64,000 bases of DNA, taken from the NCBI GenBank assembly GCA_016211945.1, contig JACRHV010000004.1, positions 2,649 through 66,648 of the forward strand. The letters are read 5' to 3'. Shown in pieces: positions 1-64,000 of the stretch. The notes below the pieces were generated by a model. That model saw only the letters and a program-made list of their open reading frames with translations, made no database searches and had not been told where the DNA came from. How positions within the stretch are numbered: the first letter of the stretch is position 1; the number at the start of each line of letters is the position of its first letter. This stretch comes from Minisyncoccota bacterium. Its GTDB lineage: Bacteria; Patescibacteriota; Microgenomatia; UBA1400; UBA12028. Position numbers and translations under genes: made by a program.

Positions 1-1218
1 TTTCAGTACACAACAGAAACGTTTGCGAATCACTCATTTTGGCAACTCTTGTTTTTTGCGTTCTCTGCCTCGCTTTTGGGTGTTTCCGGATTTGAGAGCA
101 GTGCGAACTTTGTTGAGGAACAGCAGCCAAATGTTTTTAGGAAAACACTTCGTAACATGTTGATAGGCGTTGTGTTCTTTAATCCGTTGATCACACTTAT
201 TGTGCTCCACAGCATGCCAATGAACTCGATCATTCTTGCAAAAGATTTTGTACTTGCTGAGACCGCATTAAACGTTGGTGGAAGATCGATGCAGTATCTC
301 ATTGTTGCTGACGCGTTTTTGGTATTGTCCGGTGCGGTGCTTGCGAGTTTTGTTGGTGCATCAGGTTTGCTCTATCGCATGACTTTAGACCACTGTTTCC
401 CCAGTACAATCTTTCTTCCAAAGTTAAAAGAACGAAATCAAAATACAACGCGTTTGGTTTTGAGTTTTGCCGTGGTAAGTTTATCTATTCTTTTCTTAAC
501 GAAAGGAAGTTTGTTATCTTTGGCCGGCGTGTACACAATAAGCTTTTTAGGTGTCATGACCTTTTTTGCCATTGGAAATGTCATTTTGCGATTCACTCGA
601 TCAGATCTAAAGCGAACATACAAAGGATCATTGATCGTAGCGGTACTGGCTGCCGGCGCAACAACGGCGGGCATCGTGGGAAATATCATGATCGATGCAC
701 AGAACCTTGTCTATTTCTTGGTGTATTTTGTGCCAACTATCTCGCTTGTATTTTGCATGATTTATCGTGATTATATCTTGGAGGCTTTAGTGTTTATGAC
801 AAAAAAGCGGATTCCGTGGTTGTATGGGAAGATTTATCCTTGGTTTGAGCATGTGGTTCGTCCGCGAATAGTGTTGTTTGCGCACCATCCTGTAAAACTG
901 TATAGAGCATTGGAGTATATTCGGAAGAACGAAACGAGCAGAAATATTACGGTAGTATTTTGCAGACGGCAGTCCGAACATCCAGAAGTATTACGAGACC
1001 AATTTGAGCAGTTTATCGCTTTTTTTAAGTCTGCAAAAATCTTTCCACAGTTTAGTATCGATTTTGTCGTGGAGGAAACGATGGAGTTCAGCCCAGAGAC
1101 TGTAAAAGCATTTGCGGTGCGATACAAGATCGGCAGAAACAACGTATTCATTGGCTCAATTCACGAGTCACATGATTTTAGCTTTGAGGAGTTAGGTGGG
1201 GTTCGGATTATTCAGTAG
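1..1218 (+). CDS. Amino-acid-permease-like polytopic membrane protein, 5'-partial (the reading frame is open from base 1), with a ~150 aa C-terminal cytoplasmic domain
   Basis: Frame 1 has no stop from position 1, so the gene starts upstream of the window. Multiple hydrophobic segments typical of APC-type transporters, then a soluble tail. Confidence 0.45.
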   Translation, partial: FQYTTETFANHSFWQLLFFAFSASLLGVSGFESSANFVEEQQPNVFRKTLRNMLIGVVFFNPLITLIVLHSMPMNSIILAKDFVLAETALNVGGRSMQYLIVADAFLVLSGAVLASFVGASGLLYRMTLDHCFPSTIFLPKLKERNQNTTRLVLSFAVVSLSILFLTKGSLLSLAGVYTISFLGVMTFFAIGNVILRFTRSDLKRTYKGSLIVAVLAAGATTAGIVGNIMIDAQNLVYFLVYFVPTISLVFCMIYRDYILEALVFMTKKRIPWLYGKIYPWFEHVVRPRIVLFAHHPVKLYRALEYIRKNETSRNITVVFCRRQSEHPEVLRDQFEQFIAFFKSAKIFPQFSIDFVVEETMEFSPETVKAFAVRYKIGRNNVFIGSIHESHDFSFEELGGVRIIQ

Positions 1219-1268
1219 TCAAAATGCATAATGCATTTTCGCTGTGTAGGACCACGTAGCTCAAAGTA

Positions 1269-2189
1269 TTATTGCATTTCTCCCCGCAAAGCCTTAATTC
1301 TTTCCGTTACCGGGGGATGTGTGTCAAACAGTCCCGCAAACCAATGCCGTGCTCCTTCGGTATTTCTTAGTGGATTGACGATGTACAAATGTGCGGTTGC
1401 CTTATTTGCCGCTTCCAATGGTTCCTTGTCTTTCTCAAGCTTTTTTAATGCTGAAATAAGTCCGTTTGGATATTTTGTGAGTGCAACACCTGATGCATCC
1501 GCAAAAAACTCTCGCCTGCGTGAAATGGCCAACTGCATGAGTTGTGCGATTAGGGGTGAAAGAAGCGCGAGAACGAGACCAACAAACAAGAAAATAGCCT
1601 GGAGTTGACCATCCTTACTTTCACCATCCTTATTCCTTCGTCCACCACTCCAATAGGTCATTCGTAAAAACCAATCTGCGAGTAAAGCGATGAGACCAAC
1701 CAGTACAGTTACTACAGACATCAGGCGAATATCATAGTTACGAATGTGTGAAAGTTCGTGGGCGATCACTCCTTCGAGCTCTGTTCTGTTTAGCGTTGCT
1801 AACAGCCCAGTAGTAGCACAAATGACTGCATGTTTTGGATCTCGTCCTGTTGCAAACGCATTCATTGCAGTGTCTTCAATCACATACAGCCGAGGCATGG
1901 GAAGTTGCGCCGCCATCGCAAGGTTTTCTGCCACGGTGTAAAAATGAAAGTCTTTTTTACGGTTTGCTTCGCGTGCACCGCTCATCCCTAAAATAATCTG
2001 ATCGGAATAGTAATAGCTCACAAAACTGCTCAAACCAGAAAAAATAAACGCAAACCCAACGATGTCTAGTCCGTATCCCATCGCCCGTGAAAACACATAG
2101 GTAACACCCATGACAAACAACGAAAAAAGAAGCATGATCACCACGCTATTCCGTTTGTTGCGATCAACATTTTCGTAGATATTGACCAT
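1269..2189 (-). CDS. htpX: Zn-dependent membrane protease HtpX (M48 family)
   Basis: HEXXH zinc motif (IAHELSHIRNYD), N-terminal TM helices, C-terminal region typical of HtpX. Confidence 0.8.
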   Translation of the reverse strand: MVNIYENVDRNKRNSVVIMLLFSLFVMGVTYVFSRAMGYGLDIVGFAFIFSGLSSFVSYYYSDQIILGMSGAREANRKKDFHFYTVAENLAMAAQLPMPRLYVIEDTAMNAFATGRDPKHAVICATTGLLATLNRTELEGVIAHELSHIRNYDIRLMSVVTVLVGLIALLADWFLRMTYWSGGRRNKDGESKDGQLQAIFLFVGLVLALLSPLIAQLMQLAISRRREFFADASGVALTKYPNGLISALKKLEKDKEPLEAANKATAHLYIVNPLRNTEGARHWFAGLFDTHPPVTERIKALRGEMQ

Positions 2190-2201
2190 GTGTTCCTGAT
2201 G

Positions 2202-2789
2202 TTAGAGAGAAACTTTGACGTCTTTTGTTTCTTTGTCAGAAACCTTCGTGTGGCTTCCGGTCAACGGAGTTTCAAGACCTTTTTCGGGCTGGAATCCGAA
2301 CGCATTTGCCACAAGATTTGTCGGGAAGGTCACCAGTTTCACATTGAAATCTTGAGAAAGATCGATCAAGGTGCGACGGCTATACATGAGTTTATCCGCA
2401 GTATCGCGAAGTTCCTCCATAAACTGGCCGATCGTCTCGTTTGCCTGGAGCTGTGGGTTACTCTCCACAAGCACTTGAATTTTTGGTAGCAGACTTTGAA
2501 TTTGGTTCGACGCCTTTTCAGCAGAGGCCATTGATTTATCTTTGACTGCCTTATCTACAGCGGTTCGTGCATTGGTAAGCATGGTATATACGTCTTTTTC
2601 GTGTTTGAGGTATGCTTTTACCGATTCCTGGAGGTTTGGAATGAGATTAGCCTGTCTTTTCAACTGATTCCCAATCTCTTGAATGGAGGCAACAATGCGT
2701 GTCTTGATCGTTTGCAGATCGTTATAAACACCAATGACGTATAACGCAACTGCGAGTGCTATCACTCCTAAAACGAGAAGCGGCGACAT
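2202..2789 (-). CDS. lemA: LemA family membrane protein
   Basis: N-terminal TM (MSPLLVLGVIALAVALYV) followed by a LemA-like helical domain. The internal ATG at 2789 is preceded by AAGGAGG, so the longer 2870 start is rejected. Paired with htpX downstream, as is common. Confidence 0.75.
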   Translation of the reverse strand: MSPLLVLGVIALAVALYVIGVYNDLQTIKTRIVASIQEIGNQLKRQANLIPNLQESVKAYLKHEKDVYTMLTNARTAVDKAVKDKSMASAEKASNQIQSLLPKIQVLVESNPQLQANETIGQFMEELRDTADKLMYSRRTLIDLSQDFNVKLVTFPTNLVANAFGFQPEKGLETPLTGSHTKVSDKETKDVKVSL

Positions 2790-2799
2790 ATTTCCTCCT

Positions 2800-3216
2800 T
2801 TATTCCTCTGCGGTAATAACCATTTTATTTTTCTTGATGACGAATGTGTAGATATGAGAATCGAGATCATTATTTACGTCTGTTGCGTATACAGAGAGTT
2901 TCCCCCTCAAGACGTTGTGTGGGATAAAGTACTTTGATGACTGAGTACCCGCATAGATATTCTTCAGATAGGTGCCGTTTTTCGTTTTTCCACCACCTTG
3001 CGCACCTTCCTGGATTTCCTTTCCTTTTGCGGAGCGGACGTACTCAAAGGTATACCGAACTTTTTTTGCCCTCGTGACTTTCACTTGAAAAAGTTTCGAT
3101 TTTGTATAGAAAAACGAGTATCCAGGACCAATTTCCTCTGCCGATACCTTTGGTGGTGTGAACAACCCAGAAAGAAGTACCGAGATTGCAACAAGAAAGG
3201 AGAATAATTTCTTCAT
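2800..3216 (-). CDS. Small secreted protein of unknown function
   Basis: Signal peptide MKKLFSFLVAISVLLSGLFT...VSA immediately upstream of lemA. Confidence 0.45.
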   Translation of the reverse strand: MKKLFSFLVAISVLLSGLFTPPKVSAEEIGPGYSFFYTKSKLFQVKVTRAKKVRYTFEYVRSAKGKEIQEGAQGGGKTKNGTYLKNIYAGTQSSKYFIPHNVLRGKLSVYATDVNNDLDSHIYTFVIKKNKMVITAEE

Positions 3217-3291
3217 GCCCATAGCGTACCACAGATTTGCAAGAAGATCGACCTTGTCTCTAGTACCCTCGCCTGATACAATGCCACCGAT

Positions 3292-3365
3292 GGGCCCGTG
3301 GTGTAGTGGTTAACATGTCTCCCTGTCACGGAGAAGATCGTCGGTTCGAATCCGATCGGGCTCGC
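3292..3365 (+). tRNA. tRNA-Asp (anticodon GTC)
   Basis: Cloverleaf readable by eye: acceptor GGGCCCG/CGGGCTC, anticodon stem TCTCC/GGAGA with loop CTGTCAC, T-arm GTCGG-TTCGAAT-CCGAT. CCA is not encoded. Confidence 0.85.
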
Positions 3366-3375
3366 AGGTTTTCGT

Positions 3376-3786
3376 ATGAAAAATACAACACTGAAATCAC
3401 TTCTCAAGTCCATGAAAACGTATGAAACGGTGATGAGTTTTCTTTTTGGATTTATTGCGATATGTTCGAGTATTTGGCTTTTGTTTACCTACGCCCAGCC
3501 TTACTTGGGATCGTTTGGGTTTAGAGGTGACGTATTTGATGGGGCAAAAACATGGTGGAAGGAAGTGCGAGTAAAACCGACACCGTCTCCTGTACTTCAA
3601 CTTTCTGGATCAGCGTATCAAAATGGTCGTGTCCACCGTACAACGGCAACTGACACACTGTGGAAACTCGCACAGCAGTATTACAATGATGGATACCAAT
3701 GGACGAGAATTTACGAGGCAAACAAAGCGATTATTGCTAACCCAAATGTGTTGGAGAAGGATTTAGATCTTGTGATTCCTGAATAG
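3376..3786 (+). CDS. LysM-domain protein with N-terminal TM anchor
   Basis: C-terminal LysM-like motif (TLWKLAQQYYNDGYQWTRIYEANKAIIANPNVLEKDLDLVIPE) and N-terminal hydrophobic helix. Confidence 0.6.
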   Translation: MKNTTLKSLLKSMKTYETVMSFLFGFIAICSSIWLLFTYAQPYLGSFGFRGDVFDGAKTWWKEVRVKPTPSPVLQLSGSAYQNGRVHRTTATDTLWKLAQQYYNDGYQWTRIYEANKAIIANPNVLEKDLDLVIPE

Positions 3787-3807
3787 AGTTGCTGTCCGAG
3801 GAGGCGT

Positions 3808-3878
3808 GCGGGTGTGGTTCAGTGGCAGAATGCATCCTTCCCAAGGATGAGATGAGGGTCCGATTCCCTTCACCCGCT
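3808..3878 (+). tRNA. tRNA-Gly (anticodon CCC)
   Basis: Acceptor GCGGGTG/CACCCGC pairs perfectly; anticodon stem CATCC/GGATG with loop TTCCCAA. Confidence 0.8.
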
Positions 3879-3887
3879 CAAAAATAT

Positions 3888-4256
3888 ATGAATTACAGAG
3901 GAATAATTATCGAAGAGAGTCTTGATAATACATCAGTTCTGAATAAGATGAGGATTGTAGAAACAAAAATTGAGCCTGTAACTCCCGAACACAAAACGCC
4001 ATGGCTTCAACAGTGGACCCTTCATACAGTAGAAATTCCAGAGGAAAAAAGCGAAGAAATCACACAAGATCTAAGTAAATCTTTTGATAAAGAACACATA
4101 AGTTGGTATGCCGATTATAAAAACGACAAGCATCACTATGTTATTTATCCAGGTAGAGTATTTAAAGTAGATTTGCGAAACCCAGTACTCTATAACGACG
4201 CGAGAGCATATGGAATCTCTCTCGGTATACCGGAATATCAAATTATAAACTTGTGA
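3888..4256 (+). CDS. Hypothetical protein (122 aa)
   Basis: ORF 3789..4256 trimmed to the first ATG after the tRNA-Gly, since the longer version would read through the tRNA. No recognisable motif. Confidence 0.4.
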   Translation: MNYRGIIIEESLDNTSVLNKMRIVETKIEPVTPEHKTPWLQQWTLHTVEIPEEKSEEITQDLSKSFDKEHISWYADYKNDKHHYVIYPGRVFKVDLRNPVLYNDARAYGISLGIPEYQIINL

Positions 4257-4318
4257 AAAGATTGGGTGTACGAGAAGATCGAACAACTGAAATAAGTTGG
4301 TGATAAAATGTCACCATC

Positions 4319-4963
4319 TCAAAGAGATACTTTGAATAAGTTATACTTTCGACATTTATCATCACTCAGTTTTTTATCAATCCAAGCAACCCTCAAATTA
4401 TTTTCAGACACAAGCTTATTGAAATAATCCATATCAGACCATTCTGCAAGCACAATAAAAGCGTACCCGGTTGGTTTAAGATATTGCTTGAGATTTATCA
4501 AAAAATTTCTCATAAATTCTTTTGCTCCATAGCAAGAGTAATCCAGTGTATCCGTTATCTTCCCCTCAATAAAAGGTCCATTAGCGTATATTTGGTCAAA
4601 TTTTTCTACTGGAACATTCTGAAACAAATTACTAAGAATAGTATTCATTTTTACTTCATATCGTGAAAAATTTTCTATAGCATTTTCGATAGCCTTGGGG
4701 TTAATATCAACCGCAATTCCAGTGGCACCTTGGAGTCCAGCAACAATCGATGTAATGCCTGATCCCGTTGTAAGATCCAGTACCCTCACTCCTTTTGCAA
4801 CTTTAATGTGAGAAACAAGGAGTTTTGTGTCTGTCGCTGGTGGAAATACTCCTGCATGGACAGAAATTTCAATACCCTGAATGGTATACATAGCTGACTT
4901 CGTTCGAGCCTTCTGATTTTTCAGGAATGTTTGCTGATGTGCCTTAATTTCCTTCAAACTCAT
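4319..4963 (-). CDS. Class I SAM-dependent methyltransferase (small MTS domain, HemK/PrmC-like)
   Basis: Motif I VLDLTTGSGITS and an NPPY-like motif IV (IYANGPFIEG). Confidence 0.65.
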   Translation of the reverse strand: MSLKEIKAHQQTFLKNQKARTKSAMYTIQGIEISVHAGVFPPATDTKLLVSHIKVAKGVRVLDLTTGSGITSIVAGLQGATGIAVDINPKAIENAIENFSRYEVKMNTILSNLFQNVPVEKFDQIYANGPFIEGKITDTLDYSCYGAKEFMRNFLINLKQYLKPTGYAFIVLAEWSDMDYFNKLVSENNLRVAWIDKKLSDDKCRKYNLFKVSL

Positions 4964-5015
4964 AGTAGCGCTATTATATTCCCTTTATTCATCACCAAAG
5001 TGATATCATAAAGGC

Positions 5016-5396
5016 ATGAAAACTAAAGTCTTTACACCAAAAGCTCCCTCTCCAGGATCAGGCCCATTTTCTCAAGCAATTATTGCCAATAATTTTGTTT
5101 TCACACAGGGTTCAATTTATCTCACTCCTGAAGGCAAATTGTTGGAAGGGACAATTGATGAACAAATCCACCAAATCATGAGAAATCTTCAAGCAATTCT
5201 AGAAGAAGCTGACGCAACATTTTCAGATGTCGTAAAAACAACAATTTTTGTTACTGATATGACGATATATGGGAAAGTAAATGAGATATATGCGAGTTAT
5301 ATGTCTGACCCATATCCAGCGAGGGAAACCGTATGTGTAAAGGAGCTTCCACTGGGTGCAAAAGCGGAGATAAGCATGATCGCGATAAAAAAATAA
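5016..5396 (+). CDS. ridA: RidA/YjgF family reactive-intermediate deaminase
   Basis: 126 aa, length and conserved positions typical of RidA (GPFSQAI..., C-terminal ...AKAEISMIA). Confidence 0.8.
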   Translation: MKTKVFTPKAPSPGSGPFSQAIIANNFVFTQGSIYLTPEGKLLEGTIDEQIHQIMRNLQAILEEADATFSDVVKTTIFVTDMTIYGKVNEIYASYMSDPYPARETVCVKELPLGAKAEISMIAIKK

Positions 5397-5405
5397 TTAA
5401 ATACC

Positions 5406-5774
5406 ATGAGTAATCTTGAAAATGCAATACGCGAGCACAGTGAAAATGAGTTGTTCAAGGACTTTGCGCCAGCGCGCATGAAACCGCTTGGAACATTCAC
5501 CTTCGAGTCTCCCTGGAATAACTTTCATCGATTTTTCTACAGTGAGCGTAGTACTGCCAGAGAAGTTCCTGTTTGGAAAAGGTTCGTAGCGTTATTTCCC
5601 GATCTTGCGCAAGAACTCACAACTGAAACAATTGCCGCAGTGGAAAGGATGAAGACAACACATGATCCTCAGGAACTACCCATAGAGAAACTTAAGAAGG
5701 CATATGAAATCATGTCACAATTAGTGAGTATTCATGACCCATGTGCAGAGAATGAGGAGTATCTTATTGGTTAA
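5406..5774 (+). CDS. Hypothetical protein (122 aa)
   Basis: Clean ORF in an intergenic-size gap; no motif recognised. Confidence 0.4.
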   Translation: MSNLENAIREHSENELFKDFAPARMKPLGTFTFESPWNNFHRFFYSERSTAREVPVWKRFVALFPDLAQELTTETIAAVERMKTTHDPQELPIEKLKKAYEIMSQLVSIHDPCAENEEYLIG

Positions 5775-5811
5775 ATGCTCGAGAATAATAGAGTATAATC
5801 AACTTGTCGTT

Positions 5812-5882
5812 GCCTCCCTAGCTTAGTGGAAAAGCAGCGGTATCGTAAACCGCGGACGACAGTTCGATTCTGTCGGGAGGCT
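5812..5882 (+). tRNA. tRNA-Thr (anticodon CGT)
   Basis: Acceptor GCCTCCC/GGGAGGC, D-arm GCTT-AGTGGAA-AAGC, anticodon stem GCGGT/ACCGC with loop ATCGTAA, T-arm GACAG-TTCGATT-CTGTC. Confidence 0.8.
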
Positions 5883-5903
5883 CACAGGTATACAACAACG
5901 TAT

Positions 5904-6617
5904 ATGGCAAACTACAGCAGATTATCGAAATTTGAACAACAAAAGATTGCCCGCCAGTCGGTCACGCTTCTTTTTTTTACCGTGGTCATCATCTCATTAT
6001 TTATCTTCGTCATCATGCCTGCCTCAACGCGTATTTTTGAGTTGTTCTCACCCAAAAAGCAATCATCACTCATTCCCCAAGAATCTACACTTCCACCACA
6101 AGTTCCTATCCTTTTCTCCCTTCCCGAGGCAACCAACAGTGCTGAACTCGCGGTTTCTGGATATGGAGAAGCAGACACAAAGGTCACGTTGTTCAATAAT
6201 GGAACTCGTGTACAGGAAGTAACGGTAGATAAAGGTGGTCAATTTTCTTTTGGATACTTTACGTTGTCTGAAGGTGACAACCTTATTTTTGTCCGATCCA
6301 GAAATACACAAAACGCCGAGTCAAACTCGAAGCAATATACTGCGGTGTTTGATGTAAAACCGCCTACACTTACAATCTCAGAACCCGCTGATGGTTTTAC
6401 CGTAACACGGAAAAGAGAGCAAGTGGTGACCGTGAAAGGGCAAACGGAGTCTAAAACACGTGTGTATCTGAATGATCGTCTGCTTTTTACAGATAATCAA
6501 GCGAATTTCTCCGGTACATACCAACTTGCAGAAGGAGATAATATATTGACTGTGCGTGCGGTAGACACTGCTGGTAACGTAGCTGAAAAACAAATCAAAG
6601 TTTCCTATCGCCCCTGA
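5904..6617 (+). CDS. Membrane-anchored protein with tandem bacterial Ig-like (Big-like) beta-sandwich repeats
   Basis: ORF trimmed to the first ATG after tRNA-Thr. TM helix LLFFTVVIISLFIFVIM, then two repeats with G-D-N / T-V-x-A-x-D-x-A-G-N patterns typical of Big domains. Confidence 0.45.
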   Translation: MANYSRLSKFEQQKIARQSVTLLFFTVVIISLFIFVIMPASTRIFELFSPKKQSSLIPQESTLPPQVPILFSLPEATNSAELAVSGYGEADTKVTLFNNGTRVQEVTVDKGGQFSFGYFTLSEGDNLIFVRSRNTQNAESNSKQYTAVFDVKPPTLTISEPADGFTVTRKREQVVTVKGQTESKTRVYLNDRLLFTDNQANFSGTYQLAEGDNILTVRAVDTAGNVAEKQIKVSYRP

Positions 6618-7711
6618 TTCATCATGTTCTTCAGGAACTTTTCTACGTTTTTTCCACTTTTTTCCCATGTCCACCGTGTACGTACATCTCGCACGCCATT
6701 TTCCCCAAGCTCCTTTTGAAGCTTGGGATGTTTAAGTAAAAAGGTGATGGTTTTTGCAATCTCCTTTGCATTTGGCGGAACAAAAAAGGCTGTTTTTCCA
6801 TGGAGTACTGTTTCCTTGTAACCACCCTCCCTTATTACGATCCCAGGGGTTCCACACGCCAACGACTCAAGAAATGTCAATCCAAACGTCTCATTTCTAC
6901 TTAGGCACATGGTGATACGCGAGGTGTTGTACGCAGAGCGCAACTCGGCGTCAGTGAGTGGTGTGTTACGTTCGCGTGCATGAATAAAGTGAGTCCGAAG
7001 TTTTGTCTTCATGTGTTGGAGTGCCTGCGTGAGGAGGTCAAATCCCTCCGTCGAGACCGGTCCACCAACAAATAACACATCATACTTCTTCTTTTCTTTC
7101 GTCGGAAAAAATAACGAGGTATCAATCCCAAGATAGCAAACCTCTGCCCGTAATCCATACGCTTTATATATGCGCTTTTGTGTCGAGTGTGAGTTTGTTA
7201 ATACCATGGTGGATTGATGAATAAGAAATGCGTCAAGCACTCTGCGTAAACCTCGATTCATCGTTTCATAGAATCTCTTGAATCCTTTGAGATCATCTGG
7301 AAGTCGATAAAACGGGTCATGAACAATACGCAACGGCTCTTGGCAGTAAAAACAGGTGGGAATCCTCGTCCATTTCAAGAATGCCAATACATACGGCGTT
7401 TGTGTATAGCAGGATGGGTGGACAAAAACACAGTCGGCTTTCCAAGAAAGTATGTCACGGGTTATCTTGAGATGTAGCACTGCCAGCCGAACAAGATCCC
7501 ATGTATCATGCCGAATTCGACCAAGTCCTTTTGCATTTGACGGTGAATGAAACGCGTAGATAGTGTGATTCAGCGCTGCATAATCATCTGAATTACCATA
7601 ATCCACTGCAAAAATCTTGACGTCATGTTTTTTTGTCAGTTCTTTCGCCAACTCCAGAGCAGCACGCCGGGCGCCACCGATGTTTAACTCGTAGAAAACT
7701 GCAACTCTCAT
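6605..7711 (-). CDS. Glycosyltransferase family 1 (GT4-like)
   Basis: N-terminal MRVAVFYELNIGGARR and C-terminal ETFGLTFLESLACGTPGIV (EX7E-type). Start at 7711 overlaps the stop of the upstream gene by 4 nt. Confidence 0.75.
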   Translation of the reverse strand: MRVAVFYELNIGGARRAALELAKELTKKHDVKIFAVDYGNSDDYAALNHTIYAFHSPSNAKGLGRIRHDTWDLVRLAVLHLKITRDILSWKADCVFVHPSCYTQTPYVLAFLKWTRIPTCFYCQEPLRIVHDPFYRLPDDLKGFKRFYETMNRGLRRVLDAFLIHQSTMVLTNSHSTQKRIYKAYGLRAEVCYLGIDTSLFFPTKEKKKYDVLFVGGPVSTEGFDLLTQALQHMKTKLRTHFIHARERNTPLTDAELRSAYNTSRITMCLSRNETFGLTFLESLACGTPGIVIREGGYKETVLHGKTAFFVPPNAKEIAKTITFLLKHPKLQKELGENGVRDVRTRWTWEKSGKNVEKFLKNMMNQGR

Positions 7712-8946
7712 CGCCTGCTCCGTAATGTGTGCCAAGAAGAAAGGAAGAAAGCAGGCTGAACAATGAGACGTGCGAGAAGAAGCGCCCACCCCGCACCCAC
7801 AAACCCTCCGCGAGGTATGAAATAGAATAAGAGCGGAACCATGGCAATAAGGTAGAGAAAAGTCATCAGTGCGTTATAGTACGTTTTTTGTTTCACGATG
7901 AACAACGGCGAACAAATATTATTGATAGCCTGCATGTATGCGGCGCCAAGAAGAAAAGGAAGAATTGGTACAATTGGAAGCCATTTTTCACCCAAAACAA
8001 ATCGGACTAAAGGTTCTGCGTAGAAAAAAAGTGCGGCAAGTGGAGCCAAGAGGAGAACTGCAAGCAAAAAGATGCTAAGGAAAAACGCTCTCGTAAGTCG
8101 AGGAAGATCATGCGTAATTTTTCCAAAAATGGGGAAGACTGTTTGTGCTGAGATATCGCCAATCTCACCAATTGCGGTTTGAGACACATTAAATGCGGTG
8201 TCGTAGTACCCAAGTGTTGAGGTTCCGAGGAGCTTTGCAATAATGAGATTATCTAAATTCGAACCGAGATATGCCAAAACACCACTTACATTGAGCCAGG
8301 CGCCGAATCGAAGTACTTCCTTAAATTTTGTAAACTCAAAGTTCAATCTTGGTTTAGGAGAGACAAACGCCAACGTTATCGCCGTCTCAACACAAACGGA
8401 GATGAGTTGACTGAGGATCAATGCAACTGGACTTCGTAGAAGATACGCGAGACCAATCGCACTCAATACATCAACGACAATTAAGATGAGACGAATAATG
8501 ACATCCTTATGATATGCAAATGTGCGTTGAAACAACGCCACAGACGGGTTAATAAACCCCTTGATCAGTGGAATGCAAACCGCAACCCACATAAGCGGCA
8601 CAATCGTGGGTTCACGGTAGAACCAAGAGAGTGGATAGGTAAGTGAGGTGAGTATCGCACTGATGACGATTCCCCGCAATACAGAAACATGCCAGGCAGT
8701 GTTGATGTATTTTTTTGGATCCTTTGTAGTCTGAACAAGAAAGGGGTTAATGCCTGTCTCTGTTAACATTTCTGTCAGCGCAAGCATGATCACCACAATA
8801 CCGAACAGTCCGAAATCACGCGGAGACAGAATGCGGGCCAAGATGACAATTTTTAATAAAACAAGTCCTTTGGTACAGACTTTGAGAAAAGTTAACCATC
8901 GTAAACCGAAGATTGCATCACGTGTGTATCCCATATCGCCTTGCAT
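7708..8946 (-). CDS. wzx: Wzx-type polysaccharide/oligosaccharide flippase (PST family)
   Basis: 412 aa, ~12 TM helices, N-terminal pattern (ILARILSPRDFGLFGIV...) typical of polysaccharide biosynthesis flippases. Confidence 0.65.
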   Translation of the reverse strand: MQGDMGYTRDAIFGLRWLTFLKVCTKGLVLLKIVILARILSPRDFGLFGIVVIMLALTEMLTETGINPFLVQTTKDPKKYINTAWHVSVLRGIVISAILTSLTYPLSWFYREPTIVPLMWVAVCIPLIKGFINPSVALFQRTFAYHKDVIIRLILIVVDVLSAIGLAYLLRSPVALILSQLISVCVETAITLAFVSPKPRLNFEFTKFKEVLRFGAWLNVSGVLAYLGSNLDNLIIAKLLGTSTLGYYDTAFNVSQTAIGEIGDISAQTVFPIFGKITHDLPRLTRAFFLSIFLLAVLLLAPLAALFFYAEPLVRFVLGEKWLPIVPILPFLLGAAYMQAINNICSPLFIVKQKTYYNALMTFLYLIAMVPLLFYFIPRGGFVGAGWALLLARLIVQPAFFLSSWHTLRSRR

Positions 8947-10105
8947 ATACTATACCGATCGCTGTCCAAAATGCCACCATGACCCATGGATAAAAAATGA
9001 GGTTGTTAAAGAGCGAACCAATCAGAATAGAGACAATCATAGAGATACCTATCGTGTTGCTTCTCGCAAACCAAAGAAGCTGTAAGAGAAATACGCCAAA
9101 TAACGAAAGCCCAATGATTCCTGTGGACTGGAGTACGGTAACAAAACTATTTCCGGGGGCAGATGAATGCGACGGGATGTAGTTTTGTGTAAATCCTCTG
9201 TTCGATTGACTGAGATACCATCCGTCGCCAATAATCCATGTTCGTAGAGTGAAGGTTTGCAATGTTGATGTAATTGCAGTATTCCGTGCTTGTACGCTCA
9301 CCGTTCTTTCAAGTCGTGCTCCTTCACTTGCTGGTCTCGGAAGGAAAAAAATTCCGACAGTAAAAAGAGCAAGGACAATGAGTATTTTTCTCTCTCTTTT
9401 CATGAATCCGTACACAATCAATCCAATGATATAACTTGCATATCCAGCACGTGAATATGTAAAAAGTAGAGCTACAAATGTTACGCACCATCCGAGACGC
9501 ATAATAATCGGAAGACGGTGTAGTTTTGGATATACTCCAAGAAGTACGAGCGTAAAGAGAGCGGCCGGAAAAGGGGGGTCAAGGAGTGTTGATACAAGAC
9601 GAAAGTAATGGTCATCCCATCCTAGAAGTGTAAGCCATCGCAGATCGGGAAAAATGACATACTGCACAATTCCAAACATGGCAAGGAGGTAGACGAAGAT
9701 CACTGCAATATATATCACGTCCGTACGTGTGACGTACCGTTTTTGAATTCCAATAGTGATAAGGGGAAAAAGTGAGGTGTACATTGCAACACGAAATAGG
9801 TATAAAAGTCCGATAAAAATCGGAAGTCCCCGGAAGCCCGCACTATATACTGAGATGCCAGCTACAACAGAAAAAAGTATCAAAACAGTAAAAAAGGGAA
9901 GCCTTTTGTATGCCGCAAAAACGTCTTTTGGGTAGAATATCCAACTCCCGATACCTCCTATAGCGATAAAAATCTCGTGCAGATAAAAAGAAATTATTGG
10001 TGTTACATATATTTTTTGAAACTGTCCCAAAACAAGTAATCCGAAAAATACGAGAAGAAAAATCCTATAGAAAAATCGCATAGTATACAGCAGGTTATGT
10101 TTCAT
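8918..10105 (-). CDS. O-antigen ligase/polymerase-like (Wzy_C-like) polytopic membrane protein
   Basis: Many TM helices with a central periplasmic loop (FTYSRAGYASYIIGL); sits in the glycan gene cluster. Confidence 0.45.
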   Translation of the reverse strand: MKHNLLYTMRFFYRIFLLVFFGLLVLGQFQKIYVTPIISFYLHEIFIAIGGIGSWIFYPKDVFAAYKRLPFFTVLILFSVVAGISVYSAGFRGLPIFIGLLYLFRVAMYTSLFPLITIGIQKRYVTRTDVIYIAVIFVYLLAMFGIVQYVIFPDLRWLTLLGWDDHYFRLVSTLLDPPFPAALFTLVLLGVYPKLHRLPIIMRLGWCVTFVALLFTYSRAGYASYIIGLIVYGFMKRERKILIVLALFTVGIFFLPRPASEGARLERTVSVQARNTAITSTLQTFTLRTWIIGDGWYLSQSNRGFTQNYIPSHSSAPGNSFVTVLQSTGIIGLSLFGVFLLQLLWFARSNTIGISMIVSILIGSLFNNLIFYPWVMVAFWTAIGIVYARRYGIHT

Positions 10106-10826
10106 ATTGTTTTATCCGTACGATGAGCGAATGAAGACTCATCATATATGCCATGGCAAAACCTGGAAATCCGTCAAGAAATCCACATTTGAGTACATAA
10201 TTCACAAAAAATTTTACTTTTGGATAATAGAGCAGTTTTATGAGCCATAGAAACAAGGGATCTTTCTGGATTTTTTCCATCTCTGTGTAGAGGTTAATTT
10301 TTTCAAGAAAGGATGTTACTGAAACATGGGGAGTGTGCATTATGGAATGCTTGAGTTTGCCAATACCACCACTGATATTCCATACTTCGTGCACAGGCCT
10401 ATACCACACTCCAGCATTTCGTTTTGCCAAGCGAAGAAGATGCATCCTCCCCGTTTCTCCATACCATAATGTTTTTTGCATAAACACGTCTGTGCGTTTG
10501 ATAAGAAAACCGTTGAATCGAGTTGTGGGTAACAGTGTTTGTATTTCATGTTGCAGTTCGAGGGTGAGATACTCGTCTGAGTCTAAAAACAGTACCCAGT
10601 CGTGTGTTGCTAAGGATAGTCCATTATTTCGCTGGTTGGCAAAATCTTTCAATGGTGAAGATATCCATCGAGCACCAAATTTATCTGCAATGTTCTTCGT
10701 TGAGTCGGATGATCCATCGTCGATAATCAGCACTTCTTGCGCCCATCGTACTGACTCTAGCGCTTTTTCAAGTGTGATCTCACTATTTTTTGTGAGGATA
10801 ATGACCGAAAGAGGAAATCTGTTCAT
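10095..10826 (-). CDS. Glycosyltransferase family 2
   Basis: VIILTKNSEITLEKALESV...IIDDGSSDST and a DXD region (LFLDSDEYL). Confidence 0.75.
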   Translation of the reverse strand: MNRFPLSVIILTKNSEITLEKALESVRWAQEVLIIDDGSSDSTKNIADKFGARWISSPLKDFANQRNNGLSLATHDWVLFLDSDEYLTLELQHEIQTLLPTTRFNGFLIKRTDVFMQKTLWYGETGRMHLLRLAKRNAGVWYRPVHEVWNISGGIGKLKHSIMHTPHVSVTSFLEKINLYTEMEKIQKDPLFLWLIKLLYYPKVKFFVNYVLKCGFLDGFPGFAMAYMMSLHSLIVRIKQYET

Positions 10827-12592
10827 TTCTTTTTTATCTTACCAGATTGATGTGCTTTTGACAGTTTTTGTGGTGTGATAAAACCGATTACCATCATGCC
10901 CGCAATAAAAAGACTGAGTCGTTTTGTGTAAGTCCGCACGAGTGTGTCTCGCAGTTCAACAACAACCTCGAATTCACCTTTTGGCAATGTCCACACAATT
11001 CTTCCGGGTGCAGTTTCATCAGAGTACGTGAATGGGTATACAGAATTATTAACCAACACAATCCAACTGGGAAAGTACAATGTATAGTCAACAAAACGTG
11101 CTTGGTCTGAAGAGACAGTAATCAAATATTTGTGCATCGTTGCTTTTCTGTTCTGATCTTTAATCGTAGCCTCACCGGAAAGGATTTCTATGTGTTTTTC
11201 TTTTTTTGGCAATGTATCAGTGTCTACCCATATCGTCTTTCCTGGTCCTACCTTATCCAAAGAAGACATCATCGTTGCGCGAATATAGTCATCTGTCACG
11301 TATGAAAGCATTCTCCTGTTTCCCCAGTTGAGTATCGTGGTACCAACGACGATGATACAAAGTATCCCAACGAAAATCGTATGTTTGATGTACCGAACAA
11401 TGTATGTCGCAAGTATTGAGGTAAGAAAGGCAACGAACAGCAGTAGACGATAGGAGAATTGAAAACCTCGCAACACAGGGATGGCGGACCAGATGTGTTT
11501 TGAATACGAAAGCATCATAAAACACGTAAAGAAAAAAAGCCCCAAAACCATAAAGATGCCGACTCGATCTCTCTTGTGCATTATCTGTTTCAGCAAAAGA
11601 AATATCGATAAAAGTACAACGAGAATTTGCGCATATCCGATGAGAAACGATAGTTCACCATAATGTCCTTGGAACAAGAGTCCTGCTCTCCATGGTGAAT
11701 ACAGAAGTTGTAATGGTTGCAGGAACTCAATGGTGTTTGCTGATAATAAATATGTGAACCGTGATTCAATTAAGATCGGTGCCCAGTAATATGAGGTGCC
11801 CATGATTCCCAGTGTGACACTAAAACATGAGTAAAAAAGAAAGATCTTTCTTTTCTGAGATCTCCACGTAAGTGTAATTCCATACAGGCCTAAAAGTAAG
11901 AATGAGAGCAAGGAGATTGCCTGATGAGAAAGAATAAAGAGACCGAAAACAACAGCGGCGGTTATGCTACGCCTCATTGTTGGATTCTCATATAATCGTC
12001 GCACCGTGAGAAAACTCAGTGGTAGCAAAGCAAACGCAACACTCTCACCTATTGCAACGCGAAAATGCATATCAACTAAATGGTACGGGGCAAAAAGATA
12101 AAACAATCCTGCAACAAAAGCTCCTTTTTCAGATGCAAACTCCCTTTTGATCCAGTGAAATATTGCTTGCCCCGATAGTATGTACGAAACAGCGAGAACA
12201 ATCTTGAGACTAGTAATCATTGAAAACTCAAAAAAATGGAGAAGTGATGATAGATAGTATGGGAGTTGATACTGAAAGAGATAAAGAGGATATCCATACC
12301 CCTGAACAATGTATTGATTCCAAACAGGAATGAAATTTCCTTCTCGAATTGCATCATAAAACGGCAAAGCAAAACTTGTATGGAGAGAAAGATCGCCACT
12401 CTCATATGATCCAACGCGGAGTATGCTTAAAAGCGGAAGGAGTGATATCCCAAACAATATGTTGTCAAACGAAATGCTTTTTTTGGGATACATTCTCGTA
12501 TATATGAAATAACAAGAGAGCAATACAACACTCGCAATACCATTCAGTACAACCATGTGCAGTGGACCTTCAAACAGAGTTGATAATGTCAT
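10823..12592 (-). CDS. Large polytopic membrane protein, probable GT-C-type glycosyltransferase or glycan polymerase
   Basis: 589 aa: ~400 aa of TM helices plus a soluble C-terminal domain, inside a glycosyltransferase cluster. Family not assignable by eye. Confidence 0.4.
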   Translation of the reverse strand: MTLSTLFEGPLHMVVLNGIASVVLLSCYFIYTRMYPKKSISFDNILFGISLLPLLSILRVGSYESGDLSLHTSFALPFYDAIREGNFIPVWNQYIVQGYGYPLYLFQYQLPYYLSSLLHFFEFSMITSLKIVLAVSYILSGQAIFHWIKREFASEKGAFVAGLFYLFAPYHLVDMHFRVAIGESVAFALLPLSFLTVRRLYENPTMRRSITAAVVFGLFILSHQAISLLSFLLLGLYGITLTWRSQKRKIFLFYSCFSVTLGIMGTSYYWAPILIESRFTYLLSANTIEFLQPLQLLYSPWRAGLLFQGHYGELSFLIGYAQILVVLLSIFLLLKQIMHKRDRVGIFMVLGLFFFTCFMMLSYSKHIWSAIPVLRGFQFSYRLLLFVAFLTSILATYIVRYIKHTIFVGILCIIVVGTTILNWGNRRMLSYVTDDYIRATMMSSLDKVGPGKTIWVDTDTLPKKEKHIEILSGEATIKDQNRKATMHKYLITVSSDQARFVDYTLYFPSWIVLVNNSVYPFTYSDETAPGRIVWTLPKGEFEVVVELRDTLVRTYTKRLSLFIAGMMVIGFITPQKLSKAHQSGKIKKK

Positions 12593-12613
12593 ACGGTATA
12601 CTATATCTGATTT

Positions 12614-13405
12614 ATGTCTATCACTAATCTATTATATCGATTCAGCGCAGAAAGAGTTGATAGTGATAATCCTCATCTCTCTGCTTTTTTCCCACAACAG
12701 CAAAAGGCCTATACCTTTTGCAAACAATACTGCAGAAATAAGAGGGTCATTGAGTTCGGATGTGGAAGTGGGTTTGGTGCGTATCGTATCACCGAGGTCG
12801 CCACCTCTGTTACGGCCATAGATAATGATTGCAACACAATTCAGCACTGTCGAGCGAAATACAAAAAAAATAATCTTCGTTTCCAAGTAAACAAAGCAGA
12901 GCAGTTTATTTCAAAAAGAAAATTTGATGTCGCTATTTCCTTTCAGGTCATTGAACACATCGAATCTCAATTTGTCGAAAATTATCTGTTTTCAATAAAA
13001 CGTGCATTGAAGCCAAAAGGAGTGTGCTTCATTTCAACGCCAAACGCACCATTATCTTCGTATAACGAAAATCCCTACCATTACAAGGAATACTCAGGCA
13101 TCGAGTTAAAGACGCTTCTGTCTCGCTATTTTACACAGGTCACTCTTTTTGGTGTTGAAGGAGATTCAATCGTACGTTTATTTGAGAAGAGAAGAAAAGA
13201 AAGAGTACTTTCTGCACTCCAGAAAGATGTCTTTCGCATGCGAAACATTGTTCCAAGAAAAATGCGTCAAGTCATCTTTGATTTTGCATCGTATTTTGTA
13301 AGAAAAAAGCTCAATCTGTTCTCTGTCAACGTACGTGAAAAAAATTATCAAATTCGTACATTGCGCCCTCGCTCTGCCATAGACATCATTGCAGTTTGCA
13401 GATGA
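12614..13405 (+). CDS. Class I SAM-dependent methyltransferase
   Basis: Motif I VIEFGCGSGFGAY, then FDVAISFQVIEHI and LKPKGVCFISTPN. 3' end overlaps the convergent GT2 gene by 58 nt. Confidence 0.7.
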   Translation: MSITNLLYRFSAERVDSDNPHLSAFFPQQQKAYTFCKQYCRNKRVIEFGCGSGFGAYRITEVATSVTAIDNDCNTIQHCRAKYKKNNLRFQVNKAEQFISKRKFDVAISFQVIEHIESQFVENYLFSIKRALKPKGVCFISTPNAPLSSYNENPYHYKEYSGIELKTLLSRYFTQVTLFGVEGDSIVRLFEKRRKERVLSALQKDVFRMRNIVPRKMRQVIFDFASYFVRKKLNLFSVNVREKNYQIRTLRPRSAIDIIAVCR

Positions 13406-14283
13406 ACAATGAGGCGCCTTACTATTTCAATGGTCATATACAGTGAAAATCGTAAAAGTAGTCCTAGATATACACAGGTATTTAGTCCCACTGAGCTTTT
13501 CCGCTTGTGATGTTTATTGTAGTAATGCAACATACCTAAATGAAAAAGTATGACTGCTTTAAATCGAAACTGTTGTGATGTCCCCCCGTGAATATGGCGA
13601 ATTGTTACTTTAGGATAGTAAAAAACCTTCCAACCCGCCTTAATCGTGCGGTAACAAAAATCGGTATCTTCGCAGTACATGTAGAACTTTTCATCCAAAT
13701 ATCCAATTTTTTTGATGACTGATCTTCGAATAAACATGAACGCTCCCAATATACCGCCCACCTCGGTAGACTGATTGATGTCCAAATACGTCATGTAATA
13801 GTTTGTTGTTTTCCACCGTGGAAAGAGCATATGCAAACCAAACATTTGAAATAACACATTTGCGAGCGTTGGAATCGCATGACGACACGGTAAATCCAAA
13901 TGGCCATCGTGCTTCAGCACTTTACACCCGACCACACCAATATTCTTGTGTGAGTCCATAAACTTCACTAAAGAATCGAGGTGCGACTCCCGAGTAAAAG
14001 TGACATCTGAGTTTAGGTGTAAGATGTACCTACCTCGAGCTAGCTTTGTCCCACGATTGTATGTTTTGCTATATCCAAGATTTTTATCATTTCTATACAT
14101 GCGAACTTTTGAGAATTTCCTTTTTATTGCGGCAAACGAGTCGTCCGTAGAAGCATCATCGATCACAATAACCTCGAATGAAATATGCTTACGATGTGCG
14201 TAGAGTGATGACAGCGTACGTAGTGTGATATTTTTGGAGTTGTATGTGCCAATGATGATGGATAAATCAGGCGATTTACTCAT
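13348..14283 (-). CDS. Glycosyltransferase family 2
   Basis: LSIIIGTYNS...VIVIDDASTDDS and LHLNSDV (DXD-like). Confidence 0.75.
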   Translation of the reverse strand: MSKSPDLSIIIGTYNSKNITLRTLSSLYAHRKHISFEVIVIDDASTDDSFAAIKRKFSKVRMYRNDKNLGYSKTYNRGTKLARGRYILHLNSDVTFTRESHLDSLVKFMDSHKNIGVVGCKVLKHDGHLDLPCRHAIPTLANVLFQMFGLHMLFPRWKTTNYYMTYLDINQSTEVGGILGAFMFIRRSVIKKIGYLDEKFYMYCEDTDFCYRTIKAGWKVFYYPKVTIRHIHGGTSQQFRFKAVILFHLGMLHYYNKHHKRKSSVGLNTCVYLGLLLRFSLYMTIEIVRRLIVHLQTAMMSMAERGRNVRI

Positions 14284-14335
14284 TCTTAAAATGTAACATT
14301 GAACCGTGGAAAAGAAAATACAAGGATTTACCAGA

Positions 14336-16468
14336 CTAATATACAGACTTTTTTACGACACGAACCATTCCAAACTCTCTTTTTTCGTATTGCAAAAGCG
14401 GAAGTATTGTCTCACGTTCAAAAGAAACAACATATTTCTTCCCTGAATCTTCAATTTTTCCGCCCTTTGTTTGTACGAGAAATTTTATGTGATCAAGATA
14501 GGTATTAAACGATGATCCGTTATCGAATGAAACGAGATGAATAGGTTCATTTTTTGAGTCCCTGACAATCCATTGTGAAGCATGAAGGTAATCAAGTATG
14601 GATGAAGAAGAAGCTATATCTTTTTGTAAAAAATACACTTGTTTTGCGTAGAAAAAAATAAGAAAAAATATTGCAATACGTTGTGCTCTTTTCGGCATCC
14701 AAAATAAAGTGTGGGCAAGAAAGATAACAATGAACACAAGATATGGCGGAAAATACGCCTCGGATGGAAACCCATGAATAAATATTGAAAGAGAAAGGAC
14801 CATGCTTCCAAATATTGCATAGACGTACAGGCTATGTTTTTTAAGTGTCTGCTGGTGACGAAACGCATAAAAAAAACTTAAAAATACGAGTACGCCAACT
14901 GCATAAAGTGTACTGCCATTTTCTTGTCCCACAAAAGAGAGAAATTGATCAAAGGATTTCGTTACAATCCGCGCAATTGCTTCACCTGACAAACCGTGCC
15001 GACCGTCAAAGCCGGAAACTGCGACGATTCTATATCCAACCCATCCGACCAATCCACAAAGATGTGAACATCGATGTGTGATATCAAAAACGATTTGTGG
15101 AAGAAGGCCCATAATTGTCGCACCCACTATACCAATCCAATGTTTTTTTATTGATATTTTTTCCAAAAAGAAAGAAAGAGGGAGTAGAAGAATGAGAGAT
15201 AATGTTGCAAGCTCCCACTGTAATAGAAAAAAGTATGTGAAAACAACAAAGAAAACTGATCGTCTGCTTGAATTCTTTACAACAGAAAGACACCAAAGGT
15301 ATACCACAAGAAACACAGGAACAGCAAAGAGATAAAATGGCATACGAGACTGCATGACTGCGGTGACTGATACTGCAAAAAAGAGACTACCAAAAAATGA
15401 GGCCTGTTTACCTACTGTTCGCTCAAGAAGACAGTATAGAGCTCCAGCACCCATCGTAGTGAGAACCGCGGCAAAAAGTGGTGGCGAGAAAACTGTAAAT
15501 CCGCCCAAAATGAAACTTATTGAATCAAACCAAATATTGAGTGGCCCCTGACTAAAACGGGGAATGCTGGATGGAATTCCGAGGAGAGGAATTTCCTGAC
15601 CACGCACAACATTAAGTGCATACAGATAGTCTCTACCAACATCTCCAATCAATGGAATGTGCGTGGGCATCATTGTTCGAAGATAGAAGGCAAGACCAAT
15701 GAGAAAAAGGATTCTCCATTGTTCAGTCAACGCAAACCACAATTCTAAAATAATACCCTGAACAAGACCAAGGTGTTTTTTAAAATAGACAAATCGACTC
15801 TTTCTAAAAACATCTGACACATCAAAATCTGCCTGTTTCATCGAGATACGTTGAGGATGATGAAAGATAGACGATGCAAGAAATACAGTTGATTTTCCTC
15901 TATTTTCCATACGCTTACAGAGATCGAACTCTTCCCAATAGAGAAAAAATTGTGGATCAAATGCCCCAGCTTTCATAAAATCGTCTTTTCGCACCATCAT
16001 TGTCGCTCCCGAAATTACAGAAACCTCCTTTGTAGACTCTCTATTCCACGCCTTTATCCAGTACTCTGAGGACAACGAAAGTCCAGGAACGAGTGAGTTA
16101 AAAAATGACAAAGAGAAGAATGCTTTCCAAAACGATGGGTGTTCTGTGGATGAAAGTTCTGTTTTTCCATCTTCGTTGATGAATTTTGGTCCGACAATCC
16201 CCACCTTTGGGTGGTGTTCAAGATACTCAAACATGTCTTCTATTGCGTGTTTTTTGGGTAAAACATCTGGATTGAGAAAAAGAAGGTATCTCCCCCGTGC
16301 TTTCTCTGCTCCGCTGTTACATCCCCCACCATAGCCTTTATTTTCATATGAATTATCGATAACAATGACCTCCCAGTCATCATGTGTTGGAATAGCTTGC
16401 AGTAACGCATGAAGATGTGAGCCGCTTTTGTACTCAACGATAATGATAGAAAGTGTGATCTTTTTCAT
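14336..16468 (-). CDS. GT2 glycosyltransferase fused to a large polytopic membrane domain (710 aa)
   Basis: N-terminal LSIIIVEYKSG...VIVIDNSYENKGYGGGCNSG...LFLNPDV, followed by ~450 aa of TM helices. Confidence 0.7.
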   Translation of the reverse strand: MKKITLSIIIVEYKSGSHLHALLQAIPTHDDWEVIVIDNSYENKGYGGGCNSGAEKARGRYLLFLNPDVLPKKHAIEDMFEYLEHHPKVGIVGPKFINEDGKTELSSTEHPSFWKAFFSLSFFNSLVPGLSLSSEYWIKAWNRESTKEVSVISGATMMVRKDDFMKAGAFDPQFFLYWEEFDLCKRMENRGKSTVFLASSIFHHPQRISMKQADFDVSDVFRKSRFVYFKKHLGLVQGIILELWFALTEQWRILFLIGLAFYLRTMMPTHIPLIGDVGRDYLYALNVVRGQEIPLLGIPSSIPRFSQGPLNIWFDSISFILGGFTVFSPPLFAAVLTTMGAGALYCLLERTVGKQASFFGSLFFAVSVTAVMQSRMPFYLFAVPVFLVVYLWCLSVVKNSSRRSVFFVVFTYFFLLQWELATLSLILLLPLSFFLEKISIKKHWIGIVGATIMGLLPQIVFDITHRCSHLCGLVGWVGYRIVAVSGFDGRHGLSGEAIARIVTKSFDQFLSFVGQENGSTLYAVGVLVFLSFFYAFRHQQTLKKHSLYVYAIFGSMVLSLSIFIHGFPSEAYFPPYLVFIVIFLAHTLFWMPKRAQRIAIFFLIFFYAKQVYFLQKDIASSSSILDYLHASQWIVRDSKNEPIHLVSFDNGSSFNTYLDHIKFLVQTKGGKIEDSGKKYVVSFERETILPLLQYEKREFGMVRVVKKSVY

Positions 16469-17376
16469 GTGTGTGACAACAGTCGTTGTACAAATCCTCT
16501 AGTTGATCCTACCATGACGGCTATATCCGTTCCTACCTGCATAAGAGGAAGTATCCACAACGCAGAGGTGTCATGAACATAGCGATAGTTTTTGTGTACC
16601 GCCCAGCACATGTAGCCCATGAATAGAAGGATGCAGAGGAGTGGAGAGAAAAAGTATACAACAAGGCCTATAACATATCGAAAAAAAATAGAGATCATCT
16701 TGGGACGATACATCCCCGCCTGTGTGTCACCAAATGCAAATCGATACACCTGCGTGAAAAATGAACTCCATGTATGCGGTGGGTGCCAACCCACCACCGC
16801 TGTCTGCTGAAATTGCAATACTGCTCCTGTTGCGAGCAACCGATGGGCAAAAACGTAATCCTCGTTCATCGAGTATTCATGAGGAAACCCGCCAGCGTTT
16901 ACCCAAGCGGATTTTCGTATTGCCATAGACCGTGTCGCTGGAAGAAAGGTGTTTTTTTTGATATTTTCTGGCATGACAAGCATATACGCCGCCGCCGCTC
17001 GTTCAAAAGAGGACTGGGCTAGTGCACGATAGTATCCCGCGACCACATCGATCTTTTCCTGTTCAAAAGGCTGCACAATTTCTTGCAGCCATGTTGAGTC
17101 CGGCTCACACCCCGCGTCGGTGAACGCAATAATATCATTTCTTGCCAATACCACCCCCATGTTTCTGCCCAAAGACCGATTCCCCACCTTTTTCACAACA
17201 ACTTTTCTCCATGGTAATTGAAGTCTTTGTAGTAATGTATATGTGTTGTCTGTTGATCCTCCGTCAACAATAATCACCTCATCTGGCCGATGCGTCTGTT
17301 TTGACAGTGCATGAAACAACGCTTCAATTGTATCTGCCTCATTTTTTACTGTAATAACTATTGATACCTTGACCAT
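16465..17376 (-). CDS. Glycosyltransferase family 2 with C-terminal TM segments
   Basis: VSIVITVKNEADTIEALFHALSKQTHRPDEVIIVDGGSTDNT. Confidence 0.7.
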   Translation of the reverse strand: MVKVSIVITVKNEADTIEALFHALSKQTHRPDEVIIVDGGSTDNTYTLLQRLQLPWRKVVVKKVGNRSLGRNMGVVLARNDIIAFTDAGCEPDSTWLQEIVQPFEQEKIDVVAGYYRALAQSSFERAAAAYMLVMPENIKKNTFLPATRSMAIRKSAWVNAGGFPHEYSMNEDYVFAHRLLATGAVLQFQQTAVVGWHPPHTWSSFFTQVYRFAFGDTQAGMYRPKMISIFFRYVIGLVVYFFSPLLCILLFMGYMCWAVHKNYRYVHDTSALWILPLMQVGTDIAVMVGSTRGFVQRLLSHT

Positions 17377-18410
17377 AGATCCTCATATGTATCTGCGACC
17401 GCATTCCACCGTTGATTCAATGCCCAAATCTGAGCATCATGAACATCCTGATTTTCTCGTGTTGAGTTTCGTAATAATTCTCGCATCACTTCAACTAATT
17501 GGGATGGCTGTGAGAACGTACATGCGTACCGAATAGCCGGGAAGGACATGAGATAGTCTTTTTTGATCTCATTATTCCAATGTGCACACACATATCTCCC
17601 TGTTTGCATCGCCTCAATTATGCCCAAATAACGAGAGACAAACGCAAACCTAGCTCGTGCAAGAGCTTTCAGTGGTTCTCGTGTTACGCCTTTATATGTA
17701 ATGTATGAAACACCTCGTATCATATCCTGCAATGGTGATAGAAGTTCTCCCTCGCCGTATATGGTAAGTGTGATTTGTCCTTCCAACGCGAGTACGACCC
17801 GAACATACTCCAATACGCCAGTGTCATCGGATAGTCTCCCGATAAATACCGCAGTTTGTGACTCCACTGGTTTTTGCGGTTGTGCATCTGCTGCTCCGTA
17901 CACTACAAACGTAGGTTTAGCGTAATACCACATACGCATCCAATTTCCAACACAAATCGAACCCCAGGACAAAAACTCACTCACCTTCCTTGACCTCACT
18001 GCTTTCAAGCTTGGTGGCCCAACTCCTTCATATCCGTGAAACGTCGTATATACGGGTTTCCAAAAGAGAACAAATCGAACGGGTATATACCACCAGAACA
18101 CGTCATGTGTGTGTACTCTTTCTGTATGAAGAAATATCTTGATGTGGAGAAGCATCCAAATCCATGTACCAATCTTAGAGTGCAGAGAGTTTTGATGAAT
18201 GCGAACAACATGAAGGTGGTCTAATTTCTCGTACAAGGGTAGAGTTCCGTCGTACTGTTCCGTAACAACAGTCACGTCGTAGTTTCGTTTGTGCAGTTCG
18301 CGTGATAACTGACGAATATGATGCTCAACACCACCAATATGGGGAGAGTATAACCTCGAGAGAAAGACCACTTTCCTTTTTGTAAGGTTATTGTAAGGTT
18401 CGCGTGTCAT
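17358..18410 (-). CDS. Glycosyltransferase family 1-like
   Basis: N-terminal VVFLSRLYSPHIGGVEHHIRQLSRELHKRNYDVTVVT, typical of GT4 N-domains. Confidence 0.6.
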   Translation of the reverse strand: MTREPYNNLTKRKVVFLSRLYSPHIGGVEHHIRQLSRELHKRNYDVTVVTEQYDGTLPLYEKLDHLHVVRIHQNSLHSKIGTWIWMLLHIKIFLHTERVHTHDVFWWYIPVRFVLFWKPVYTTFHGYEGVGPPSLKAVRSRKVSEFLSWGSICVGNWMRMWYYAKPTFVVYGAADAQPQKPVESQTAVFIGRLSDDTGVLEYVRVVLALEGQITLTIYGEGELLSPLQDMIRGVSYITYKGVTREPLKALARARFAFVSRYLGIIEAMQTGRYVCAHWNNEIKKDYLMSFPAIRYACTFSQPSQLVEVMRELLRNSTRENQDVHDAQIWALNQRWNAVADTYEDLWSRYQ

Positions 18411-18419
18411 AGTAGTGCG

Positions 18420-20249
18420 ATGAAGAAAAATATTCTCTTTCTCTTGTATTGTACTTCATTTTTCCTCTTCTCAATTCCGCGTGAGGTTCAGGCTCAAGTT
18501 ATTTTTGAAGACCAATTTAATCGTCAAGACCTTACAGGATGGAAGACTATACGAAACTTCCAGTGGGGAAATCCCGTCGCCCCTTGTTTGGATGGTGGAC
18601 TGCCGGCATTGTGGCACATTTTTTTAGAAAGACTTGGAATTTCCATAAACGGTCCGGGGTGCTACACAGAGCTCATACCGGAAAATTTTCTTATTCCACT
18701 CGATACTGCGTTTCGCTATGAATTTGATATGACGATGCCAGAGTCAGCGATGATGGATCGAAACTACCTCGTTCAATATGTGGACTCAAACAATTGGTAT
18801 GTCGTAAAAATTCTAGGGAACTCTATTACATCTGGAAAACTTGCACAAGGTCAACCATGGCCAATGGCCGGCACTTCTGGCACCTATCCATTCGAAGCAA
18901 ATCGAACCTATCACATTGTGAATGAAACACTTCCCGATCATAGAAAACGAATTTTAGTGGATGGACAAGTGGTTGTTGATTTTATGGACAACGCCCCCTA
19001 TCTATCAGGGGGAACGGTGGGTGTGGCGGCAAGTGTTGGCGCCATTTCGCACTCCATCACCTGGTTTGACAACGTAAAGGTGTCTATTATTCCAGACCCA
19101 AATACGTTAAACGTTCCATATATGTCTCAACGCGATCCATTGTGGGCTCAAGACGAATATGATCACGCCGCTCAGTGGAAACCAGATAATTTCACGATAG
19201 ATCGGTGGGGATGCGCATTGACCGTGGCAACAATGGTGTTGCGATTTCACGGCATCACAGAACTTCCCAATCAGATGCCCATCACGCCATCTACTCTAAA
19301 TCAGTGGCTTCTTGACCAAAAAGATGGGTACGTTGGAAACGGTCTGCTCAACTGGATCTCGATTTCACGCCTCTCGTATATTTTTCATACAAAACACCCG
19401 GAGATACCAACTCTCGAGTATTCGAAAATGAGTATATCTTTGCCAAAGCTCTTCGATCTTTTTTCACGCCAAACTCCACCGATTTATCAACTACCCGGCC
19501 ATTTTGTTGTCGGCACTGCACCGGAAAAAAATGGATCCTGGCCGATACATGATCCCTTTTTCCAATCACGAACAACAACACCTCTCTCAAATATCCAGTC
19601 TCTTCGTGTATTTACCCCTTCGTTTACCAATCTCAGTTATTTACTTCTTGTCGCACCCCACGATGTTACTGTGCGCGTTCAACATAATGGCGTATTGTAT
19701 GATTCCCAACTCGAAAACTCTGTGTATGACCAAGATTCGCAAGAACCACTTGCTCCTCCCACGCAGATCGTTGAAATCGAAAAACCGGAAAAGGGACTCT
19801 ATACAGTCGAGGTTTCAAAATCTTCTCCAGGTTCTTTTTCTTTCTCGCTTTATTCATACTCAACTCAAGGCGAGGTTTTAGTTGAAAAACAAGAAGGAGA
19901 AATTTTCCACGGAGAGATAAAGAAATACCGGTTCACCTTTGATCAAGAAAATCTGCAAAATAATCTTCATCAATACATCACAATTGACGACCTAGAACAC
20001 ACAGTGCTTTCACTTCGAGAAAAGGACGATATTCAATCTGCATATTCTTTATATAAGCTGACAGATGTACTTCAATACTTACGATTACATCACTCCTCTG
20101 AGTTAATATTTGAGCGTTACATCAATCTATTCAAATACTACGTAATTAAAGAGGGAAGTGGAATAACAGATGGAGGAAAAGCAAAACTGCTTGAACAACT
20201 TTCTTTTGTGGCCCCTGCTGGACTCGGACCAGCGACCTTTCGAATGTGA
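18420..20249 (+). CDS. Secreted multidomain protein: signal peptide, LamG/DUF1080-like jelly-roll domain, C39-like cysteine peptidase domain, C-terminal beta-sandwich
   Basis: Signal peptide MKKNILFLLYCTSFFLFSIPREVQA. Central motif DRWGCALTVATMVLRFHGI resembles the catalytic Cys region of C39-like peptidases. Last 41 nt overlap the antisense tRNA-Val. Confidence 0.5.
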   Translation: MKKNILFLLYCTSFFLFSIPREVQAQVIFEDQFNRQDLTGWKTIRNFQWGNPVAPCLDGGLPALWHIFLERLGISINGPGCYTELIPENFLIPLDTAFRYEFDMTMPESAMMDRNYLVQYVDSNNWYVVKILGNSITSGKLAQGQPWPMAGTSGTYPFEANRTYHIVNETLPDHRKRILVDGQVVVDFMDNAPYLSGGTVGVAASVGAISHSITWFDNVKVSIIPDPNTLNVPYMSQRDPLWAQDEYDHAAQWKPDNFTIDRWGCALTVATMVLRFHGITELPNQMPITPSTLNQWLLDQKDGYVGNGLLNWISISRLSYIFHTKHPEIPTLEYSKMSISLPKLFDLFSRQTPPIYQLPGHFVVGTAPEKNGSWPIHDPFFQSRTTTPLSNIQSLRVFTPSFTNLSYLLLVAPHDVTVRVQHNGVLYDSQLENSVYDQDSQEPLAPPTQIVEIEKPEKGLYTVEVSKSSPGSFSFSLYSYSTQGEVLVEKQEGEIFHGEIKKYRFTFDQENLQNNLHQYITIDDLEHTVLSLREKDDIQSAYSLYKLTDVLQYLRLHHSSELIFERYINLFKYYVIKEGSGITDGGKAKLLEQLSFVAPAGLGPATFRM

Positions 20250-20282
20250 ATCGAACGCTCTAGCCAGCTGAGCTAAGGAGCC
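20209..20282 (-). tRNA. tRNA-Val (anticodon CAC)
   Basis: Reverse complement reads GGCTCCT-TA-GCTC-AGCTGGCTA-GAGC-G-TTCGA-TTCACAT-TCGAA-AGGTC-GCTGG-TCCGAGT-CCAGC-AGGGGCC-A, a complete cloverleaf. Confidence 0.8.
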
Positions 20283-20316
20283 ACTTGCACGTCACCGGAT
20301 ATTTTAGCATAATGCT

Positions 20317-20910
20317 GTGTACGCTATGTTCGGTAATTTCTTTTCTTCCGTCGGCGAATTTTTTTTGGAGATTACCCAAACAGTTGTTGTTGTACTGTCT
20401 ATTTTTCTCATTCTCTATCTCTTTATCATGCAGCCTCATCAAGTCAACGGCCTCTCCATGTATCCAAACTATGAAAATGGCGACTATCTACTTACAGACA
20501 AAGTAAGTTATAAAACTGGCATGCCGCAACGGGGAGATGTTGTCGTTTTCCACGCACCGGAAGCCGCACAATGTCCAACAGGAACGGGCTGTGATTTTAT
20601 TAAGCGCGTCCTTGGACTTCCAGGAGAGTCCGTAGAGGTAAAGGATAATGGCATCTGGATTAACGGACATAAAATAACCGAGCCATACATCCCAGAAGAA
20701 AACTACACACGCCCCGGAGCGTTCACACAAAACAGGGTAATTACACTTGGACGAAACGAGTATTTTGTCTCAGGAGACAATCGTCCACATTCCAGCGACT
20801 CACGCGCATGGGGACCTATTACGCCAAAAGAGATTGTTGGAAAAGCATTTTTTCGGTACTGGCCGCCAAAAAGTTTTGGCATGTTCCCCGTCTATACATA
20901 CGCGTTCTAA
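20317..20910 (+). CDS. lepB: Signal peptidase I
   Basis: Catalytic Ser box GLSMYPN, Lys box GDVVVF, IKRVLGLPGESV and GDNRPHSSDSRAWG. Confidence 0.85.
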   Translation: MYAMFGNFFSSVGEFFLEITQTVVVVLSIFLILYLFIMQPHQVNGLSMYPNYENGDYLLTDKVSYKTGMPQRGDVVVFHAPEAAQCPTGTGCDFIKRVLGLPGESVEVKDNGIWINGHKITEPYIPEENYTRPGAFTQNRVITLGRNEYFVSGDNRPHSSDSRAWGPITPKEIVGKAFFRYWPPKSFGMFPVYTYAF

Positions 20911-20912
20911 TA

Positions 20913-21743
20913 TCACGCTGCGAGCTTGAGGATAATATCAAGTTTTTCTTGTGTTTTTTCCGGATCGCCCTTTAGCGCAATGACGACCTTTGTTTCACGT
21001 TTTGATCGCGTCAACTTCACTTTCGAATGATCTCCAAATACCTTCTGCAGTTTATGCGCCCATTCATCAATCTCTTTACTGACCATGTACGGCCGATGTC
21101 CTGGGTTGGAAGCGAGTGGTTGACCTGATTTTGCTTTCATCCGCCTCGCGAGGTCTTCTGCGCGACGCACAGAACCATTCTCCTTTAAGATAATCTTGTA
21201 GGCCTCTACCATGAGTCGGTCGTCATCGATGCTTGCAAGAGCTCTGGCATGCCCTTCACTGATCATCCCGCCCAACAGTCCGTCTTGAAGCGCAGGCGGC
21301 AGTTTCAACAATCGCATAGAGTTTGAAACATATGACAGAGATTTCCCAATGCGCTCCGCAATTTCTGTAGTCGTTAATGAGTAATCACGTTGCAGTCGTT
21401 CAAATGCTTGTGCGCGATCAAGAGGGTTTAAATCAACGCGCTGCACATTTTCAATGATCGCCATCTCGAGCATTTCAGACGGAGTTGTTTCTTTAATGAT
21501 TGCAGGCACCGTTTCTAATCCTGCGAGCTTTGATGCTCGCCATCTGCGTTCGCCAGCGATAATCTGATATCCGGCGGGGGTATGTGCAATAACGAGTGGC
21601 TCTATGACACCATACCGTTTAATAGAATCAACAAGCTCGGCAAGCTCTTCCGCAATAATCGTCCCTCTTGGTTGAAGCGGGTTCGGCTGCAGATGATCAA
21701 TTAAGATATGTTGGACAGTTTGCGGTTGTATCGCGTTTGACAT
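20913..21743 (-). CDS. parB: ParB/Spo0J chromosome partitioning protein (CTP-binding ParB)
   Basis: GERRWRAS ParB box, HTH region, 276 aa. Confidence 0.85.
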   Translation of the reverse strand: MSNAIQPQTVQHILIDHLQPNPLQPRGTIIAEELAELVDSIKRYGVIEPLVIAHTPAGYQIIAGERRWRASKLAGLETVPAIIKETTPSEMLEMAIIENVQRVDLNPLDRAQAFERLQRDYSLTTTEIAERIGKSLSYVSNSMRLLKLPPALQDGLLGGMISEGHARALASIDDDRLMVEAYKIILKENGSVRRAEDLARRMKAKSGQPLASNPGHRPYMVSKEIDEWAHKLQKVFGDHSKVKLTRSKRETKVVIALKGDPEKTQEKLDIILKLAA

Positions 21744-21755
21744 AGATAGCTCGCG

Positions 21756-22007
21756 TTACTTTTGCAAAACGTTAATAACGGTCTTGCCAAATTTTTTGGT
21801 AAATGTAACGACACCGTCAATAATGGAAAACAAGGTATGATCTCTTCCTACACCGACATTTTTCCCGGCTTTATACACGAGGCCGCGCTGACGAATCAAC
21901 ACCTGACCTACTCCGACTTTTTCGCCGCCAAATTTCTTGACCCCTAGTCGTTTCCCCGGCCTTGGTTGTCCCTGTCGTGTTGTACCACCCGATTTGACGT
22001 GTGCCAT
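21756..22007 (-). CDS. rpmA: 50S ribosomal protein L27
   Basis: [29 protein letters not shown]..., canonical L27. Confidence 0.95.
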
Positions 22008-22013
22008 AGTCTT

Positions 22014-23177
22014 TTACTCCTTCAGTCTATAAACATACAACGCCCGTTGAACCGATGCGTGTAGTTTTGTGTATAAAAATGGACCCTTTTCACGAGTATA
22101 GCCAAGTGATTCTAGCCTGTCAATGAGTGTCTGTACAGTTTTCACGCTTTTTCCAACAGTGACTTCCGGAAAAGCGATGACAACGCAACCCTTCGGTTTA
22201 AGTATTGTTTTCCATTGTTTAAATGCTCCAATATATAACTTTTCTAGACCTCGAAGCATATTCTGTACGCTGGTTGGTGTTGGATTTGGCTTGCCAAGAA
22301 ATGGCTCTGTCACGATACAGTCCACTTTTTCTTTTGTTTCCTTCAGCGTCACTTGTGTTGCGTCTTGAACACTTAACATATACTCACCTTGAGCATTAAA
22401 TTCCTTACTGAGCCAAGCCAAATTTTCACCTGCACCATGAACAGCATCTGTGTCGAGATCGCTACCAGCAACCTTCATATGCATGAGTAACGCCTCCATC
22501 ATAATGGTTCCAGTCCCGCAAAACGGGTCAAAGAGATACAAATCTTTTGGATCTTGACTACCTGCCGCGAGGTTAATTAGTGTACGTGCCAATTTCGGCG
22601 GAATCATCCCTTTTTTCTTATCTCTATAGGGTTTCTCCATGTCACGTTTACTCCAATGATGCACGTGTTGAACGGCGACTGTTTTTGCCAAAATAGTCTG
22701 CGTTTTTGTGTGAATAAAATGGTATTCAGAAACATCCCCCTCTAAGAGAAGGCCTGCTTCTGCACCCGTACGTGCTACCTCGATAAATCGAGCAGAAACT
22801 CCACGTTTTATCAGTTCCTTTTTCATTGTCTGTGGTGAAACTGCGTCAAGATGGTTTCTGCCGTGTTCGGCAATACAAAATGTTTTGCGCGCCTTGTTTG
22901 TTTTCTCTTCTGCGATCCATGCGCTCGCCAATTCCTCAAGTGTTTCTGTTTTTGCGCTGGGCAGAGTTTCAATATACTGTGCAATTTTTACGACACCGCC
23001 GAGCGTATCCATGAGGGCTTGCGGTTGTGTTGAATCCTGCAGTTCTGCTGAAACCACATCCGGAACTTCATCCGAAACAACCGTGATGGATGTTTCGTCC
23101 TGAAACCGGGAAAGAACAACTTTAAGTTCTTCCAAAGATAACTCTCGTTGTCTTCCAAGAAAAAATAGATATTTCAT
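22014..23177 (-). CDS. THUMP/UPF0020-like SAM-dependent RNA methyltransferase (putative)
   Basis: Motif I LFDPFCGTGTIMMEA; ~150 aa N-terminal domain consistent with THUMP; sits between rplU and rpmA. Confidence 0.55.
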   Translation of the reverse strand: MKYLFFLGRQRELSLEELKVVLSRFQDETSITVVSDEVPDVVSAELQDSTQPQALMDTLGGVVKIAQYIETLPSAKTETLEELASAWIAEEKTNKARKTFCIAEHGRNHLDAVSPQTMKKELIKRGVSARFIEVARTGAEAGLLLEGDVSEYHFIHTKTQTILAKTVAVQHVHHWSKRDMEKPYRDKKKGMIPPKLARTLINLAAGSQDPKDLYLFDPFCGTGTIMMEALLMHMKVAGSDLDTDAVHGAGENLAWLSKEFNAQGEYMLSVQDATQVTLKETKEKVDCIVTEPFLGKPNPTPTSVQNMLRGLEKLYIGAFKQWKTILKPKGCVVIAFPEVTVGKSVKTVQTLIDRLESLGYTREKGPFLYTKLHASVQRALYVYRLKE

Positions 23178-23188
23178 GTCGGTACTTC

Positions 23189-23506
23189 TTACTTTGCGGA
23201 TATTGCGTCGATACGAAGAACCGTCTCGAATTGGCGATGTCCGTGCGTCTTGCGTTCTTTCGATTTCGCCTTATATGTCGCAACTCTAATCTTCTCGCCT
23301 TTACCGTGAGAAAGCACAGTTGCTTTTACTTTTGCACCAGTAACACGTGGAGCTCCAACCTCGATTCTGCCATCATGCACAAAAAGTAAAACATCTTCGA
23401 TTGTAAGCGCAGACTCTGCAGGTTGATCCATTCGATCAACGGTCAACTCCATGCCCTCTTCCACACAAAACTGTTTTCCCTGTAGCTGTATAACTGCGTA
23501 TTTCAT
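23189..23506 (-). CDS. rplU: 50S ribosomal protein L21
   Basis: MKYAVIQLQGKQFCVEEGMEL..., canonical L21. Confidence 0.95.
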   Translation of the reverse strand: MKYAVIQLQGKQFCVEEGMELTVDRMDQPAESALTIEDVLLFVHDGRIEVGAPRVTGAKVKATVLSHGKGEKIRVATYKAKSKERKTHGHRQFETVLRIDAISAK

Positions 23507-23518
23507 TTCGGCATTGTA

Positions 23519-24577
23519 TCAGACAAAACCTCGTATTTCAACCAGATGTCTCGACCGATTTGCCTTGTAGGCACTCGCGAGTAAGCCAAGAGCAAAGAAG
23601 ATCGAAACAATGGAACTTCCACCTAAAGAAAGGAGGGGAAGTGTCACGCCAGCTATGGGGAGCAAGCCGATATTCATACCGATATTCATCATTGTTTGTA
23701 CAGATAACGCTCCAACAATGGTCAGTGCAAGACCTTTTCCTGCTGGATCGTGGATACGAAAAGACAGATGAATGAGTGAAAAAAAGAAAAGGAGATAAAG
23801 AAGAAAAAGAAGTAAAACCCCGACAAATCCCAGTTCCTCGGCATAGGAAGCAAACATGAAGTCTGTTTGCCGTTCTGGAAGAAAACGTAAACTTGATTGT
23901 ACGCCGTGTCCCAACCCTCGGCCAAAGAACTTGCCAGAGCCCACTGCAATGATTGCCTGCTGTGCGTGATATCCTTGCCCCAGTGTGTCACTTGCCGGAG
24001 CCAAAAATGAGAATAATCGCTGTTTTTGATAGTCATGAAACACGAATGTCCAGCCAATGGTCCCAAACAAACTCATCAAAAAAACGAACATACCGAGTGT
24101 TCTTGCGGAAATACCGCATGTATAGAGAGACAAAAATGTGATAACAAGCAAAATAAGTGCCGTGCCTAAGTCCGGCTGAATGAAAACAAGAAAGATTGGC
24201 AATAGTGCGAAAACTAACTGCCAGATTTTCTTCTTCTTTGAGTAAAGAAGTGTACAGAGATATAAGGCTAAGATAGGTTTTGTCGCCTGAGATGGTTGAA
24301 ACTGAGCAGTCCCGACCGCAATCCAACGAGTAGAACCATTTGTAGTTTTACCTAAAGCGAAAGTGAAGACTAATGAAGTACAAACGAGAATAAATAATAA
24401 AATTGACCATTTTTTCCAAAAAGAAAAAGGGAGAGAAGAGGTTATTCCATAGGTAATAAAGCCAAGGGTAAATGCAAAGAACTGAGAAAATACGCCCTGC
24501 GGATAGATACTTTTCAACATGACAAGTGACAGACATGCAAAAAGTAGGGAAAGAAAGGGAAGGACAACCTTCGTCAT
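23519..24577 (-). CDS. rodA: SEDS-family peptidoglycan glycosyltransferase (RodA-like)
   Basis: 10-TM protein with the conserved SEDS C-terminal region (FMFASYAEELGFVGVLLLF...). Called RodA-like because a second SEDS gene in the dcw cluster is the probable FtsW. Confidence 0.75.
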   Translation of the reverse strand: MTKVVLPFLSLLFACLSLVMLKSIYPQGVFSQFFAFTLGFITYGITSSLPFSFWKKWSILLFILVCTSLVFTFALGKTTNGSTRWIAVGTAQFQPSQATKPILALYLCTLLYSKKKKIWQLVFALLPIFLVFIQPDLGTALILLVITFLSLYTCGISARTLGMFVFLMSLFGTIGWTFVFHDYQKQRLFSFLAPASDTLGQGYHAQQAIIAVGSGKFFGRGLGHGVQSSLRFLPERQTDFMFASYAEELGFVGVLLLFLLYLLFFFSLIHLSFRIHDPAGKGLALTIVGALSVQTMMNIGMNIGLLPIAGVTLPLLSLGGSSIVSIFFALGLLASAYKANRSRHLVEIRGFV

Positions 24578-27390
24578 AGTACAATCTTTGGTGTCGCACC
24601 TTGCGTTAAGGTAAGGACGAGTGTCCTCTTTTTAATTTCTCCCTCGTACTGTTTAGGCCATGACGGAAGTTGCACACTAACTTTTTGATCAAACGCGACT
24701 CCCGCTTCTTTTCGCAAATCTTGAATTATACGAATAACCTCGCGCATCTCGCCTTTGGCACGTAGTTCTGGGGTCAAATGTGCATCGAGTACAACCTCAA
24801 TTTTGTCTGCAACACGTAGTGTTGTTTTTTCTACATTAACCTCTGTCTGAAGAAGGTGGAGAAGTTCTTCTTCTACCATCTTTTGAGCAGTGAAACTCAA
24901 TTCTGCGAGCGGCTGACGAACCTTTATGTTTAATACTTTACGAACGGCATGCGCTTTTTCCGCAACCAATCGTACAATCTCCATCTGTTCTTCAAGTTTA
25001 TCATCGAATCTTGACTTATCCACTTCAGGCCATATTTCCAGATGAATAGACTCTTTTTTTCCATGCTTCATGTGCTGATATATCATCTCAGGGAAGAATG
25101 GGGTGATTGGGGCAAAAAGCTTCGCAACTGTCAACAATACCCAACCAAACACCTGACTTACCTCCAGATTTGTCGATTTGTCGCGAACCCTATCTCTACT
25201 TTCGCGTAGATACCACGTAGAGATCTCATTGATAAAGGAAATAAGGACGCGGGAAGCAGCCACAACATCATATGCATCCATGTCATGCGAAACTTCTTCT
25301 ACAATATGCATTGTTCTGGACACGATCCATCGATCCATGACGTGTGTTATTTTCTGTGGCAAATCGGAAGTGTGTGTTTCGTTTGCGTAGAGTTTGTAAA
25401 ACGCAAATACATTCCACCAAATGCCAAATACCTTTTTTCGAAGTTCATTGACAGAATCTTCACTAAAGTTTAAGTTATCCGCCTTCATCACCGATGAACT
25501 CATGAGATACAGACGAAGAGAATCCACACCGTGTTTTTGAATGAGGACCATAGGATCCGGATAATTTTTTTTCGACTTACTCATTTTGGAGCCATCCTCT
25601 GCCAAAATTGTTCCAGTGGTCACCGCATTTTGGAACGAAGGTTTGTTAAACAAGCCAACAGACAATACATGTAGTGTATAAAACCAAGCACGCGTTTGTG
25701 CGATGTATTCGGAAATAAATTGGGCAGGATAACTCGCCTCAAATTTTTCTTTGTTCTCAAATGGATAATGAATCGAGGCATACGGCATAGACCCTGACTC
25801 TACCCAGCAGTCGAAAACATCTGGAATTCGCCTTCCTTTTTCTGTTTTTTCGTCGTCTACCCAAACTTCAAGGTCATCGAGAAACTCACGATGGTAGTCT
25901 TTAAGTTTTTGGACACGAGCAGGATCAACTGCCCATTCTTTCAGTTCTGCATAAGAAGAGAGTATCCGCTTATGTCCTGTTTTCTCTCCCACCCAAACTG
26001 GCATTGGAGTTCCCCAATATCGTGAGCGAGAAATGTTCCAGTCGGGAGCAGTTTCAAGACCCTTGCCAAATCGTCCATGTTTCAGAAAATCGGGGTACCA
26101 ATTGATCGGTTCGTTTTGTTTCACAAGGTCGTTCTTTATCTTTTGAATATTGATAAACCATGCGGGAACAGCGCTGTAATACAACGGTGTAGAACACCTA
26201 TAGCAAAATGGATATGAGTGCGTTGTTTTTTCCGCGACATACATGAGATTACGCTTTGTTAAGTCATCAATCACCCAGTCTTCAGCTTTTTTATAGAATA
26301 CACCTTTGAGCGGCTCAACAAATGATAAAAATCTCCCCTGATCATCCATTGTTGGTACACATGGGAGATCAAGTTTTTGCGCAAGTTTGTAATCATCCTC
26401 ACCGTAGATCGCTGCGGTATGCACAATGCCCGTCCCATCTGTTAAACTCACAAAATCTGCGGAAGCAATATAGTGTGATTTCTTACCTTCTGTCGGCATG
26501 TATGTGTAAAGCGGCTCGTACAATCTACCAACAAGGTTAGAGCCGTGTATTGTTTTCTTTACCACAATAGGCTCTGCTTTAAACACTGTCTTCACCAAGT
26601 CTTTTGCAACCCACAAAAGTTCTTTATTGTGCTCAATCTGCACATATTCAGCCTTTTCATCAACAGCCAACGCAACATTTCCGATCAGTGTCCATGGCGT
26701 TGTAGTCCAGGCAACAAAATACTCGTCTTTATTGTCTGTAGAGCGAAACTTTACATAGACAGAGTTATCCTCGACATCTTTATATGAATTATCCATGGCG
26801 ATCTCGAAGTTTGAAAGTGGCGTTGCACATCGCGGACAGTACAAGATGACTTTTCTTCCTTCATACACGAGTCCCTTTTTGTGAAGTTCTGCAAACGCCC
26901 ACCACACAGACTCCATATATGTGTTATCCATGGTTTTGTATGAGTTCTTAAAATCAACCCACCGCCCCAATCGTTTAATAATGACTTCCCAATCTTTGTC
27001 GAATCGTAAAATCGCAGCACGACAAGCCTGATTAAACTTGTCTATTCCCATCTCTTCTATGCCCTTTTTCCCGCCCTTGAGGGCGAGTTCCTTTTCGATT
27101 ATGTTTTCAATAGGTACACCATGACAATCCCAACCCCACACACGTTCAACTCGATACCCTTTCATAGTCCAGTAGCGTGGAACAACATCCTTGATCGTTG
27201 AAGCCAAGAGATGCCCGTAATGTGGCAGGCCTGTTGCAAACGGTGGGCCATCATAAAAAATATACGGCTTATTATTGGGACGTTGGTCTACTGATTTTCT
27301 AAACACATCGGTCTCATCCCAGTGACGTAGAACCTCTTCTTCAAGTTGAGGAAGGTTGGGTTGGTGTTGAAAATTATCAATTTTTTTCAT
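24574..27390 (-). CDS. ileS: Isoleucyl-tRNA synthetase
   Basis: HIGH-type motif PHYGHLL, KMSKS motif, CP1 editing region, ~940 aa. Start set at MKKIDNF (27390), preceded by an AAGGA-like RBS. Confidence 0.95.
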   Translation of the reverse strand: MKKIDNFQHQPNLPQLEEEVLRHWDETDVFRKSVDQRPNNKPYIFYDGPPFATGLPHYGHLLASTIKDVVPRYWTMKGYRVERVWGWDCHGVPIENIIEKELALKGGKKGIEEMGIDKFNQACRAAILRFDKDWEVIIKRLGRWVDFKNSYKTMDNTYMESVWWAFAELHKKGLVYEGRKVILYCPRCATPLSNFEIAMDNSYKDVEDNSVYVKFRSTDNKDEYFVAWTTTPWTLIGNVALAVDEKAEYVQIEHNKELLWVAKDLVKTVFKAEPIVVKKTIHGSNLVGRLYEPLYTYMPTEGKKSHYIASADFVSLTDGTGIVHTAAIYGEDDYKLAQKLDLPCVPTMDDQGRFLSFVEPLKGVFYKKAEDWVIDDLTKRNLMYVAEKTTHSYPFCYRCSTPLYYSAVPAWFINIQKIKNDLVKQNEPINWYPDFLKHGRFGKGLETAPDWNISRSRYWGTPMPVWVGEKTGHKRILSSYAELKEWAVDPARVQKLKDYHREFLDDLEVWVDDEKTEKGRRIPDVFDCWVESGSMPYASIHYPFENKEKFEASYPAQFISEYIAQTRAWFYTLHVLSVGLFNKPSFQNAVTTGTILAEDGSKMSKSKKNYPDPMVLIQKHGVDSLRLYLMSSSVMKADNLNFSEDSVNELRKKVFGIWWNVFAFYKLYANETHTSDLPQKITHVMDRWIVSRTMHIVEEVSHDMDAYDVVAASRVLISFINEISTWYLRESRDRVRDKSTNLEVSQVFGWVLLTVAKLFAPITPFFPEMIYQHMKHGKKESIHLEIWPEVDKSRFDDKLEEQMEIVRLVAEKAHAVRKVLNIKVRQPLAELSFTAQKMVEEELLHLLQTEVNVEKTTLRVADKIEVVLDAHLTPELRAKGEMREVIRIIQDLRKEAGVAFDQKVSVQLPSWPKQYEGEIKKRTLVLTLTQGATPKIVL

Positions 27391-27600
27391 AATTCCTTTA
27401 TATACAAAAATACCACGTTTCATCCCAAAGGACGATGAACGTGGTTCCACCTTACTTACTTCTCAATCCTGCTGTCTCGGGCTTACCCGGATCGGTCTAG
27501 TCACCACCACTGGCTTTCTTCGATCTGCACTCCGGTGATAGCGGAGTAATGCTAAATAGTTTGTGATATATCATATCATATTATTTGGATGCTGAGCAAA
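27391..27600 (-). promoter_or_regulatory. T-box riboswitch leader of ileS (antiterminator/terminator)
   Basis: On the minus strand: T-box-like sequence AAGUAAGGUGGAACCACG (plus-strand 27441-27458), overlapping the 5' half of a terminator hairpin ACCACGUUCAUC...GAUGAAACGUGGU followed by UAUUUUUGU just upstream of the ileS ATG. An AUC triplet sits in a candidate specifier region. Confidence 0.6.
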
Positions 27601-27880
27601 AAACTGAGGAACAGACATGATGTGATGAACAAGAGTAATATACAGCGTTTTCTCCTCCACTTTTAAAGTGTGCCATATCTACTAAAATAGGCGTTTGGGG
27701 CACGTTACATTTTGCATGGAGTTGTAAAAATAGGTTTGGATTGAGTCCATTGCATTGTTGTAAGCGTGCTGTAATTTCATTACGAGGATATGGACTTTGA
27801 TTGTTGTAATATTCTGCGATCAGTCCTGTCAGAGACATTCGCACAAGCGCTTCAGCCGTTACACTTTCTGTGATTACCAT
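27581..27880 (-). CDS. Questionable small ORF (99 aa) between ftsZ and the ileS leader
   Basis: Starts 3 nt after the ftsZ stop; no motif; its 3' end would overlap the predicted ileS promoter/leader. Confidence 0.25.
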   Translation of the reverse strand: MVITESVTAEALVRMSLTGLIAEYYNNQSPYPRNEITARLQQCNGLNPNLFLQLHAKCNVPQTPILVDMAHFKSGGENAVYYSCSSHHVCSSVFCSASK

Positions 27881-27882
27881 AC

Positions 27883-29178
27883 CTACTTATTCTGTCTCAT
27901 GAACGCAGGAATATCAAACTCGTCCTCAAATTCATCGATTTTTGGTGTGTTATCGTCTGTTTGTGTTTGCGCGGTATTCGAGTTTTGCTGTGCTTGCTGC
28001 ATCTGAACAGCCTGTTGAACGGTTATCTGTTGCTGTTGTGTTGGGGTTTGGACATTGTGCTGAACGTGATTTGCACCACCTACTGTTCGTTGCGCCTGAG
28101 GTGCCCCAAACCCACCCGCTTTTCTTTGTGCTGGGGCATCGTATGCTCCAAACCTTGGTCTGTATCCACCAAACTTTAATCTATTCTCATCAAATCCCGT
28201 TGCGATGACACTAATCTTCACCGCACTCCCCATTTCTTTATCGATAGTTGCCCCAAAAATAATATTTGCATCGGGATCTGCTGTTTGCTGAATGACCGCA
28301 GAAGCTTCTGATACTTCAGTTAATGTCAAATCCTCACCACCGGTAATGGTGTACAACACACCCTTTGCGCCTTCAATAGAAACTTCCAAAAGTGGAGATG
28401 ATATTGCGGCACGCGCGGCATTAACCGCTCTATTCTCACCGGAAGCAGTACCGACTCCCATCAACGCTGTTCCTGATTCAGACATGACTGTTTTTACATC
28501 TGCAAAGTCAACATTCACCAAACCAGGGACAGTGATCAAGTCAGAGATAGCCTGTACTCCTTGTCCCAACACGTTATCGGCATACTTGAACGCGTCGATA
28601 AGGGTCATTTTACGATCGATGACGTCCAGCAATCTTTGATTGGGAATGACAATGAGAGTGTCTACCTTGTCTTTCAATCCTTCGATACCCTCATCTGCAA
28701 CATTCATGCGTCGAATTCCTTCAAACGCGAATGGTTTTGTGACGACTGCAACGGTCAGGGCTCCAGCTTCTTTCGCGAGTTCTGCGATGATAGGCGAGGC
28801 GCCAGTTCCTGTTCCGCCACCCATACCAGCTGTGATAAACACCATATCTGTGTCGAACACAAGTTCTTTGAGTTTCTCACGTGATTCTTCAGCGGCCTGA
28901 CGACCAACTTCGGGGTCTGCTCCAGAACCTAAACCGCGCGTGTAGTTTGAGCCAATTTGGAACTTTGTATCGGCCTTATTTGTGAGGAGTGCCTGCGCGT
29001 CTGTGTTCACCACAACAAACTCAACTCCCTGAATCAGATTTGCGGCGATCATCGAGTTTATTGCATTGCCGCCACCGCCACCCACTCCAATGACTTTAAT
29101 TTTTGCAAATGTGGTGTTACTTGGCTTGACCAATCCCATAGTTATCCCGATACTAACGCATTTTATTCGGGTACGCAA
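27883..29178 (-). CDS. ftsZ: Cell division GTPase FtsZ
   Basis: Tubulin signature [15 protein letters not shown]7 loop, Q-rich linker and conserved C-terminal peptide DIPAFMR. The true start may be the internal MGLVK at 29139. Confidence 0.95.
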
Positions 29179-29187
29179 GATGGAAGA

Positions 29188-30519
29188 TCACGGCATGACG
29201 GACTTCACCGCCTTCACCAATTTTTCCATCATCTGTTTTAGGGGCAGATGACTGAACAGATCGTACGCAGATGATTCCTTCGTTTCATTCGATTTCATGT
29301 GGTGGAGATGCATACCATAACTTAACAAGCCCGCCGATGTGGCAAATGAAGGATAACTCATCTCTTCTGTCAATCCGCGTAAACCCTGCGGTCGTCCAAC
29401 CCTCGTAGACAACCCCAACGTCTTTTTGCACACCTCAACAATTCCAATGGTTTCCGCACCCCCACCAGTTAATACAACACCCGCCGGAATTAAAGGTAAC
29501 AAGCCTTGTTTTTCGAGTTCTTCACCAACAAGCTTAAACATTTCATGCAACCTTGGCATGATAATGCCGTCAACAACCGTTTTTCTTGATAACGGTCCCA
29601 CTTCTTCCATCAGTCCTAGGTTTGCGGTGTTCAACTCGTCCTCTTTTTTCTTCCGCTCGCGGAACTGTTCGCGAGTTTCTCCCACAACAGGCTGCACATC
29701 AACAGCTGCCGTGTTTGATAAAGACAACTTAATCTTTTCTGCCGATTGCAAACTGATACGGAGACCCAACGCAATATCAGAAGTGATATGTCGTGCACCA
29801 ATAGGCAATACGCCGGTGTATGACAACGATCCGTCAACGAATGCACAGACCGATGTTGAACCGGCACCAATATCCAGCATCACCACCCCAAGTTCCTTCT
29901 CGGTTTCCGAAAGCACTGCATACGATGAAGCCAGACCTGAAAATACAAACCCTTCCGGTTGTACTCCCAATTCATTCACACACTTTGCCATATTTTTTAC
30001 CGCAGTAGACGAGACAGTGATGATGTGTGTCTCACATTCTAGACGAACTCCGCTCATTCCCAACGGATCGCGAATACCATCTTGCGAATCTACCTTATAA
30101 TTTTTTGGAATAACATGGAGAACCTCACGCGCGGTCGGCAAAGATACAGCGCGAGCGGCCTCAATAACACGGCGGATATCGTCTGCACTAATCTCACCCT
30201 GCGGATTAGACACAGCAACAACTCCCTTCGAGTTTTGAGATTCAACATGTGCACCGCCCAAGGAAACGAACGCGGACCGTAACCCGCTTCCTGCCATTCT
30301 TTCTGCCGCATCCACGCTTTCGGTGATCGATTCAATGGCATCATCTAGATCCACAATTTGGCTTTTTCGCATCCCCTTACTTTGTACGGAAGCAACTCCT
30401 ACAACTCGAGGCTCTCTTTCACCATCACTCACCTGTGCGATAAGTGTACAGACTTTCTCTGTCCCGATATCGATTGCCGCTAATGTTCGAGTTTTCGCCA
30501 TGAAGTTCCTTTGCACCAC
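29188..30519 (-). CDS. ftsA: Cell division protein FtsA
   Basis: Actin-fold N-terminus LAAIDIGTEKV and typical FtsA length. Confidence 0.9.
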   Translation of the reverse strand: MVQRNFMAKTRTLAAIDIGTEKVCTLIAQVSDGEREPRVVGVASVQSKGMRKSQIVDLDDAIESITESVDAAERMAGSGLRSAFVSLGGAHVESQNSKGVVAVSNPQGEISADDIRRVIEAARAVSLPTAREVLHVIPKNYKVDSQDGIRDPLGMSGVRLECETHIITVSSTAVKNMAKCVNELGVQPEGFVFSGLASSYAVLSETEKELGVVMLDIGAGSTSVCAFVDGSLSYTGVLPIGARHITSDIALGLRISLQSAEKIKLSLSNTAAVDVQPVVGETREQFRERKKKEDELNTANLGLMEEVGPLSRKTVVDGIIMPRLHEMFKLVGEELEKQGLLPLIPAGVVLTGGGAETIGIVEVCKKTLGLSTRVGRPQGLRGLTEEMSYPSFATSAGLLSYGMHLHHMKSNETKESSAYDLFSHLPLKQMMEKLVKAVKSVMP

Positions 30520-30520
30520 G

Positions 30521-31309
30521 TCATCGTATCACAGGATGCGCAAAACGCAGATCGATAGACGTGGCTTTCTCGATCATTGTAGCTTCATTCAAGAGAAATT
30601 GTAAAGTGCTGAGTTGTTCCTCAATCTCGTCAGAAGATAGATATATCGATATATTTTGTGGCAGTACCACGAGAATCTCACGCGCATCCTTATATGAAAT
30701 AACTCCGTTTTTCAACGGTCCAAATTGCTCCGCCTGAGCAAGCACGCGTCCAGCATGGACCATTGTTTCCGAAAGTGTACTTCCAACTGGATACTCTTGA
30801 TCTATGGAAAGTATCGCAATTCCTTCCGGACGTTCACCGATTTTTTGTGTTATTTTTCCCGCTTCATTCACAAGAATGTACTCATTATTCTTTTTTTCAA
30901 ACAACACAAAGGCATTAGCTGACCGATGAAGTGTTATGAGTAGTGTTGAAGGGTATTTCTTTTTTTCCTCCACAGATTCCAGATTTGATAATCCAGCGAG
31001 TATTTTCTTCTTGTGCTCTTCTGTAGATAACTTCAACATGCTTTTCATCTTCAGACGCGAGAACTCTGCAATCACAGACTCTGGACATTCGTCACCATCC
31101 TCGTATCGACACACAATTGTTCGAACAATGAAAACATCCTTCACAAGATAAAGAGCGAAAAACAAGAAAAAAAGGGACAAAGAACATGCAAACACACGTA
31201 CCAGTATCTTTTTCTGTTTCCTTACCATGCCGGATTTATGATATAGATGATTGCCGTGCAACGAGGTTTTGACTGATAGTAACGATTCGTTCTGCTGCAT
31301 CGGTAACAA
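30521..31309 (-). CDS. ftsQ: Cell division protein FtsQ/DivIB-like
   Basis: Single TM (VFACSLSLFFLFFALYLV) then a POTRA-like region, positioned between murG and ftsA. Start is uncertain; the internal MVRKQ at 31228 would reduce the overlap with murG. Confidence 0.55.
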   Translation of the reverse strand: MLPMQQNESLLSVKTSLHGNHLYHKSGMVRKQKKILVRVFACSLSLFFLFFALYLVKDVFIVRTIVCRYEDGDECPESVIAEFSRLKMKSMLKLSTEEHKKKILAGLSNLESVEEKKKYPSTLLITLHRSANAFVLFEKKNNEYILVNEAGKITQKIGERPEGIAILSIDQEYPVGSTLSETMVHAGRVLAQAEQFGPLKNGVISYKDAREILVVLPQNISIYLSSDEIEEQLSTLQFLLNEATMIEKATSIDLRFAHPVIR

Positions 31310-32378
31310 GTTCCTTATCTATTTTTGCCGCACACATTTGCATGCGTTCACTCTTTCTTAAACACGTAAGTATTGTCTCGTAGAGCTTCTTCGGAATCAA
31401 ATCGTGTTGTTGTATGACAATCGCCGCTCCTTTTTGTTCGAGTATTTGCGCATTTTTCAGTTGTTCGTTCATATGCGCAAACGGCAAAGGAATAAAGATT
31501 GCTGGTACTCGACTAACCATAATCTCATGAACAGTGTTTGCCCCAGATCGTGCGACGACAAGATCGGCATGTTGGAAAATCCACGCGACATCTTCTTCTT
31601 TGATCCACTCGCGAACGATGTACCGTTTTTTTTGCTGAGTCGGTAGTAGATTCCGTTCCTCTACAAGTTCTCGAATGTAATGTGAGCTTGAAGAACCTCC
31701 ACATTGGTGGATAAGTATGACGTGTTTTGTTAAAGAGTGTAGCAACAGTCGAATTGTTTGATTGAGGACCTGCGATCCTTGACTTCCACCAGTGATATAC
31801 ACAATGGGCTTATTCAGCGGAAATTCTTGAAGCCAGTCAGGCTTTTTCCTAAACACTTCATGAAACGACGGGCGCACTGGATTTCCGGTAAGGATAACCT
31901 TTTCCTTTGGGAAATACTTTTTTGAATCTTCAAATGAAATAGCGATGACCGAAGCTAAATGTGCAATAACCTGATTTGCCAAACCTATGGTACGTGTTTG
32001 CTCATGAGTGATGAGTGGGATATGTTGTATTTTACACGCAAATGCTATGGGAACTGCGAGATAACCACCAAATGAGATAAAGACATTCGGCCGTTCCTTC
32101 TTGAGAATGATATAGGCTTGATACAACGACGGGATAAACCGAAATAACTCAAAAAAATTACGGAGAAAATATGTCCGATGAAACTTTGCTGCCTCGATCG
32201 TATAAAAAGGAACTCGTAATTTCTTCATCTCGTCTTTTTCCCGAGATCGCATGCGCTCTTTTTCCTGTGAAAACTCTCTCCCAATAAAAATAATTTTTGT
32301 TTTTGGTGTAGAGGTTCGAAAAGCGTTGATCACCGCCAAGGCTGGCGTGAGGTGTCCACCAGATATAACAACCTTCAT
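31236..32378 (-). CDS. murG: UDP-GlcNAc:undecaprenyl-PP-MurNAc-pentapeptide GlcNAc transferase MurG
   Basis: N-terminal MKVVISGGHLTPALAV G-loop and GT28 C-terminal domain. Confidence 0.9.
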   Translation of the reverse strand: MKVVISGGHLTPALAVINAFRTSTPKTKIIFIGREFSQEKERMRSREKDEMKKLRVPFYTIEAAKFHRTYFLRNFFELFRFIPSLYQAYIILKKERPNVFISFGGYLAVPIAFACKIQHIPLITHEQTRTIGLANQVIAHLASVIAISFEDSKKYFPKEKVILTGNPVRPSFHEVFRKKPDWLQEFPLNKPIVYITGGSQGSQVLNQTIRLLLHSLTKHVILIHQCGGSSSSHYIRELVEERNLLPTQQKKRYIVREWIKEEDVAWIFQHADLVVARSGANTVHEIMVSRVPAIFIPLPFAHMNEQLKNAQILEQKGAAIVIQQHDLIPKKLYETILTCLRKSERMQMCAAKIDKELVTDAAERIVTISQNLVARQSSIS

Positions 32379-33457
32379 GATGCTCTCCTTCCGATACCCA
32401 TGAGTATACCGCTTGCTGCAAGTACAGACACCAGCGAGGATCCTCCGTAGGATACAAACGGCAATGGAACACCTGTTAATGGGATGAGTGAAACAATCGA
32501 TCCGAGGTTAATAAGAGACTGCGCCCCAATCCATGTTGTTAATCCAACCGTTAATAATCGCGTGTATGGGTCGGATGTTTTTTGTGCAATTGAAAACCCC
32601 TGCCAGCACAAACTCATATATAAAAATACAATAACAGTGGAACCAAAAAAGCCAATTTCTTCTGCGGCGATTGCAAAGATAGAGTCGGTACTCGCCTCCG
32701 GAATGTACTGATACTTCTGCTTTGATTGACCGATGCCTTGGCCAAACCAGCCTCCAGATCCCAAAGCTATGGTAATCTGCCGAATGTGGTAGGATGCTCC
32801 CAACGGATCTTCTTCAGATCGCAAAAATGTCTTGAGCCGCTCCATTCGATAGGGTGAGATTAAAATAAGTAGCACGACACCGAGAAAACCGAGTCCAACA
32901 ACACTCACAGTATCCTTCCATGCTCCTCCGCTCACAACGTATAACACAAACCCTATTGTCCCCAGTACTAAAGCACTCCCTAAATCTGGTTGCAGCATGA
33001 CCAAACCAAAAATGCTCCCCATAAAAAAGAGAAACGGGAGTAAACGTTGATGCCGGGACAACCATTGTGAAAAGTAGAGAACCAAACCCATCTTCATGAC
33101 CTCAGAAGGTTGGAATCGAACCGGACCTACAATGATCCACCGCCTTGCTCCCTGTACTTTTGACCCAATCCCAGGAATTAATACCGCAATCAGGCAGAGA
33201 AATGAAAAGTAAAACGCGAGTATCCCAAAACTTCGCAGTACTTTCATGGGTATATATGAACTGGCAAACATCACGATGAGTCCAATGCAAGCCCAAACTA
33301 TTTGTTGCCGCACAAAATAATATTTATCGTTGAACTGTTGGTACGCTTCCGCAACTGACGCGTCAAAAACAAAAAGTACTCCGCAGATCAATAACAAAAG
33401 AACGAGGAAAAAAATAATTCTATCTGATCGGCGAAAAACGACGTGAAAAAGATTCAT
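32375..33457 (-). CDS. ftsW: SEDS-family peptidoglycan glycosyltransferase FtsW
   Basis: 10-TM SEDS protein in the canonical dcw position between mraY and murG. Confidence 0.85.
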   Translation of the reverse strand: MNLFHVVFRRSDRIIFFLVLLLLICGVLFVFDASVAEAYQQFNDKYYFVRQQIVWACIGLIVMFASSYIPMKVLRSFGILAFYFSFLCLIAVLIPGIGSKVQGARRWIIVGPVRFQPSEVMKMGLVLYFSQWLSRHQRLLPFLFFMGSIFGLVMLQPDLGSALVLGTIGFVLYVVSGGAWKDTVSVVGLGFLGVVLLILISPYRMERLKTFLRSEEDPLGASYHIRQITIALGSGGWFGQGIGQSKQKYQYIPEASTDSIFAIAAEEIGFFGSTVIVFLYMSLCWQGFSIAQKTSDPYTRLLTVGLTTWIGAQSLINLGSIVSLIPLTGVPLPFVSYGGSSLVSVLAASGILMGIGRRAS

Positions 33458-33460
33458 GGA

Positions 33461-34513
33461 TTAAATAACAGTAAGCCATAATCCAAAAAGAGTGAGCACA
33501 ATTCCTGTGAGAAGTGCGCGTTGCACAATTTTTGGTTCTGGCCAACCCCTATACTGTAACCAAAGGTGAAAAGGAGCGACAGGAAAAACTTTTTTTCCTC
33601 GCACTTTTTTGGAAAGTAACTGAACAAGACTCGAGCCAATCTCCGCAACAAATACGCCACCAATAATAACAAGTGCCATGACCTTTCCCAACAACAAACC
33701 AACGACCGCAAGTGTCGCACCAAATGACAGTGCTCCAACATCCCCCATCATGATACGCGCGGGAAAAATATTAAAATACAAAAAAGCAATGAGTGAGCCA
33801 ATCCACAGTGCAAGAAAAATAGACAATGTTGTATCAAGAATTGTGGCAGAGAGCACCCACAGGCCAAAAAGACAGATGAGAAGAACGCTTGCCGCTAATC
33901 CATCCAGCCCATCGGTCACATTCACAGCATTTGCAAATGCAACGATAGTAAACATGGAAAATGGAATAAACCACAAGCCCATGTGAACAACCCCAAGAAA
34001 AGGCACGTTGACTATGGATATCCCCAGTGATGAATACATCATCCAAGAAACGATCAGCGCTAACACGCACTGCAACGCAAGTTTCTGCCACATGTGCAAT
34101 CCGAAAAAACCAGACTTTTCAAACCCAAAAAACTTCTTAATATCATCATACAGACCAAGAATTCCAAATGACAAAAATGTAAAAAAGATAACGTTCAGCT
34201 CCTGGGATAATGGATACACGTTTGTCATTGTTACACCAAGTACGCGAAGCATTTGCGATATAGATGCAAATAGTATTGACACAACAAGCATAATAAGAAG
34301 TCCCGCCCCAATTGGCGTACCAACCTTATGTTTATGAAATGAGTCAAAAATAGGAGTCAGTTTGCCGAACATGTCCTGTGTTTGTTTATTTTTGCGTTGA
34401 AACTTTAACGTATACAGGAGATTAATGAATGGAACAATACACACGCTTGTCACGAGAAATGAAAAAAGTAAAAGACCTAATGCGAGTCCCATAGTATTTC
34501 CTTCATTATACAT
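33461..34513 (-). CDS. mraY: Phospho-N-acetylmuramoyl-pentapeptide transferase MraY
   Basis: NAVNVTDGLDGLA signature and 10-TM topology. Confidence 0.95.
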   Translation of the reverse strand: MYNEGNTMGLALGLLLFSFLVTSVCIVPFINLLYTLKFQRKNKQTQDMFGKLTPIFDSFHKHKVGTPIGAGLLIMLVVSILFASISQMLRVLGVTMTNVYPLSQELNVIFFTFLSFGILGLYDDIKKFFGFEKSGFFGLHMWQKLALQCVLALIVSWMMYSSLGISIVNVPFLGVVHMGLWFIPFSMFTIVAFANAVNVTDGLDGLAASVLLICLFGLWVLSATILDTTLSIFLALWIGSLIAFLYFNIFPARIMMGDVGALSFGATLAVVGLLLGKVMALVIIGGVFVAEIGSSLVQLLSKKVRGKKVFPVAPFHLWLQYRGWPEPKIVQRALLTGIVLTLFGLWLTVI

Positions 34514-35833
34514 TTATGCACGAACGATCTCTGCTCCCAAACTCCGCAGGCGTGAGTCAAACTGTTCGTAGCCTCGATCAATATGGTCAATAGTATGGAG
34601 CGTTGTGATTCCAGGCGCAATCAATGCAGCCAGTACAAGCGTTGCTCCGGCTCGAATATCAGGAACATCAAAGGTTCCTGCCCTTAGGGGGGTTTTCCCC
34701 TCTACTTCAACGGCGTGAAATGCGTGATGGACATGTTCGTCGTATGGAAATTGGTAAAAATCTGCCGCATGCGTAACCTTCGGCGAAAACAGTCGCATCT
34801 TTGCCCCCATCTTCACAAGATCAGGAACATATTGAAATCGAGTTTCTGAAACAGTTTCATGAATAACACTCTTTCCTTCTACTTGCGTAAGGAGCACTGC
34901 CCACAATGGCTGCCAATCTGTCATAAACCCTGGATGCGGAGCTGTTTCAACATCAGTCGCATGTAATTTCCCTTTTCCAAAAAAGCGAATTCCGTACGGA
35001 CCAATTTCATATCCCGCCCCAATTTCATCGAGTTTTTGTAGAAATGCATGGAGATGCTCCTGCTTTGCATTTTCTACGATAATATCTCCGTGTGTTGCAA
35101 TCGCGGCACAGGCATACGACACCGCCTCGTTTCGATCTGGCATGATTTTGTGAATTGCAGAGTGGAGCTCCTTCACACCGTCGATCTCAATAACCCGATT
35201 TTGTTTTCGTTGAATACGCGCACCCATCGCAACAAGAAATTCTATAAGGTCATCAATTTCAGGTTCAAGTCCTGCATTCTCTAAGATGGTTTTCCCGTCT
35301 GCGACAGAAGCGGCGATGAGCATTGATTCCGTTCCGGTATGCGTAACTTTTTCAAACTTGTATCGAGTTCCATGCAATCTTCCTTCAACCCAAGCTTCGA
35401 GTGTACTTCCGTGTATCTTTATTTTTGCTCCGAGCGCTTGCAAACCGAGAAGATGACGATCTATCGGCCGTTTTCCTATGGCGTCACCTCCCGGAAGTGG
35501 AACAACTGCATGCCCAAATCTAGACAATAATGGGCCGATAAACATCGTTGATGCTCGAGAAAGTTCTCCATATTTTTCTGGAATACTATCACTCGACATG
35601 TTTTTGGCTGAAATGAGCAGTGTTCGCTCGCCAACATTTCGAACGGTAGCGCCAACATCCTCAATCATCTGCCGAGTAATCTCAACGTCCCGAATATGTG
35701 AAAAATTAAGCAGTCGGGACTCACCATTCGTGAGCAAGGAGGCAATCATCAACTTGAAACTAGCATTTTTTGCACCACCCAAACGCACAGAACCGTATAA
35801 TCCCTTTCCGCCTTTAATAATGAATGAACTCAT
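34514..35833 (-). CDS. murA: UDP-N-acetylglucosamine 1-carboxyvinyltransferase MurA
   Basis: N-terminal IKGGKGLYGSVRLGGAKNASFKLMIASLL and EPSP-synthase-like fold length. Confidence 0.9.
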   Translation of the reverse strand: MSSFIIKGGKGLYGSVRLGGAKNASFKLMIASLLTNGESRLLNFSHIRDVEITRQMIEDVGATVRNVGERTLLISAKNMSSDSIPEKYGELSRASTMFIGPLLSRFGHAVVPLPGGDAIGKRPIDRHLLGLQALGAKIKIHGSTLEAWVEGRLHGTRYKFEKVTHTGTESMLIAASVADGKTILENAGLEPEIDDLIEFLVAMGARIQRKQNRVIEIDGVKELHSAIHKIMPDRNEAVSYACAAIATHGDIIVENAKQEHLHAFLQKLDEIGAGYEIGPYGIRFFGKGKLHATDVETAPHPGFMTDWQPLWAVLLTQVEGKSVIHETVSETRFQYVPDLVKMGAKMRLFSPKVTHAADFYQFPYDEHVHHAFHAVEVEGKTPLRAGTFDVPDIRAGATLVLAALIAPGITTLHTIDHIDRGYEQFDSRLRSLGAEIVRA

Positions 35834-35834
35834 G

Positions 35835-36815
35835 TCAGTCCTTTAAGAGAAAAACCTCGCGATCCAATTCTACCCCATATTTCTGCTGAACGACATCCTG
35901 AACATGTTTGGCAACTGCAAGAATTTCATGTGTTGTAGCACCACCAAGGTTCAAAATAAAGTTCGCGTGTTTGTCGCTCACCACTGCATCGCCGATACGG
36001 AAACCCTTAAGGCCTGCGAGATCAATAAGTTTTCCAGCGTGTGCAATACTACCATCGGCAAATATTCCATTTTTAAACATGCAACCCGAACTTGGGATGC
36101 CTAATGGCTGTGTTGTCGCACGTTTTACCGTTGCTTCTTTGGCGCGACGTTCCAACTCATCCTTCTTTCCCTTTTTCAGTGTAAAGTGTACGCGTAAAAT
36201 AACGTCATGCGTCTCGTGAAATAGTGAATAATCATACGCAAAATGTATTTGAGAGTGTACGACACTTTTTTTCTTCCCTGTTTTTTTTTCTACTATTTCT
36301 ACCTCTGTCACATGTTCACCAATGAGTTGATTCATATAGTGCGAGTTGTTATACACCGCCCCACCGACAGATCCCGGTACTCCAAGAAAATATTCAAGCC
36401 CTTCAAGCTCCTCGTTTATCGCTCTACGCACAAGGAGATTTGTTGGTACACCACTGTCTGCAATAATCACTGAAAACTCTTTGTCATGACGAACTTGAAT
36501 AGTAGTCGATACATTTTTAATGACAAGCCCGCGAAGCCCCTCGTCTGGCACAAGAACATTACTTGCGCCACCCAAAATGGTTAGCGGGACATTCTGTTTT
36601 ATGCACCACATAGAGAGTTTCTCAAGATCATTCGAATTTTTTACAGATACAAAAACCTCGGCACATCCACCACTTTTCATATAAGTATGATGCACAAGTG
36701 ATTCCTCTGAAAAAAATTGGAGATTAGGAAAAGCTCTGGATACTGATTGAAACAGTGCGTCGGACATTCGTTGTATTTTAACACAGGTCGTGGATGTGAT
36801 AGAGATCTCCGGCAC
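35835..36815 (-). CDS. murB: UDP-N-acetylenolpyruvoylglucosamine reductase MurB
   Basis: FAD-binding region (TILGGASNVLV) and MurB C-terminal domain. Confidence 0.9.
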   Translation of the reverse strand: MPEISITSTTCVKIQRMSDALFQSVSRAFPNLQFFSEESLVHHTYMKSGGCAEVFVSVKNSNDLEKLSMWCIKQNVPLTILGGASNVLVPDEGLRGLVIKNVSTTIQVRHDKEFSVIIADSGVPTNLLVRRAINEELEGLEYFLGVPGSVGGAVYNNSHYMNQLIGEHVTEVEIVEKKTGKKKSVVHSQIHFAYDYSLFHETHDVILRVHFTLKKGKKDELERRAKEATVKRATTQPLGIPSSGCMFKNGIFADGSIAHAGKLIDLAGLKGFRIGDAVVSDKHANFILNLGGATTHEILAVAKHVQDVVQQKYGVELDREVFLLKD

Positions 36816-38187
36816 CCAATGTAATCACGACATCTCGAGGTTTAACCAGCTCATGTATGACCCGTACGGCCTCCTGAATTGTGTGCACATTCTTCGCTTT
36901 TTTGCCTATTTTCTGGACAAGGTGATCGGCGTGTACAGTTGCATCATCTTTTTCCCGTGCAGACGCAAAAATATCGAGAAGGAAAACAATGTCAGCGTGT
37001 GAAAAGCTTTGTGAAAACTCGTTGAGTAACGCTTTGGTTCGACTATATGTATGTGGCTGAAATACTGCGACTATTCTTGAGTCAGGGTACCACTCTCGCA
37101 ATGCGCCCAACGTTGCTTGAATCTCTGATGGATGGTGAGCATAGTCGTCATAATACTGAACGTCTTTTTTCATTCCTTTATTTTCAAAACGCCGCATAGT
37201 TCCAGTAAACTTCTCAAGTGCCTCAATTCCTCTTTCTATAGAAACCCCACATGTTGAAGCCGCAGCTAACGCGTATGCCGCGTTCATTTGATTAAAGATA
37301 CCAGGAAGATGTAGGCGTATGTTTTGCGTCTGCCCACGCACGGTTATATCAAGACTCGTCATGTCCTTTTTTGTACGATACTCGCCCAGTTGAATGTCAG
37401 CTCGTTTTTCTCTTGAAACGATGACTCGATGAAAGGGTGGGGGCGATAATTCGGTCAGTCGCACAAGTTCTGCATCTTCTCCGTTGATGATCAGTGTGCC
37501 TGTTGGTGGAAGATGTGAAAAGAATTGGAGATATGCTTTTTTTGTATCGTCAAACGACGAATACACATCGGGATGATCGAACGCGATATTGGTACATACG
37601 ATACATTCGGGAAATTGTGAAAGAAAACGAGGAGTACGATCTTTTGCTGGATCTTTCACGTACTCGTCGGCTTCTGCAACAAAAAAGTCACTTGCAGGCA
37701 CATAACGGCCGGTTGCGTTTAGATTAAAAACGTTTCCCACACCAATGGAAAAGCTCGGGTGTAGACCTGCGTACTCGAGAATCCATGCGATCATCGCGGA
37801 TACCGTCGATTTTCCACCAACACCGCACACCGATATACCTCGCTTTCCTTTCATCAACTCTCCCAACGCGTCGGCGTGGGAAAGGACCGGTATACCACGC
37901 TGTATCGCTGTCAGAACATCGGCGTTTTGACTCCCCTGATGTGCGCCGGAGTAAATCACAAGATCAGTTTTCACACCTATGTTCTTTGGAGAAAATTCGT
38001 TATACATGTTTACAGAAAGTTTCTTGAGTATATTTGCCGTTACAAAATTCTCTACAAGATCGCTTCCTGTTATTTCTTTTCCCAAATCGGTTAAACACTG
38101 CGCCAATGATGTCATTGCAACGCCTTTTATTCCTACTAGATGAATTGAATGATGTGATTCAAATGGCATAGCTACTCTTCCATCCAT
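36778..38187 (-). CDS. murC: UDP-N-acetylmuramate--L-alanine ligase MurC
   Basis: HLVGIKGVAMTSLAQCL N-domain, GKST P-loop (GVGGKSTV), Mur ligase C-domain. Confidence 0.9.
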   Translation of the reverse strand: MDGRVAMPFESHHSIHLVGIKGVAMTSLAQCLTDLGKEITGSDLVENFVTANILKKLSVNMYNEFSPKNIGVKTDLVIYSGAHQGSQNADVLTAIQRGIPVLSHADALGELMKGKRGISVCGVGGKSTVSAMIAWILEYAGLHPSFSIGVGNVFNLNATGRYVPASDFFVAEADEYVKDPAKDRTPRFLSQFPECIVCTNIAFDHPDVYSSFDDTKKAYLQFFSHLPPTGTLIINGEDAELVRLTELSPPPFHRVIVSREKRADIQLGEYRTKKDMTSLDITVRGQTQNIRLHLPGIFNQMNAAYALAAASTCGVSIERGIEALEKFTGTMRRFENKGMKKDVQYYDDYAHHPSEIQATLGALREWYPDSRIVAVFQPHTYSRTKALLNEFSQSFSHADIVFLLDIFASAREKDDATVHADHLVQKIGKKAKNVHTIQEAVRVIHELVKPRDVVITLGAGDLYHIHDLC

Positions 38188-38855
38188 GCTACCACGCCAA
38201 AGTGTGGCGCGCCTGTCGTCATCTTACGTTCAAGCTTCCATCTCCGATATGAGTAATATGATTCGGTTTCATGGTAGGTACACCCTCCATCACTGTACAG
38301 GTGATCCTCTGGTATACCGAATGTTCTGCATTGGTCGAGCACGGCATCTTGCAACGAAACAGAGTACTGTTCTTTTTTTTCGTGTACATAGGGTTTCCAT
38401 TCTGGAAAATGTGACTGTATTGGCAAACTTTGCATTGTGTTGCAGCACTGCTGTATAGATGGCCCTATCCACACAAAGATATCCTGAGGATCAGCCATTG
38501 TTGTCGAACACAGATCTGCCAGCGTCAACGGAACAATACTCTGAAGTAGCGATCTCCATCCTCCATGAATCACTGTCAGGCCCTTGCCTTTAATAGAACA
38601 TACTATCGGTAAACAGTCTGCCACTCGAATACCTAAAGCATGCGCCTGATCTGTGGTAATGAGTGCATCACACTGGAACATTTCATGTTTCGTAACAACC
38701 CTTCTCTCAGATCCATGCATGAGTCGAGGAACAATGAGCGTTTTCCCATAGTCCTTCATCTTTTGGTGAAGCACTGTCTCAGATGAAATATCGCCATCTG
38801 CTCTTCCCGTCAACACAATCACACACCCGGGAATGATGTGTTGGAGCTCAACCAT
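38172..38855 (-). CDS. pgeF: YfiH/PgeF (DUF152) purine nucleoside phosphorylase/peptidoglycan editing factor family
   Basis: Conserved VIHGGWRSLLQ (HAGWRG-like) motif, ~230 aa. Confidence 0.7.
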   Translation of the reverse strand: MVELQHIIPGCVIVLTGRADGDISSETVLHQKMKDYGKTLIVPRLMHGSERRVVTKHEMFQCDALITTDQAHALGIRVADCLPIVCSIKGKGLTVIHGGWRSLLQSIVPLTLADLCSTTMADPQDIFVWIGPSIQQCCNTMQSLPIQSHFPEWKPYVHEKKEQYSVSLQDAVLDQCRTFGIPEDHLYSDGGCTYHETESYYSYRRWKLERKMTTGAPHFGVVAWMEE

Positions 38856-38858
38856 GCG

Positions 38859-39605
38859 TTACCCTTCCTGTCGCTTCATCATTTCTTGTTCAGCCTCTTG
38901 AAGTTGTTGTGGTGTATTAATTCCTATTCCTATCGCCTTATCTTCAACAGTATAGGTGTCAATGTGTTCATTGTTTTGGAAACCTAGCGCAACAATGTCT
39001 GTAAAGTAAAACTCCGCTGAAATAGGATTTCTTTGAATCTGCGGAAGATATTTTTGCAAAAATGTATATGTATAGACCGCGTTCCCCGTGTTTATTTCAG
39101 TAATTGCTTTTTGCTCATCTGTTGCATTTTTTTCTTCAACAATTCCTGTCATTTTTCCTTTAGCATCACGGAGAATGCGACCGTACCCTACTGGATCTGT
39201 ATGCGTGGTAATTAAGGTCATGGCGGCACCGGATTTCTTGTGTTTGTCTAACAGTTCTTGTAAAACTTGTGTTGTGTAAAATGTTGAGTGATCACCATAA
39301 AGAACAATAACTTCTTTGGTATTCTCTGGTATATATGGCATCGCTGCCCGAACCGCATCCGCCGTCCCATCCGCTCGTGTTTGTTCGGCAAAAAGAACAG
39401 AGTCTTTGAGATACTCCATAACGCTCTCTTTTGCAAAGCCAACCACAATAATCGGCCTCTCAATCCCAAGACCTTTTAGTGCTGCGACAGGATACGAAAT
39501 CATCGGCTTCCCACCAACCTCATACATAACCTTATTCTTTTCGATCGCATTCATGCGCGTTCCCCTGCCAGCTGCTAAAACAATTGCTTGAATTGATGCG
39601 TTCAT
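38859..39605 (-). CDS. Sugar-1-phosphate nucleotidyltransferase (GlmU N-terminal-like, no acetyltransferase domain)
   Basis: IVLAAGRGTRM signature and 248 aa NTP_transferase fold. Confidence 0.6.
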   Translation of the reverse strand: MNASIQAIVLAAGRGTRMNAIEKNKVMYEVGGKPMISYPVAALKGLGIERPIIVVGFAKESVMEYLKDSVLFAEQTRADGTADAVRAAMPYIPENTKEVIVLYGDHSTFYTTQVLQELLDKHKKSGAAMTLITTHTDPVGYGRILRDAKGKMTGIVEEKNATDEQKAITEINTGNAVYTYTFLQKYLPQIQRNPISAEFYFTDIVALGFQNNEHIDTYTVEDKAIGIGINTPQQLQEAEQEMMKRQEG

Positions 39606-40576
39606 AGGTACTCCATAAGTATGTTGGCTATTTTATCTGGATCGTGACGTAAAAGCGAGCGACGCAAAATATCCGCTCCGTGCTTTCCCATGTGATCTTG
39701 AACTACAAAATTTCCTTCGATACATCTCTTCTCTTTTTCCATGTCATGAACCACAGGATACTCATCTTCTTTCGCGTACGTATCCAATATATTTTGGGGG
39801 ATTTTTCCAGTGTTCACAATAATATAGTCCACCTTTTTTCCAATCGCCAACTCAATACCTTCGAGGTGTCGTGAAACATTCCACTGATGTGTTTGATTGT
39901 GTCGTGTCATTAAGTTTACGATGAACACAACCTTTCCCTTGACCTGAGAAAAAGCATTCTTCATTCCTTCAACAATGAGAGCGGGCATCACGCTGCCGAA
40001 ATAATCGCCAGGACCGATAACAATCATGTCCGCATCAATAAGCGCTTTATTTGCCTTGTGAAAAAGTGGTGCTGAAGGGTGAAGTTTCACAGATTCTACC
40101 TGTTTACCATCAATACAGGAGTTAAGGTTATCTTCTCCAACAACGAATGAGCCGTCAGTATAGTGAATGACAAGATCTACCGTGTGTTCGGTAACCGGAA
40201 GTATTTCCCCACGTAAACGAAAAACTTTTTCTGTAATTGCCAATGCATCTGCTGTAGATCCTGCCATATCCTGCAGGGCAGTGAGGATAAGGTTCCCGAG
40301 ATTATGTCCTTTCAGTCCAGTCCCTTTTTCAAATCGATACAAGAGAACTTTGCGAATCCACTCCTGGTTGTGCGAACCTGCAAGTGCGGCCAATGACTGT
40401 CGGAGATCTCCAACCGGTTGAAATCCAAACTCATCTCGTAATCTCCCTGTTGACCCCCCAGAGTCAGCAACAGAGATAAGGGCGGTGATGTGTACTGGTT
40501 TTGTTTGAAGACCCGATAGTATCGTTGACGTTCCTGTTCCACCGCCGATGAGAACAATGCGTTTTCTTGGAGACAT
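39602..40576 (-). CDS. yvcK: YvcK/CofD-family gluconeogenesis factor (UPF0052)
   Basis: IVLIGGGTGTSTILSGL and ADSGGSTGRLRDEFG motifs. Confidence 0.8.
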   Translation of the reverse strand: MSPRKRIVLIGGGTGTSTILSGLQTKPVHITALISVADSGGSTGRLRDEFGFQPVGDLRQSLAALAGSHNQEWIRKVLLYRFEKGTGLKGHNLGNLILTALQDMAGSTADALAITEKVFRLRGEILPVTEHTVDLVIHYTDGSFVVGEDNLNSCIDGKQVESVKLHPSAPLFHKANKALIDADMIVIGPGDYFGSVMPALIVEGMKNAFSQVKGKVVFIVNLMTRHNQTHQWNVSRHLEGIELAIGKKVDYIIVNTGKIPQNILDTYAKEDEYPVVHDMEKEKRCIEGNFVVQDHMGKHGADILRRSLLRHDPDKIANILMEYL

Positions 40577-40578
40577 TT

Positions 40579-41787
40579 CTACGTCTTTCTTGATTCAAGA
40601 GCTGTACGGGCTTCCTCTTGATCAGACCAAGGGACTTCGTGTTTGCCATCAAGATTCATGCTTCGTTCGTGTCCTTTTCCAAATATTCCAACAACATCGC
40701 CTTTCTTAGCCAATGTTTGTATCGCAAAACGTATCGCTTTCCCCCTCTCCGCAATCTCATAGATATTTCCCCAGTTTTTAACAACACCCTCTTTCATTTG
40801 CCGAATAATGACATGGACATCCTCAACTCGCGGGTCTTCCGCGGTAAACACCGCACTGTCGGCACGTTCAGATGCTATTCTTCCCATCGCCGGTCTTTTC
40901 GACTGGTCACGAAGACCAGCACAGCCAAATACAGCAATGAATGCATTTCCCTGTTTTACACGAGACCGCAGTGTTGTAAGTGCACGTTCAAGTGCGTTTG
41001 GTGTATGCGCAAAATCTACAACAACCGTGATTCCCAAATTGTTGGGTATCTCTTCCATACGACCTTTCACACCAGGAAATGATTGAATCGCTTTTATACA
41101 CACATCTGTCCCTATGTGAAGACATTGACACGCTGTTATTGCGGCCAATCCATTCTCTCTGTTGTATGGTTCGGCAATATATCGAACAAGTGCGGCCCGG
41201 ATACTGCTGTCACATGTCTTGTTATCGTATGAAATGATCTTTAGATTTTTATCTTGCAACTTCTTCTTTACTAAAGCCTCAGAGCGATCATTTTTATTGA
41301 GTATTGCTGTTTTTGCTCGCGCAATGAATGACGCTTTTGTGGAAAGATAGTGCTCATATGTGCTGTGGTAATCCAAATGTTCACGCGTGATATTTGTAAG
41401 TACAACGACTTCTGGATTGATGCCAAACAACCGATGTTGGTGAATACCGTGTGACGTTGCTTCAAGGACAACATATTCGTATCCCCTTTCCGCTACAGAA
41501 CGAAGCAATCTCTGCAATGCAAACGGACTTGGAGTTGTCACATGAAATCCTGTATCTATTTCTTGGTCGCCAATATACGCCGCAACCGTTGAAATTAGCG
41601 CTACCTTTTTCCCAGCTTTAGAGAGAATGTGATAGATCATCGTCGAGGTTGTGGTTTTCCCATCCGTTCCCGTCACCCCGATGATACGAATATGCTTTCG
41701 CCATGCACCAAACACAATCCAAGCAAACAATCCCTGGAGAAAATGGTACGGCTGTTTTATTGCAATGAGCAAAGACTGCAGCTTCAC
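40579..41787 (-). CDS. murE: Mur ligase family protein, MurE-like, lacking the usual N-terminal domain
   Basis: P-loop IGVTGTDGKTTTSTMI near the N-terminus, DFAHTPNALERAL (the DYAHTPDAL motif of MurE), C-terminal Mur ligase domain. 402 aa is short for MurE. Confidence 0.6.
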   Translation of the reverse strand: MKLQSLLIAIKQPYHFLQGLFAWIVFGAWRKHIRIIGVTGTDGKTTTSTMIYHILSKAGKKVALISTVAAYIGDQEIDTGFHVTTPSPFALQRLLRSVAERGYEYVVLEATSHGIHQHRLFGINPEVVVLTNITREHLDYHSTYEHYLSTKASFIARAKTAILNKNDRSEALVKKKLQDKNLKIISYDNKTCDSSIRAALVRYIAEPYNRENGLAAITACQCLHIGTDVCIKAIQSFPGVKGRMEEIPNNLGITVVVDFAHTPNALERALTTLRSRVKQGNAFIAVFGCAGLRDQSKRPAMGRIASERADSAVFTAEDPRVEDVHVIIRQMKEGVVKNWGNIYEIAERGKAIRFAIQTLAKKGDVVGIFGKGHERSMNLDGKHEVPWSDQEEARTALESRKT

Positions 41788-41830
41788 CGTGTCATTCTAC
41801 CACGCACGCGTCTTGTGATACCATCAATCT

Positions 41831-43315
41831 ATGCGCCTTTTGCTCGAATTCTTTTTCCTCCCATACATTGAACTTTTCCGACAGATCCATACAACACATC
41901 ACCCTTTTCGCCGCTTTTTCCAAGGACTGCCTCTTTTTGCTCTGCTCCTCATCCTGTGGGTTAATGCTTTTTTTGTTTCTGGAACATTTGCGTATGCTGC
42001 ATTGTTTCAGGCTGCTGATAAGATTGGGATTGTTTCGTCTGCTGTACATATATCAGGAACTGGATCAATGTATCCAACCTTCCCAAAAGGAACCGGTAGA
42101 ACACTTGAAGATTTGGCTCGTGAAGATGTTGCTGCTCCGCTGATGAGAACGTATCCTGGGGGCTTTCATCTTTTTAACCGTTGGTACTCCCGTTACACAC
42201 TTCATCGTGGCGATATTGTGAGCTTCTCAAATGAAAAAACAGCAGAGCTTATCCAAAACGATGGTTTAGCAACGGATCGCGTCAACGGATTTGTAAAGCG
42301 TGTTGTTGGGTTGCCTGGAGATGTCATCGAGATTCGTGATGGTTTTGTCGTTGTAAACGGCGAGAAGATTGAGGAGCCATACACAGCTACACCTCGATCA
42401 ACATTTGGAGGAGCATATCTCCCTGACTGTCACCGATTGGAAATTCCAGAGGGAAAGACCTTTGTTATGGGCGATAATCGTAAGGCAAGCAACGATTCAC
42501 GCCATGTACTCGGTCTTGTAGATCTTCAAGATATCTCTCGTGTATTACCGTACGCAAACCAGACACCATACCAATCTCTTTGGCACGATCCATCGCAGGA
42601 CTATCAACAATCACATACCGCGCTCCTCCATGAACAGGAATACATTGACAAATTGAACGCAATTCGAACAGAACATGGGGTAAAACCATTGAAGTTCCAA
42701 CCGAAATTGGAACAATCGGCAAAGTTGCGCGCGCAAAACATCTTGAAATACAACGATCTTTCATTTGAGGCAACACAGAGCGGCTATACCATGGAAAAGG
42801 CGATGAAGGAGTCTGGGTACTCGAACATTATTTGGGGAGAGGCTCCTACTTTGGGGTATTACACTGCAGATGAGCTCTTGGAAAACTATGCAGAATTTCC
42901 ATCGTGGAAAAAGTTTCTTCTTGATAGCAGATATCAGGAAACTGGTATTGCCGCGGTTGTTGGTGAGCTGAATGGCTGTCCTGTACAAATTGTTGTTCAG
43001 CACGTTGCTGGGTATATGCCTCCAAACTATAAAAAGGAAGATATTGAGGGATGGAAGACCTCGCTTGACCGTTTACGTACTGTTCTGAAAAGCTGGGAGT
43101 CTGCAAGAAGTTTTGGCGCACAATATGAGGAGCGGAAGTCACAGTATGAAAAAATGATACAACTCATTAACGAGCGCATCGCCATTGCGCAGGTTATTTT
43201 TGCAAAAATGAGCGCAAACCAGTGGCTGTCCGATGATGAAAAGGCGTTGATCAATAAAGATAAAACTCTATATCAATCACAAGAATCGTTGGCAAAAATA
43301 TTAAATGAGAGATAG
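41831..43315 (+). CDS. Signal peptidase I fused to a C-terminal CAP/SCP/PR-1-like (YkwD-like) domain
   Basis: N-terminal TM, SPase I boxes (GTGSMYPTFPKG; GDIVSF; VKRVVGLPGDVIE; GDNRKASNDSRHVLG), then a ~200 aa extension (LNAIRTEHGVKPLKF...WGE...GCPVQIVVQHVAGY) resembling CAP domains. Lies antisense within the dcw cluster. Confidence 0.65.
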   Translation: MRLLLEFFFLPYIELFRQIHTTHHPFRRFFQGLPLFALLLILWVNAFFVSGTFAYAALFQAADKIGIVSSAVHISGTGSMYPTFPKGTGRTLEDLAREDVAAPLMRTYPGGFHLFNRWYSRYTLHRGDIVSFSNEKTAELIQNDGLATDRVNGFVKRVVGLPGDVIEIRDGFVVVNGEKIEEPYTATPRSTFGGAYLPDCHRLEIPEGKTFVMGDNRKASNDSRHVLGLVDLQDISRVLPYANQTPYQSLWHDPSQDYQQSHTALLHEQEYIDKLNAIRTEHGVKPLKFQPKLEQSAKLRAQNILKYNDLSFEATQSGYTMEKAMKESGYSNIIWGEAPTLGYYTADELLENYAEFPSWKKFLLDSRYQETGIAAVVGELNGCPVQIVVQHVAGYMPPNYKKEDIEGWKTSLDRLRTVLKSWESARSFGAQYEERKSQYEKMIQLINERIAIAQVIFAKMSANQWLSDDEKALINKDKTLYQSQESLAKILNER

Positions 43316-43321
43316 AGTTCT

Positions 43322-45100
43322 TTATTTTGGCGCGATCTTCATTCGAATGAAAAGGTCTCGAGCAATAGAAAACCACAGTGGGGCCGCTGTTTCAGACCCC
43401 CATGGGGAGGACGTTGGTTCTCTGAGTTTTACCAACATAACAAATTTTGGATCATCAGCAGGAGCAAAGCCTACAAAACTTGCCACGGTCTTTTCGTCAT
43501 CATAGTGTCCAGACACTGCAACTTGTGCCGTTCCCGTTTTCCCTGCAATGCGATACCCTTTTGGTGTTGCCCATTTTGCGTCTCCGTGTTGCGCTGCGGC
43601 CTCCATCATCAACGTGACCTTGTCTGCGGTATCTTGCGAAATGACTTGTCGAAGTGGTCTTGGGTCTATCGTAATCATGCGATCACCTTGTTTTACTGAT
43701 TGGGTGAGGAACGGCCTCATCATCAGTCCTTTATTCGCGATTGCTTGAGCCGTAGAGAGCATTTGTATGCCAGTCACAACAATACCCTGACCAAATGACG
43801 CCGTTGCAACATCAATATCCTTCCATTCTTTTCTAAACGGTGGAGTTGCTTCTTCCTGGAGGTCTATTCCTGTTTTTGTCTCGAGACCAAAGGAGCGAAG
43901 ATACTCTACAAATTTCTCTTTTCCAACCTTGTCCGTCACAAAGATCATCGCGGTGTTGTCTGAATGCACAAGTCCGTCTGCTATCGTTGTATTTGGATAA
44001 TATTTTTCATTCCATGTTTTTATCGTATACCCTGATATTACCCGGGGACCTGTGCACCGATCGCACTGTGTATCCGGCGACACCGCGCCAGCATCAATGC
44101 CAGCTGATACCGTGAGGATTTTTAGCGTAGAACCTGGCTCATACACATCTTGAACAAAAAGATTTTTATACGTCTGCGGATCAAAGGTATAGTATTTTGC
44201 AGGATCATAGCTTGGGAAGGAGGCCATGGCAAGAATGGCGCCCGTTTTGGGGTCCATAATTGCAGCTTCCGCGGTTTTACTTCCATAACGGACCATTCCT
44301 TCTTTTAATTTTTCCTCAAGCAAAAACTGAAGATCTCGTCGAATTGTCAAGGTGATATCTCTTCCATCGCGCGATCCAATGACATCGTACCCGCCGATAG
44401 CAATGGGTAACCCGAGTGCATCTTTTTCCTGTGTCACAACACCTTCTTGGCCTCGTAGTTCTCGGTCATAATACCCTTCGATACCAAAATACCCTTGTTC
44501 GTGGTCACGCTCATCTCGTCCCACGAAACCTAAGACATTCGCCGCCATCGAAGCCTCAGGGTAATACCGAACCTCTTCCCGATCAAATCCAAGTCCCGAT
44601 AACGCCAATTGATCTATCATTCCTTTTATCTCTCTGGGTAACTTTCTTTTGAGTGATACCCATTGCAAGGAAGGGTCTTCAAGTCTTTTTAGAAACGTCG
44701 TTTTCCATTCTCCTTGCGTTTGTTCAAGATATGCGGATGACGTGGCGAGTTCTGTACTGACGTTCTCATCAACGGGCATAAATGAGGTAAGCAACGATGC
44801 AATCTGCTCTCTTGTTTGAGTAAACTTTTTTGGTTCAGCAAACAAAGTATATACATCACGGTTTGTTACGAGCAAATGACCGTCTGAAGAGTAAATATTT
44901 CCCCGACTTCCTGTTGTTTTTTTCACGGATGTATATTGCGATTCTGCCGCCGCTTGCAGTTTGTCAGATTGTAAAATCTGCCAATAAAAAAGTCGGACGA
45001 GGAGAAGAATAAATATTGCAGAAAAACTGAATCGGATGAATACCACGCGCTGATGCCACGCGTGATCTTCGATATACGGAATGGGTTTTTTCATGTCCAC
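43322..45100 (-). CDS. ftsI: Penicillin-binding protein transpeptidase FtsI (class B PBP)
   Basis: SXXK (GSTLK), SXN (HSDN) and KTGT (GKTGTAQ) motifs; N-terminal TM anchor. Confidence 0.9.
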   Translation of the reverse strand: MDMKKPIPYIEDHAWHQRVVFIRFSFSAIFILLLVRLFYWQILQSDKLQAAAESQYTSVKKTTGSRGNIYSSDGHLLVTNRDVYTLFAEPKKFTQTREQIASLLTSFMPVDENVSTELATSSAYLEQTQGEWKTTFLKRLEDPSLQWVSLKRKLPREIKGMIDQLALSGLGFDREEVRYYPEASMAANVLGFVGRDERDHEQGYFGIEGYYDRELRGQEGVVTQEKDALGLPIAIGGYDVIGSRDGRDITLTIRRDLQFLLEEKLKEGMVRYGSKTAEAAIMDPKTGAILAMASFPSYDPAKYYTFDPQTYKNLFVQDVYEPGSTLKILTVSAGIDAGAVSPDTQCDRCTGPRVISGYTIKTWNEKYYPNTTIADGLVHSDNTAMIFVTDKVGKEKFVEYLRSFGLETKTGIDLQEEATPPFRKEWKDIDVATASFGQGIVVTGIQMLSTAQAIANKGLMMRPFLTQSVKQGDRMITIDPRPLRQVISQDTADKVTLMMEAAAQHGDAKWATPKGYRIAGKTGTAQVAVSGHYDDEKTVASFVGFAPADDPKFVMLVKLREPTSSPWGSETAAPLWFSIARDLFIRMKIAPK

Positions 45101-45106
45101 TCAAGT

Positions 45107-45385
45107 TTACCGCATTGCAACAGGTCGTGCTGCGGTTAGGAAAGAAACCGATGAAATAGGGATGAATCCTTGCGCTACTGCTTCCTCGCGTAATGTTCGA
45201 AGAGACAACGAGGTGGCAAGTTCCTCATCTAAGTCTTTTTGTTCCAGACGCAACACGATGTTTTTTTGTTCGAGGTTATGTACGTACTCACCAATATTGA
45301 CCGTTTTTGCAGAATAGGCAATGTTTGCAATCGCCAAACCAAATACGACACACGCGGGAACAATGATTGCCAGAATTGTCTTCAT
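45107..45385 (-). CDS. ftsL: Cell division protein FtsL-like (small bitopic membrane protein)
   Basis: 92 aa, N-terminal TM then coiled-coil-like segment, canonical position between rsmH and ftsI. Confidence 0.6.
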   Translation of the reverse strand: MKTILAIIVPACVVFGLAIANIAYSAKTVNIGEYVHNLEQKNIVLRLEQKDLDEELATSLSLRTLREEAVAQGFIPISSVSFLTAARPVAMR

Positions 45386-46272
45386 TTCACACCACCTTTT
45401 ACAAAAATTCTAAGCTTTGCACTCCGACTTCTTGGGTTTTCTCGCTGTTCTTCCATACTTGGTTCTAACGGCTTTTTTGTGAGCTGTGTCCCTTTTTTCT
45501 CTATCTCCCAAGTTTTCATCGCGTGCTTCACGATACGATCCTCACCTTCATGAAAACTTATCGTCACTAACCGCCCGCTGTCCTCGAGAAGATCGAGCGC
45601 GGTGGGCAGGGCCCGTTCGATACTCCCAAGTTCATCGTTGACGACCAAGCGCAACGCCATAAATGTTTTTGTTGCTGGGTGAATGTCTCCGGGGTGTTTG
45701 CGACCCCCCACCGCTTTCTCTACGATCTCGGCTAACTCAGTTGTTGTCTCGATCGGCTTATTTATTCGATTGCGCAGTAAAGCTTCCACAATTGTCCGAG
45801 CACGGAATTCCTGAGCATACGTCGTAAGTAAGTCATACAGTTCCTTTCTGCCTAAAGCATTGACTAAATCTTTTGCTGTTACTCCCAATCGTTTATCCAT
45901 GCGCATATCGAGCATTGCTTCCTGTTGAAAGGAAAAACCTCGGTCTGCGGTGTCTAACTGGACGCTGTTCAAGCCAAAATCAAACAAAATTCCAGTGATT
46001 TTTCTCGTGGTGGTGTCCGGAATTGTGCCAAGTTCTGAAAAGTTTGCGTGAACTAATTTTATGTCACCCTTTTCAAGCTCCTTCACAAAATGCACACTTC
46101 CGTACGCAATTGCCTCGTCATCGTGATCAACCGCAATCACCTTGCCACCTTTCTGTAGGATTGCGGCAGTATGCCCACCTCGGCCAAACGTGGCATCCAC
46201 ATACCACTTGCCTTCTTGAACCCGCAGTCCATCAAGTGCTTCATGAAGCATGACCGGAGTATGGCTAGACAT
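45382..46272 (-). CDS. rsmH: 16S rRNA (cytosine1402-N4)-methyltransferase RsmH (MraW)
   Basis: HTPVMLHEALDGL...YVDATFGRGGH; start set at MSSHTPV. Confidence 0.9.
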   Translation of the reverse strand: MSSHTPVMLHEALDGLRVQEGKWYVDATFGRGGHTAAILQKGGKVIAVDHDDEAIAYGSVHFVKELEKGDIKLVHANFSELGTIPDTTTRKITGILFDFGLNSVQLDTADRGFSFQQEAMLDMRMDKRLGVTAKDLVNALGRKELYDLLTTYAQEFRARTIVEALLRNRINKPIETTTELAEIVEKAVGGRKHPGDIHPATKTFMALRLVVNDELGSIERALPTALDLLEDSGRLVTISFHEGEDRIVKHAMKTWEIEKKGTQLTKKPLEPSMEEQRENPRSRSAKLRIFVKGGVK

Positions 46273-46711
46273 GGTCCTCGCCTTTCTGCGGAACATCAAA
46301 CTGCTCTGCGATTTCCTCGGCATGCTGTTCAAGTGATTCCATGTATGTGTGATATGCGTCTCGATCCCAAAGTTCTACTCGATTTGCGGAACCCGTAAAG
46401 ACTACCTCTTTGGTAATGTTCGCTTTATTACGAAGATATTCCGGAATGACGGCCCTCCCAACGGTATCAAACTCGAGTTCGCTTGCCTCGTTTGCCATGA
46501 GACGTGCGAAGTCGCGGTGGACTTTTTTGGTGACACTACTATCCTCTAATGTTCCTATAAATGCTCGCCAATCCTGCTGTGAAAAAAGGAAAAGACATCC
46601 ATCCAATCCTCGTGTTAACACTGGTTTTTCTCCAAGAGAGTTGCGAAACTTCACAGGAACAGACACTCTCCCTTTCTCTTCTAACTTGTGATAATATGTT
46701 CCGATATACAT
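46265..46711 (-). CDS. mraZ: Transcriptional regulator MraZ
   Basis: Duplicated MraZ-type halves (MYIGTYYHKLEEKGRVSVP...), first gene of the dcw cluster. Confidence 0.9.
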   Translation of the reverse strand: MYIGTYYHKLEEKGRVSVPVKFRNSLGEKPVLTRGLDGCLFLFSQQDWRAFIGTLEDSSVTKKVHRDFARLMANEASELEFDTVGRAVIPEYLRNKANITKEVVFTGSANRVELWDRDAYHTYMESLEQHAEEIAEQFDVPQKGEDHV

Positions 46712-46808
46712 GGTTCTAGGCTTATTTCCCACTAATTTCCACTAGATTGAGTGTAAGCGAAATACAACGGCATGTCAACGCGAAGAAAAGACGAAAAAGA
46801 GAGTAAGC

Positions 46809-47996
46809 TTAAAGAATCGAGTTTGCTAGCAGTTGGAGAAGTTTTCCACTATCTCCAAATGCAATCGTTGGAGATTTTTGTTTTTCAAGCAGTATGAGCC
46901 CATCTTTAGCTTTATCTCTATGATGTTTTCCGTGTATCCATGTATAACTCGCATACCAACATCCATGTTTGGGAAAAACTCCAGATAGAATTGCCCCCAT
47001 ACTTTCAAGATAGAGAGAGATCTGACGAAAATCTTTCATACATGGTATTTGGAATATTGTTGTTTCAAATACACTCTCTTCGTCTAGTAATTCTTTAAGC
47101 ATTTCCACACCTAAAACATCGGAAACAACACGCGTATGTGTTACGGAATTTTCATGAATTGACATCTCGCGAAAAAAATACTGCCTTGACTTCTTTGTAT
47201 CCACAGCTCGACCTATTTCCTTAAGTTGTTCTGTTGAATAAAGAAAAAATGGTTTTTGAGCGTCTGTCATATCGTGTGGTGGATTTATGTATTCATGTGT
47301 TCCTGGTTTTTCGTGGAAAAACGTAGCAAATCGGCCTAAACCAGAGTCACTATCTGTTGATAACATGGCTTGAGCTATGCTTGCATTAAATTTTTTTCCT
47401 ATATGTGCATTCCAATCTAAGACAACGTCTTGTTGTATCACGAATGAGGATGGATGAAGCGCCAAAGCTGGTGTGTCTATTGTTGATAGAAAACGTTGAA
47501 TTGCGAGTGTTAACGTTGTTGAATCAGACACAAGTGTGTAATCTGGAAAAAGCGTTGAAGTTTCGTGAACGGGTATCGCAAACGCAGATAAAACACCATT
47601 ATTCTGCTTTTCTGGGAGTGTCGCTACTCGACCAAACTCAACCGTTCTTTCTGCGTGATCAAAAACAAGACTAACTGTCCCCACTGGTTTCTGTTCATGA
47701 TCTGTAGCAAGAAAACAGAGTGTTTGAATATCAATGAAATTATTTGCCTGAGATACAGATAAAAGAAATGCGTGAAGTATGTCCTCTGGATTATTAAAAA
47801 CTTCATAAAAATAGTGAACAAGTTTTCCTAGCCCCCAAGCTCTCCGCAACATTTCAGAAATATGGTGTGCGTCATCTAATGTTTCTGCAAGACGAATATC
47901 ATACCCTTGACTACGGTATGATTGGCCAGCTAACAGATTCTGAACAATTTCAGATTGATTATCCAATTTTTGGAGTAATTCTTTGCGTAATGGCAT
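46809..47996 (-). CDS. Hypothetical protein (395 aa), possibly with a GNAT-like region
   Basis: Clean ORF; segment VGTVSLVFDHAERTVEFGRVATLPEKQNNGV is weakly GNAT-like; otherwise unassigned. Confidence 0.4.
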   Translation of the reverse strand: MPLRKELLQKLDNQSEIVQNLLAGQSYRSQGYDIRLAETLDDAHHISEMLRRAWGLGKLVHYFYEVFNNPEDILHAFLLSVSQANNFIDIQTLCFLATDHEQKPVGTVSLVFDHAERTVEFGRVATLPEKQNNGVLSAFAIPVHETSTLFPDYTLVSDSTTLTLAIQRFLSTIDTPALALHPSSFVIQQDVVLDWNAHIGKKFNASIAQAMLSTDSDSGLGRFATFFHEKPGTHEYINPPHDMTDAQKPFFLYSTEQLKEIGRAVDTKKSRQYFFREMSIHENSVTHTRVVSDVLGVEMLKELLDEESVFETTIFQIPCMKDFRQISLYLESMGAILSGVFPKHGCWYASYTWIHGKHHRDKAKDGLILLEKQKSPTIAFGDSGKLLQLLANSIL

Positions 47997-48009
47997 AAAA
48001 ATGTAAAAC

Positions 48010-48231
48010 TTACACCACTACCGCATGTTCTTCATGATATTGATATAAAATATCTGATTCTTCTAGGTTAATTTCATTCTTTGCACACGCTTGGAGTATT
48101 GCCATGCTTGCAGATGGTGCGTACGCATATGGAATATTCCCAAAATCTTTCACGAAACCTGCCATTGTTCGTAATATTGCTATAGCACGATCTGAAGTAA
48201 GTTGTTTTTCTAATTCTTCTGCAGTTGGCAT
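48010..48231 (-). CDS. Small hypothetical protein (73 aa from the ATG; the ORF track uses an upstream TTG)
   Basis: The ATG at 48231 has an AAAAAGGGGG RBS 4-5 nt upstream; lies 13 nt upstream of the 395 aa gene. Confidence 0.35.
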   Translation of the reverse strand: MPTAEELEKQLTSDRAIAILRTMAGFVKDFGNIPYAYAPSASMAILQACAKNEINLEESDILYQYHEEHAVVV

Positions 48232-48284
48232 ACTACCCCCTTTTTCAATCTTCAAAGGATTGTATTCTTGGATATTTTCTCTGC

Positions 48285-48333
48285 TTGACTTATTTCTGAC
48301 TGTTTCTGACTATTAATGACTTTTTGATATAAT
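48285..48333 (+). promoter_or_regulatory. Promoter with four helically phased TGACT direct repeats and an extended -10
   Basis: TTGACT(48285)-n5-CTGACT-n4-CTGACT-n4-ATGACT, then TG-a-TATAAT (48325-48333). The third repeat gives a -35-like CTGACT with a 16 nt spacer. The -10 ends 7 nt before the ATG at 48341. Confidence 0.45.
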
Positions 48334-48340
48334 ACCAGAC

Positions 48341-49600
48341 ATGGATAATTATCTTTATCCTCTTCCACGAAAAATATTACTCAAAAGATTTGAGAGCTTA
48401 TTCTGGTGTATTGCCCATCGCTCTTCCGTGAGCTTCGTCGGTCTTCCAGAAAGTGCAAAAAGCGGGTATCTTCAATTCATTCTCAGTAAACCAGACCATC
48501 TTGAGGAATTATTACAAGATCATATAAAAAATACTATTCTTGTCTATTTCTCGCCAATATCATTTGAGCCGAATAATCCATACGCATGGCTTCACCAACT
48601 CAACATTAAACTCGCTGAGATAGATTCGACATACCACTGCATACAAAGCAATGACCCTGTCATAGTGCTCTCTTCAATACAACACTATCTCATTCAGCTT
48701 CATGATCGAGGCAAGCATTGCGTTTTCATCATAAACAATCAGGAGTACTGGACCTCTTTGCCCTCTGTGGCAGGACAAATATGGAAAGCAATTTTTGATA
48801 CAAAAAGGCATCCGCCAAACCCGGCATGCTCACTTGTTTTCCTCCTTCACACATCTCCATACATCCTTCAAGATTCATCTGATTTTTTCCGCGAACTATA
48901 CATTCCTCTGCAAGAAAATGTGCTTTTCTTTCCAACTCTTTCTCAAGAAGAATCTTTATATACTATTCAACGTTTTTCTTCCTTTTCTCATAATGAGTTG
49001 TCCATTCAGATAAAAAATATGCTTGTTCAATATTCTGGTGGATATTATCCCGTTTTGAGAGAGAGCGTACGATTATTCTTCAGAGTGAAGAGAAAAATTA
49101 CGCAAAAGCATCTTCTTCAATTAGGGAAACATGACGTTCTTCTTTCTCTTTTTCAAAAGATGTGGGACTCATTCACCGAATCAGAAAAAAGTGTTTTGAG
49201 ACGTATTGTTCAGTACAAATCCGTTCCCAAAGATACAGAACAGCAACAATTTCTTTCTAGATTAGGAGTCATAGCAAACACCGGAAAACTCCAATCATTG
49301 TGGTTTGAGATATTTATCCGTGAAAAAATGTATCGCTCGGCATTATCGCCATTTGAGGTTGATCGATTTTCATATCTGTCCGGCATTGAACAAACATTGA
49401 TCCATGAATTTCTCAAACGGAAAAATGAAGTTATTTCCCGAGAAGAAATCGCTCAAATTCTCTGGGGAGAAAAATATCTTGAAAAATATTCTGATTGGGC
49501 GATAGATAAAACCATCTCGAGAATGCGAAAAAATATGGAACATCATCACTCTACTATTAGTGTTCAAACCATCAAGGGAAAAGGGTATCAAATCATATGA
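48341..49600 (+). CDS. OmpR/PhoB-type winged-helix DNA-binding protein with a ~300 aa N-terminal degenerate P-loop NTPase-like domain (no receiver domain recognised)
   Basis: C-terminal trans_reg_C-like segment ISREEIAQILWGEKY...DWAIDKTISRMRKNM...ISVQTIKGKGYQI. N-terminal Walker-A-like GLPESAKS and Walker-B-like HCVFIINNQE, both degenerate. Confidence 0.6.
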   Translation: MDNYLYPLPRKILLKRFESLFWCIAHRSSVSFVGLPESAKSGYLQFILSKPDHLEELLQDHIKNTILVYFSPISFEPNNPYAWLHQLNIKLAEIDSTYHCIQSNDPVIVLSSIQHYLIQLHDRGKHCVFIINNQEYWTSLPSVAGQIWKAIFDTKRHPPNPACSLVFLLHTSPYILQDSSDFFRELYIPLQENVLFFPTLSQEESLYTIQRFSSFSHNELSIQIKNMLVQYSGGYYPVLRESVRLFFRVKRKITQKHLLQLGKHDVLLSLFQKMWDSFTESEKSVLRRIVQYKSVPKDTEQQQFLSRLGVIANTGKLQSLWFEIFIREKMYRSALSPFEVDRFSYLSGIEQTLIHEFLKRKNEVISREEIAQILWGEKYLEKYSDWAIDKTISRMRKNMEHHHSTISVQTIKGKGYQII

Positions 49601-51207
49601 CAGCACGAACAGATCATGAAAATAGAATGCGAAGGATCACAGTCGGTGTTGATAATGTGCTTGTTATGGCGCAAAAACGATCAGAAATCCTTCAACCAGA
49701 TGAAGAAGATGAATCTTTTGTTATCCCTACTCTACAAACGATAACAGAACGGGAATCATCGATGATTCAATACATTCAATGCATGTTAAAAAATTCACAT
49801 CATCAGGCACAAATTGTCCTTGTCGGCGACGCTGCTTTAGCAGAAATTCGCGGATATCGATTACCAAGTCAAAAAACCACAGATCTTGATCTTCTTGTTA
49901 TAGGTGTGACTCAAGATGAGGTTGAGAAAGTATTACATGACCATCAGGCCGAAGGAAAATACACTATTTCATATGATTATGCTCGTACATATCCTGGAAA
50001 AAGAAAAATATACTATAGACTTACATTTAAAGATGGAGTTCAAGTACATGTCTTTTGCACCATTTTTCCAGACACAAAAGAGCAACTTCTTGATATTGGA
50101 GATGCGCTTCGCCACTTACCAAATGGAACCGTGGGAATTATTTGCGAAGGGCATGAGTATCGAGGATACTCACCATTTCAGAATGGGATTGACCATGTGC
50201 GCGACAATACCATTGTAGGCCATCCATTCCCAGAGGGCGTAGAATCTGGATCTATTGCAACATTTACCGCAGTACTTCGATGGATTATCGACACACAAAG
50301 ACTTCCGTATTTTTCTATTCCAAACGAGGACTATAACAAGATGAGACGATGGTCTGCCGCTTTTCAAGAACAGAATCTCACAGACGAAGAAACTCAAACA
50401 CTTGATGTTGTTCTTCACTCTGAACTTTCAAAAGCTTTTGATCGATTTGGAAAAAGTGATAACAGAGAAAGTGCATCAATTTTCTTTTGGAAACTTCAGT
50501 ACACTGGATTTCTTCAGGCATTACTTGGGCCGGCATGGTCAATTACCTCGCGGCGATTGTCTTCTCAAGATCCACATCGCCTTGCCTTGATGAATTTTTT
50601 TGGTCAGGAAAGTAGTTGGGAAATATTTCAGACAGCTTTTACATTATGTTCAGATATCCCAACAGCAGAAATCGCAGAAAGAACTGGATTACCACTTCCT
50701 GAACACTGGCATACATCAATCTATTGGAATAAAAAAGTACTGGAGAACATAAGTGAAAAACCATTAGTATTTGAGGGTATATACATCCCCGCTTCTCAAG
50801 TGATTCACCATCAAACTGCCGATAAAAAATATCATGCTGTTTCTTATCAAGATTTCATTACACGAAAGATACTATATGAAAAAGCTCATGATATTTATTG
50901 GAAACAAATTCAACCACGCATTGAACGATTTATTTTGAGAGAAAGGCGAGATATATATAAAGAAACAGGGCTCGATATTTTTGGCGGAAAAGAAGGTATT
51001 TTTGAGGAAATGGTGCGCACCGCAATTATTCGTCTATTGATGTCTGATGTGTTTGAGCAAGCTTTTTACCAATCGCTTACTCTGGCACAATACACTGATC
51101 TTTTATCAGCAGACACTTCTTTTACTTCAAAACTTGATAGACAACTTGCAGAACTTTTGAATGTGTGGCATAACATTCCTGTTGAAAAAAGACACAAAAC
51201 TACGTAA
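49597..51207 (+). CDS. Pol-beta-superfamily nucleotidyltransferase domain protein (AbiEii/DUF1814-like motif) with a long C-terminal extension, 536 aa
   Basis: hG[GS]x9-13Dh[DE]h-type signature IVLVGDAALAEIRGYRLPSQKTTDLDLLVIG resembles GGTAL...R.S.DLDF of AbiEii-like NTases. Start overlaps the upstream stop (ATGA). An internal MIQYIQ start would put the motif near the N-terminus. Confidence 0.55.
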   Translation: MTARTDHENRMRRITVGVDNVLVMAQKRSEILQPDEEDESFVIPTLQTITERESSMIQYIQCMLKNSHHQAQIVLVGDAALAEIRGYRLPSQKTTDLDLLVIGVTQDEVEKVLHDHQAEGKYTISYDYARTYPGKRKIYYRLTFKDGVQVHVFCTIFPDTKEQLLDIGDALRHLPNGTVGIICEGHEYRGYSPFQNGIDHVRDNTIVGHPFPEGVESGSIATFTAVLRWIIDTQRLPYFSIPNEDYNKMRRWSAAFQEQNLTDEETQTLDVVLHSELSKAFDRFGKSDNRESASIFFWKLQYTGFLQALLGPAWSITSRRLSSQDPHRLALMNFFGQESSWEIFQTAFTLCSDIPTAEIAERTGLPLPEHWHTSIYWNKKVLENISEKPLVFEGIYIPASQVIHHQTADKKYHAVSYQDFITRKILYEKAHDIYWKQIQPRIERFILRERRDIYKETGLDIFGGKEGIFEEMVRTAIIRLLMSDVFEQAFYQSLTLAQYTDLLSADTSFTSKLDRQLAELLNVWHNIPVEKRHKTT

Positions 51208-51209
51208 AT

Positions 51210-52010
51210 CTACTTCTCCACCGCCACATAGGTCTTTGCGAAATCCACTTCCGCAGTTGCTGATTTCCCATCAACTTTCGTTGGGTAACTTTTCCACTCT
51301 TTTCCCGTCCAGGCCATAATGACGGCTGGTTTTGCATCGGATAACCGCAATGAGACTTTTACTTTACCATCTTGCATAGAGGTAGTTCCAGCAATAGAGT
51401 ATGGTCCCGCTAATACAGTTTTTTCCAAAGAACCGGGAAGACCTGGATTATTAAACACAATCACATATGCAGATCCTTTAAACAACTTTCCTGTTTCTAT
51501 CTGAAACTTCCCATCTCTTGAAGCAAAAGAGGTTTGTGGCTTTTTGTTATCAACATATGACCACTCGTTGGAAAGTTTGTAGTTCGCGTTATAAAACGTA
51601 AGGACTAAACTCCCACCGGTGACGTTTTCGTGATAGGTAATCTTTCCACCGCCACTTTTTGATCCAAGCAACACTGTTTTCACATACGGCGATTTTCCTC
51701 GGCCAAAATCAATAGAGCCAATTGCCGCCTCCTCTTTGTCTCCAGCCGAATACTGTAACTCATAGTCCACGCTCTCAGCCTTCTTCTGCAGATCACCAAT
51801 AGTCATCACAACCTCGCGTGCAGGAGTAGGCTCTAACATAACAAAGGGGCGCTCAGCCGCTGGTATTTGATTTATTGGTAAAGAGAGTTTTGGTTTTAGC
51901 GTTGGAGAAGGCGTGGTCGACGCCGTCTTCTTTCCCTTGTTCATCAATAAAAATACGCCGCCGCCTAAAACCGCAATGCCAACCAACAAAAGAAGGGTGA
52001 GTTTTTTCAT
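51210..52010 (-). CDS. Membrane-anchored/secreted hypothetical protein (266 aa)
   Basis: N-terminal TM/signal (MKKLTLLLLVGIAVLGGGVFLL), then a Pro/Thr/Ser linker and a beta-rich domain; overlaps the glyQS stop by 4 nt. Confidence 0.45.
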   Translation of the reverse strand: MKKLTLLLLVGIAVLGGGVFLLMNKGKKTASTTPSPTLKPKLSLPINQIPAAERPFVMLEPTPAREVVMTIGDLQKKAESVDYELQYSAGDKEEAAIGSIDFGRGKSPYVKTVLLGSKSGGGKITYHENVTGGSLVLTFYNANYKLSNEWSYVDNKKPQTSFASRDGKFQIETGKLFKGSAYVIVFNNPGLPGSLEKTVLAGPYSIAGTTSMQDGKVKVSLRLSDAKPAVIMAWTGKEWKSYPTKVDGKSATAEVDFAKTYVAVEK

Positions 52011-53386
52011 TGCACTATTCCTTTCAGTTCGTCTACTGCGACTCGTGTTTGTTCTGCTGTATCTCTATTACGTACCGTTACGGTGTTGTCCTCGAGCGTT
52101 TGGTAGTCTACCGTAATGCAGTACGGCGTTCCAATCTCATCCTGCGCCATGTATCGCTTTCCTATATTTCCACGATCATCCCACGCAACTGCTCGATCCA
52201 ATCTCAACATATCATAGACAGCACGCGCTTTCTCAACGAGCTCCGGTTTGTTGGAAACGAGTGGAAATACCGCGGCTTTATATGGCGCCAGGCTTGGATG
52301 CAGTTTCAACACAACACGCTGTTTCGCTTCATCAAACCAATAGGCATCACAGAGAATCATCAAGAATAGCCGAGTTATCCCAACCGCAGGCTCGATGACA
52401 TGCGGAACAATTCTTGTCCCCGTTTGCGGATTCACATACGACAAATCCACACCAGAGAACTTGATGTGTTGACTTAAGTCATAATCAGTTCTGTAAGCCA
52501 AACCCCAGAGTTCTTTGTATCCAAACGGGTAGTTGTACTCTAGGTCTTCTGTACGCTTACTATAGAAACTGCGTTCTTCATCGGTGTGTGTGCGCCACCT
52601 CAGATTTTTTGGTTGAACCCCAAGTTGCTCCGTAACAAACGCCCACATATCCTTCTTCCACTGTTCATACAGTGGCTCCCACGGTGTCACCTGAGGATCA
52701 AAGAAGTACTCAATTTCTCCCTGCTCGAACTCAAGCGTGCGGAACACAAAGTTTCCTTTTGTGATCTCGTTGCGAAAACTCTTTCCGAGCTGTCCAATAC
52801 CAAACGGCAGTTTTACTCGGGAAGAATCAACGACATTCTTGAAGTTTACGAACATTCCCTGCGCGGTCTCACCACGAAGATAGGCGAGCGACTGCGATTC
52901 TTCGAGGATTCCGAGCTGCACAGGAAAAAGAAGGTTGAACTTGCGCACTGAGGTCCAGTCGAACTTCCCACAGGATGGACAGGGGATTTTTTCTTTCTGA
53001 ATAATTGCGTTGAGTTCTTCGTCTGACTTCCCCTCAACCTTCTCAGTTGTGTTTTGCGACTCAAAGTATGCCTCGATGAGATGATCTGCGCGCGTTCTCA
53101 TTTTGCACGCTTTACAATCGACCATCGCGTCAGCAAATCCCGCAACATGCCCGGAGGCCTTCCAGATATTTGCATGCGAGATAATACTCGCGTCCAGTCC
53201 AACCATGTCTGTTCGAGATTCAATAAATGTTTTCCACCAGATGTTTCGAATATTGCGCAACAACGCAGCTCCCATAGGACCGTAGTCATAAAGGTTTGCC
53301 AATCCGCCGTAAATTTCAGAATTTTGGAACACAAAACCACGACGCTTGGCCAAAGCAACAATCGTGTCCAGTGTGAGTTGGTTCAT
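52007..53386 (-). CDS. glyQS: Glycyl-tRNA synthetase, class II homodimeric type
   Basis: N-terminal LAKRRGFVFQNSEIYGGLANLYDYGPMG, class II motifs, C-terminal anticodon-binding domain. Start at MNQLTLD (53386) preceded by AAGGAGG. Confidence 0.95.
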   Translation of the reverse strand: MNQLTLDTIVALAKRRGFVFQNSEIYGGLANLYDYGPMGAALLRNIRNIWWKTFIESRTDMVGLDASIISHANIWKASGHVAGFADAMVDCKACKMRTRADHLIEAYFESQNTTEKVEGKSDEELNAIIQKEKIPCPSCGKFDWTSVRKFNLLFPVQLGILEESQSLAYLRGETAQGMFVNFKNVVDSSRVKLPFGIGQLGKSFRNEITKGNFVFRTLEFEQGEIEYFFDPQVTPWEPLYEQWKKDMWAFVTEQLGVQPKNLRWRTHTDEERSFYSKRTEDLEYNYPFGYKELWGLAYRTDYDLSQHIKFSGVDLSYVNPQTGTRIVPHVIEPAVGITRLFLMILCDAYWFDEAKQRVVLKLHPSLAPYKAAVFPLVSNKPELVEKARAVYDMLRLDRAVAWDDRGNIGKRYMAQDEIGTPYCITVDYQTLEDNTVTVRNRDTAEQTRVAVDELKGIVQ

Positions 53387-53570
53387 AGAACCTCCTTTTT
53401 CTCTACAAAAAAGCCCTCCAGCTTTCTTGTTGCTGCAGGGACCCACTTGGGCGGTTCCACCCTACTTCGTTTGCTTGCGCAGACGCTCTTTCTTTCTTTT
53501 GCACTCCCGGCTGCCAACCGATCACTATGCGTTCTACAAAGAAGTATACGTGGCTGTACGCGATTGTCAA
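53387..53570 (-). promoter_or_regulatory. Promoter plus minimal T-box riboswitch leader of glyQS
   Basis: On the minus strand: TTGACA (53565-53570) - 16 nt - TATACT (53543-53548). T-box core AGGGUGGAACCGCCC (plus 53449-53465). Terminator CCCUGCAGC-loop-GCUGGAGGG + CUUUUUUG (53405-53440). A GGC triplet is present in the candidate specifier region. Confidence 0.65.
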
Positions 53571-53574
53571 ATGC

Positions 53575-54117
53575 TTACTTCTTCACCGTCAAAAATGCGA
53601 AACTATGCATCTTTCTCTCCGAGAGAAACTCGACATACTCTGATACAGACTCAAATTTTGTATCATCGATATCCTGAAATCCCAATGTCCCCATGATATC
53701 TTTTAACATCTCAATAATTTCTCTCCTATGCGAAGCATCAGACTGATTCAGCGTCCGCAAAATCTCCACCGCAACATCAAACACCCCATCCTGCGTCTCT
53801 TCCTCTACCATCACGGTATCAAAAATCTCTAATACCTGAGAAAGACTCTTTGTGGTATGGAGACTTTTTCTGCTCTCTGGAAAATCTTCAATGATCTGCG
53901 CTTGGGTCAAGATCGGCAACCCATGCCCCTTAGCACAGAAAATCTTTGAGTACATTCCAGGTTCAAGTGCAGATCGTTTGGATGAAGTTGTTTTGCGTAC
54001 ACCCTTTGCAACGCACGAGATCTTACCGTAGTCTCGTGTAAAAAGTGTGACGATACGATCAGCTTCCCCAGCATTCGAACGTTTAAGTACGATTCCCTCT
54101 GTTGCAAACGTTCGCAT
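53575..54117 (-). CDS. recO: DNA repair protein RecO (short form, 180 aa)
   Basis: N-terminal OB-fold pattern TEGIVLKRSNAGEADRIVTLFTRDYGKISCVAKGVRK typical of RecO. Confidence 0.7.
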   Translation of the reverse strand: MRTFATEGIVLKRSNAGEADRIVTLFTRDYGKISCVAKGVRKTTSSKRSALEPGMYSKIFCAKGHGLPILTQAQIIEDFPESRKSLHTTKSLSQVLEIFDTVMVEEETQDGVFDVAVEILRTLNQSDASHRREIIEMLKDIMGTLGFQDIDDTKFESVSEYVEFLSERKMHSFAFLTVKK

Positions 54118-54138
54118 CTTCGATTACCCCATAGTACG

Positions 54139-56121
54139 TTAGAACGCAATCTTCACCATCGAATCTTTATCAACAATAATCTCTTGCTCACTACCATTCA
54201 CGCGCATCAGGTGTTTGATTCCCGGCGTTCCGCCCTGCTTCTGCACGTACATACGATATTCTTTGGAATCGGTATATGGCACGGTGTAGGTAATCTTAAT
54301 CTTTGCTTGATTAAGCGGCTGGAGCATAAACACACCCTCATAGACCATATGACCAAGTTCCTCACTCGTTTTTGTTGTTCCTGTATCGAATCCAAGCGAC
54401 TCTGTCACCTCTGCACCTTTTGGAAGATACACACGCACCCAATCAGTGAGGCGGCCGTTCAAACATAATTCACCTGCCTCCAAATTACAGTTTGATGGCG
54501 GAAATGGATTCTTGTAGGTCATTGCCAAAGTTTTCTTTACTCGACCATTCTGCGGTAAATCAATTTCTTCCTCAACTTGCTGTTGGACAAAAAGATTGGA
54601 CTTTGCACCACCGAGGTTTGTATCCACAATAAAAAGATAATCTGAGTTTTCCGGCGTCGGCTTGATACGCCCAGCAGCGCCAATGGACTCTGCCGCAGCC
54701 TGCGACTTCTCATCAAAGAAGTAGAACTGCACGTGTTTGCCTTCTATGCTCTTCCACGCCTCCTCAAACAGCTGTGGCCACAGCTGTTTTGGTGCGGTGT
54801 AGGCTTTGGACAAAATGCTATGCATCATCGGTCCGATAATCCCCTTGCGGTTGGTGCGCAGGTAGGGGGTTGGGCGATCAACAATCTCGGACATTGCATA
54901 AATGATTTGCGGACAATCACACCGCTTGTCTTTTTCCGCACTAAACGTACCGTATCCTGGAACTTCCACTGGACCTAAAATAGAGACGAGTTTTTCTAAG
55001 ACATTGGTATCTACTGCAATAATGCCGTCGATTTCCTTTGATTCACCAGGTAATTTTGACATATACGACCAAAACACATCCATAGAGTTCTTATAATCCG
55101 GCGACAAGTTCATGTCGCGCAGATTCCATCGCGTTTCTGTCTTTAAGTATTGTTTCAAGATTGGTGGAATTTCCGGCTTATTCCTAAATTTTTTATCTAA
55201 CTCATAAATATCATCCGACCGCTCCGGCGTTACTCGTCCGTCCTCAACAAACATCGTGGAAAACGCAGTCATAAATCCTCCGGTTGGTCGAAGTTCGTTG
55301 TCGTTCTGGAACAAGACCAAATATTTTTTGCGATGTCCATCACCTCCCGCAATAGCGGGCAATACTTCTAATACCGGCTTTGCCTCAATAACGGCTTGTG
55401 AGGCTCCTGCACTTAACTTTTTCATTGTGACAATACGCTCGCGAATCATGGTCCCGCGGAAAGATTCTGGGTATCGTTTTTCATCGATTTGGCCCAACTC
55501 TTTTCCTACTACGTCAAGTTTTGCCGTTAAATCATCAACAACGGGCGTCACCTTAGAAAGCGTAGCAATAATGAGCTTCAATCGATTTTCAATTGAGCCA
55601 CCGGTAAATGTGCCAGCACCAGTAAATCCCAGAACATCGGCGTACGGTTCAACCGCGTTCACCGCGATTTTTGCTGCCTCAACTCCAGCCTCCCCAGCAT
55701 TCAATGCATGCTCGCCATCGGTATAGTATGCGCTGGCTAGAGGTATGGACTTCACCCAAGCCAAAGCTTGATACTTTTCTCGAAGATCTTTAAATTTTTG
55801 CTCTGTTTCTTGGATTTTACTACTGGCCTCAATGAGATTTTGAGCCTTGAGTGCGTCGTATGCGCCACGCGCGGGGACCTCGATTTGACGCGCAACGATA
55901 AGGAGACCTCCTACTTCACCGATCATCTTCCATCCCACAAGTGCTAGGCTCCCTGCAACAATAAGGAGAACGACGAAAAACACAAGGAAGAATTTGACAA
56001 ATTTTGGTACACCTTTTTTGCTGTCTTTCTTCTTTAATGCCTCAGCAAGTGGATTTGTGTGGACACTTTCCTGAGGAGTTGGGGAAATCGTCTCTATTTT
56101 TTGAACATCGAGCTCGTCCAT
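54139..56121 (-). CDS. DUF4012-like membrane-anchored protein (660 aa)
   Basis: N-terminal TM (FFLVFFVVLLIVAGSLALVGW) and the motif NDNELRPTGGF that I associate with DUF4012 proteins found next to polyprenyl-phosphate sugar transferases. Confidence 0.5.
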   Translation of the reverse strand: MDELDVQKIETISPTPQESVHTNPLAEALKKKDSKKGVPKFVKFFLVFFVVLLIVAGSLALVGWKMIGEVGGLLIVARQIEVPARGAYDALKAQNLIEASSKIQETEQKFKDLREKYQALAWVKSIPLASAYYTDGEHALNAGEAGVEAAKIAVNAVEPYADVLGFTGAGTFTGGSIENRLKLIIATLSKVTPVVDDLTAKLDVVGKELGQIDEKRYPESFRGTMIRERIVTMKKLSAGASQAVIEAKPVLEVLPAIAGGDGHRKKYLVLFQNDNELRPTGGFMTAFSTMFVEDGRVTPERSDDIYELDKKFRNKPEIPPILKQYLKTETRWNLRDMNLSPDYKNSMDVFWSYMSKLPGESKEIDGIIAVDTNVLEKLVSILGPVEVPGYGTFSAEKDKRCDCPQIIYAMSEIVDRPTPYLRTNRKGIIGPMMHSILSKAYTAPKQLWPQLFEEAWKSIEGKHVQFYFFDEKSQAAAESIGAAGRIKPTPENSDYLFIVDTNLGGAKSNLFVQQQVEEEIDLPQNGRVKKTLAMTYKNPFPPSNCNLEAGELCLNGRLTDWVRVYLPKGAEVTESLGFDTGTTKTSEELGHMVYEGVFMLQPLNQAKIKITYTVPYTDSKEYRMYVQKQGGTPGIKHLMRVNGSEQEIIVDKDSMVKIAF

Positions 56122-56137
56122 GGGCAGTTCTCCTTCA

Positions 56138-56758
56138 TCACCACTTAGAAATCATCGCCTGTGGTGTCCGTACGAGAATCAGCATATCATTCCAGATGGA
56201 GCGTTGTCTAGCATACTCTGCGTCCATCTTCGCACGGATGTTAAATGGAATCTCGTTTCTTCCGGAAGTTTGCCAAGGACCGGTAATTCCCGGTTTCACA
56301 GATAGAATTTCACGCACCAACTTCTGCGTTTCCGGATATTTGTGTTGCTGTTCTTCCAACTCTTTAGCGACGTATGCTCGAGGACCCACCATGCTCATAT
56401 CTCCCTTAAACACATTGTACAATTGTGGAAACTCATCGATGGTCAGTGATCGTAAAATTTTCCCTAACTTTGTAATGCGTGGATCGTTTTTTAGCTTCCA
56501 ATCGCCCTTTTTAAACTCACGCAAAAGTCTTTTATCTTTTCTGTGCAAAATATCATCGGCATCCTCGACCATAGAACGAAACTTGTAGAGATAAATAATC
56601 TTTCCATTCTTTCCTACACGTTTGTGCGTAAAAATCACCGGACCTTCTGAATCAAGCATAATGAGAATGGGAACGATAATCCACACCGGTAAAAATATCA
56701 CCGTCAAGATTGAGGCGACCACAAGATCCATCATGCGTTTTTGCGTTTCGTATGTCAT
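56138..56758 (-). CDS. Undecaprenyl-phosphate sugar phosphotransferase (small PglC/WbaP C-terminal type, Bac_transf)
   Basis: DLVVASILTVIFLPVWIIVPILIMLDSEGPVIFTHKRVGKNGKIIYLYKFRSM...DEFPQLYNVFKGDMSMVGPR. Confidence 0.85.
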   Translation of the reverse strand: MTYETQKRMMDLVVASILTVIFLPVWIIVPILIMLDSEGPVIFTHKRVGKNGKIIYLYKFRSMVEDADDILHRKDKRLLREFKKGDWKLKNDPRITKLGKILRSLTIDEFPQLYNVFKGDMSMVGPRAYVAKELEEQQHKYPETQKLVREILSVKPGITGPWQTSGRNEIPFNIRAKMDAEYARQRSIWNDMLILVRTPQAMISKW

Positions 56759-56770
56759 AGGTTTACCAAA

Positions 56771-57874
56771 TTAGAGATATTCTTTTTTCTTCTCTTCTTT
56801 GAGTTTCTCAACAATCTTCTTTACGTCCTGCGATTTACTCTTCGGCATCACAAGTAAAATTTCTTTTGTATCAATAACAATCATATTCTCTACATCGACA
56901 AGTGCAACAAGTCTCCCGTTCGCACTGACAAGATTATCGTGTGACTGATACTCAACAATCTCTCCTCCATCCTCTTCGCGTAAAATAACATTTCCTTGCT
57001 GATCTTTTTGCGCAAGATCGTACACCACTTTCCAGTCGCCTACGTCATTCCAACCAAAATCTCCGGGAATTAAAAGAAGGTTATCAGCCTTCTCGCTGAT
57101 TGCATAATCGATCGAGATACTTTCTGTTCTCTCATACGCATCGTGAAGCGCCTTCTCCCATTCCGGTTTTCCGATATGTTTTTTGAGTTCAATAAGTAAG
57201 AGGGCTGTATTTGGTGCGTACTTCTCAAATGCTCTCTCAATTGCTCGACATGACCATACGTAGTTATTTGCATTCCAAAAATATTTTCCTGTCGTTAGAA
57301 AGGCCGTTGCTGTCGTTGTGTTAGGTTTTTCTGTGAAGTTTTCAACCGTAAAAACTGGTAGTTTATTTGTTTGACACAACTCTTTTCCTATCTTGATATA
57401 TCCAAGTCCCGTATGTGGAAAAGTAGGTGAAATTCCGACTGTAACTAACTCATTTCCATCAGATGCCGTTTGAGCCGCTGTTTCCATGACATGCATAAAC
57501 TCACCGGGATTCTGCACCACGTGATCTGAGGCGAAGTTCATCACAACGGCTTCTGGATCGCGAGCCTGAATAACCAAGGCGCCCACTGCCATTGCCATTG
57601 CAGTTTCGCGCTTCATTGGTTCGCACAGGATGTGATTATCTGAAATTTCTGGGAGATTTTTTTTGACATCAGCGAGCTGCGACACGTTTGTGATGATGTA
57701 CATGTGATCCCAATCCACAAGTTTTCGCACACGCTCTGCTGTAGTACGCAATAACGTTTTCTCACCGCCTAATTTTAAGAACTGCTTCGGCGTTTTCTCA
57801 CGGGACTTTGGCCACAACCGCGTCCCTCCACCACCCGCCAAGATAAGCGCAAAGGTGTGTGATGGTGTGTTCAT
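56771..57874 (-). CDS. manC: Mannose-1-phosphate guanylyltransferase
   Basis: FALILAGGGGTRLWPKSREKTPKQF signature. Start at 57874 gives an ATGA overlap with the upstream GT1 gene. Confidence 0.85.
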   Translation of the reverse strand: MNTPSHTFALILAGGGGTRLWPKSREKTPKQFLKLGGEKTLLRTTAERVRKLVDWDHMYIITNVSQLADVKKNLPEISDNHILCEPMKRETAMAMAVGALVIQARDPEAVVMNFASDHVVQNPGEFMHVMETAAQTASDGNELVTVGISPTFPHTGLGYIKIGKELCQTNKLPVFTVENFTEKPNTTTATAFLTTGKYFWNANNYVWSCRAIERAFEKYAPNTALLLIELKKHIGKPEWEKALHDAYERTESISIDYAISEKADNLLLIPGDFGWNDVGDWKVVYDLAQKDQQGNVILREEDGGEIVEYQSHDNLVSANGRLVALVDVENMIVIDTKEILLVMPKSKSQDVKKIVEKLKEEKKKEYL

Positions 57875-58977
57875 AAATATCTCCTCCAACGTTCTATTGT
57901 CGGTTCCTGGGTAAAACGCAACGCGTGATGCCGAAGCAACCGACTATCCCATGGTATTGATTCTATCATCTGCATTGCCCGAACAAGAGTTTCTGTCTTC
58001 TGCTCTGAGACAATGATCCCCGTAACACCATGATCTACAACTTCCGCGTTCCCACTTTTTTCGTACACAATAGATGGTTTGCCACAAGCCATCGCCTCTA
58101 AAACGGTCAAGCCAAAATCTTCCTCCCCCGGAAATATCAATCCGGTGCACTGCTGATAGTACCCAACAAGCTGCTGATCTGTCAAATGACCAGCAAAGTA
58201 AATTGACGGACTGTTCCTTGCAAATTTTCTCAACTTTCTTTCATCCGATCCTGTCCCAACGACGATCAAGTTTCTTCCGCTATCTTTACACGCTCGAATC
58301 GCGAGGTCTATGCGTTTATACGGAACGAGACGAGAAACACAGAGATAATAGGAAGGATATGGCGCGCGGATCTGTGTTGGCTGTAGTGAAAAAAGATCCG
58401 CGCGAATAGGCGGATAAATCACGGGTTCTGCCAATCGAAGATAATATCGCTCACACCGCGTACGGACAACATCAGAAATTGGGATGATAATATCCGGCCG
58501 TTGCGACGCAACTCGGTCCCAATTCCGAAGATATGAAATGCACATGTCATACAACGGTAAAAGAACTCTTTTCCATCCGTGAGAAAAGGAAGATCGATAT
58601 TCATCGGCGTGACTCCAGAGATATCGAGTGGGTGTGAGCAGATAACAAATGTGTCGTGTGCCAGGTTTTGTCACAATGCCCTTTGCCGCTTCACTGGTCA
58701 CGGAAATAACAAGATCATAGTGTGAAAAATCAAACGACTCAAAAGCCAACGGCATAAGAGGGCCGAGCCATTCGTGATGAGAACGAAACAGGGGAATGCG
58801 TTGCAACCAAGATGGGACAACTTTCCACGTTTGTGCCCACGAAGCTCCACGCGCATCGTACACCGATGTATACAATGGAGCGTTCGGGAAAAGTGAGTGG
58901 AGGAAAAGAAGAACGCGCTCGGCTCCGCCAAACGTGTTCACTCGGTCGTACACCAATGCAACCCGAAGTTTTCGCAT
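57871..58977 (-). CDS. Glycosyltransferase family 1 (GT4-like)
   Basis: MRKLRVALVYDRVNTFGGAERV N-terminus and EX7E-like C-terminal region (EEDFGLTVLEAMACGKP). Confidence 0.75.
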   Translation of the reverse strand: MRKLRVALVYDRVNTFGGAERVLLFLHSLFPNAPLYTSVYDARGASWAQTWKVVPSWLQRIPLFRSHHEWLGPLMPLAFESFDFSHYDLVISVTSEAAKGIVTKPGTRHICYLLTPTRYLWSHADEYRSSFSHGWKRVLLPLYDMCISYLRNWDRVASQRPDIIIPISDVVRTRCERYYLRLAEPVIYPPIRADLFSLQPTQIRAPYPSYYLCVSRLVPYKRIDLAIRACKDSGRNLIVVGTGSDERKLRKFARNSPSIYFAGHLTDQQLVGYYQQCTGLIFPGEEDFGLTVLEAMACGKPSIVYEKSGNAEVVDHGVTGIIVSEQKTETLVRAMQMIESIPWDSRLLRHHALRFTQEPTIERWRRYL

Positions 58978-58979
58978 AT

Positions 58980-60074
58980 CTATACCACCGATCCAACACG
59001 TTCATAGATTGCCACCGTTGATTTTGCCATTTCCTGCCATGAGTATTGTTCGAGTTGTTTTCTTGCTTCACTTCTTAAGGCGGAGCGGAAAGACTCATCT
59101 TTTTGGATTGCCAGTATTCCACGTACACAGGTCATAACGTCATGTGGATCAATATAGTACGCCGCTTTCCCATACACTTCTCTGAATACTGGGATGTCCG
59201 ATGCAAATACCACACCACCAGAGGCCATCGCTTCCAGTCCGGGTAGACCAAATCCTTCTGAAAAAGAGGGGAAAATGAGTCCTAAAGAAGCTCTGTAGAG
59301 GGCCGCAACATCCTCATCGGACAAGTATCCTTCCATGTGAACACGACTTTCAAGTTTTCTTGCTTTCACTTCTCTCCAAAATGCGGAGTGGAAGACTGAG
59401 CGGCTAGAAATCACGACAAAATGGAGCTCGGGAAGGTGCAGGAGTACATCAAGAACATACTCCACGTTTTTATGCGGATATAAACTTCCTGTGTACACAA
59501 GATACGGATATGTGCGCGTCTCTGTCTTACCTTGTGTGCTGTACGCCTGTGATATTCCCTCGTATGTCACTGAAATGCGTTCTTGCGTGGTATACCGCTG
59601 TACTGCGTGTTTGACGTGCTCTGTTGGAACAATAACGTGTTTTGCGCGCTGAATAGCCTTTTCTGCAATATAACGATACGCATGGTATTTTAGCGCATGC
59701 ATGATTGGAGAGAGGGTTGTTGCATGTCGATCCCGACGTTCATGCCACAAAAGATCATGAATGGTCACAACATATGGTCTGTTATACAAAACTGGAACAT
59801 TAAAATGTGGAATGTGAATCAAATCACACTGTTCCCTCTTCAGAAACATAGGCATCTGCAGCTGTTCCCGCACGGTGTAATGCGTGATAGGAGCCCATCG
59901 AATTGATTGTGGATATTCTTTTTCTAGCCACGGAAGCTGGTCTCTGTTGCGCAGAAAAATGATCCATTCGTGTTTTGTTTTCAAACCAAAAAGATTCCGC
60001 AACAACTCTTCTGTGTACCGCCCGATACCAGCGTGCGCCGATCCGGCTAGACGAGCATCAATGCCTATCCTCAT
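58980..60074 (-). CDS. Glycosyltransferase family 1 (GT4-like)
   Basis: MRIGIDARLAGSAHAGIGRYTEEL and C-terminal FPSFSEGFGLPGLEAMASG. Confidence 0.75.
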   Translation of the reverse strand: MRIGIDARLAGSAHAGIGRYTEELLRNLFGLKTKHEWIIFLRNRDQLPWLEKEYPQSIRWAPITHYTVREQLQMPMFLKREQCDLIHIPHFNVPVLYNRPYVVTIHDLLWHERRDRHATTLSPIMHALKYHAYRYIAEKAIQRAKHVIVPTEHVKHAVQRYTTQERISVTYEGISQAYSTQGKTETRTYPYLVYTGSLYPHKNVEYVLDVLLHLPELHFVVISSRSVFHSAFWREVKARKLESRVHMEGYLSDEDVAALYRASLGLIFPSFSEGFGLPGLEAMASGGVVFASDIPVFREVYGKAAYYIDPHDVMTCVRGILAIQKDESFRSALRSEARKQLEQYSWQEMAKSTVAIYERVGSVV

Positions 60075-60078
60075 GTAT

Positions 60079-60417
60079 TTATCTTACTGTCGACTGCAAT
60101 GCTTCTTCAAGTTTTTTCACCTTGAAACATCGCATGATGTTGCCGACTCCCGCATATAGCGTGAAGAGAAGGGCAACAAGATAGGAACCCGCGGGAATCC
60201 AACTCAATACGTTTGCGTCAAGCTGAATCTTTGGGTTTCCGTAAAACGCGCGAAAAAGTATTTCCGGAAGAAACACCGCAGTAAGTACGCAGATAAACGA
60301 AACCATCAACGCATCTAACGCGTAGACCATTTTGTCTTTCCTCACTTGATCCACCTGAAACTGGAGATCCATTTTTGACGGAACAACCGTTTTTTGTGTT
60401 ATTTTTTTCACTGGCAT
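60079..60417 (-). CDS. Small two-TM membrane protein of unknown function (112 aa)
   Basis: Two hydrophobic helices; embedded between glycosyltransferase genes. Confidence 0.4.
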   Translation of the reverse strand: MPVKKITQKTVVPSKMDLQFQVDQVRKDKMVYALDALMVSFICVLTAVFLPEILFRAFYGNPKIQLDANVLSWIPAGSYLVALLFTLYAGVGNIMRCFKVKKLEEALQSTVR

Positions 60418-60418
60418 A

Positions 60419-61306
60419 CTATGCTCCTTTCATATATTTTATGCTTCGAATACCAAAATACACGATATGCTTCAACCACGTTGGATAGGTTGAAAGATAG
60501 TGTTTTTCATAGAACTGAATCATTGTATCAAAAAAATGCGCATGCGCACGCTTTTTCACACGTATATCCTCATGTGAAGTAATTTCTTTTCGTATTCCTG
60601 AGACGTTTTTGTGATGAACGACAGTACATGATGGGTCATACATGATCTCCCAACCCGCCTTTTTAAATCGAAGGCACCAGTCCAAATCCTCCCCATACAT
60701 AAAAAATCGCTCATCGAATAGTCCGACCTCATCTATTGCGGTGGATCGTACAAGCATCGCAGCACCCGTACATGCATCTATATCATGTTTCGTGTACATC
60801 GATTTCCAGGTCTGATGGTACCCACCGCATATCCGATTCAGTAGGGGGATCGTTCCAAATACTTTTTCAAGTCCTCCAAAATACATCAGTGCATTCCACG
60901 GAGACGGAAATCCTCTGTGACACGCCATATCGATCTGTCCAGACGGAAAAACAACCCTTGGAGAAATCATCCCAACACGTTCGTTGTGTTCAAAAGTCTG
61001 AAGTAAAGAGTGAAGAGACTCTGTGGTTGGTATTTCAGTGTCCGAGTTGAGTAAGAGGATATAAGAACCAAGTGCTTTCTTCAGGCCGATATTATTTCCC
61101 GCAGAAAACCCACGATTTTCTCTATTCCTGATAAGTTTTACCCACGTAAAATCGCGTTCAACCATATCCTGCGAACCATCACTTGAATGATTGTCCACCA
61201 CGATAATCTCCCACTGCTTTTGTAAACCAGGAGTAAGTGAGAGCAAGAGACGTCGCAAGACATCTCTTGTGTTGAAATTTAAGATGACAATGCTGAGTGT
61301 GATCAT
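60419..61306 (-). CDS. Glycosyltransferase family 2
   Basis: ITLSIVILNFNTRDVLRRLLLSL...EIIVVDNHSSDGS and LLNSDTE DXD region. Confidence 0.8.
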   Translation of the reverse strand: MITLSIVILNFNTRDVLRRLLLSLTPGLQKQWEIIVVDNHSSDGSQDMVERDFTWVKLIRNRENRGFSAGNNIGLKKALGSYILLLNSDTEIPTTESLHSLLQTFEHNERVGMISPRVVFPSGQIDMACHRGFPSPWNALMYFGGLEKVFGTIPLLNRICGGYHQTWKSMYTKHDIDACTGAAMLVRSTAIDEVGLFDERFFMYGEDLDWCLRFKKAGWEIMYDPSCTVVHHKNVSGIRKEITSHEDIRVKKRAHAHFFDTMIQFYEKHYLSTYPTWLKHIVYFGIRSIKYMKGA

Positions 61307-62505
61307 TCGTTTACTGTTCCCAATTCCGAGTAAATTGCGTCAAGCTTTGCTGATATATTACTCCAATTGTATTCCTTGAATACGAGATTCATGCCGTTTT
61401 TTGCGAGTTTCTCCTGCACCTTGGGATGTTGTAATACATGCACCGTGCTTTCCGCAAGTTCTTCTTCCGAATTACCGATGAGTGCGTGCTCTCCTTTTTC
61501 AATATGCAAACCTTCTACAGCAAGTCTGGAAGCAACAACCGGTGTCCCAGTCGCAAAAGCCTCGAGTACTTTGTACCGTGTTCCCTTGCCGCTAAAAATG
61601 GGAGCAACGAGGACATGCGCTTGAGCGTATGCATCGCGTATGTCCTGTACCTTGCCGCTTACGGTAATGTGCTTATCCTGCTCTGCATAGGCATAGATGT
61701 CTGTTGTTGGAGAACTTCCAACAATGTGAAGCTTTGCCTCAGGAATCTGCTTGCGGATTAATGGCCATACTTTCTGAACAAGAAAATGCACACCTTCAAC
61801 ATTCGGCAGCCATTTAAATGTTCCGACAAAAAGAACGGTGGGTTCTTTTGGAAGATTTTTTCTTGTTTTTTGAAAATATTCAACATCAACACCATTTTCT
61901 ACAACGTCGATGCGTTGAATACCTTGTGCGGTTCTTTGTAGATATGTTTTATCTTCCTGACTCATGACAACAAGACGAGAGCAACTCCTCCAAAAAAACT
62001 CCTCCCACCATCGAATCTTAAAAATATCAATGTAGAGCAATGGTTTTACCAGCCACATTCTTGATGATTGTGCATAGCTTAAATACCCCAAATATTCTAT
62101 TGTTTGCTCCACTAAAAGAACAGGAATGGTCGTTTTTGGTATGTTCGGCATCATGTAAAACGTCTCTGCGTGAATAAGGTCGTACTGTGCAGACTGTAGC
62201 TCTTGCTTGACCGCATCGCGGACTTGGCTCACTAGATTACGAATGACGAGAAAGGGGAAGGTTGAAAATCCTGTGGTAATGATGTTCTGCAACGTGAAAG
62301 GTTTTTCGCTCCGCTTAAACACGAGAACCTTGGTACAATATTTTTCTAGTTCTTTCATGTGAGCGCGTTCGGACTCATCCTTAATTAAAGCAAAAAGGGT
62401 AATGTCGTGTTTCTTACTCAAATTTTTGAGAAGATTATATGTACGAATCTGACCACCGGAAAGAAGTGGATAAGGCAAGTATGGTGTGAGCATGAGAACG
62501 CGCAT
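61303..62505 (-). CDS. Glycosyltransferase family 1 (GT4-like)
   Basis: MRVLMLTPYLPYPLLSGGQIRTYNLLKNLSKKHDITL N-domain and GT1 C-domain. Confidence 0.75.
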   Translation of the reverse strand: MRVLMLTPYLPYPLLSGGQIRTYNLLKNLSKKHDITLFALIKDESERAHMKELEKYCTKVLVFKRSEKPFTLQNIITTGFSTFPFLVIRNLVSQVRDAVKQELQSAQYDLIHAETFYMMPNIPKTTIPVLLVEQTIEYLGYLSYAQSSRMWLVKPLLYIDIFKIRWWEEFFWRSCSRLVVMSQEDKTYLQRTAQGIQRIDVVENGVDVEYFQKTRKNLPKEPTVLFVGTFKWLPNVEGVHFLVQKVWPLIRKQIPEAKLHIVGSSPTTDIYAYAEQDKHITVSGKVQDIRDAYAQAHVLVAPIFSGKGTRYKVLEAFATGTPVVASRLAVEGLHIEKGEHALIGNSEEELAESTVHVLQHPKVQEKLAKNGMNLVFKEYNWSNISAKLDAIYSELGTVNE

Positions 62506-62512
62506 AGAATCC

Positions 62513-63952
62513 CTACTTTGTTCTCGTTAAATCAACGAGGACGTACATCGGAGTTTTTTCAATAACGGGATATTTCTTCATCAACGCATTTGCTTCGTCG
62601 TCATAGTTCACGCTGACATAGTATTGCGCACCTTTTTTTATCTTGTCATCAATCTCAAATCCAATCGGCCATCCACGTCTATTTGTTTGATAGAGAAACG
62701 CAGTATCCCCCATGTACGGAGCAATAATACGAGCATCTTTCGGCACCAGAGCATCCACAGCCTTTCCCGCTTGCACTATTTCGGGATGGTTAATATTGTA
62801 GTATCCCCTAAGTTGATACCATGAAGTAAAAAGCGACCAGATGAACAACCCAAAACCTCCTATGTAAAGAAGTGGTTTATTGATGAATCTCGGCGATAAC
62901 TCAAAAAGAAACGCGAATCCACGGCCAACAACAGCACAGAGAAATGGCATAACGACAACTTGATAGTAATCATGTTGAACATTTCCACCTGCTAAAATCG
63001 ACATATATGCCAAAATGCAGACTGCCCACACGGTATAAAATAACCAATCCTTTCCTCTTTTCATAAGACCTAAAACAGCCGGAATAACAAGACCAATCCC
63101 AAGCATCAATGTTGCGATTCTTACTTCAAAGAGCCAATGAAAAAAGGCTCCGGTAAACCGAATATTATCTTTATTAAATAACCAGTCAGACGCAGGAATA
63201 CCCTCCGGAAAACTCAAAATCCACCATCGCCATAGTGCGAATGGAATAAAGGGTATCAAGAAAAAAAGATATGCTTGCCACTGCATGAGAGCTTTCCATC
63301 TATATTCGCGAAAAAATACATAGGCAAAAAGCGGTAAGAAGAAGATTGCGAATGGTTTCAAAAGAAATGCTTCTGTCAGCGATAAGATTGACATACCGTA
63401 GAGAAACACATTTTCTTTGTTTCGTGTCGCATAGACTAAAAACGCAAGAGAGACGAGGAGACTTGTGACAAACGCAGGTTCGGGTAGTATTGTTCGCGAA
63501 TAATACACGGCATACGGCATGACAGCATATGTCAGTAATGCTATTCCAGCTGCACGTTTTCCTGTCAATTCCCGAACTAGAGCGTATAACGCGAAGAGGC
63601 CTACAATCGAATACGAAATGCTTACGAGCCTGCCTACAACGATTTCATACTGCTGTAATCGAAATAGTGTAATGAGCAATGCCGTAATTGCGTTTAATAT
63701 TGGAAACTCCACCATACGGTATCCTGACGGATTGTCCTTGCCGGACTGTATATTGGAAAGATCATGGTACTGTGGACGAAGAAGATCAATTCCATGTTTT
63801 ATATATTCACGGGTGACCGATGCGGTGTCGGCTTGTCTGAATGAATGCCAATCTGCCAAAGGACTGGTGATCTTGTATAAACGAAGCCCCACCGCGATCC
63901 CCAACACAACGAAGAGAAATAACCATTCCTTACTCTGCCTCAAGATTTTCAT
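62513..63952 (-). CDS. GT-C-fold polytopic membrane glycosyltransferase (PMT/ArnT-like)
   Basis: ~12 TM helices; N-terminal loop motif DWHSFRQADTASVTREY resembles the first periplasmic loop of GT39/GT83-type enzymes. Confidence 0.55.
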   Translation of the reverse strand: MKILRQSKEWLFLFVVLGIAVGLRLYKITSPLADWHSFRQADTASVTREYIKHGIDLLRPQYHDLSNIQSGKDNPSGYRMVEFPILNAITALLITLFRLQQYEIVVGRLVSISYSIVGLFALYALVRELTGKRAAGIALLTYAVMPYAVYYSRTILPEPAFVTSLLVSLAFLVYATRNKENVFLYGMSILSLTEAFLLKPFAIFFLPLFAYVFFREYRWKALMQWQAYLFFLIPFIPFALWRWWILSFPEGIPASDWLFNKDNIRFTGAFFHWLFEVRIATLMLGIGLVIPAVLGLMKRGKDWLFYTVWAVCILAYMSILAGGNVQHDYYQVVVMPFLCAVVGRGFAFLFELSPRFINKPLLYIGGFGLFIWSLFTSWYQLRGYYNINHPEIVQAGKAVDALVPKDARIIAPYMGDTAFLYQTNRRGWPIGFEIDDKIKKGAQYYVSVNYDDEANALMKKYPVIEKTPMYVLVDLTRTK

Positions 63953-64000
63953 GCACGGACCTTTTTCTTAAATGTTCGCCGTTCAACCACATTTTTTTCA

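Follow-up and report, generated by a model that had tools for sequence, protein, structure and literature searches.

Type I signal peptidases are essential enzymes and antibiotic targets, and most of them consist of a single domain. How, then, is one to understand a signal peptidase gene whose product is extended by about half its length, and which lies on the opposite strand within the dcw cluster of a Microgenomates-type bacterium? A preliminary description of the window (i.e. the whole 64,000-nucleotide stretch of DNA that was analysed) had proposed that the extension is a CAP/SCP-like domain and that the protein might have a specialised role, such as the processing of a particular envelope substrate or a function associated with the cell wall. 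Here we ask whether the fusion is genuine, what its parts are and how widely it occurs, and to what extent its genomic location tells us something about its function.

A three-part protein encoded between murE and ftsI

The open reading frame is present on the plus strand as claimed, and the evidence from reading frames and profiles agrees with the reported antisense placement, convergent with ftsI and divergent from murE (Table 1). Within the dcw cluster, which occupies 27.9-46.7 kb of the window, it is the sole real plus-strand gene. A scan for promoters and terminators around it yielded matches that were no more frequent than in shuffled sequence. The product is identical to a protein already present at NCBI, where it is labelled "signal peptidase I" and attributed to Candidatus Pacebacteria. 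Homologues of the fusion number 881 and are encoded by 175 GTDB species genomes, mostly from Microgenomates lineages. The fusion is therefore widespread in Microgenomates-type CPR bacteria and stands in the databases hundreds of times as a "signal peptidase I". A literature search found no paper describing a signal peptidase-CAP fusion, in keeping with the initial suspicion that it was undescribed, be it that the sequences themselves are public.

Table 1. Features of the fusion gene, its product and related genes, in window coordinates
Feature	Position	Strand	Details
S26-CAP-helical fusion gene	41831..43315	+	494 aa plus stop, ATG start; product MBI5151144.1
Single N-terminal TM anchor	41915..42007	+	residues 29-59; hydropathy scan
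S26 signal peptidase I catalytic domain	42038..42550	+	residues 70-240; boxes B, C, D, E
Codon of Ser79, predicted catalytic nucleophile	42065..42067	+	188/190 relatives; gaps in the other 2
Codon of Lys156, predicted general base	42296..42298	+	190/190 relatives
Codon of Cys200, S26 domain	42428..42430	+	invariant; one of two ectodomain Cys
CAP/SCP/PR-1-type domain	42614..43030	+	residues 262-400; Pfam, Foldseek
Codon of Cys383, CAP domain	42977..42979	+	invariant in fusions; missing from stand-alone CAP relatives
C-terminal three-helix module	43031..43312	+	residues 401-494; W408, W422, W465 nearly invariant
murE	40579..41787	-	TIGR01085 351 bits, N-terminus short; divergent neighbour, 43-bp gap
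ftsI/PBP	43322..45100	-	PBP_dimer + Transpeptidase; convergent neighbour, 6-bp gap
Canonical short LepB	20317..20910	+	197 aa; S47, K96; C86-x5-C92; Peptidase_S26 4.2e-47

The protein consists of three parts, namely an S26 peptidase with a membrane anchor, a CAP/SCP domain and, at the C-terminus, a tail of helices. In the case of the peptidase, the complete set of signal peptidase I boxes that had been noticed in the first ~240 residues was recovered. Pfam Peptidase_S26 (PF10502) matches residues 71-235 (E 1.3e-27; 97.2 bits, cut-off 22.9). The sequence also passes the NCBIfam equivalog model sigpep_I_bact (TIGR02227), with 92.1 bits (cut-off 47). Box B (SGTGSMYPTF) holds S79 and box D (KRVVGLPGD) holds K156, while box C (RGDIVSF) corresponds to residues 126-132 and box E (GDNRKASNDSR) to residues 214-224, with G214, D215, N216, R217, S220 and R224 being invariant among ~190 relatives. 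Among signal peptidases, a Foldseek search with the AF2 model retrieved SpsB (4wvg, E 2.8e-7), 4me8 (TMt 0.71) and LepB (1kn9). Judged by its residues, the fusion would be an active type I enzyme that relies on a Ser79/Lys156 dyad.

Like LepB, SipS and SpsB (MEROPS S26A), the protein has an N-terminal anchor, a Ser/Lys dyad, boxes B-E and a catalytic domain that is predicted to be extracytoplasmic, and its S26 fold matches those of SpsB, LepB and the signal peptidases of E. faecalis and B. anthracis. It differs from LepB, SipS and SpsB in the ~250 additional C-terminal residues that make up the CAP domain and the three-helix bundle, in a segment between boxes B and C that is ~20 residues longer, in the unusually fixed PTFPKG that follows the nucleophile, and in an invariant cysteine that is putatively paired with one in the CAP domain.

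The AF2 model of the entire protein (pLDDT 94, pTM 0.80) comprises a TM helix, the S26 domain, the CAP domain and three long helices, the TM helix spanning residues 25-65. As R27 and R28 precede the anchor, the positive-inside rule predicts that the N-terminus lies inside and the catalytic domain outside. The linker that connects the S26 and CAP domains carries the conserved residues W251, D253 and D257. The C-terminal ~250 residues had originally been taken as CAP in their entirety; this holds for residues ~262-400, whereas residues 401-494 fold into a three-helix module of their own in the AF2 model. That module (~95 aa) always travels with this particular CAP subfamily, both in fused and in stand-alone proteins.

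The fused CAP domain and its stand-alone relatives

The Pfam CAP profile (PF00188) matches residues 273-379 (E 7.5e-8; 33.7 bits, cut-off 21.1) and likewise matches 21 of the 22 members of the fusion family, which bears out the proposed identity of this part of the C-terminal half. Among CAP structures, Foldseek retrieved 4ifa (1.2e-6), BB0689 (4d53; 3.4e-6, TMt 0.76) and SAV1118 (4h0a), as well as GAPR-1 (5vhg/1smb), CRISPs and the CAP domain of PrgA, all in line with an alpha-beta-alpha sandwich. Besides this sandwich, the fusion has in common with bacterial CAP/SCP proteins (i.e. the YkwD family, 4ifa, SAV1118 and BB0689) an N..R motif in helix 1, a GE motif and an extracytoplasmic location, the latter predicted in the case of the fusion. 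It differs from them in that both canonical histidines are absent, in that it is joined to a protease, and in its divergence, which is such that single-sequence and family-profile searches with the CAP-helical half detected no CAP chain or other match in the PDB, so that the link to known structures is by fold comparison only. Two membership assignments were rejected on the basis of scores far below the cut-off, namely the YkwD subfamily (TIGR02909; 40.7 bits against 171) and TraF. Enterococcal PrgA, a surface exclusion protein (6z9k/6z9l), resembles the fusion in having a surface CAP domain with long helices, but the match is weak (Foldseek E about 1e-3), and PrgA lacks a peptidase domain and has a much longer stalk. 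A functional parallel between the two is a possible lead.

The CAP domain was initially thought to have a conserved His/Glu site, which holds for the glutamates only. The tetrad His/Glu/Glu/His of the central groove, which corresponds to H54/E65/E86/H103 of GAPR-1, is not intact in the fusion: E337 and E348 are invariant but both histidines are gone. In an alignment to bacterial CAP proteins of the canonical type, by which the positions were placed, the first histidine corresponds to F312 (F in 148 and Y in 27 of 190 relatives) and the second to W359 (S in 75, T in 48 and W in 39 of the same 190). The groove residues D309, S311, E313, S317, Y330, N332, E337 and E348 are nevertheless invariant or nearly so, and the CAP domain is conserved as strongly as the protease (mean pairwise identity 0.52 for CAP and 0.50 for S26).

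Cysteines C200 and C383 are found in 190 of 190 relatives, and 189 of these have exactly two cysteines in the ectodomain. Because these are the only two, one per domain, and both are invariant, an interdomain disulfide C200-C383 is likely. Covariation analysis (MI-APC) couples the S26 hairpin (172/179) to the linker and CAP domain (248/264/375/377), a weak and possibly phylogenetic signal for an interface between S26 and CAP. Many CPR bacteria live under anoxia, where disulfide formation is uncertain. The canonical LepB has an invariant cysteine pair of its own, which implies that paired ectodomain cysteines are a habit of these organisms.

Clues regarding the origin of the fusion come from stand-alone proteins (P0175, P0182, P0201, P0208 and P0187, all complete genes) that have the architecture TM-CAP-three-helix. 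They share the CAP subfamily and the C-terminal module with the fusion (40 % identity over 229 ungapped residues) but, unlike the fusion, have no S26 domain; some of them also share an N-terminal polytopic membrane region with fusions of 600 aa. They retain the canonical histidines and are without the cysteine at the position of C383. A 602-aa fusion can be aligned collinearly to the stand-alone forms both before and after its S26 cassette, from which we infer that S26 is an insertion into an older membrane protein composed of CAP and three helices. Insertion would be preferred over loss of S26 because the histidines of the stand-alone forms look ancestral.

The two stand-alone CAP genes that lie on long contigs adjoin a large serine recombinase. 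A phage origin of the stand-alone genes was considered and rejected, as PHROGs matched the CAP domain only (phrog_16914) and none of the neighbours.

Paralogue, locus and alternative roles

The reading that we favour, with a probability of roughly 0.6, is that the fusion is an active, specialised paralogue of signal peptidase I in which a non-catalytic CAP module serves as an accessory, and which arose by insertion into an older CAP protein. In the fusion the CAP domain has lost both histidines of the canonical metal site and is nevertheless strongly conserved; a disulfide between Cys200 and Cys383 would probably lock it onto the protease. The combination of lost histidines, strong conservation and a probable lock is the reason to regard the domain as non-catalytic; outside the membrane it would most likely recognise a ligand or substrate, or position or regulate the protease. 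The fusion as a whole would act as a specialised signal (leader) peptidase for a subset of the exported proteins in Microgenomates-type CPR, a suggestion that derives from its coexistence with a canonical LepB whose rate of evolution is lower.

The second, canonical lepB that had been reported in the window is real. Its product and the fusion share only 37 % identity over 100 aa, and in the three related genomes that were examined a canonical LepB is encoded on the same contig as the fusion. Between genomes, the canonical LepB shows 84 % identity where the fusion shows 66 %, and 72 % where the fusion shows 49 %. The faster evolution of the fusion fits a specialised role, without proving it. 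Within the 17-kb loci of other lineages no second lepB was found, a range that is too short to be informative. The earlier suggestion of a specialised role thus agrees with the coexistence of the two genes and with the difference in their rates.

Alternatively, the fusion could be a general housekeeping signal peptidase, with a CAP-helical part that is structural or stabilising (it might, for instance, keep the enzyme in the cell envelope) and has no effect on the choice of substrate. Its catalytic boxes are intact, it passes the equivalog model for signal peptidase I, it is very widespread in Microgenomates, and its gene is found among various unrelated housekeeping genes and has no dedicated partner. 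Flanking open reading frames from 79 loci were clustered and none proved to be conserved; the best clusters, comprising glycosyltransferases and large polytopic membrane proteins, covered 9 of the 79 loci. Likewise, no family occurred in more than four cases in a Pfam census of 126 immediate neighbours, and neither a candidate substrate nor a partner gene shared between loci emerged from the flanking genes. The presence of a canonical and more conserved LepB in the same genomes (the three examined) nevertheless speaks against a housekeeping role, and a CAP domain under the same degree of constraint as the protease, in which many polar residues are invariant, shows more conservation than a passive appendage needs. 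We consider this explanation unlikely.

The location of the gene leads to a further possibility, namely that the fusion is a factor in division or cell-wall synthesis, the CAP domain of which binds peptidoglycan and targets the peptidase to the septum, which would explain the placement between ftsI and murE. Indeed, that position is fixed in 8 of 8 tested members of one clade (24 of the 190 sequences), where it is kept down to 49 % identity; in one member it was predicted from the tree and subsequently confirmed. Upstream in locus L001, on the same strand, there is glmS; in L012 and L070 the gene is directly followed by murA, and in L037 it adjoins mraZ. In addition, there is a weak NCBIfam match (NF052539, residues 268-375) to DalA of Rhodobacterales, which like the fusion is an envelope protein with a CAP-related domain and a link to the divisome; DalA is a divisome-associated, CAP-like lipoprotein that binds peptidoglycan (PMC10470522). 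For SpsB of S. aureus, a link to septal trafficking is reported (PMC11898559).

These indications are outweighed by others. At some 72 of ~80 fusion loci, none of the genes within 8 kb belongs to dcw, and the conservation of the location in relatives, which had been raised as a question at the outset, therefore holds for one clade and not for the family. The orientation of the gene on the opposite strand rules out co-transcription with the dcw genes, and a dcw cluster gene, in the sense of one with a conserved co-directional location, it is not. The census of neighbours, with no Pfam family in more than four of the 126 flanking proteins, points the same way. The match to the DalA model reaches 23 bits where the cut-off is 200, and membership was rejected, given also that the N-terminus of the fusion is a TM anchor with no cysteine before residue 200; DalA, moreover, is an outer-membrane lipoprotein of a diderm and has no peptidase domain, whereas the dcw link of the fusion is limited to one clade. 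We conclude that the dcw insertion is old and was retained in one lineage, with no functional link across the family. Being confined to one clade, the location is weak evidence for a role in the cell wall or in division, and such a role is doubtful at best.

A bifunctional enzyme, in which the CAP domain is itself catalytic or binds lipids or sterols, independently of the peptidase, would account for the invariant or nearly invariant residues of the CAP groove. Proposals for CAP proteins elsewhere include roles as proteases, as protease inhibitors and as lipid binders; bacterial CAP domains are not known to have a robust enzymatic activity. Both histidines of the metal-binding tetrad are lost and their replacements vary, and the cysteine pair that is specific to the fusion argues for domains that act as one unit, which makes this explanation very improbable. 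Finally, the scenario in which a lepB-like and a ykwD-like gene were joined by a sequencing or assembly frameshift, raised along with the first description, can be dismissed, since the same continuous architecture recurs in all those homologues from independent assemblies, the exact protein has an NCBI entry, confidence in the AF2 model is high along its whole length and the linker between the halves contains conserved residues; the fusion is a genuine single gene.

Implications for CPR bacteria and for CAP domains

The fusion is not a system of a new kind, and less can be read into its place in the dcw cluster than seemed likely at first sight. Its interest lies rather in the fact that it is a natural experiment on how the substrate choice or the activity of a signal peptidase can be modulated, and that it offers a handle on the bacterial CAP/SCP domains. 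The stand-alone CAP proteins keep the histidines and the fused CAP has lost them and gained a cysteine, which amounts to a clean and testable evolutionary transition.

A more far-reaching proposal, which we put forward tentatively, is that the combination of CAP and three helices was an ancient surface-recognition device of the CPR that captured an S26 domain in the Microgenomates. The stapled product would then be either a substrate-selective "maturation protease" for CPR-specific surface proteins, or a protease under cis regulation by its CAP domain, for which some eukaryotic CAP proteins, which inhibit serine proteases, provide a model. If true, this would be the first case in which a built-in CAP domain determines how specific or how active a type I signal peptidase is, and bacterial CAP domains would gain a concrete biochemical role. 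The episymbiotic lifestyle of CPR bacteria such as the Microgenomates relies on the cell surface, and a second, dedicated leader peptidase points to the existence of a specialised exported proteome in these organisms.

The S26-CAP fusion and its family

The preliminary description had proposed that a single ORF joins an S26 signal peptidase to a CAP/SCP-type domain, and this is borne out by both Pfam models, that of CAP included, which match above their curated cut-offs (see the table). The four SPase I boxes are present (SGTGS79MYPTF, R126GDIVSF, K156RVVGLPGD and G214DNRKASNDSR), and by profile score, catalytic residues and fold the protein belongs to S26A; profile and fold also place it in the CAP superfamily, although it lacks an intact His tetrad and stays below the YkwD and DalA cut-offs. 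In NCBI the exact same protein is MBI5151144.1, "MAG: signal peptidase I [Candidatus Pacebacteria bacterium]", encoded on a 331-kb contig; such MAGs are placed by NCBI in the Minisyncoccota (i.e. Patescibacteria/CPR).

The AlphaFold2 model (121-sequence alignment; pLDDT 94, pTM 0.80) starts with two short helices and a long helix (25-65), which contains the sole hydrophobic segment (29-59), followed by an S26 domain that is mostly beta and extends to roughly residue 240; a short linker then leads to an alpha-beta-alpha domain (268-394) and three long helices (402-492). The CAP/SCP character that had been suggested for the entire C-terminal half is thus confined to the alpha-beta-alpha domain, the remainder being the helical module. 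Both halves were matched independently in a Foldseek search of the PDB: the first to SpsB (2.8e-7), the SPases of E. faecalis and B. anthracis and E. coli LepB, the second to the B. anthracis SCP protein 4ifa (1.2e-6), Borrelia BB0689 (3.4e-6, TMt 0.76), S. aureus SAV1118, GAPR-1, snake CRISPs and the CAP domain of PrgA. Sequence and profile searches found no PDB CAP chain for the second half, which is too divergent for detection in that way.

A search of 5.8 billion proteins yielded 881 matches (E < 1e-5), the best 120 of which measure 412-641 aa at a query coverage of 84-100 % and, wherever the source names them, are called "signal peptidase I" of Patescibacteria, Parcubacteria or Shapirobacteria. 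Public databases already contain fusion sequences in abundance, under this generic label. When each GTDB species was represented by one genome, 175 genomes proved to encode a relative, with lineage-named records from Amesbacteria, Daviesbacteria, Woesebacteria, Shapirobacteria, Gottesmanbacteria, Roizmanbacteria, Levyibacteriota and the "Microgenomates group", and 21 of 22 members of a diverse sample match Pfam CAP individually. These numbers exclude a frameshift artefact. Members of about 600 aa are extended at the N-terminus by some 90-100 residues, in which three further hydrophobic segments lie. Many TPA_asm MAG records with a Microgenomates-type fusion (L005, L008, L009, L013, L016 and others) bear the title "uncultured Gammaproteobacteria" or "uncultured Pseudomonadales", which looks like mislabelled taxonomy; the dcw synteny of L005 is Microgenomates-style, as in the window.

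Features of the window, the fusion protein and related loci
Feature	Position	Strand	Remark
Fusion gene	41831-43315	+	ATG start, 494 aa
Pfam Peptidase_S26	residues 71-235 of fusion		97 bits (curated cut-off 22.9)
Pfam CAP PF00188	residues 273-379 of fusion		33.7 bits (curated cut-off 21.1)
NCBIfam sigpep_I_bact	residues 70-235 of fusion		92 bits (curated cut-off 47)
NCBIfam YkwD	residues 267-379 of fusion		40.7 bits (curated cut-off 171)
NCBIfam DalA	residues 268-375 of fusion		23 bits (curated cut-off 200)
Canonical LepB	20317-20910	+	197 aa
ORF directly upstream of lepB	18420-20249	+	609 aa
dcw cluster	27883-46732
ORF at expected ftsQ position	30521-31309		no NCBIfam match
murE	40579-41787	-	402 aa
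ORF near mraZ	46809-47996	-	395 aa, no family match
First gene past mraZ	48341-49600	+	winged helix, residues ~345-418
Second gene past mraZ	49597-51207	+	536 aa, no family match
glmS (GATase + SIS), L001/L002	6190-7962	+	directly upstream of fusion gene
Fusion/ftsI 3' overlap, L089	7457-7497		~40 nt
P0175 gene, L087	8001-8873
P0187 gene, L095	8001-9113
P0112/P0187 block 1, N-terminal membrane region	16-137 / 16-129		E 2e-11
P0112/P0187 block 2, CAP + helices	373-601 / 138-366		40 % identity, no gaps, E 2e-57

Conserved residues and stand-alone CAP relatives

Among 190 distinct family members, K156, R157, D215 and R224 are invariant and S79 is present in 188, the remaining two having gaps. Mean pairwise identity is 0.20 for the N-terminus and TM segment and 0.36 for the helical module; at 0.52 against 0.50 for S26, the CAP domain is as constrained as the catalytic domain. 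Alignment with stand-alone and canonical CAP proteins puts F312 and W359 at the canonical His positions, which we take to correspond to the His pair of the CAP tetrad (GAPR-1 H54/E65/E86/H103). Contrary to the conserved His and Glu first read from the sequence, both His are replaced throughout the family (F/Y at 312, S/T/W at 359); the Glu of the "GE(N)" motif, E337, is kept.

In 189/190 members there are exactly two ectodomain Cys, and C200 (S26 domain) and C383 (CAP domain) each occur in all 190. The two probably form an interdomain disulfide, since each domain contributes exactly one, neither varies, and the one in CAP is specific to the fusions (stand-alone forms have none at that position). 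A weak covariation of S26 residues 172/179 with linker/CAP residues 248/264/375/377 is consistent with a fixed S26-CAP interface.

When the CAP segment alone was searched against 1.84 billion cluster representatives, 1258 were matched (E <= 1e-3), fusions being the top matches. The matches include complete proteins of 287-370 aa without S26 (P0175, P0182, P0201, P0208, P0187, P0190 and P0195), encoded by genuine complete genes and built of at least one TM segment, a CAP domain and a C-terminal helical module as in the fusion. Like the more distant canonical CAP proteins P0253, P0223 and P0226, the stand-alone proteins carry the His in "(F/W)xH" and "SPxH(K/R)xNIL". Two collinear blocks align between the 602-aa fusion P0112 and the 370-aa stand-alone P0187; some 235 residues comprising TM and S26 occur in the fusion only. 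In the simplest history, an S26 cassette would have entered a TM-CAP-helical protein, after which the CAP His were lost and the Cys pair gained, and the lineage of the window dropped the polytopic region at the N-terminus. The fusion would accordingly have a recognisable stand-alone ancestor, the direction of the event being our inference.

P0175 and P0187 are the two stand-alone proteins whose genes come with long contigs, and in both cases a gene for a large serine recombinase (Resolvase + Recombinase + Zn_ribbon_recom) lies within a few kb. Both contigs have runs of small unannotated genes, with an HTH_17 protein also nearby on L095, and these surroundings may represent an integrated mobile element; in PHROGs the CAP domain was matched (phrog_16914) but none of the neighbours.

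Genome context and the second signal peptidase

Neighbours verified by Pfam and NCBIfam confirm a plus-strand fusion gene inside a minus-strand dcw cluster: read along the minus strand, it follows mraZ, rsmH, a small ftsL-like ORF and ftsI (6 bp to the stop codon), and precedes murE (43 bp to the start codon), CofD/YvcK-like, NTP-transferase, PgeF-like (Cu-oxidase_4), murC, murB, murA, mraY, ftsW, murG, an ORF without assignment, ftsA and ftsZ. Neither murD nor murF was seen inside the cluster. The short murE matches Mur_ligase_M and Mur_ligase_C but not the N-terminal Mur_ligase domain of Pfam, and its match to murE equivalog models begins at about profile position 100; such short forms (393-403 aa) also occur in L001, L089 and L091. 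The first gene past mraZ matches a C-terminal OmpR/PhoB-type winged helix alone.

Comparison with 84 loci (tblastn with the window's dcw proteins), together with gene-by-gene look-ups, recovered the murE/fusion (+)/ftsI arrangement in L001/L002 (fusion identity 66 %), L005 (61 %), L006 (58 %), L090 (58 %), L089 (51 %) and L091 (49 %), the last forecast, before its confirmation, from a neighbour-joining tree in which dcw-located fusions define a clade of 24/190 leaves. In L037 the gene adjoins the cluster from outside, murE and ftsI being contiguous; in L012 and L070 it lies beside murA, and in about 72 loci there is no dcw gene within 8 kb of it. Conservation of the location thus holds within one clade and not in these other loci, which makes it a derived state, stably inherited in one lineage, rather than a family trait. 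Flanking-ORF clustering gave no recurring partner gene (maximum 9/79 loci), and a census of 126 immediate neighbours no recurring Pfam family (maximum 4/126 proteins). In L001/L002, glmS and the fusion gene form a two-gene plus-strand island inside the cluster. Given the overlap with convergent ftsI in L089, and the 6-bp gap without a detectable terminator-like hairpin in the window, the two transcripts probably overlap as antisense.

The second, canonical lepB was likewise verified, with close homologues at 61-86 % identity. In two relatives (JBFOMO010000346.1 and ERZ4756921 NODE_474) it shares a contig with the fusion gene and keeps its local synteny, i.e. an unannotated protein of ~590-610 aa upstream and parB downstream; its identity to the window copy is 84 % and 72 %, against 66 % and 49 % for the fusion in the same genome pairs. 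Between the S26 domains of the window's two enzymes, identity is only 37 % over 100 aa. Canonical LepB has its own invariant pair, C86-x5-C92, just before box D (121/121 homologues), which points to a structural disulfide in CPR signal-peptidase ectodomains. The upstream 609-aa ORF has an apparent signal peptide (…REVQA/Q) and no NCBIfam match (E <= 1e-5); unannotated proteins of 589-592 aa occupy the same position in L092 and L094.

Proposed role and significance

The fusion combines a complete SPase I catalytic apparatus and a membrane anchor with strongly constrained CAP and helical modules, and it coexists with a more conserved LepB. The enzyme would be active and face outward, as a specialised paralogue in which the CAP module, its metal-site His lost, may serve as a binding, positioning or regulatory element. 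Full-text literature searches turned up no account of an S26-CAP fusion; closest in subject are papers on DalA (PMC10470522) and on a link between SpsB and septal trafficking (PMC11898559). The dcw location is a curiosity of one lineage; what is worth recording is the domain combination itself, the transition with its His loss and Cys gain, and the stand-alone ancestor that the fusion appears to have.

What the first reader, a model, noticed from the sequence alone, without database searches (positions are those of the whole stretch)
48285..48340. Four TGACT direct repeats at 10-11 bp phasing on the promoter of the winged-helix gene; possible autoregulation and a leaderless start
The sequence reads cTTGACTtatttCTGACTgtttCTGACTattaATGACTttttgaTATAAT. 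That is four [T/C/A]TGACT units spaced 11, 10 and 10 bp, all on one face of the helix, running into an extended -10 (TGaTATAAT). OmpR/PhoB-family proteins characteristically bind tandem direct repeats with this periodicity, and the gene immediately downstream encodes such a DNA-binding domain, so autoregulation is a natural inference. The -10 ends only 7 nt before the annotated ATG (48341), implying a leaderless or nearly leaderless mRNA. The same 85 bp region is the divergent promoter region for the 73 aa / 395 aa gene pair.
Basis: seen in the sequence. Interest (0 to 1): 0.6.

Follow-up and report, generated by a model that had tools for sequence, protein, structure and literature searches.

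The report
Conserved self-regulation site of a CPR regulator
Four evenly spaced TGACT repeats sit on the promoter of a DNA-binding regulator gene in an uncultured "candidate phyla radiation" bacterium, and the same layout recurs in front of dozens of related genes, so it is very likely where this little-known regulator family binds to control its own, apparently leaderless, gene.

Summary
TGACT starts at 48286, 48297, 48307 and 48317 (spacing 11/10/10). It is followed by TGaTATAAT (hexamer 48328-48333), and the ATG is at 48341. No other such array occurs in the 64 kb window.

- Among 100 non-redundant homologous genes from CPR/Microgenomates contigs, 39 carry at least 3 phased TGA[C/G] repeats just upstream on the gene strand, about 167 times the background rate.
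- In the 12 closest relatives a repeat core always starts 21-23 bp before a TAnAAT -10, so it occupies the -35 position.
- With L058 added, the -10 ends 5-7 nt before the ATG in 12 of 13 promoters (11 nt in L134). That geometry fits a leaderless mRNA.

The protein is not a response regulator. It has an ORC/Cdc6/STAND-like AAA+ fold with a deviant Walker A and no Walker B acid, fused to a C-terminal OmpR/PhoB-type winged helix.

The best explanation is a PHO-box-like operator, made of -35-like hexamers, through which the protein regulates its own two-gene operon. The second gene looks like a nucleotidyltransferase. Repression is favoured over activation but is not shown, and binding itself is untested. 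The divergent genes are not conserved, so a shared divergent promoter is only a local possibility.

Verdict: a new variant of a known kind, of moderate interest.

The parts
48285..48290 (+). Repeat 1, TTGACT. The conserved 'gcTTGA(C/T)' first unit of the array.
   Evidence: Sequence. The first unit is gcTTGAC or gcTTGAT in 9 of the 12 close loci, and gcATGAC in L137 and L134.
48296..48301 (+). Repeat 2, CTGACT.
   Evidence: Sequence. Its core starts 31 bp before the -10, in register with the -32/-33 repeat of the relatives.
48306..48311 (+). Repeat 3, CTGACT. It occupies the -35 position, with a 16-bp spacer to TATAAT.
   Evidence: Promoter scan, 10 of 12 matches with TG. A repeat core starts 21-23 bp before the -10 in 12 of 12 close loci.
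48316..48321 (+). Repeat 4, ATGACT. It lies inside the -35/-10 spacer, 6 bp upstream of the -10. Only this window and L001 have a repeat here.
48325..48333 (+). Extended -10, TGaTATAAT.
   Evidence: TAnAAT is present in 13 of 13 close promoters, with TGn in 10 of 13.
48341..48343 (+). ATG start codon 7 nt after the -10, with no Shine-Dalgarno sequence. The inferred transcription start is at or 1 nt before the A, giving a leaderless mRNA.
   Evidence: In-frame stop at 48317-48319 and conserved N-terminus. The gap from the -10 to the ATG is 5-7 nt in 12 of 13 close promoters.
48341..49600 (+). Gene for the 419-aa regulator. Residues 1-335 form an AAA+/STAND-like domain (deviant Walker A GLPESAKS, no Walker B acid). 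Residues 346-417 form an OmpR/PhoB-type wHTH.
   Evidence: Pfam. AF2 model with pLDDT 89.5. Foldseek hits to ORC/Cdc6, Apaf-1/CED-4 and archaeal AAA+ proteins. PDB sequence hits.
49597..51207 (+). Co-operonic 536-aa gene whose start overlaps the regulator's stop by 4 nt (ATGA). It is a putative Pol-beta-type nucleotidyltransferase-like protein.
   Evidence: Conserved immediately downstream in L001-L004, L056 and L057. Invariant G77..G86..D96xD98. Weak hits to PolyA_pol_RNAbd and to the NTase-like chain 5uvd, E 0.19.
48253..48280 (.). 28-nt block 100% identical to the orthologous locus L001. On the minus strand it contains TACAAT (48264 to 48259), a candidate -10 for the divergent small-ORF/395-aa transcript.
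   Evidence: No -35 match was found. This is an inference only.
48010..48231 (-). Divergent 73-aa ORF with a strong Shine-Dalgarno sequence. It is reduced to 19 aa in L001.

Best explanation
The four TGACT units are the cognate operator of the protein encoded immediately downstream.

The protein's C-terminal OmpR/PhoB-type winged helix recognises a roughly 10-11 bp unit made of (C/T)TGAC(T/A) plus 4-5 AT-rich bases. Several copies probably bind head-to-tail on one face of the DNA, held together by the N-terminal AAA+/STAND-like domain.

The units are themselves -35-like hexamers. One always sits at the -35 position of a strong extended -10 promoter, and in this window another fills the spacer. 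Occupancy would therefore compete with sigma region 4 and RNA polymerase. The most likely outcome is negative autoregulation of a leaderless, bicistronic mRNA that encodes the regulator and a nucleotidyltransferase-like partner.

Status of each step:
- Shown: the array, its non-randomness, its family-wide conservation and fixed register, the domain identities, and the conserved distance from the -10 to the ATG.
- Inferred: that this protein, rather than a paralogue, binds the sites; the stoichiometry; the sign of regulation; and the transcription start site.
For: The array is unique in the window and far beyond chance.

Family-wide conservation:
- 39 of 100 non-redundant family genes have at least 3 phased TGA[CG] within -130..+20 on the gene strand. 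That is 2.6 per kb against 0.0156 per kb elsewhere.
- The unbiased histogram of pairwise distances peaks at 9-11, 18-22, 29-32 and 38-40 bp.
- In the 12 closest loci, cores start at -22/-23, -32/-33, -42/-43 and -54/-55 relative to the -10. In WIN and L001 they start at -11, -21, -31 and -42, a shift of one repeat unit that keeps the register.

The protein fits the site:
- The wHTH is OmpR/PhoB-type, and closest to PhoB in NCBIfam.
- The recognition region EKYSDWAID(K/Q)x(I/M)S(R/K)(I/L)RKKL is almost invariant across the family, matching the invariant TGA core.
- PHO boxes are 11-nt direct-repeat units with 7 conserved and 4 variable positions, bound head-to-tail (PMC4415409).

Evidence for repression:
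- A distant subfamily places the same repeats over the -10 and downstream (TTGACA-17-TAgAAT overlapping CTGACTAgAATCTGACTA...). That geometry is only compatible with repression.
- The promoter has a near-consensus extended -10 and a -35-like repeat, so it should not need an activator.

The operon partner is conserved, with overlapping stop and start codons.
Against: - No binding, footprint or transcription start data exist.
- Placing a repeat at -35 and another in the spacer 6 bp from the -10 is also the classic layout of class II activators. For SARPs, the 3' repeat lies 8 bp from the -10 and the upstream repeat overlaps the -35 (PMC10936776). PhoB boxes replace the -35 element.
- Only 39% of family genes pass the strict array criterion. 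Others carry TGAC motifs in mixed direct and inverted arrangements.
- Genomes hold several paralogues with nearly identical recognition helices, so a paralogue could be the binder.
- Only 64 kb of the genome could be scanned for further sites.
Confidence: 0.6

Rival explanations
1. The sites and the binder are the same, but the protein activates its own promoter as a class II activator, as PhoB, B. subtilis PhoP and SARPs do. The repeat at -35 would recruit sigma region 4 and RNA polymerase, giving positive autoregulation.
For: - A repeat sits at the -35 position in 12 of 12 close loci, with further repeats upstream at 10-12 bp steps.
- In this window repeat 4 is 6 bp from the -10. SARP promoters have the 3' repeat 8 bp from the -10 and the upstream repeat over the -35 (PMC10936776).
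- The wHTH is closest to PhoB, a class II activator (established knowledge).
- The register to the -10 is preserved after a shift of one unit, as expected if contact with the polymerase matters.
Against: - The promoter already has TGnTATAAT and a 4-5 of 6 match at the -35, so it needs no activator.
- A distant subfamily places the same repeats over the -10 and the start region, which cannot activate.
- No BTAD or other known activation module is present.
Confidence: 0.22
2. The array is a genuine transcription-factor operator, but it is bound by another protein. That could be a paralogue of the family or a different OmpR-type regulator, so the gene is regulated but not autoregulated.
For: - Several paralogues per genome have nearly identical recognition helices.
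- Extra arrays lie in front of other genes in an Amesbacteria locus.
Against: - The array travels with the gene family across many lineages, and with each tandem paralogue.
- No second family member and no other array is present in this 64 kb window.
- Autoregulation is the simplest reading of a motif that co-occurs with a transcription-factor gene.
Confidence: 0.1
3. No dedicated factor is involved. The repeats are a chance or slippage-generated run of -35-like hexamers in AT-rich intergenic DNA, or alternative -35 elements for RNA polymerase.
For: - The units resemble TTGACA, and only one -10 is present.
- The tandem unit TTTCTGACT(G/A) is duplicated.
Against: - Conservation of number, spacing and register persists in loci whose proteins are only 31-41% identical, with unconserved spacers.
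- Enrichment is 167-fold.
- TGACT is depleted genome-wide.
Confidence: 0.04
4. The array is an iteron or origin-like element on which an ORC/Cdc6- or DnaA-like initiator assembles next to its own gene.
For: - The N-terminal domain's best structural matches are ORC/Cdc6.
- Initiators bind phased repeats beside their own genes (established knowledge).
- The locus is a low-GC island.
Against: - There is no GC-skew switch.
- No Walker B acid is present.
- Up to four tandem paralogues occur per locus, each with its own promoter array.
- The array overlaps a canonical promoter and is only about 40 bp long.
- No AT-rich unwinding element or inverted repeat is present.
Confidence: 0.03

Closest known systems
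PhoB and the PHO box (E. coli); B. subtilis PhoP with four TT(A/T/C)ACA repeats
   Same: - OmpR/PhoB-type wHTH, with PhoB the best NCBIfam match.
- The operator consists of tandem direct repeats of about 11 bp, each with 6-7 conserved and 4-5 AT-rich positions (CTGTCAT against CTGACT).
- PhoB binds the PHO-box repeats head-to-tail, and the box overlaps or replaces the -35 (PMC4415409). Head-to-tail binding is only inferred here.
- The four-repeat core of B. subtilis PhoP promoters is cited from my own knowledge.
   Different: - There is no receiver domain and no phospho-acceptor. The N-terminus is an AAA+/STAND-like domain.
- The promoter has a strong extended -10, so repression is more likely than activation.
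- The target is its own leaderless operon.
SARP regulators, especially AfsR (OmpR-type DNA-binding domain + BTAD + NOD + TPR)
   Same: - An OmpR-type wHTH is combined with a STAND/NOD-like NTPase fold.
- Direct repeats are spaced about one helical turn apart.
- The 3' repeat lies a few bp from the -10 and the upstream repeat overlaps the -35 (PMC10936776). Here repeat 4 is 6 bp from the -10 and repeat 3 is at the -35.
   Different: - Domain order is inverted, with the wHTH at the C-terminus.
- There is no BTAD and no TPR.
- The Walker B motif is degenerate.
- The repeat sequence is unrelated.
- The lineage is CPR, not actinomycetes.
MalT-type STAND regulators and the ORC/Cdc6 and DnaA initiators (AAA+ plus a C-terminal DNA-binding domain acting on repeated boxes)
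   Same: - The architecture is an N-terminal AAA+/STAND fold, a helical lid and a C-terminal (w)HTH.
- The best Foldseek hits are ORC/Cdc6, Apaf-1/CED-4 and the archaeal PAB2304 and SSO1545 proteins.
- Several phased boxes suggest oligomer assembly on the DNA. The properties of MalT and DnaA are cited from my own knowledge.
   Different: - There is no detectable sequence homology. The N-domain finds only 69 clusters, all about 350-450 aa.
- Walker A is deviant (GLPESAKS), no Walker B acid is present, and there is no sensor domain.
- The DNA-binding domain is OmpR-type, not LuxR-type or ORC-type.
AbiEi/AbiEii type IV toxin-antitoxin / abortive-infection modules
   Same: - The operon is bicistronic, with a wHTH gene first and a nucleotidyltransferase-like gene second.
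- In AbiE, AbiEi represses its own promoter through repeats (PMC3985639, PMC7319586).
- There is a weak PADLOC AbiEi hit, E 0.01.
- The locus is a low-GC island and its neighbours vary among relatives.
   Different: - AbiEi binds inverted repeats through an N-terminal wHTH and has no AAA+ domain.
- AbiEii is a DUF1814 protein, whereas the 536-aa partner gives no DUF1814 hit.
- Toxicity is untested.

Membership tests
OmpR/PhoB-type winged-helix DNA-binding domain (Pfam Trans_reg_C, PF00486) | Significant match to the domain model above its gathering score. | tested here: met
   45.3 bits against a cutoff of 26.2, residues 346-417. PDB profile hits to ToxR, PcoR, CpxR and PhoB at E 1e-7 to 1e-5.
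OmpR/PhoB-type winged-helix DNA-binding domain (Pfam Trans_reg_C, PF00486) | A three-helix bundle with a C-terminal beta-hairpin wing. | tested here: met
   The AF2 model has helices 348-359, 367-382 and 385-401 followed by strands 408-411 and 415-418. pLDDT is about 90 in this region.
Two-component response regulator (OmpR subfamily) | An N-terminal receiver domain with a phospho-acceptor Asp. | tested here: not met
   No Response_reg hit. NCBIfam matches cover only the C-terminal 70 residues and fall far below cutoff. The N-terminus folds as an AAA+-like domain.
SARP (Streptomyces antibiotic regulatory protein) | An N-terminal OmpR-type DNA-binding domain followed by a BTAD. | tested here: not met
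   The wHTH is C-terminal and there is no BTAD hit.
AAA+/STAND NTPases (ORC/Cdc6, Apaf-1, MalT-like) | The P-loop NTPase alpha/beta fold with a helical lid. | tested here: met
   Foldseek probability 1.00, E 5e-7 to 1e-4, to ORC1/Cdc6, Apaf-1, CED-4, PAB2304, SSO1545 and RuvB.
AAA+/STAND NTPases (ORC/Cdc6, Apaf-1, MalT-like) | Canonical Walker A (GxxxxGK[ST]) and Walker B (hhhhD[DE]) motifs. | tested here: not met
   - Walker A is GLPESAKS. The K and S are kept but the glycines are replaced.
- The Walker B strand reads FIINNQE here and IISSP or FIGKL in homologues, with no conserved acid.
- Nucleotide binding cannot be tested with these tools.
PHO-box-type operator (tandem direct repeats for OmpR/PhoB-type proteins) | At least 2 same-strand repeats of about 10-11 bp, each with a 6-7 nt conserved core and a variable AT-rich remainder. 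| tested here: met
   Four units at 11/10/10 bp. The family consensus is a(c/t)CTGAC(T/a) plus an AT-rich stretch, and the spacing mode is 11 bp.
PHO-box-type operator (tandem direct repeats for OmpR/PhoB-type proteins) | Demonstrated binding by the cognate protein. | not testable with these tools
   This needs EMSA or footprinting. Only comparative co-occurrence is available.
Leaderless mRNA | The transcription start coincides with the A of the start codon. | not testable with these tools
   No transcriptome data are available. As a proxy, the -10 ends 5-7 nt before the ATG in 12 of 13 close promoters (11 nt in L134), and no Shine-Dalgarno sequence is present.
Iterons / replication origin | Repeats beside an initiator gene, together with a strand-skew switch and an AT-rich unwinding element. 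| tested here: not met
   Cumulative GC skew shows no inflection at 48.3 kb. No additional repeats or inverted repeats were found.
AbiE (AbiEi/AbiEii) type IV toxin-antitoxin system | An AbiEi-family antitoxin together with a DUF1814 nucleotidyltransferase toxin. | tested here: inconclusive
   The AbiEi hit is weak, E 0.01 and 13 bits. The partner gives no PADLOC or Pfam hit, only an NTase-like G..G..DxD signature.

The most novel reading that the evidence does not exclude
The 419-aa protein may represent a CPR-specific class of ORC/Cdc6-like pseudo-ATPase fused to an OmpR-type wHTH. In this reading it polymerises head-to-tail along an array of -35-mimicking TGAC boxes and acts as the autorepressor, and possibly the antitoxin-like partner, of a co-translated nucleotidyltransferase. 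That would make the pair an AbiE-like accessory or defence module. The module has diversified into many paralogous pairs in Microgenomates, each with its own variant operator.
Probability: 0.12. Interest if true: 0.75.

Novelty: new variant of a known kind. Interest (0 to 1): 0.5.

Why it matters
CPR/Patescibacteria have small genomes and almost no experimentally characterised transcription factors. This finding pairs a family-specific regulator with a precisely defined candidate operator.

The regulator family has no Pfam model for its 335-residue N-domain. That domain finds only 69 clusters among 1.84 billion representative sequences.

The operator has a clear consensus, spacing and promoter register. 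These features can be tested directly with purified protein and a fragment of about 75 bp, without culturing the organism.

The finding also gives comparative evidence for leaderless expression in this lineage. It shows how an operator built from -35-like hexamers can slide by one repeat unit without losing its register.

If the nucleotidyltransferase partner proves to be toxic, or the AAA+-like domain proves to drive filament-like assembly on DNA, the interest would rise considerably.

Tried and rejected
- **Function of the 536-aa partner.** Two word-indexed homologue searches returned only the protein itself and its orthologue. The AF2 model built from 2 sequences was poor (pLDDT 47.6), so no fold search was run. 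Pfam, NCBIfam, PADLOC and PHROGs gave nothing significant.
- **Known RNA element.** Rfam gave only a chance-level hit.
- **Palindromic operator.** No inverted repeat occurs in the promoter.
- **Shared divergent regulon.** The divergent genes are unrelated among the relatives, so this reading is rejected as a family feature.
- **Additional sites in the window.** No other array was found, and no convincing two-unit site.
- **Origin or iteron reading.** There is no skew switch.
- **A universal partner gene.** An HMM of the partner detects it only in the closest subfamily. Other subfamilies have other tightly linked partners.
- **Literature.** Nothing was found on this family or on leaderless genes in CPR regulators.

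Full report
**1. Observation**

The sequence at 48285-48343 reads cTTGACTtatttCTGACTgtttCTGACTattaATGACTttttgaTATAATaccagacATG.

- TGACT cores start at 48286, 48297, 48307 and 48317, giving spacings of 11, 10 and 10 bp.
- TG lies at 48325-48326, TATAAT at 48328-48333 and the ATG at 48341.
- TGACT is depleted in the window, with 83 found against 141 expected.
- TGACTN5TGACT occurs only at this site, 2 matches against 0.15 expected.
- No other phased array of 3 or more TGACT, TGAC or TGA[CG] exists on either strand.
- In 300 Markov simulations a 4-unit TGACT array never appeared.
- The consensus promoter scan reports CTGACT-16-TATAAT with an upstream TG, 10 of 12 matches.

The one correction concerns the intergenic distance. 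It is 109 bp to the Shine-Dalgarno-preceded ATG of the 73-aa ORF.

**2. The gene and its protein**

The ORF at 48341-49600 encodes 419 aa. An in-frame stop lies inside repeat 4, and the conserved N-terminus (M-x-D-x-x-YPLP) begins at this ATG, so the start is secure.

Only residues 346-417 match a known family. Pfam Trans_reg_C scores 45.3 bits. PhoB is the best NCBIfam domain match. ToxR, PcoR, CpxR and PhoB are the best PDB sequence matches.

The AlphaFold model is confident, with mean pLDDT 89.5. Its N-terminal 335 residues match AAA+/STAND folds by Foldseek, including ORC1/Cdc6, Apaf-1/CED-4 and the archaeal PAB2304 and SSO1545 proteins. The P-loop is deviant (GLPESAKS), and no Walker B acid is conserved.

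By sequence this N-domain is a small orphan family. It finds 69 clusters among 1.84 billion representatives, nearly all 350-450 aa. The source record names the organism as a Candidatus Pacebacteria MAG.

The protein is therefore not a response regulator. It is an AAA+-like (pseudo)ATPase fused to an OmpR/PhoB-type wHTH.

**3. Comparative evidence for the repeats**

I fetched 137 loci that encode homologues. Their upstream regions show the same design again and again.

- Of 100 non-redundant family genes, 39 have at least 3 same-strand TGA[CG] cores spaced 9-13 bp within -130..+20.
- That is 2.6 arrays per kb, against 0.0156 per kb in the remaining 1.74 Mb of strand-sequence, an enrichment of about 167-fold.
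- A histogram of all pairwise core distances, which does not depend on array calling, peaks at 9-11 (mode 11), 18-22, 29-32 and 38-40 bp.
- The unit consensus is a-(c/t)-C-T-G-A-C-(T/a) followed by 4-5 AT-rich bases.
- The wHTH recognition region EKYSDWAID(K/Q)x(I/M)S(R/K)(I/L)RKKL is almost invariant, in line with the invariant TGA core. Subfamilies with different helix variants (DKTISR against DQ(V/L)(M/I)SK) have different flanks and layouts.
- One Amesbacteria locus carries two further partial arrays in front of neighbouring genes.

Taken together, this behaves as a transcription-factor site rather than as a general promoter feature.

**4. Promoter anatomy in the closest subfamily**

I compared 12 loci with 31-74% protein identity, anchoring each on its -10 hexamer.

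- Ten loci have cores starting at -22/-23, -32/-33, -42/-43 and, where a fourth unit exists, -54/-55.
- This window and its 74% orthologue L001 have cores at -11, -21, -31 and -42.
- So a (A/C/G)TGAC(A/T) hexamer occupies the -35 position, with a 16-18 bp spacer, in 12 of 12 loci.
- In this window the whole array lies one repeat unit closer to the -10. Register is preserved, and repeat 4 sits inside the spacer, 6 bp from the -10.
- With L058 added there are 13 promoters. All 13 have TAnAAT, and 10 of 13 have the TGn extension.
- The -10 ends 5-7 nt (mode 6) before the ATG in 12 of 13, and 11 nt before it in L134.
- No Shine-Dalgarno sequence is present.

This geometry puts the expected transcription start on or next to the A of the ATG, so a leaderless mRNA is the consistent inference. 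Several other operon-leading genes in the window show the same geometry, so leaderless starts are probably a habit of this genome rather than a peculiarity of this gene.

**5. A different layout in a distant subfamily**

In L015, L020, L040, L072, L083, L102, L106, L089, L075/77, L019, L067, L098 and L073 the layout is TTGACA-17 bp-TA(g/a)AAT. The CTGACTAgAAT-CTGA(C/G)TA units overlap the -10 and run downstream of it. This arrangement can only repress.

**6. Mechanism**

The best-supported model is that the encoded protein binds its own promoter at PHO-box-like tandem half-sites. Binding would be head-to-tail, as established for PhoB (PMC4415409), and cooperative through the AAA+-like domain.

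Three observations favour negative autoregulation:
- the sites are -35 look-alikes that cover the -35 and, in this window, the spacer;
- the promoter has a near-consensus extended -10 and so should be active without an activator;
- the distant subfamily has an occluding layout.

The main rival is class II activation. SARPs place their 3' repeat 8 bp from the -10 and the upstream repeat over the -35 (PMC10936776), and PhoB boxes replace the -35. This window's layout is similar.

I put about 0.6 on an autoregulatory operator with repression and about 0.22 on activation. The rest is divided among binding by a paralogue, chance, and an origin-like element. The origin-like reading is disfavoured by the absence of a skew switch and by the tandem paralogues.

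**7. Context**

The regulator's stop codon overlaps the start codon of a 536-aa gene (ATGA). Homologues of that gene follow the regulator gene in L001-L004, L056 and L057.

Its invariant G77..G86..D96xD98 signature points to a Pol-beta-type nucleotidyltransferase, and two weak hits agree (PolyA_pol_RNAbd; PDB 5uvd). This remains an inference, because the AF2 model was poor. Other subfamilies have different tightly linked partners.

The divergent genes differ among the relatives. A shared divergent promoter is therefore at most a local feature. WIN and L001 do share a perfectly conserved 28-nt block (48253-48280) that contains a minus-strand TACAAT and has no -35. Repeat 1 lies where that -35 would be.

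The four genes between 46.5 and 51.2 kb form a low-GC island.

A weak AbiEi hit, together with the wHTH-then-NTase operon, recalls AbiE type IV toxin-antitoxin modules (PMC3985639). That is a lead and not a classification.

**8. Verdict**

This is a new variant of a known kind: an OmpR/PhoB-type direct-repeat operator serving an uncharacterised CPR-specific AAA+-wHTH regulator family. Binding, the sign of regulation and the transcription start remain to be shown experimentally.

Noticed in passing
window 46500-51200: A low-GC island (37-39% GC against 44-48% in the flanks). It holds the 395-aa gene, the small ORF, the regulator gene and the 536-aa gene, wedged between mraZ (dcw cluster) and the 266-aa and glycyl-tRNA synthetase genes. 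Synteny is the same in L001.
   Followed up: partly
window 48010-48231 (-); L001 4830-4889 (-): The 73-aa ORF with a strong Shine-Dalgarno sequence is only 19 aa in the orthologous locus (MPDAKELEKQHNVDHAVVV). The N- and C-terminal residues are kept but about 54 internal codons are missing. It may be a leader or upstream ORF of the 395-aa gene rather than a conserved protein.
   Followed up: partly
window 48253-48280: A 28-nt block, CAAAGGATTGTATTCTTGGATATTTTCT, is 100% identical to L001 although the flanking proteins are only 74-77% identical. It contains TACAAT on the minus strand, a candidate -10 for the divergent transcript, with no -35. Repeat 1 lies where that -35 would be.
   Followed up: partly
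window 49597-51207 (+): The 536-aa partner gene overlaps the regulator's stop codon (ATGA). It has an invariant G..G..DxD nucleotidyltransferase-like signature and belongs to no known family. Together with a weak AbiEi hit for the regulator, the pair is reminiscent of AbiE toxin-antitoxin modules.
   Followed up: partly
L068 (four copies); L070/L012, L088/L014, L048, L049, L029, L084, L072 (two each): Family paralogues occur in tandem or clustered in single loci. This indicates lineage-specific expansion of the regulator family in Microgenomates.
   Followed up: no
L006/L065 5466-5492 and 8898-8924: Two extra partial arrays (cTTGACCCGCACCTGACCTTTGCCTGAC-like) lie in other intergenic regions, 36-64 nt upstream of minus-strand genes of 263 aa and 162 aa. 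They suggest a small local regulon in an Amesbacteria genome.
   Followed up: partly
window starts at 5016(+), 12592(-), 18420(+), 41831(+), 41787(-), 60074(-): Other operon-leading genes have a -10-like hexamer, several with TGn, 6-7 nt before the start codon and no Shine-Dalgarno sequence. Leaderless mRNAs may be common in this genome.
   Followed up: partly
whole window: The pentamer TGACT is markedly under-represented on both strands, with 83 found against 141 +/- 13 expected from dinucleotide-preserving shuffles.
   Followed up: no
protein P0038: A 7596-aa protein matches residues 221-283 of the regulator's N-domain in 18 separate stretches. The helical lid segment may exist elsewhere as a repeat module.
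   Followed up: no
Genome contigs record titles: Several contigs carrying family members are labelled Gammaproteobacteria, Clostridia, Bathyarchaeia or Eisenbacteria MAGs. Given the otherwise exclusive CPR distribution, these labels probably reflect mis-binning or mis-classification.
   Followed up: no

Follow-up and report, generated by a model that had tools for sequence, protein, structure and literature searches.

The locus described here raises the question of what is encoded by a gene pair in which a DNA-binding regulator (A) stands immediately upstream of a nucleotidyltransferase (NTase)-fold protein (B), and whether such a pair is a toxin-antitoxin (TA) or abortive-infection-like module, as the first-pass annotation had proposed. 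An ORF check of the window, i.e., the whole 64-kb stretch of DNA that was analysed, found both reading frames and the ATGA overlap that the annotation had reported:

48341..49600, + strand: gene A, encoding a regulator of 419 aa that comprises an AAA+/STAND-like module, a winged helix, and an OmpR-type wHTH
49597..51207, + strand: gene B, encoding a divergent protein of 536 aa with the nucleotidyltransferase fold of class II (CCA-adding/PAP-like)
49597..49600, + strand: ATGA start/stop overlap of A and B, indicating translational coupling and kept in 8 of 10 loci

The surroundings are of the housekeeping type, as noted earlier, with MraZ, MraW, FtsL, a PBP, and a Mur ligase on one side and GlyRS and RecO on the other. 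Neither mobile-element genes, the absence of which had also been remarked, nor tRNA genes lie within ~25 kb of the pair. Integrase, partition, and mobilisation genes are likewise absent near A-B in the window, and there is no GC-skew inflection at its position. A, B, and an adjacent gene of 395 aa form an island of low GC3 (0.25-0.34 versus 0.40-0.46 in the flanks). No promoter or terminator was found between A and B. Nor did we find these domains described together as a system.

The features that define protein A are as follows:

49376..49591, + strand: Trans_reg_C domain (aa 346-417), a winged helix of OmpR/PhoB type that contains the near-invariant recognition segment KYSDWAIDKTISRMRK
48440..48466, + strand: degenerate Walker A GLPESAKSG (aa 34-42), with Ala for the Gly that normally precedes Lys
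48719..48745, + strand: degenerate Walker B strand CVFIINNQE (aa 127-135), with Asn-Asn for Asp-Glu

Residues 346-417 match Pfam Trans_reg_C (E 9e-12, 45 bits versus a 26.2-bit cut-off), which bears out the OmpR/PhoB-type winged helix recognised earlier at the C-terminus, and PDB profile matches of this domain include PhoB, OmpR, ToxR, RstA, and others. No other Pfam family, including Response_reg, matches A at E <= 1, so A has no receiver domain, and NCBIfam matches cover the DNA-binding domain only, far below the cut-offs. The structural model of A is confident (pLDDT 89) and has an AAA+/STAND fold, in keeping with the earlier failure to recognise a receiver. Foldseek matched it to ORC/Cdc6, Apaf-1, CED-4, plant NLRs, 2qen, and 2fna (E 2e-7 to 6e-5, probability 1.0), in a fold search that does not cleanly separate STAND proteins from the ORC/Cdc6 clade. 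The NOD-type P-loop fold is followed by helical and winged-helix subdomains. GLPESAKSG and CVFIINNQE occupy the places of Walker A and Walker B in this model, so the degenerate motifs of the first-pass annotation had been placed correctly. Functional forms of Walker A (GxxxxGK[ST]) and Walker B (hhhhD[DE]) are absent from the window protein and its close family. Since distant relatives (e.g., P0023) keep the canonical GKS and DE motifs, as PHTGKS and as VVDEME or IIDKME, "pseudo-NTPase" is a fair label for A. Neither BTAD nor TPR was matched in Pfam, and the model contains no repeat domain.

Protein B is defined by four segments:

49816..49905, + strand: NTase motif A region VLVGDAALAEIRGYRLPSQKTTDLDLLVIG (aa 74-103), with G77, A80, D96, L97, and D98 invariant in the family
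50038..50061, + strand: beta strand VQVHVFCT (aa 148-155), with H151 in a column that is Asp/Glu in the other eight representatives
50269..50313, + strand: helix AVLRWIIDTQRLPYF (aa 225-239), with R228 invariant and R235 nearly so
50482..50532, + strand: segment of the body domain, FFWKLQYTGFLQALLGP (aa 296-312), aligned with FFQVLRDCGALRVLFP of E. coli Cca

The nine best Foldseek matches of B are all class II CCA-adding or A-adding enzymes. Its model, which is of moderate confidence (mean pLDDT 66.9, with residues 390-536 outside the model), has a Pol-beta NTase core within the class II arrangement of head, neck, and body. The Pol-beta signature read earlier from the sequence is thus well founded, G77, A80, and D96-L97-D98 being invariant, and so is the overall description of a translationally coupled OmpR-type wHTH/pseudo-NTPase and Pol-beta-superfamily NTase. 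The ~400 aa "C-terminal extension" had been rightly noticed as extra length, but it is largely the neck and body of the class II fold. At the sequence level the relationship is remote: PolyA_pol (PF01743) is not matched at E <= 1, the hhalign probability of B with E. coli PcnB was 0.9%, and the collinear similarities to E. coli Cca, at motif A and in the body segment, are weak and do not reach significance by themselves.

Motif A of the B family reads hhVG[DSRG]xA...DLDhhvxG, in which the G, A, and DxD are invariant and the Arg-Asp of "VRD" (GGxVRD...DxD) is not conserved. The second position of G[GS] is D, S, R, or G in the family and Asp in the window lineage. The spacer to DxD is 14-21 residues long (17 in the window protein), so that the generic Pol-beta pattern hG[GS]x9-15DhD is present in a relaxed form, which is not diagnostic of AbiEii. 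The alignment column of H151 may hold the third catalytic carboxylate in other family members. Because of the Asp in G[GS] and His151, the window protein may have altered or lost catalysis. By position, the helix of aa 225-239 may be the class II RxxRxxR/motif D helix; where motif D would plausibly lie, the family has [ST][AGS] before the invariant R228 and not the templating Glu-Asp. A conserved motif B (RRD) or motif D (EDxxR, which templates CTP/ATP), as defined in bioRxiv 10.64898/2026.05.29.728689, is absent throughout the family. As modelled, B is a class II fold with an invariant G...DxD that lacks the motifs selecting CTP or ATP.

Upstream of gene A, two regulatory elements are predicted:

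48285..48321, + strand: predicted operator, four YTGACT direct repeats with 10-11 bp spacing
48306..48333, + strand: predicted promoter, a -35-like CTGACT, a 16-nt spacer, an extended -10 TG, and TATAAT

The repeats start at 48285 (TTGACT), 48296 (CTGACT), 48306 (CTGACT), and 48316 (ATGACT). The third (48306-48311) also serves as the -35-like element, which is followed by TG (48325-48326) and TATAAT (48328-48333), the latter ending 7 nt upstream of the ATG of gene A. This CTGACT-16 nt-TATAAT arrangement with its upstream TG is the best sigma-70-like site in the region (10/12 positions), and the four YTGAC repeats overlap the -35 region and spacer of this strong extended -10 promoter. Three TGAC copies at a 10-bp period occur once in 64 kb, where shuffles give 0.01 and the chance expectation for the array is 0.01-0.1, and no further triple-repeat site is present elsewhere in the window. 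CTGAC-type direct repeats 10 bp apart were found at the equal position upstream of A in all ten loci examined, although the A proteins are only 31-38% identical. Two of these loci were fetched later, from the B side, and were used to test the operator prediction; both carried the predicted repeat architecture. A TGATAnAAT box is conserved in the other loci, 6-11 nt from the ATG of A, and in every locus three to four short repeats fall exactly on the -35 and spacer of A's own promoter. In locus L005, the repeat pair occurs a second time, 48-62 nt ahead of the following gene. Repeats of this kind together with a TGnTATAAT box ~7 nt before the ATG point to autoregulation of gene A and a leaderless mRNA.

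The A-B pair is a conserved family and not a singleton. A lies immediately upstream of B in 10/10 B-family loci, all from CPR bacteria; the ATGA overlap is in frame in the eight that have it, and gaps of 5-7 nt separate the genes in the other two. Different loci have unrelated flanking genes. B matched nine cluster representatives among 1.84 billion, and the B-family proteins are ~20% identical. The pair occupies the same position in two related genomes. As judged from the coding sequences, A and B are under purifying selection (dN/dS 0.11 for A versus L001 and 0.12 for B), with non-synonymous change 2-4 times faster than in the flanking genes. Phages, plasmids, and 2.9 million viral contigs yielded no relatives. 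Because representatives of B are so few and canonical CCA-adding enzymes have been reported in Patescibacteria (bioRxiv 10.64898/2026.05.29.728689), B is not a housekeeping enzyme, though it has the CCA/PAP fold.

Protein A also belongs to a wider superfamily of CPR regulators. Three YTGAN repeats at a 10-11 bp period were found in 20 of 82 superfamily upstream regions against 0.0027 per background window, an enrichment of ~90-fold that fits the near-invariant recognition helix. The downstream partners vary and include NTase-like proteins, HAD hydrolases, a deaminase, and a methyltransferase. The PADLOC defence model mad2 was matched by one of them, an integrase gene adjoins one distant pair, and approximately half of the superfamily members have no tightly linked partner.

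We propose that A and B form an autoregulated, co-transcribed, and translationally coupled module of a regulator and an RNA nucleotidyltransferase specific to CPR bacteria, a tentative reading to which we assign a probability of about 0.4. By analogy with OmpR-family and SARP/AfsR proteins, A would bind the repeats as a head-to-tail oligomer and so set the expression of both genes. Since the -10 box is consensus, a role of A as a repressor seems more likely than one as an activator. The dead NOD-like module of A would act as an oligomerisation or ligand/partner-binding switch and not as an ATPase. B would be the enzymatic output, a template-independent nucleotidyltransferase acting on RNA 3' ends, which is an extrapolation from its modelled fold given the absence of the class II RRD and EDxxR motifs. 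Its substrates would most plausibly be tRNA-like molecules, its nucleotide specificity would differ from CCA or A addition, and B is probably in physical contact with A when working. Read in this way, A-B is an accessory, fast-evolving module and not a housekeeping one. We do not think that it is a classical TA pair; strict pairing and translational coupling would also be expected of a TA or a signalling pair.

The alternative closest to the original proposal has an appreciable though low probability. It holds that B is a toxic NTase that modifies tRNA acceptor ends on a class II CCA scaffold, analogous to MenT/AbiEii, and that A is both antitoxin and autorepressor. The gene layout is that of AbiE, in which the regulator comes first and the NTase second, coupled and autoregulated (PMC3985639), as is predicted for A-B. 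However, family membership argues against it. B matches neither the Pfam nor the PADLOC model of AbiEii and does not fall in DUF1814 or COG2253-COG4849, and a pattern search found the family-specific motifs III (KLxAaxxR) and IV (+DxxD) (PMC3985639) in none of 10 B-family sequences. A reached 13.4 bits (E 0.01) against the PADLOC AbiEi model and is not AbiEi-like. The label "AbiEii-like" was therefore abandoned, and judging from sequence the pair is not an AbiE-type TA system. Nor was membership of CD-NTase/CBASS or MNT-HEPN systems found, with a cognate effector or HEPN partner. The evolutionary evidence is divided: rapid non-synonymous change in a low-GC3 island, strict pairing, variable genomic context, and a rare and patchy distribution would suit a TA module, whereas retention at one position in two related genomes, purifying selection, and the lack of phage, plasmid, or viral relatives would not. 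A tRNA-enzyme fold would be well suited to attack on tRNA 3' ends, but TA components are typically far smaller than these proteins (419 and 536 aa), A is built like a signal-gated regulator, and the window lineage has His151 at a possible third catalytic residue. A TA role of A and B is possible but unsupported.

The swapping of downstream genes across the superfamily, the mad2 match, and the integrase beside one distant pair also favour a TA role. In a broader form of this idea, which we consider doubtful, a CPR-specific conflict or addiction family would combine a constant, self-regulating pseudo-STAND/OmpR protein with interchangeable nucleotide- or nucleic-acid-modifying effectors. The effector of the present locus would be a class II-derived toxin acting on tRNA 3' ends; the other effectors would be the NTase-like proteins, HAD hydrolases, deaminase, and methyltransferase.

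Response regulator/kinase operons couple an OmpR-type regulator with a partner enzyme, and the ATGA-coupled A and B mirror this arrangement. B could supply the input to a NOD-OmpR regulator that has no sensor of its own, forming with it a two-component-like signalling pair whose output would be transcription from CTGAC-repeat promoters. B would then nucleotidylylate A, make a nucleotide ligand for its degenerate P-loop pocket, or act as a separate sensor domain. The 10/10 co-occurrence fits, as does the architecture of A, which has none of the TPR, WD40, or LRR sensors normal in STAND proteins and none of the usual ATP-hydrolysis motifs. The second repeat pair of L005 hints at targets beyond the promoter of A, but the 64-kb window has no other triple-repeat site and thus no visible regulon, and a partner is not tightly linked in approximately half of the superfamily. 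We regard this reading as unlikely.

It is more unlikely still that B is a catalytically dead structural or RNA-binding derivative of a class II NTase, the pair being a regulator with a non-enzymatic cargo. The variable second position of G[GS], the replacement of an acidic residue by His151 in the window lineage, and the loss of RRD and EDxxR would all be consistent with dead B. However, invariance of D96-x-D98, G77, and A80 at ~20% identity is hard to explain without a metal/nucleotide site, and the dN/dS of B (0.12) speaks against it as well.

A conventional pair of a response regulator with a divergent receiver and a housekeeping CCA-adding enzyme or poly(A) polymerase, the scenario that the first-pass annotation had named as its own refutation, is only half borne out: it is favoured by the class II CCA/PAP fold of B and the Trans_reg_C of A, but it is highly improbable and already contradicted by the P-loop AAA+/STAND module of A (not CheY-like, no Response_reg match) and by a B that lacks a PolyA_pol match, RRD, and EDxxR, evolves faster than its housekeeping neighbours, and is extremely rare, whereas Patescibacteria are reported to carry canonical CCA enzymes (bioRxiv 10.64898/2026.05.29.728689). 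An integrated-replicon remnant, in which A would be an iteron-binding initiator of the ORC/Cdc6 type and B an NTase resembling a polymerase or primase, would account for the ORC/Cdc6 structures among the best Foldseek matches and for tandem direct repeats upstream of an initiator-like gene, but is equally improbable, as the repeats are only three to four, short, and exactly on the -35 and spacer of the promoter of A in every locus, GC skew has no inflection at A-B, integrase, partition, and mobilisation genes are lacking nearby in the window, no plasmid or phage relatives were found, and the fold of B is that of a tRNA NTase and not a primase or family X polymerase.

CPR bacteria (Patescibacteria) have very small genomes with few recognisable regulators, and to our knowledge almost nothing is known of their gene control. 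The locus reveals a widespread CPR regulator superfamily that combines a NOD-like module, invisible to Pfam, with a C-terminal OmpR domain, and for which leaderless promoters and a conserved operator of CTGAC direct repeats (spaced 10-11 bp) are predicted. It also establishes the obligate genetic coupling of A to B, an unannotated family with the fold of CCA-adding/poly(A) enzymes and without their nucleotide-selection motifs, which implies new RNA-tailing or nucleotidyl-transfer chemistry. Should B turn out to be a toxin aimed at tRNA, or to modify the regulator with which it is paired, the two genes would represent a TA, defence, or signalling system of a new type, and if the conflict-family reading is true, the pair would be a new TA/defence architecture with the first CCA-enzyme scaffold turned weapon. 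If B is neither toxin nor regulator modifier, A and B would still be among the first definable regulator-operator-target sets for CPR bacteria.

Four known systems come closest to A-B. The OmpR/PhoB response regulators share a C-terminal Trans_reg_C and the tandem direct-repeat style of site with A, but A has no receiver and no adjacent histidine kinase, and its N-terminal 330 residues have an AAA+/STAND-like P-loop fold. The class II tRNA nucleotidyltransferases and poly(A) polymerase I (PolyA_pol; e.g., 4wby, 3h37, 1miv, and 3aql) resemble B in fold without a significant profile match; compared with them, B lacks motif B (RRD) and, in motif D, the templating Glu-Asp, is ~100 residues longer with a C-terminal region outside the model, and is rare, fast-evolving, and operon-coupled to a regulator. 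AbiE/MenAT type IV TA systems (AbiEi wHTH and AbiEii/MenT DUF1814 NTase) share the bicistronic wHTH-then-NTase order and, as predicted for A-B, autoregulation through repeats in the operon's own promoter. However, AbiEi has an N-terminal wHTH (COG5340-type) and a C-terminal antitoxin domain and exerts its autorepression through inverted repeats, whereas A has a C-terminal OmpR-type wHTH and direct repeats. The AfsR-type large SARPs of Streptomyces (OmpR-type DNA-binding domain, BTAD, NOD/NB-ARC, and TPR) share with A the combination of an OmpR winged helix and a STAND/NOD module. AfsR binds 11-bp direct repeats that extend over the -35 and spacer, with activation gated by the NOD (PMC10936776); the predicted sites of A are likewise tandem direct repeats about one helical turn apart over the -35 and spacer. 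The domain order is reversed, with the NOD-like module of A N-terminal and its DNA-binding domain C-terminal, and A has neither BTAD nor a TPR sensor, its N-terminal module matching no Pfam family. AfsR is switched by ATP, whereas both Walker motifs of A are degenerate, and while AfsR is found in actinomycetes, A is found in CPR bacteria, always coupled to its NTase-fold partner.

The window derives from a metagenome-assembled genome (MAG) of Candidatus Pacebacteria, within the CPR bacteria. Across 47-51 kb, where GC content drops from approximately 0.45 to approximately 0.37, it carries two ORFs overlapping by ATGA, as the first-pass annotation had described. These genes and their nearest features are as follows:

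48341-49600 (+), gene A, 419 aa regulator; its stop overlaps the start of B via ATGA
49597-51207 (+), gene B, 536 aa protein with a predicted nucleotidyltransferase fold; its start overlaps the stop of A via ATGA
46809-47996 (-), 395 aa gene divergent from A; faint GNAT similarity (Pfam E 0.036)
48010-48255 (-), small ORF upstream of the 395 aa gene; approximately 73 aa from an ATG at 48231, ribosome-binding site AAAGGGGG
46832-46850 and 51280-51298, imperfect 19-nt direct repeat; 16/19 identical, each copy within coding sequence

The third-position GC content (GC3) of A and B is 0.26-0.34, versus 0.40-0.46 in the flanking genes. The surroundings are housekeeping: the dcw cluster (MraZ, MraW, FtsL, PBP and a Mur ligase) lies to one side, and genes for GlyRS, RecO and a DUF4012 protein lie to the other. 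The earlier description of the locus is thus confirmed. The 395 aa gene has low GC3 (0.25) and fast evolution (77% identity, dN/dS 0.19) in common with A and B, and a PDB sequence search with its product gave no match. The small ORF is shrunk to approximately 19 codons in L001, a syntenic relative of the window, and neither it nor the 395 aa gene travels with the A+B pair in other lineages. No Rfam match was found within 45-53 kb, and a search of the island borders revealed no insertion scar, tRNA or integrase, save the one weak 19-nt repeat. The low-GC island of 4.4 kb fits almost exactly between the two copies of this repeat, which could represent either chance or an old insertion scar.

Residues 346-417 of A match Trans_reg_C (Pfam, E 9e-12), and the rest of the protein has no further Pfam match; NCBIfam matches are confined to the DNA-binding portion of response regulators, with scores far under the cut-offs. 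An alignment of 16 sequences yielded a confident AlphaFold model (pLDDT 89), which predicts an AAA+/STAND-like part, a disordered linker and an OmpR-type winged helix, in that order. In a Foldseek search with this model, residues 1-330 matched AAA+/STAND proteins (probability 1.0, E 2e-7 to 6e-5), including ORC/Cdc6, Apaf-1, CED-4, plant NLRs, and the archaeal ATPases 2qen and 2fna. Walker A corresponds in position to GLPESAKSG (aa 34-42), and the Walker B strand to CVFIINNQE (aa 127-135). In the close A family, the Walker A Lys has no Gly ahead of it and the acidic residues of Walker B are missing, while PHTGKS and VVDEME are kept in distant relatives. A contains no receiver domain, BTAD or repeat sensor. 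The fold match, the winged helix and the degenerate Walker motifs identify A as a putative pseudo-ATPase resembling a STAND-type nucleotide-binding oligomerisation module (NOD), fused to an OmpR DNA-binding domain.

B has no match in Pfam, NCBIfam, PADLOC or PHROGs. Its model is moderately confident over residues 40-390 (pLDDT 70-90) and poor past residue 390. The top nine Foldseek matches were all class II CCA-adding/A-adding enzymes (E ~2e-5, 480-560 aligned columns), with MenT1 ranked 42nd. At the sequence level this link is invisible to Pfam and hhalign, and a profile alignment with E. coli PcnB by hhalign found nothing. When B was compared directly with E. coli Cca, weak matches in collinear order emerged, one at motif A and one in a body segment, where FFQVLRDCGALRVLFP of Cca aligns weakly with FFWKLQYTGFLQALLGP of B. 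Searches with phmmer and BLAST among B, other nucleotidyltransferase-like partners and Cca/PcnB yielded only sub-threshold matches at motif A, and the sole PDB profile match of B was a marginal one to a minimal nucleotidyltransferase over G-S-x-A...DxD. G77, A80 and D96-L-D98 are invariant across the B family, as is R228, with R235 nearly so, in a helix located where class II enzymes have motif D/RxxRxxR. Neither the class II RRD nor the templating Glu-Asp pair of EDxxR is found in the family. In the proteins of the window and L001, Asp fills position two of the G[GS] motif, and both carry His151 in a column occupied by Asp or Glu in all other members. Patescibacteria reportedly encode canonical CCA-adding enzymes (bioRxiv 10.64898/2026.05.29.728689) and B is extremely rare; therefore, we regard B as an accessory, highly divergent nucleotidyltransferase of predicted class II fold, neither a housekeeping enzyme nor AbiEii. 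The interpretation in the first-pass annotation is partly supported: it recognized the right kinds of component, but its term 'AbiEii-like' named the wrong family, B having no Pfam or PADLOC match.

The B family was assembled from the neighbours of A homologues and an exhaustive HMMER search, which found only nine B relatives among 1.84 billion cluster representatives. A word-indexed homologue search with B returned only itself and one 73% relative, with a single sequence and a 5-sequence profile alike. About a dozen full-length A relatives exist (31-74% identity). At every fetched locus, the A homologue is followed by a same-strand protein of 490-660 aa without a Pfam match, mostly with the 4-nt overlap, and these downstream proteins are homologous to B (BLAST E 1e-13 to 1e-25, 21-27% identity). 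Two B relatives traced from the B side are each preceded by a 417-418 aa Trans_reg_C gene, again overlapping by 4 nt. A lies directly upstream in 10/10 B loci and the ATGA overlap occurs in eight of them; in L001, the in-frame ATGA start of B is present and the gene caller chose a later Met. A and B thus strictly co-occur, and the pair is restricted to CPR bacteria, with flanking genes that are entirely different from lineage to lineage. Phage, plasmid and viral-contig collections contained no relatives of A or B, the B alignment being too divergent as a scan query. The first-pass annotation did not recognise the domain combination as a described system, and no description of it was found here either. 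In Dojkabacteria-type loci, a third gene convergent to B lies immediately or just downstream (516-608 aa, no Pfam match, 50-58% identical between loci); it is absent from the window:

L002 9018-10844 (-), third gene
L003 8998-10569 (-), third gene
L007 5843-7393 (-), third gene

Between L001 and the window, the housekeeping neighbours are 87-92% identical with dN/dS of 0.04-0.08, versus ~73% identity and dN/dS of 0.11-0.12 for A and B; these ratios are approximate, as dS is near saturation. The pair is under purifying selection with accelerated change. A and B are both functional, yet faster-evolving than their surroundings and distinct in composition.

Directly ahead of A is a set of tandem repeats overlapping a predicted promoter, and the sequence immediately 5' of the gene reads TTGACTtatttCTGACTgtttCTGACTattaATGACTttt-TG-a-TATAAT-accagac-ATG:

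48285, 48296, 48306 and 48316, four direct YTGACT repeats (R1-R4), 10-11 bp apart
Predicted A promoter: CTGACT, 16 nt, TATAAT, with extended -10 TG; the best sigma-70-like site in the region

The repeats overlap the -35 region and spacer of this promoter. For three TGAC copies with a 10-bp period, the expectation is 0.01 per 64 kb, and the arrangement occurs once in the window. All ten A genes share the layout despite 31-38% protein identity: GCTTGAY, two or three (C)TGAC repeats with a 10-bp period, and TGATAnAAT 6-11 nt from the ATG. Two of these ten loci were fetched later and used as a test of the prediction; they have it as well. The -10 box of A ends 7 nt ahead of the ATG, so its mRNA should be leaderless; in the window (48328-48341) and at the equivalent positions of L001-L008, L092 and L093, there is no room for a Shine-Dalgarno sequence between the -10 box and the start, which implies leaderless translation of A. 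The start of B, unlike that of A, follows a purine-rich stretch, namely the codons for A's conserved KGKGY tail. Neither a promoter nor a terminator lies at the A-B junction, and the analysis supports predicted co-transcription and coupling of A and B under a conserved operator/promoter. OmpR-family proteins bind tandem direct repeats. AfsR, which combines an OmpR-type DNA-binding domain with a NOD, recognises two direct repeats of 11 bp that extend from -40 to -19 (PMC10936776). From these precedents and the conserved layout, we infer that A assembles head to tail on the repeats and controls expression of its own operon. Repression is somewhat more likely than activation because the extended -10 matches the consensus, although sequence does not settle the sign. 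A second exact CTGAC-N5-CTGAC pair at L005 8673-8687 (-) lies inverted at 48-62 nt 5' of the gene that follows B and may mark an additional target promoter of the regulator; that gene (8735-9829, 364 aa, no Pfam match) has its own TATAAT box 7 nt ahead of the ATG. Another exact pair, at L006 5301-5315, lies within a membrane-protein coding sequence and may be due to chance.

The A+B pair forms a single conserved subfamily of a wider superfamily of NOD-like/OmpR regulators. A reference-genome scan identified 78 loci (L014-L091) with A-type regulators bearing the signature [KR]YS[DN]WAID, nearly all in CPR (Ames-, Woese-, Roizman-, Gottesman-, Levy-, Davies-, Shapiro-, Dojka- and Pacebacteria), and some MAGs have two or three paralogues. 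Contigs in MAGs labelled Clostridia, Bathyarchaeia or Gammaproteobacteria (L022, L027, L062 and many 'uncultured Gammaproteobacteria') are probably mis-binned or mislabelled CPR rather than horizontal transfers, as A-type regulators are otherwise exclusive to CPR. About half of the loci have a tightly linked downstream gene, and the partners belong to many unrelated families without a Pfam match; recognisable enzymes are four HAD hydrolases, one SAM methyltransferase and one cytidine deaminase. The methyltransferase (a member of alignment A4) hits the PADLOC defence model mad2 (E 7.8e-15), a hint that at least some modules of the superfamily may have a link to defence. Several partners carry a CCA-enzyme-like motif A (e.g., GGAARNMALGREELTDLDL), two of which match the phage 'nucleotidyltransferase' family phrog_1614. 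An iterative HMM search found no connection between B and the partners of more distant A relatives (L008-L011 and 30 others). L009 lies on a contig of 1.13 Mb; there, a phage-type integrase gene (8338-9747, -) comes directly after the partner gene of P0016, a distant relative of A. CTGAC-type periodic repeats were found in 20/82 superfamily upstream regions, versus 0.0027 per equivalent background window; this enrichment suggests that the operator type is shared across the superfamily as a whole. Were all paralogues to recognise the same core, cross-talk among them would have to be avoided in some way. Examples, with repeats 10-11 bp apart, are as follows:

L016 4900-4950, superfamily repeat locus
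L074 4930-4965, superfamily repeat locus
L049 4385-4420, superfamily repeat locus

We tentatively propose, with a probability of roughly 0.4, that A is an autoregulator with a dead-NOD switch encoded with an RNA 3'-end nucleotidyltransferase. A would autoregulate the operon via the repeats, and its dead NOD module would serve as an oligomerisation or partner-binding switch. B would be a template-independent nucleotidyltransferase that works on RNA 3' ends and has a specificity other than CCA, probably in contact with A. A toxin-antitoxin or abortive-infection-like module with B as a tRNA-directed toxin is less likely: the gene layout, fast evolution of both genes, low-GC3 island, variable genomic context and swapping of partners across the superfamily are consistent with it, but the sizes of the two proteins, the regulator architecture of A, the stable synteny between two relatives and the absence of the pair from mobile-element collections argue against it. 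A signalling pair of two-component-like type, with B modifying or feeding A, seems less probable still, and we give little credence to a catalytically dead B. A conventional response regulator with a housekeeping CCA enzyme is effectively excluded, as A has no receiver and B is rare and non-housekeeping; so is a replication initiator with iterons, and membership in CBASS or MNT-HEPN was rejected.

What is new here is the architecture and the predicted operator, which are directly testable and lie in a poorly understood bacterial group. The A+B system is a combination of AfsR-like NOD/OmpR logic with a class II nucleotidyltransferase fold.
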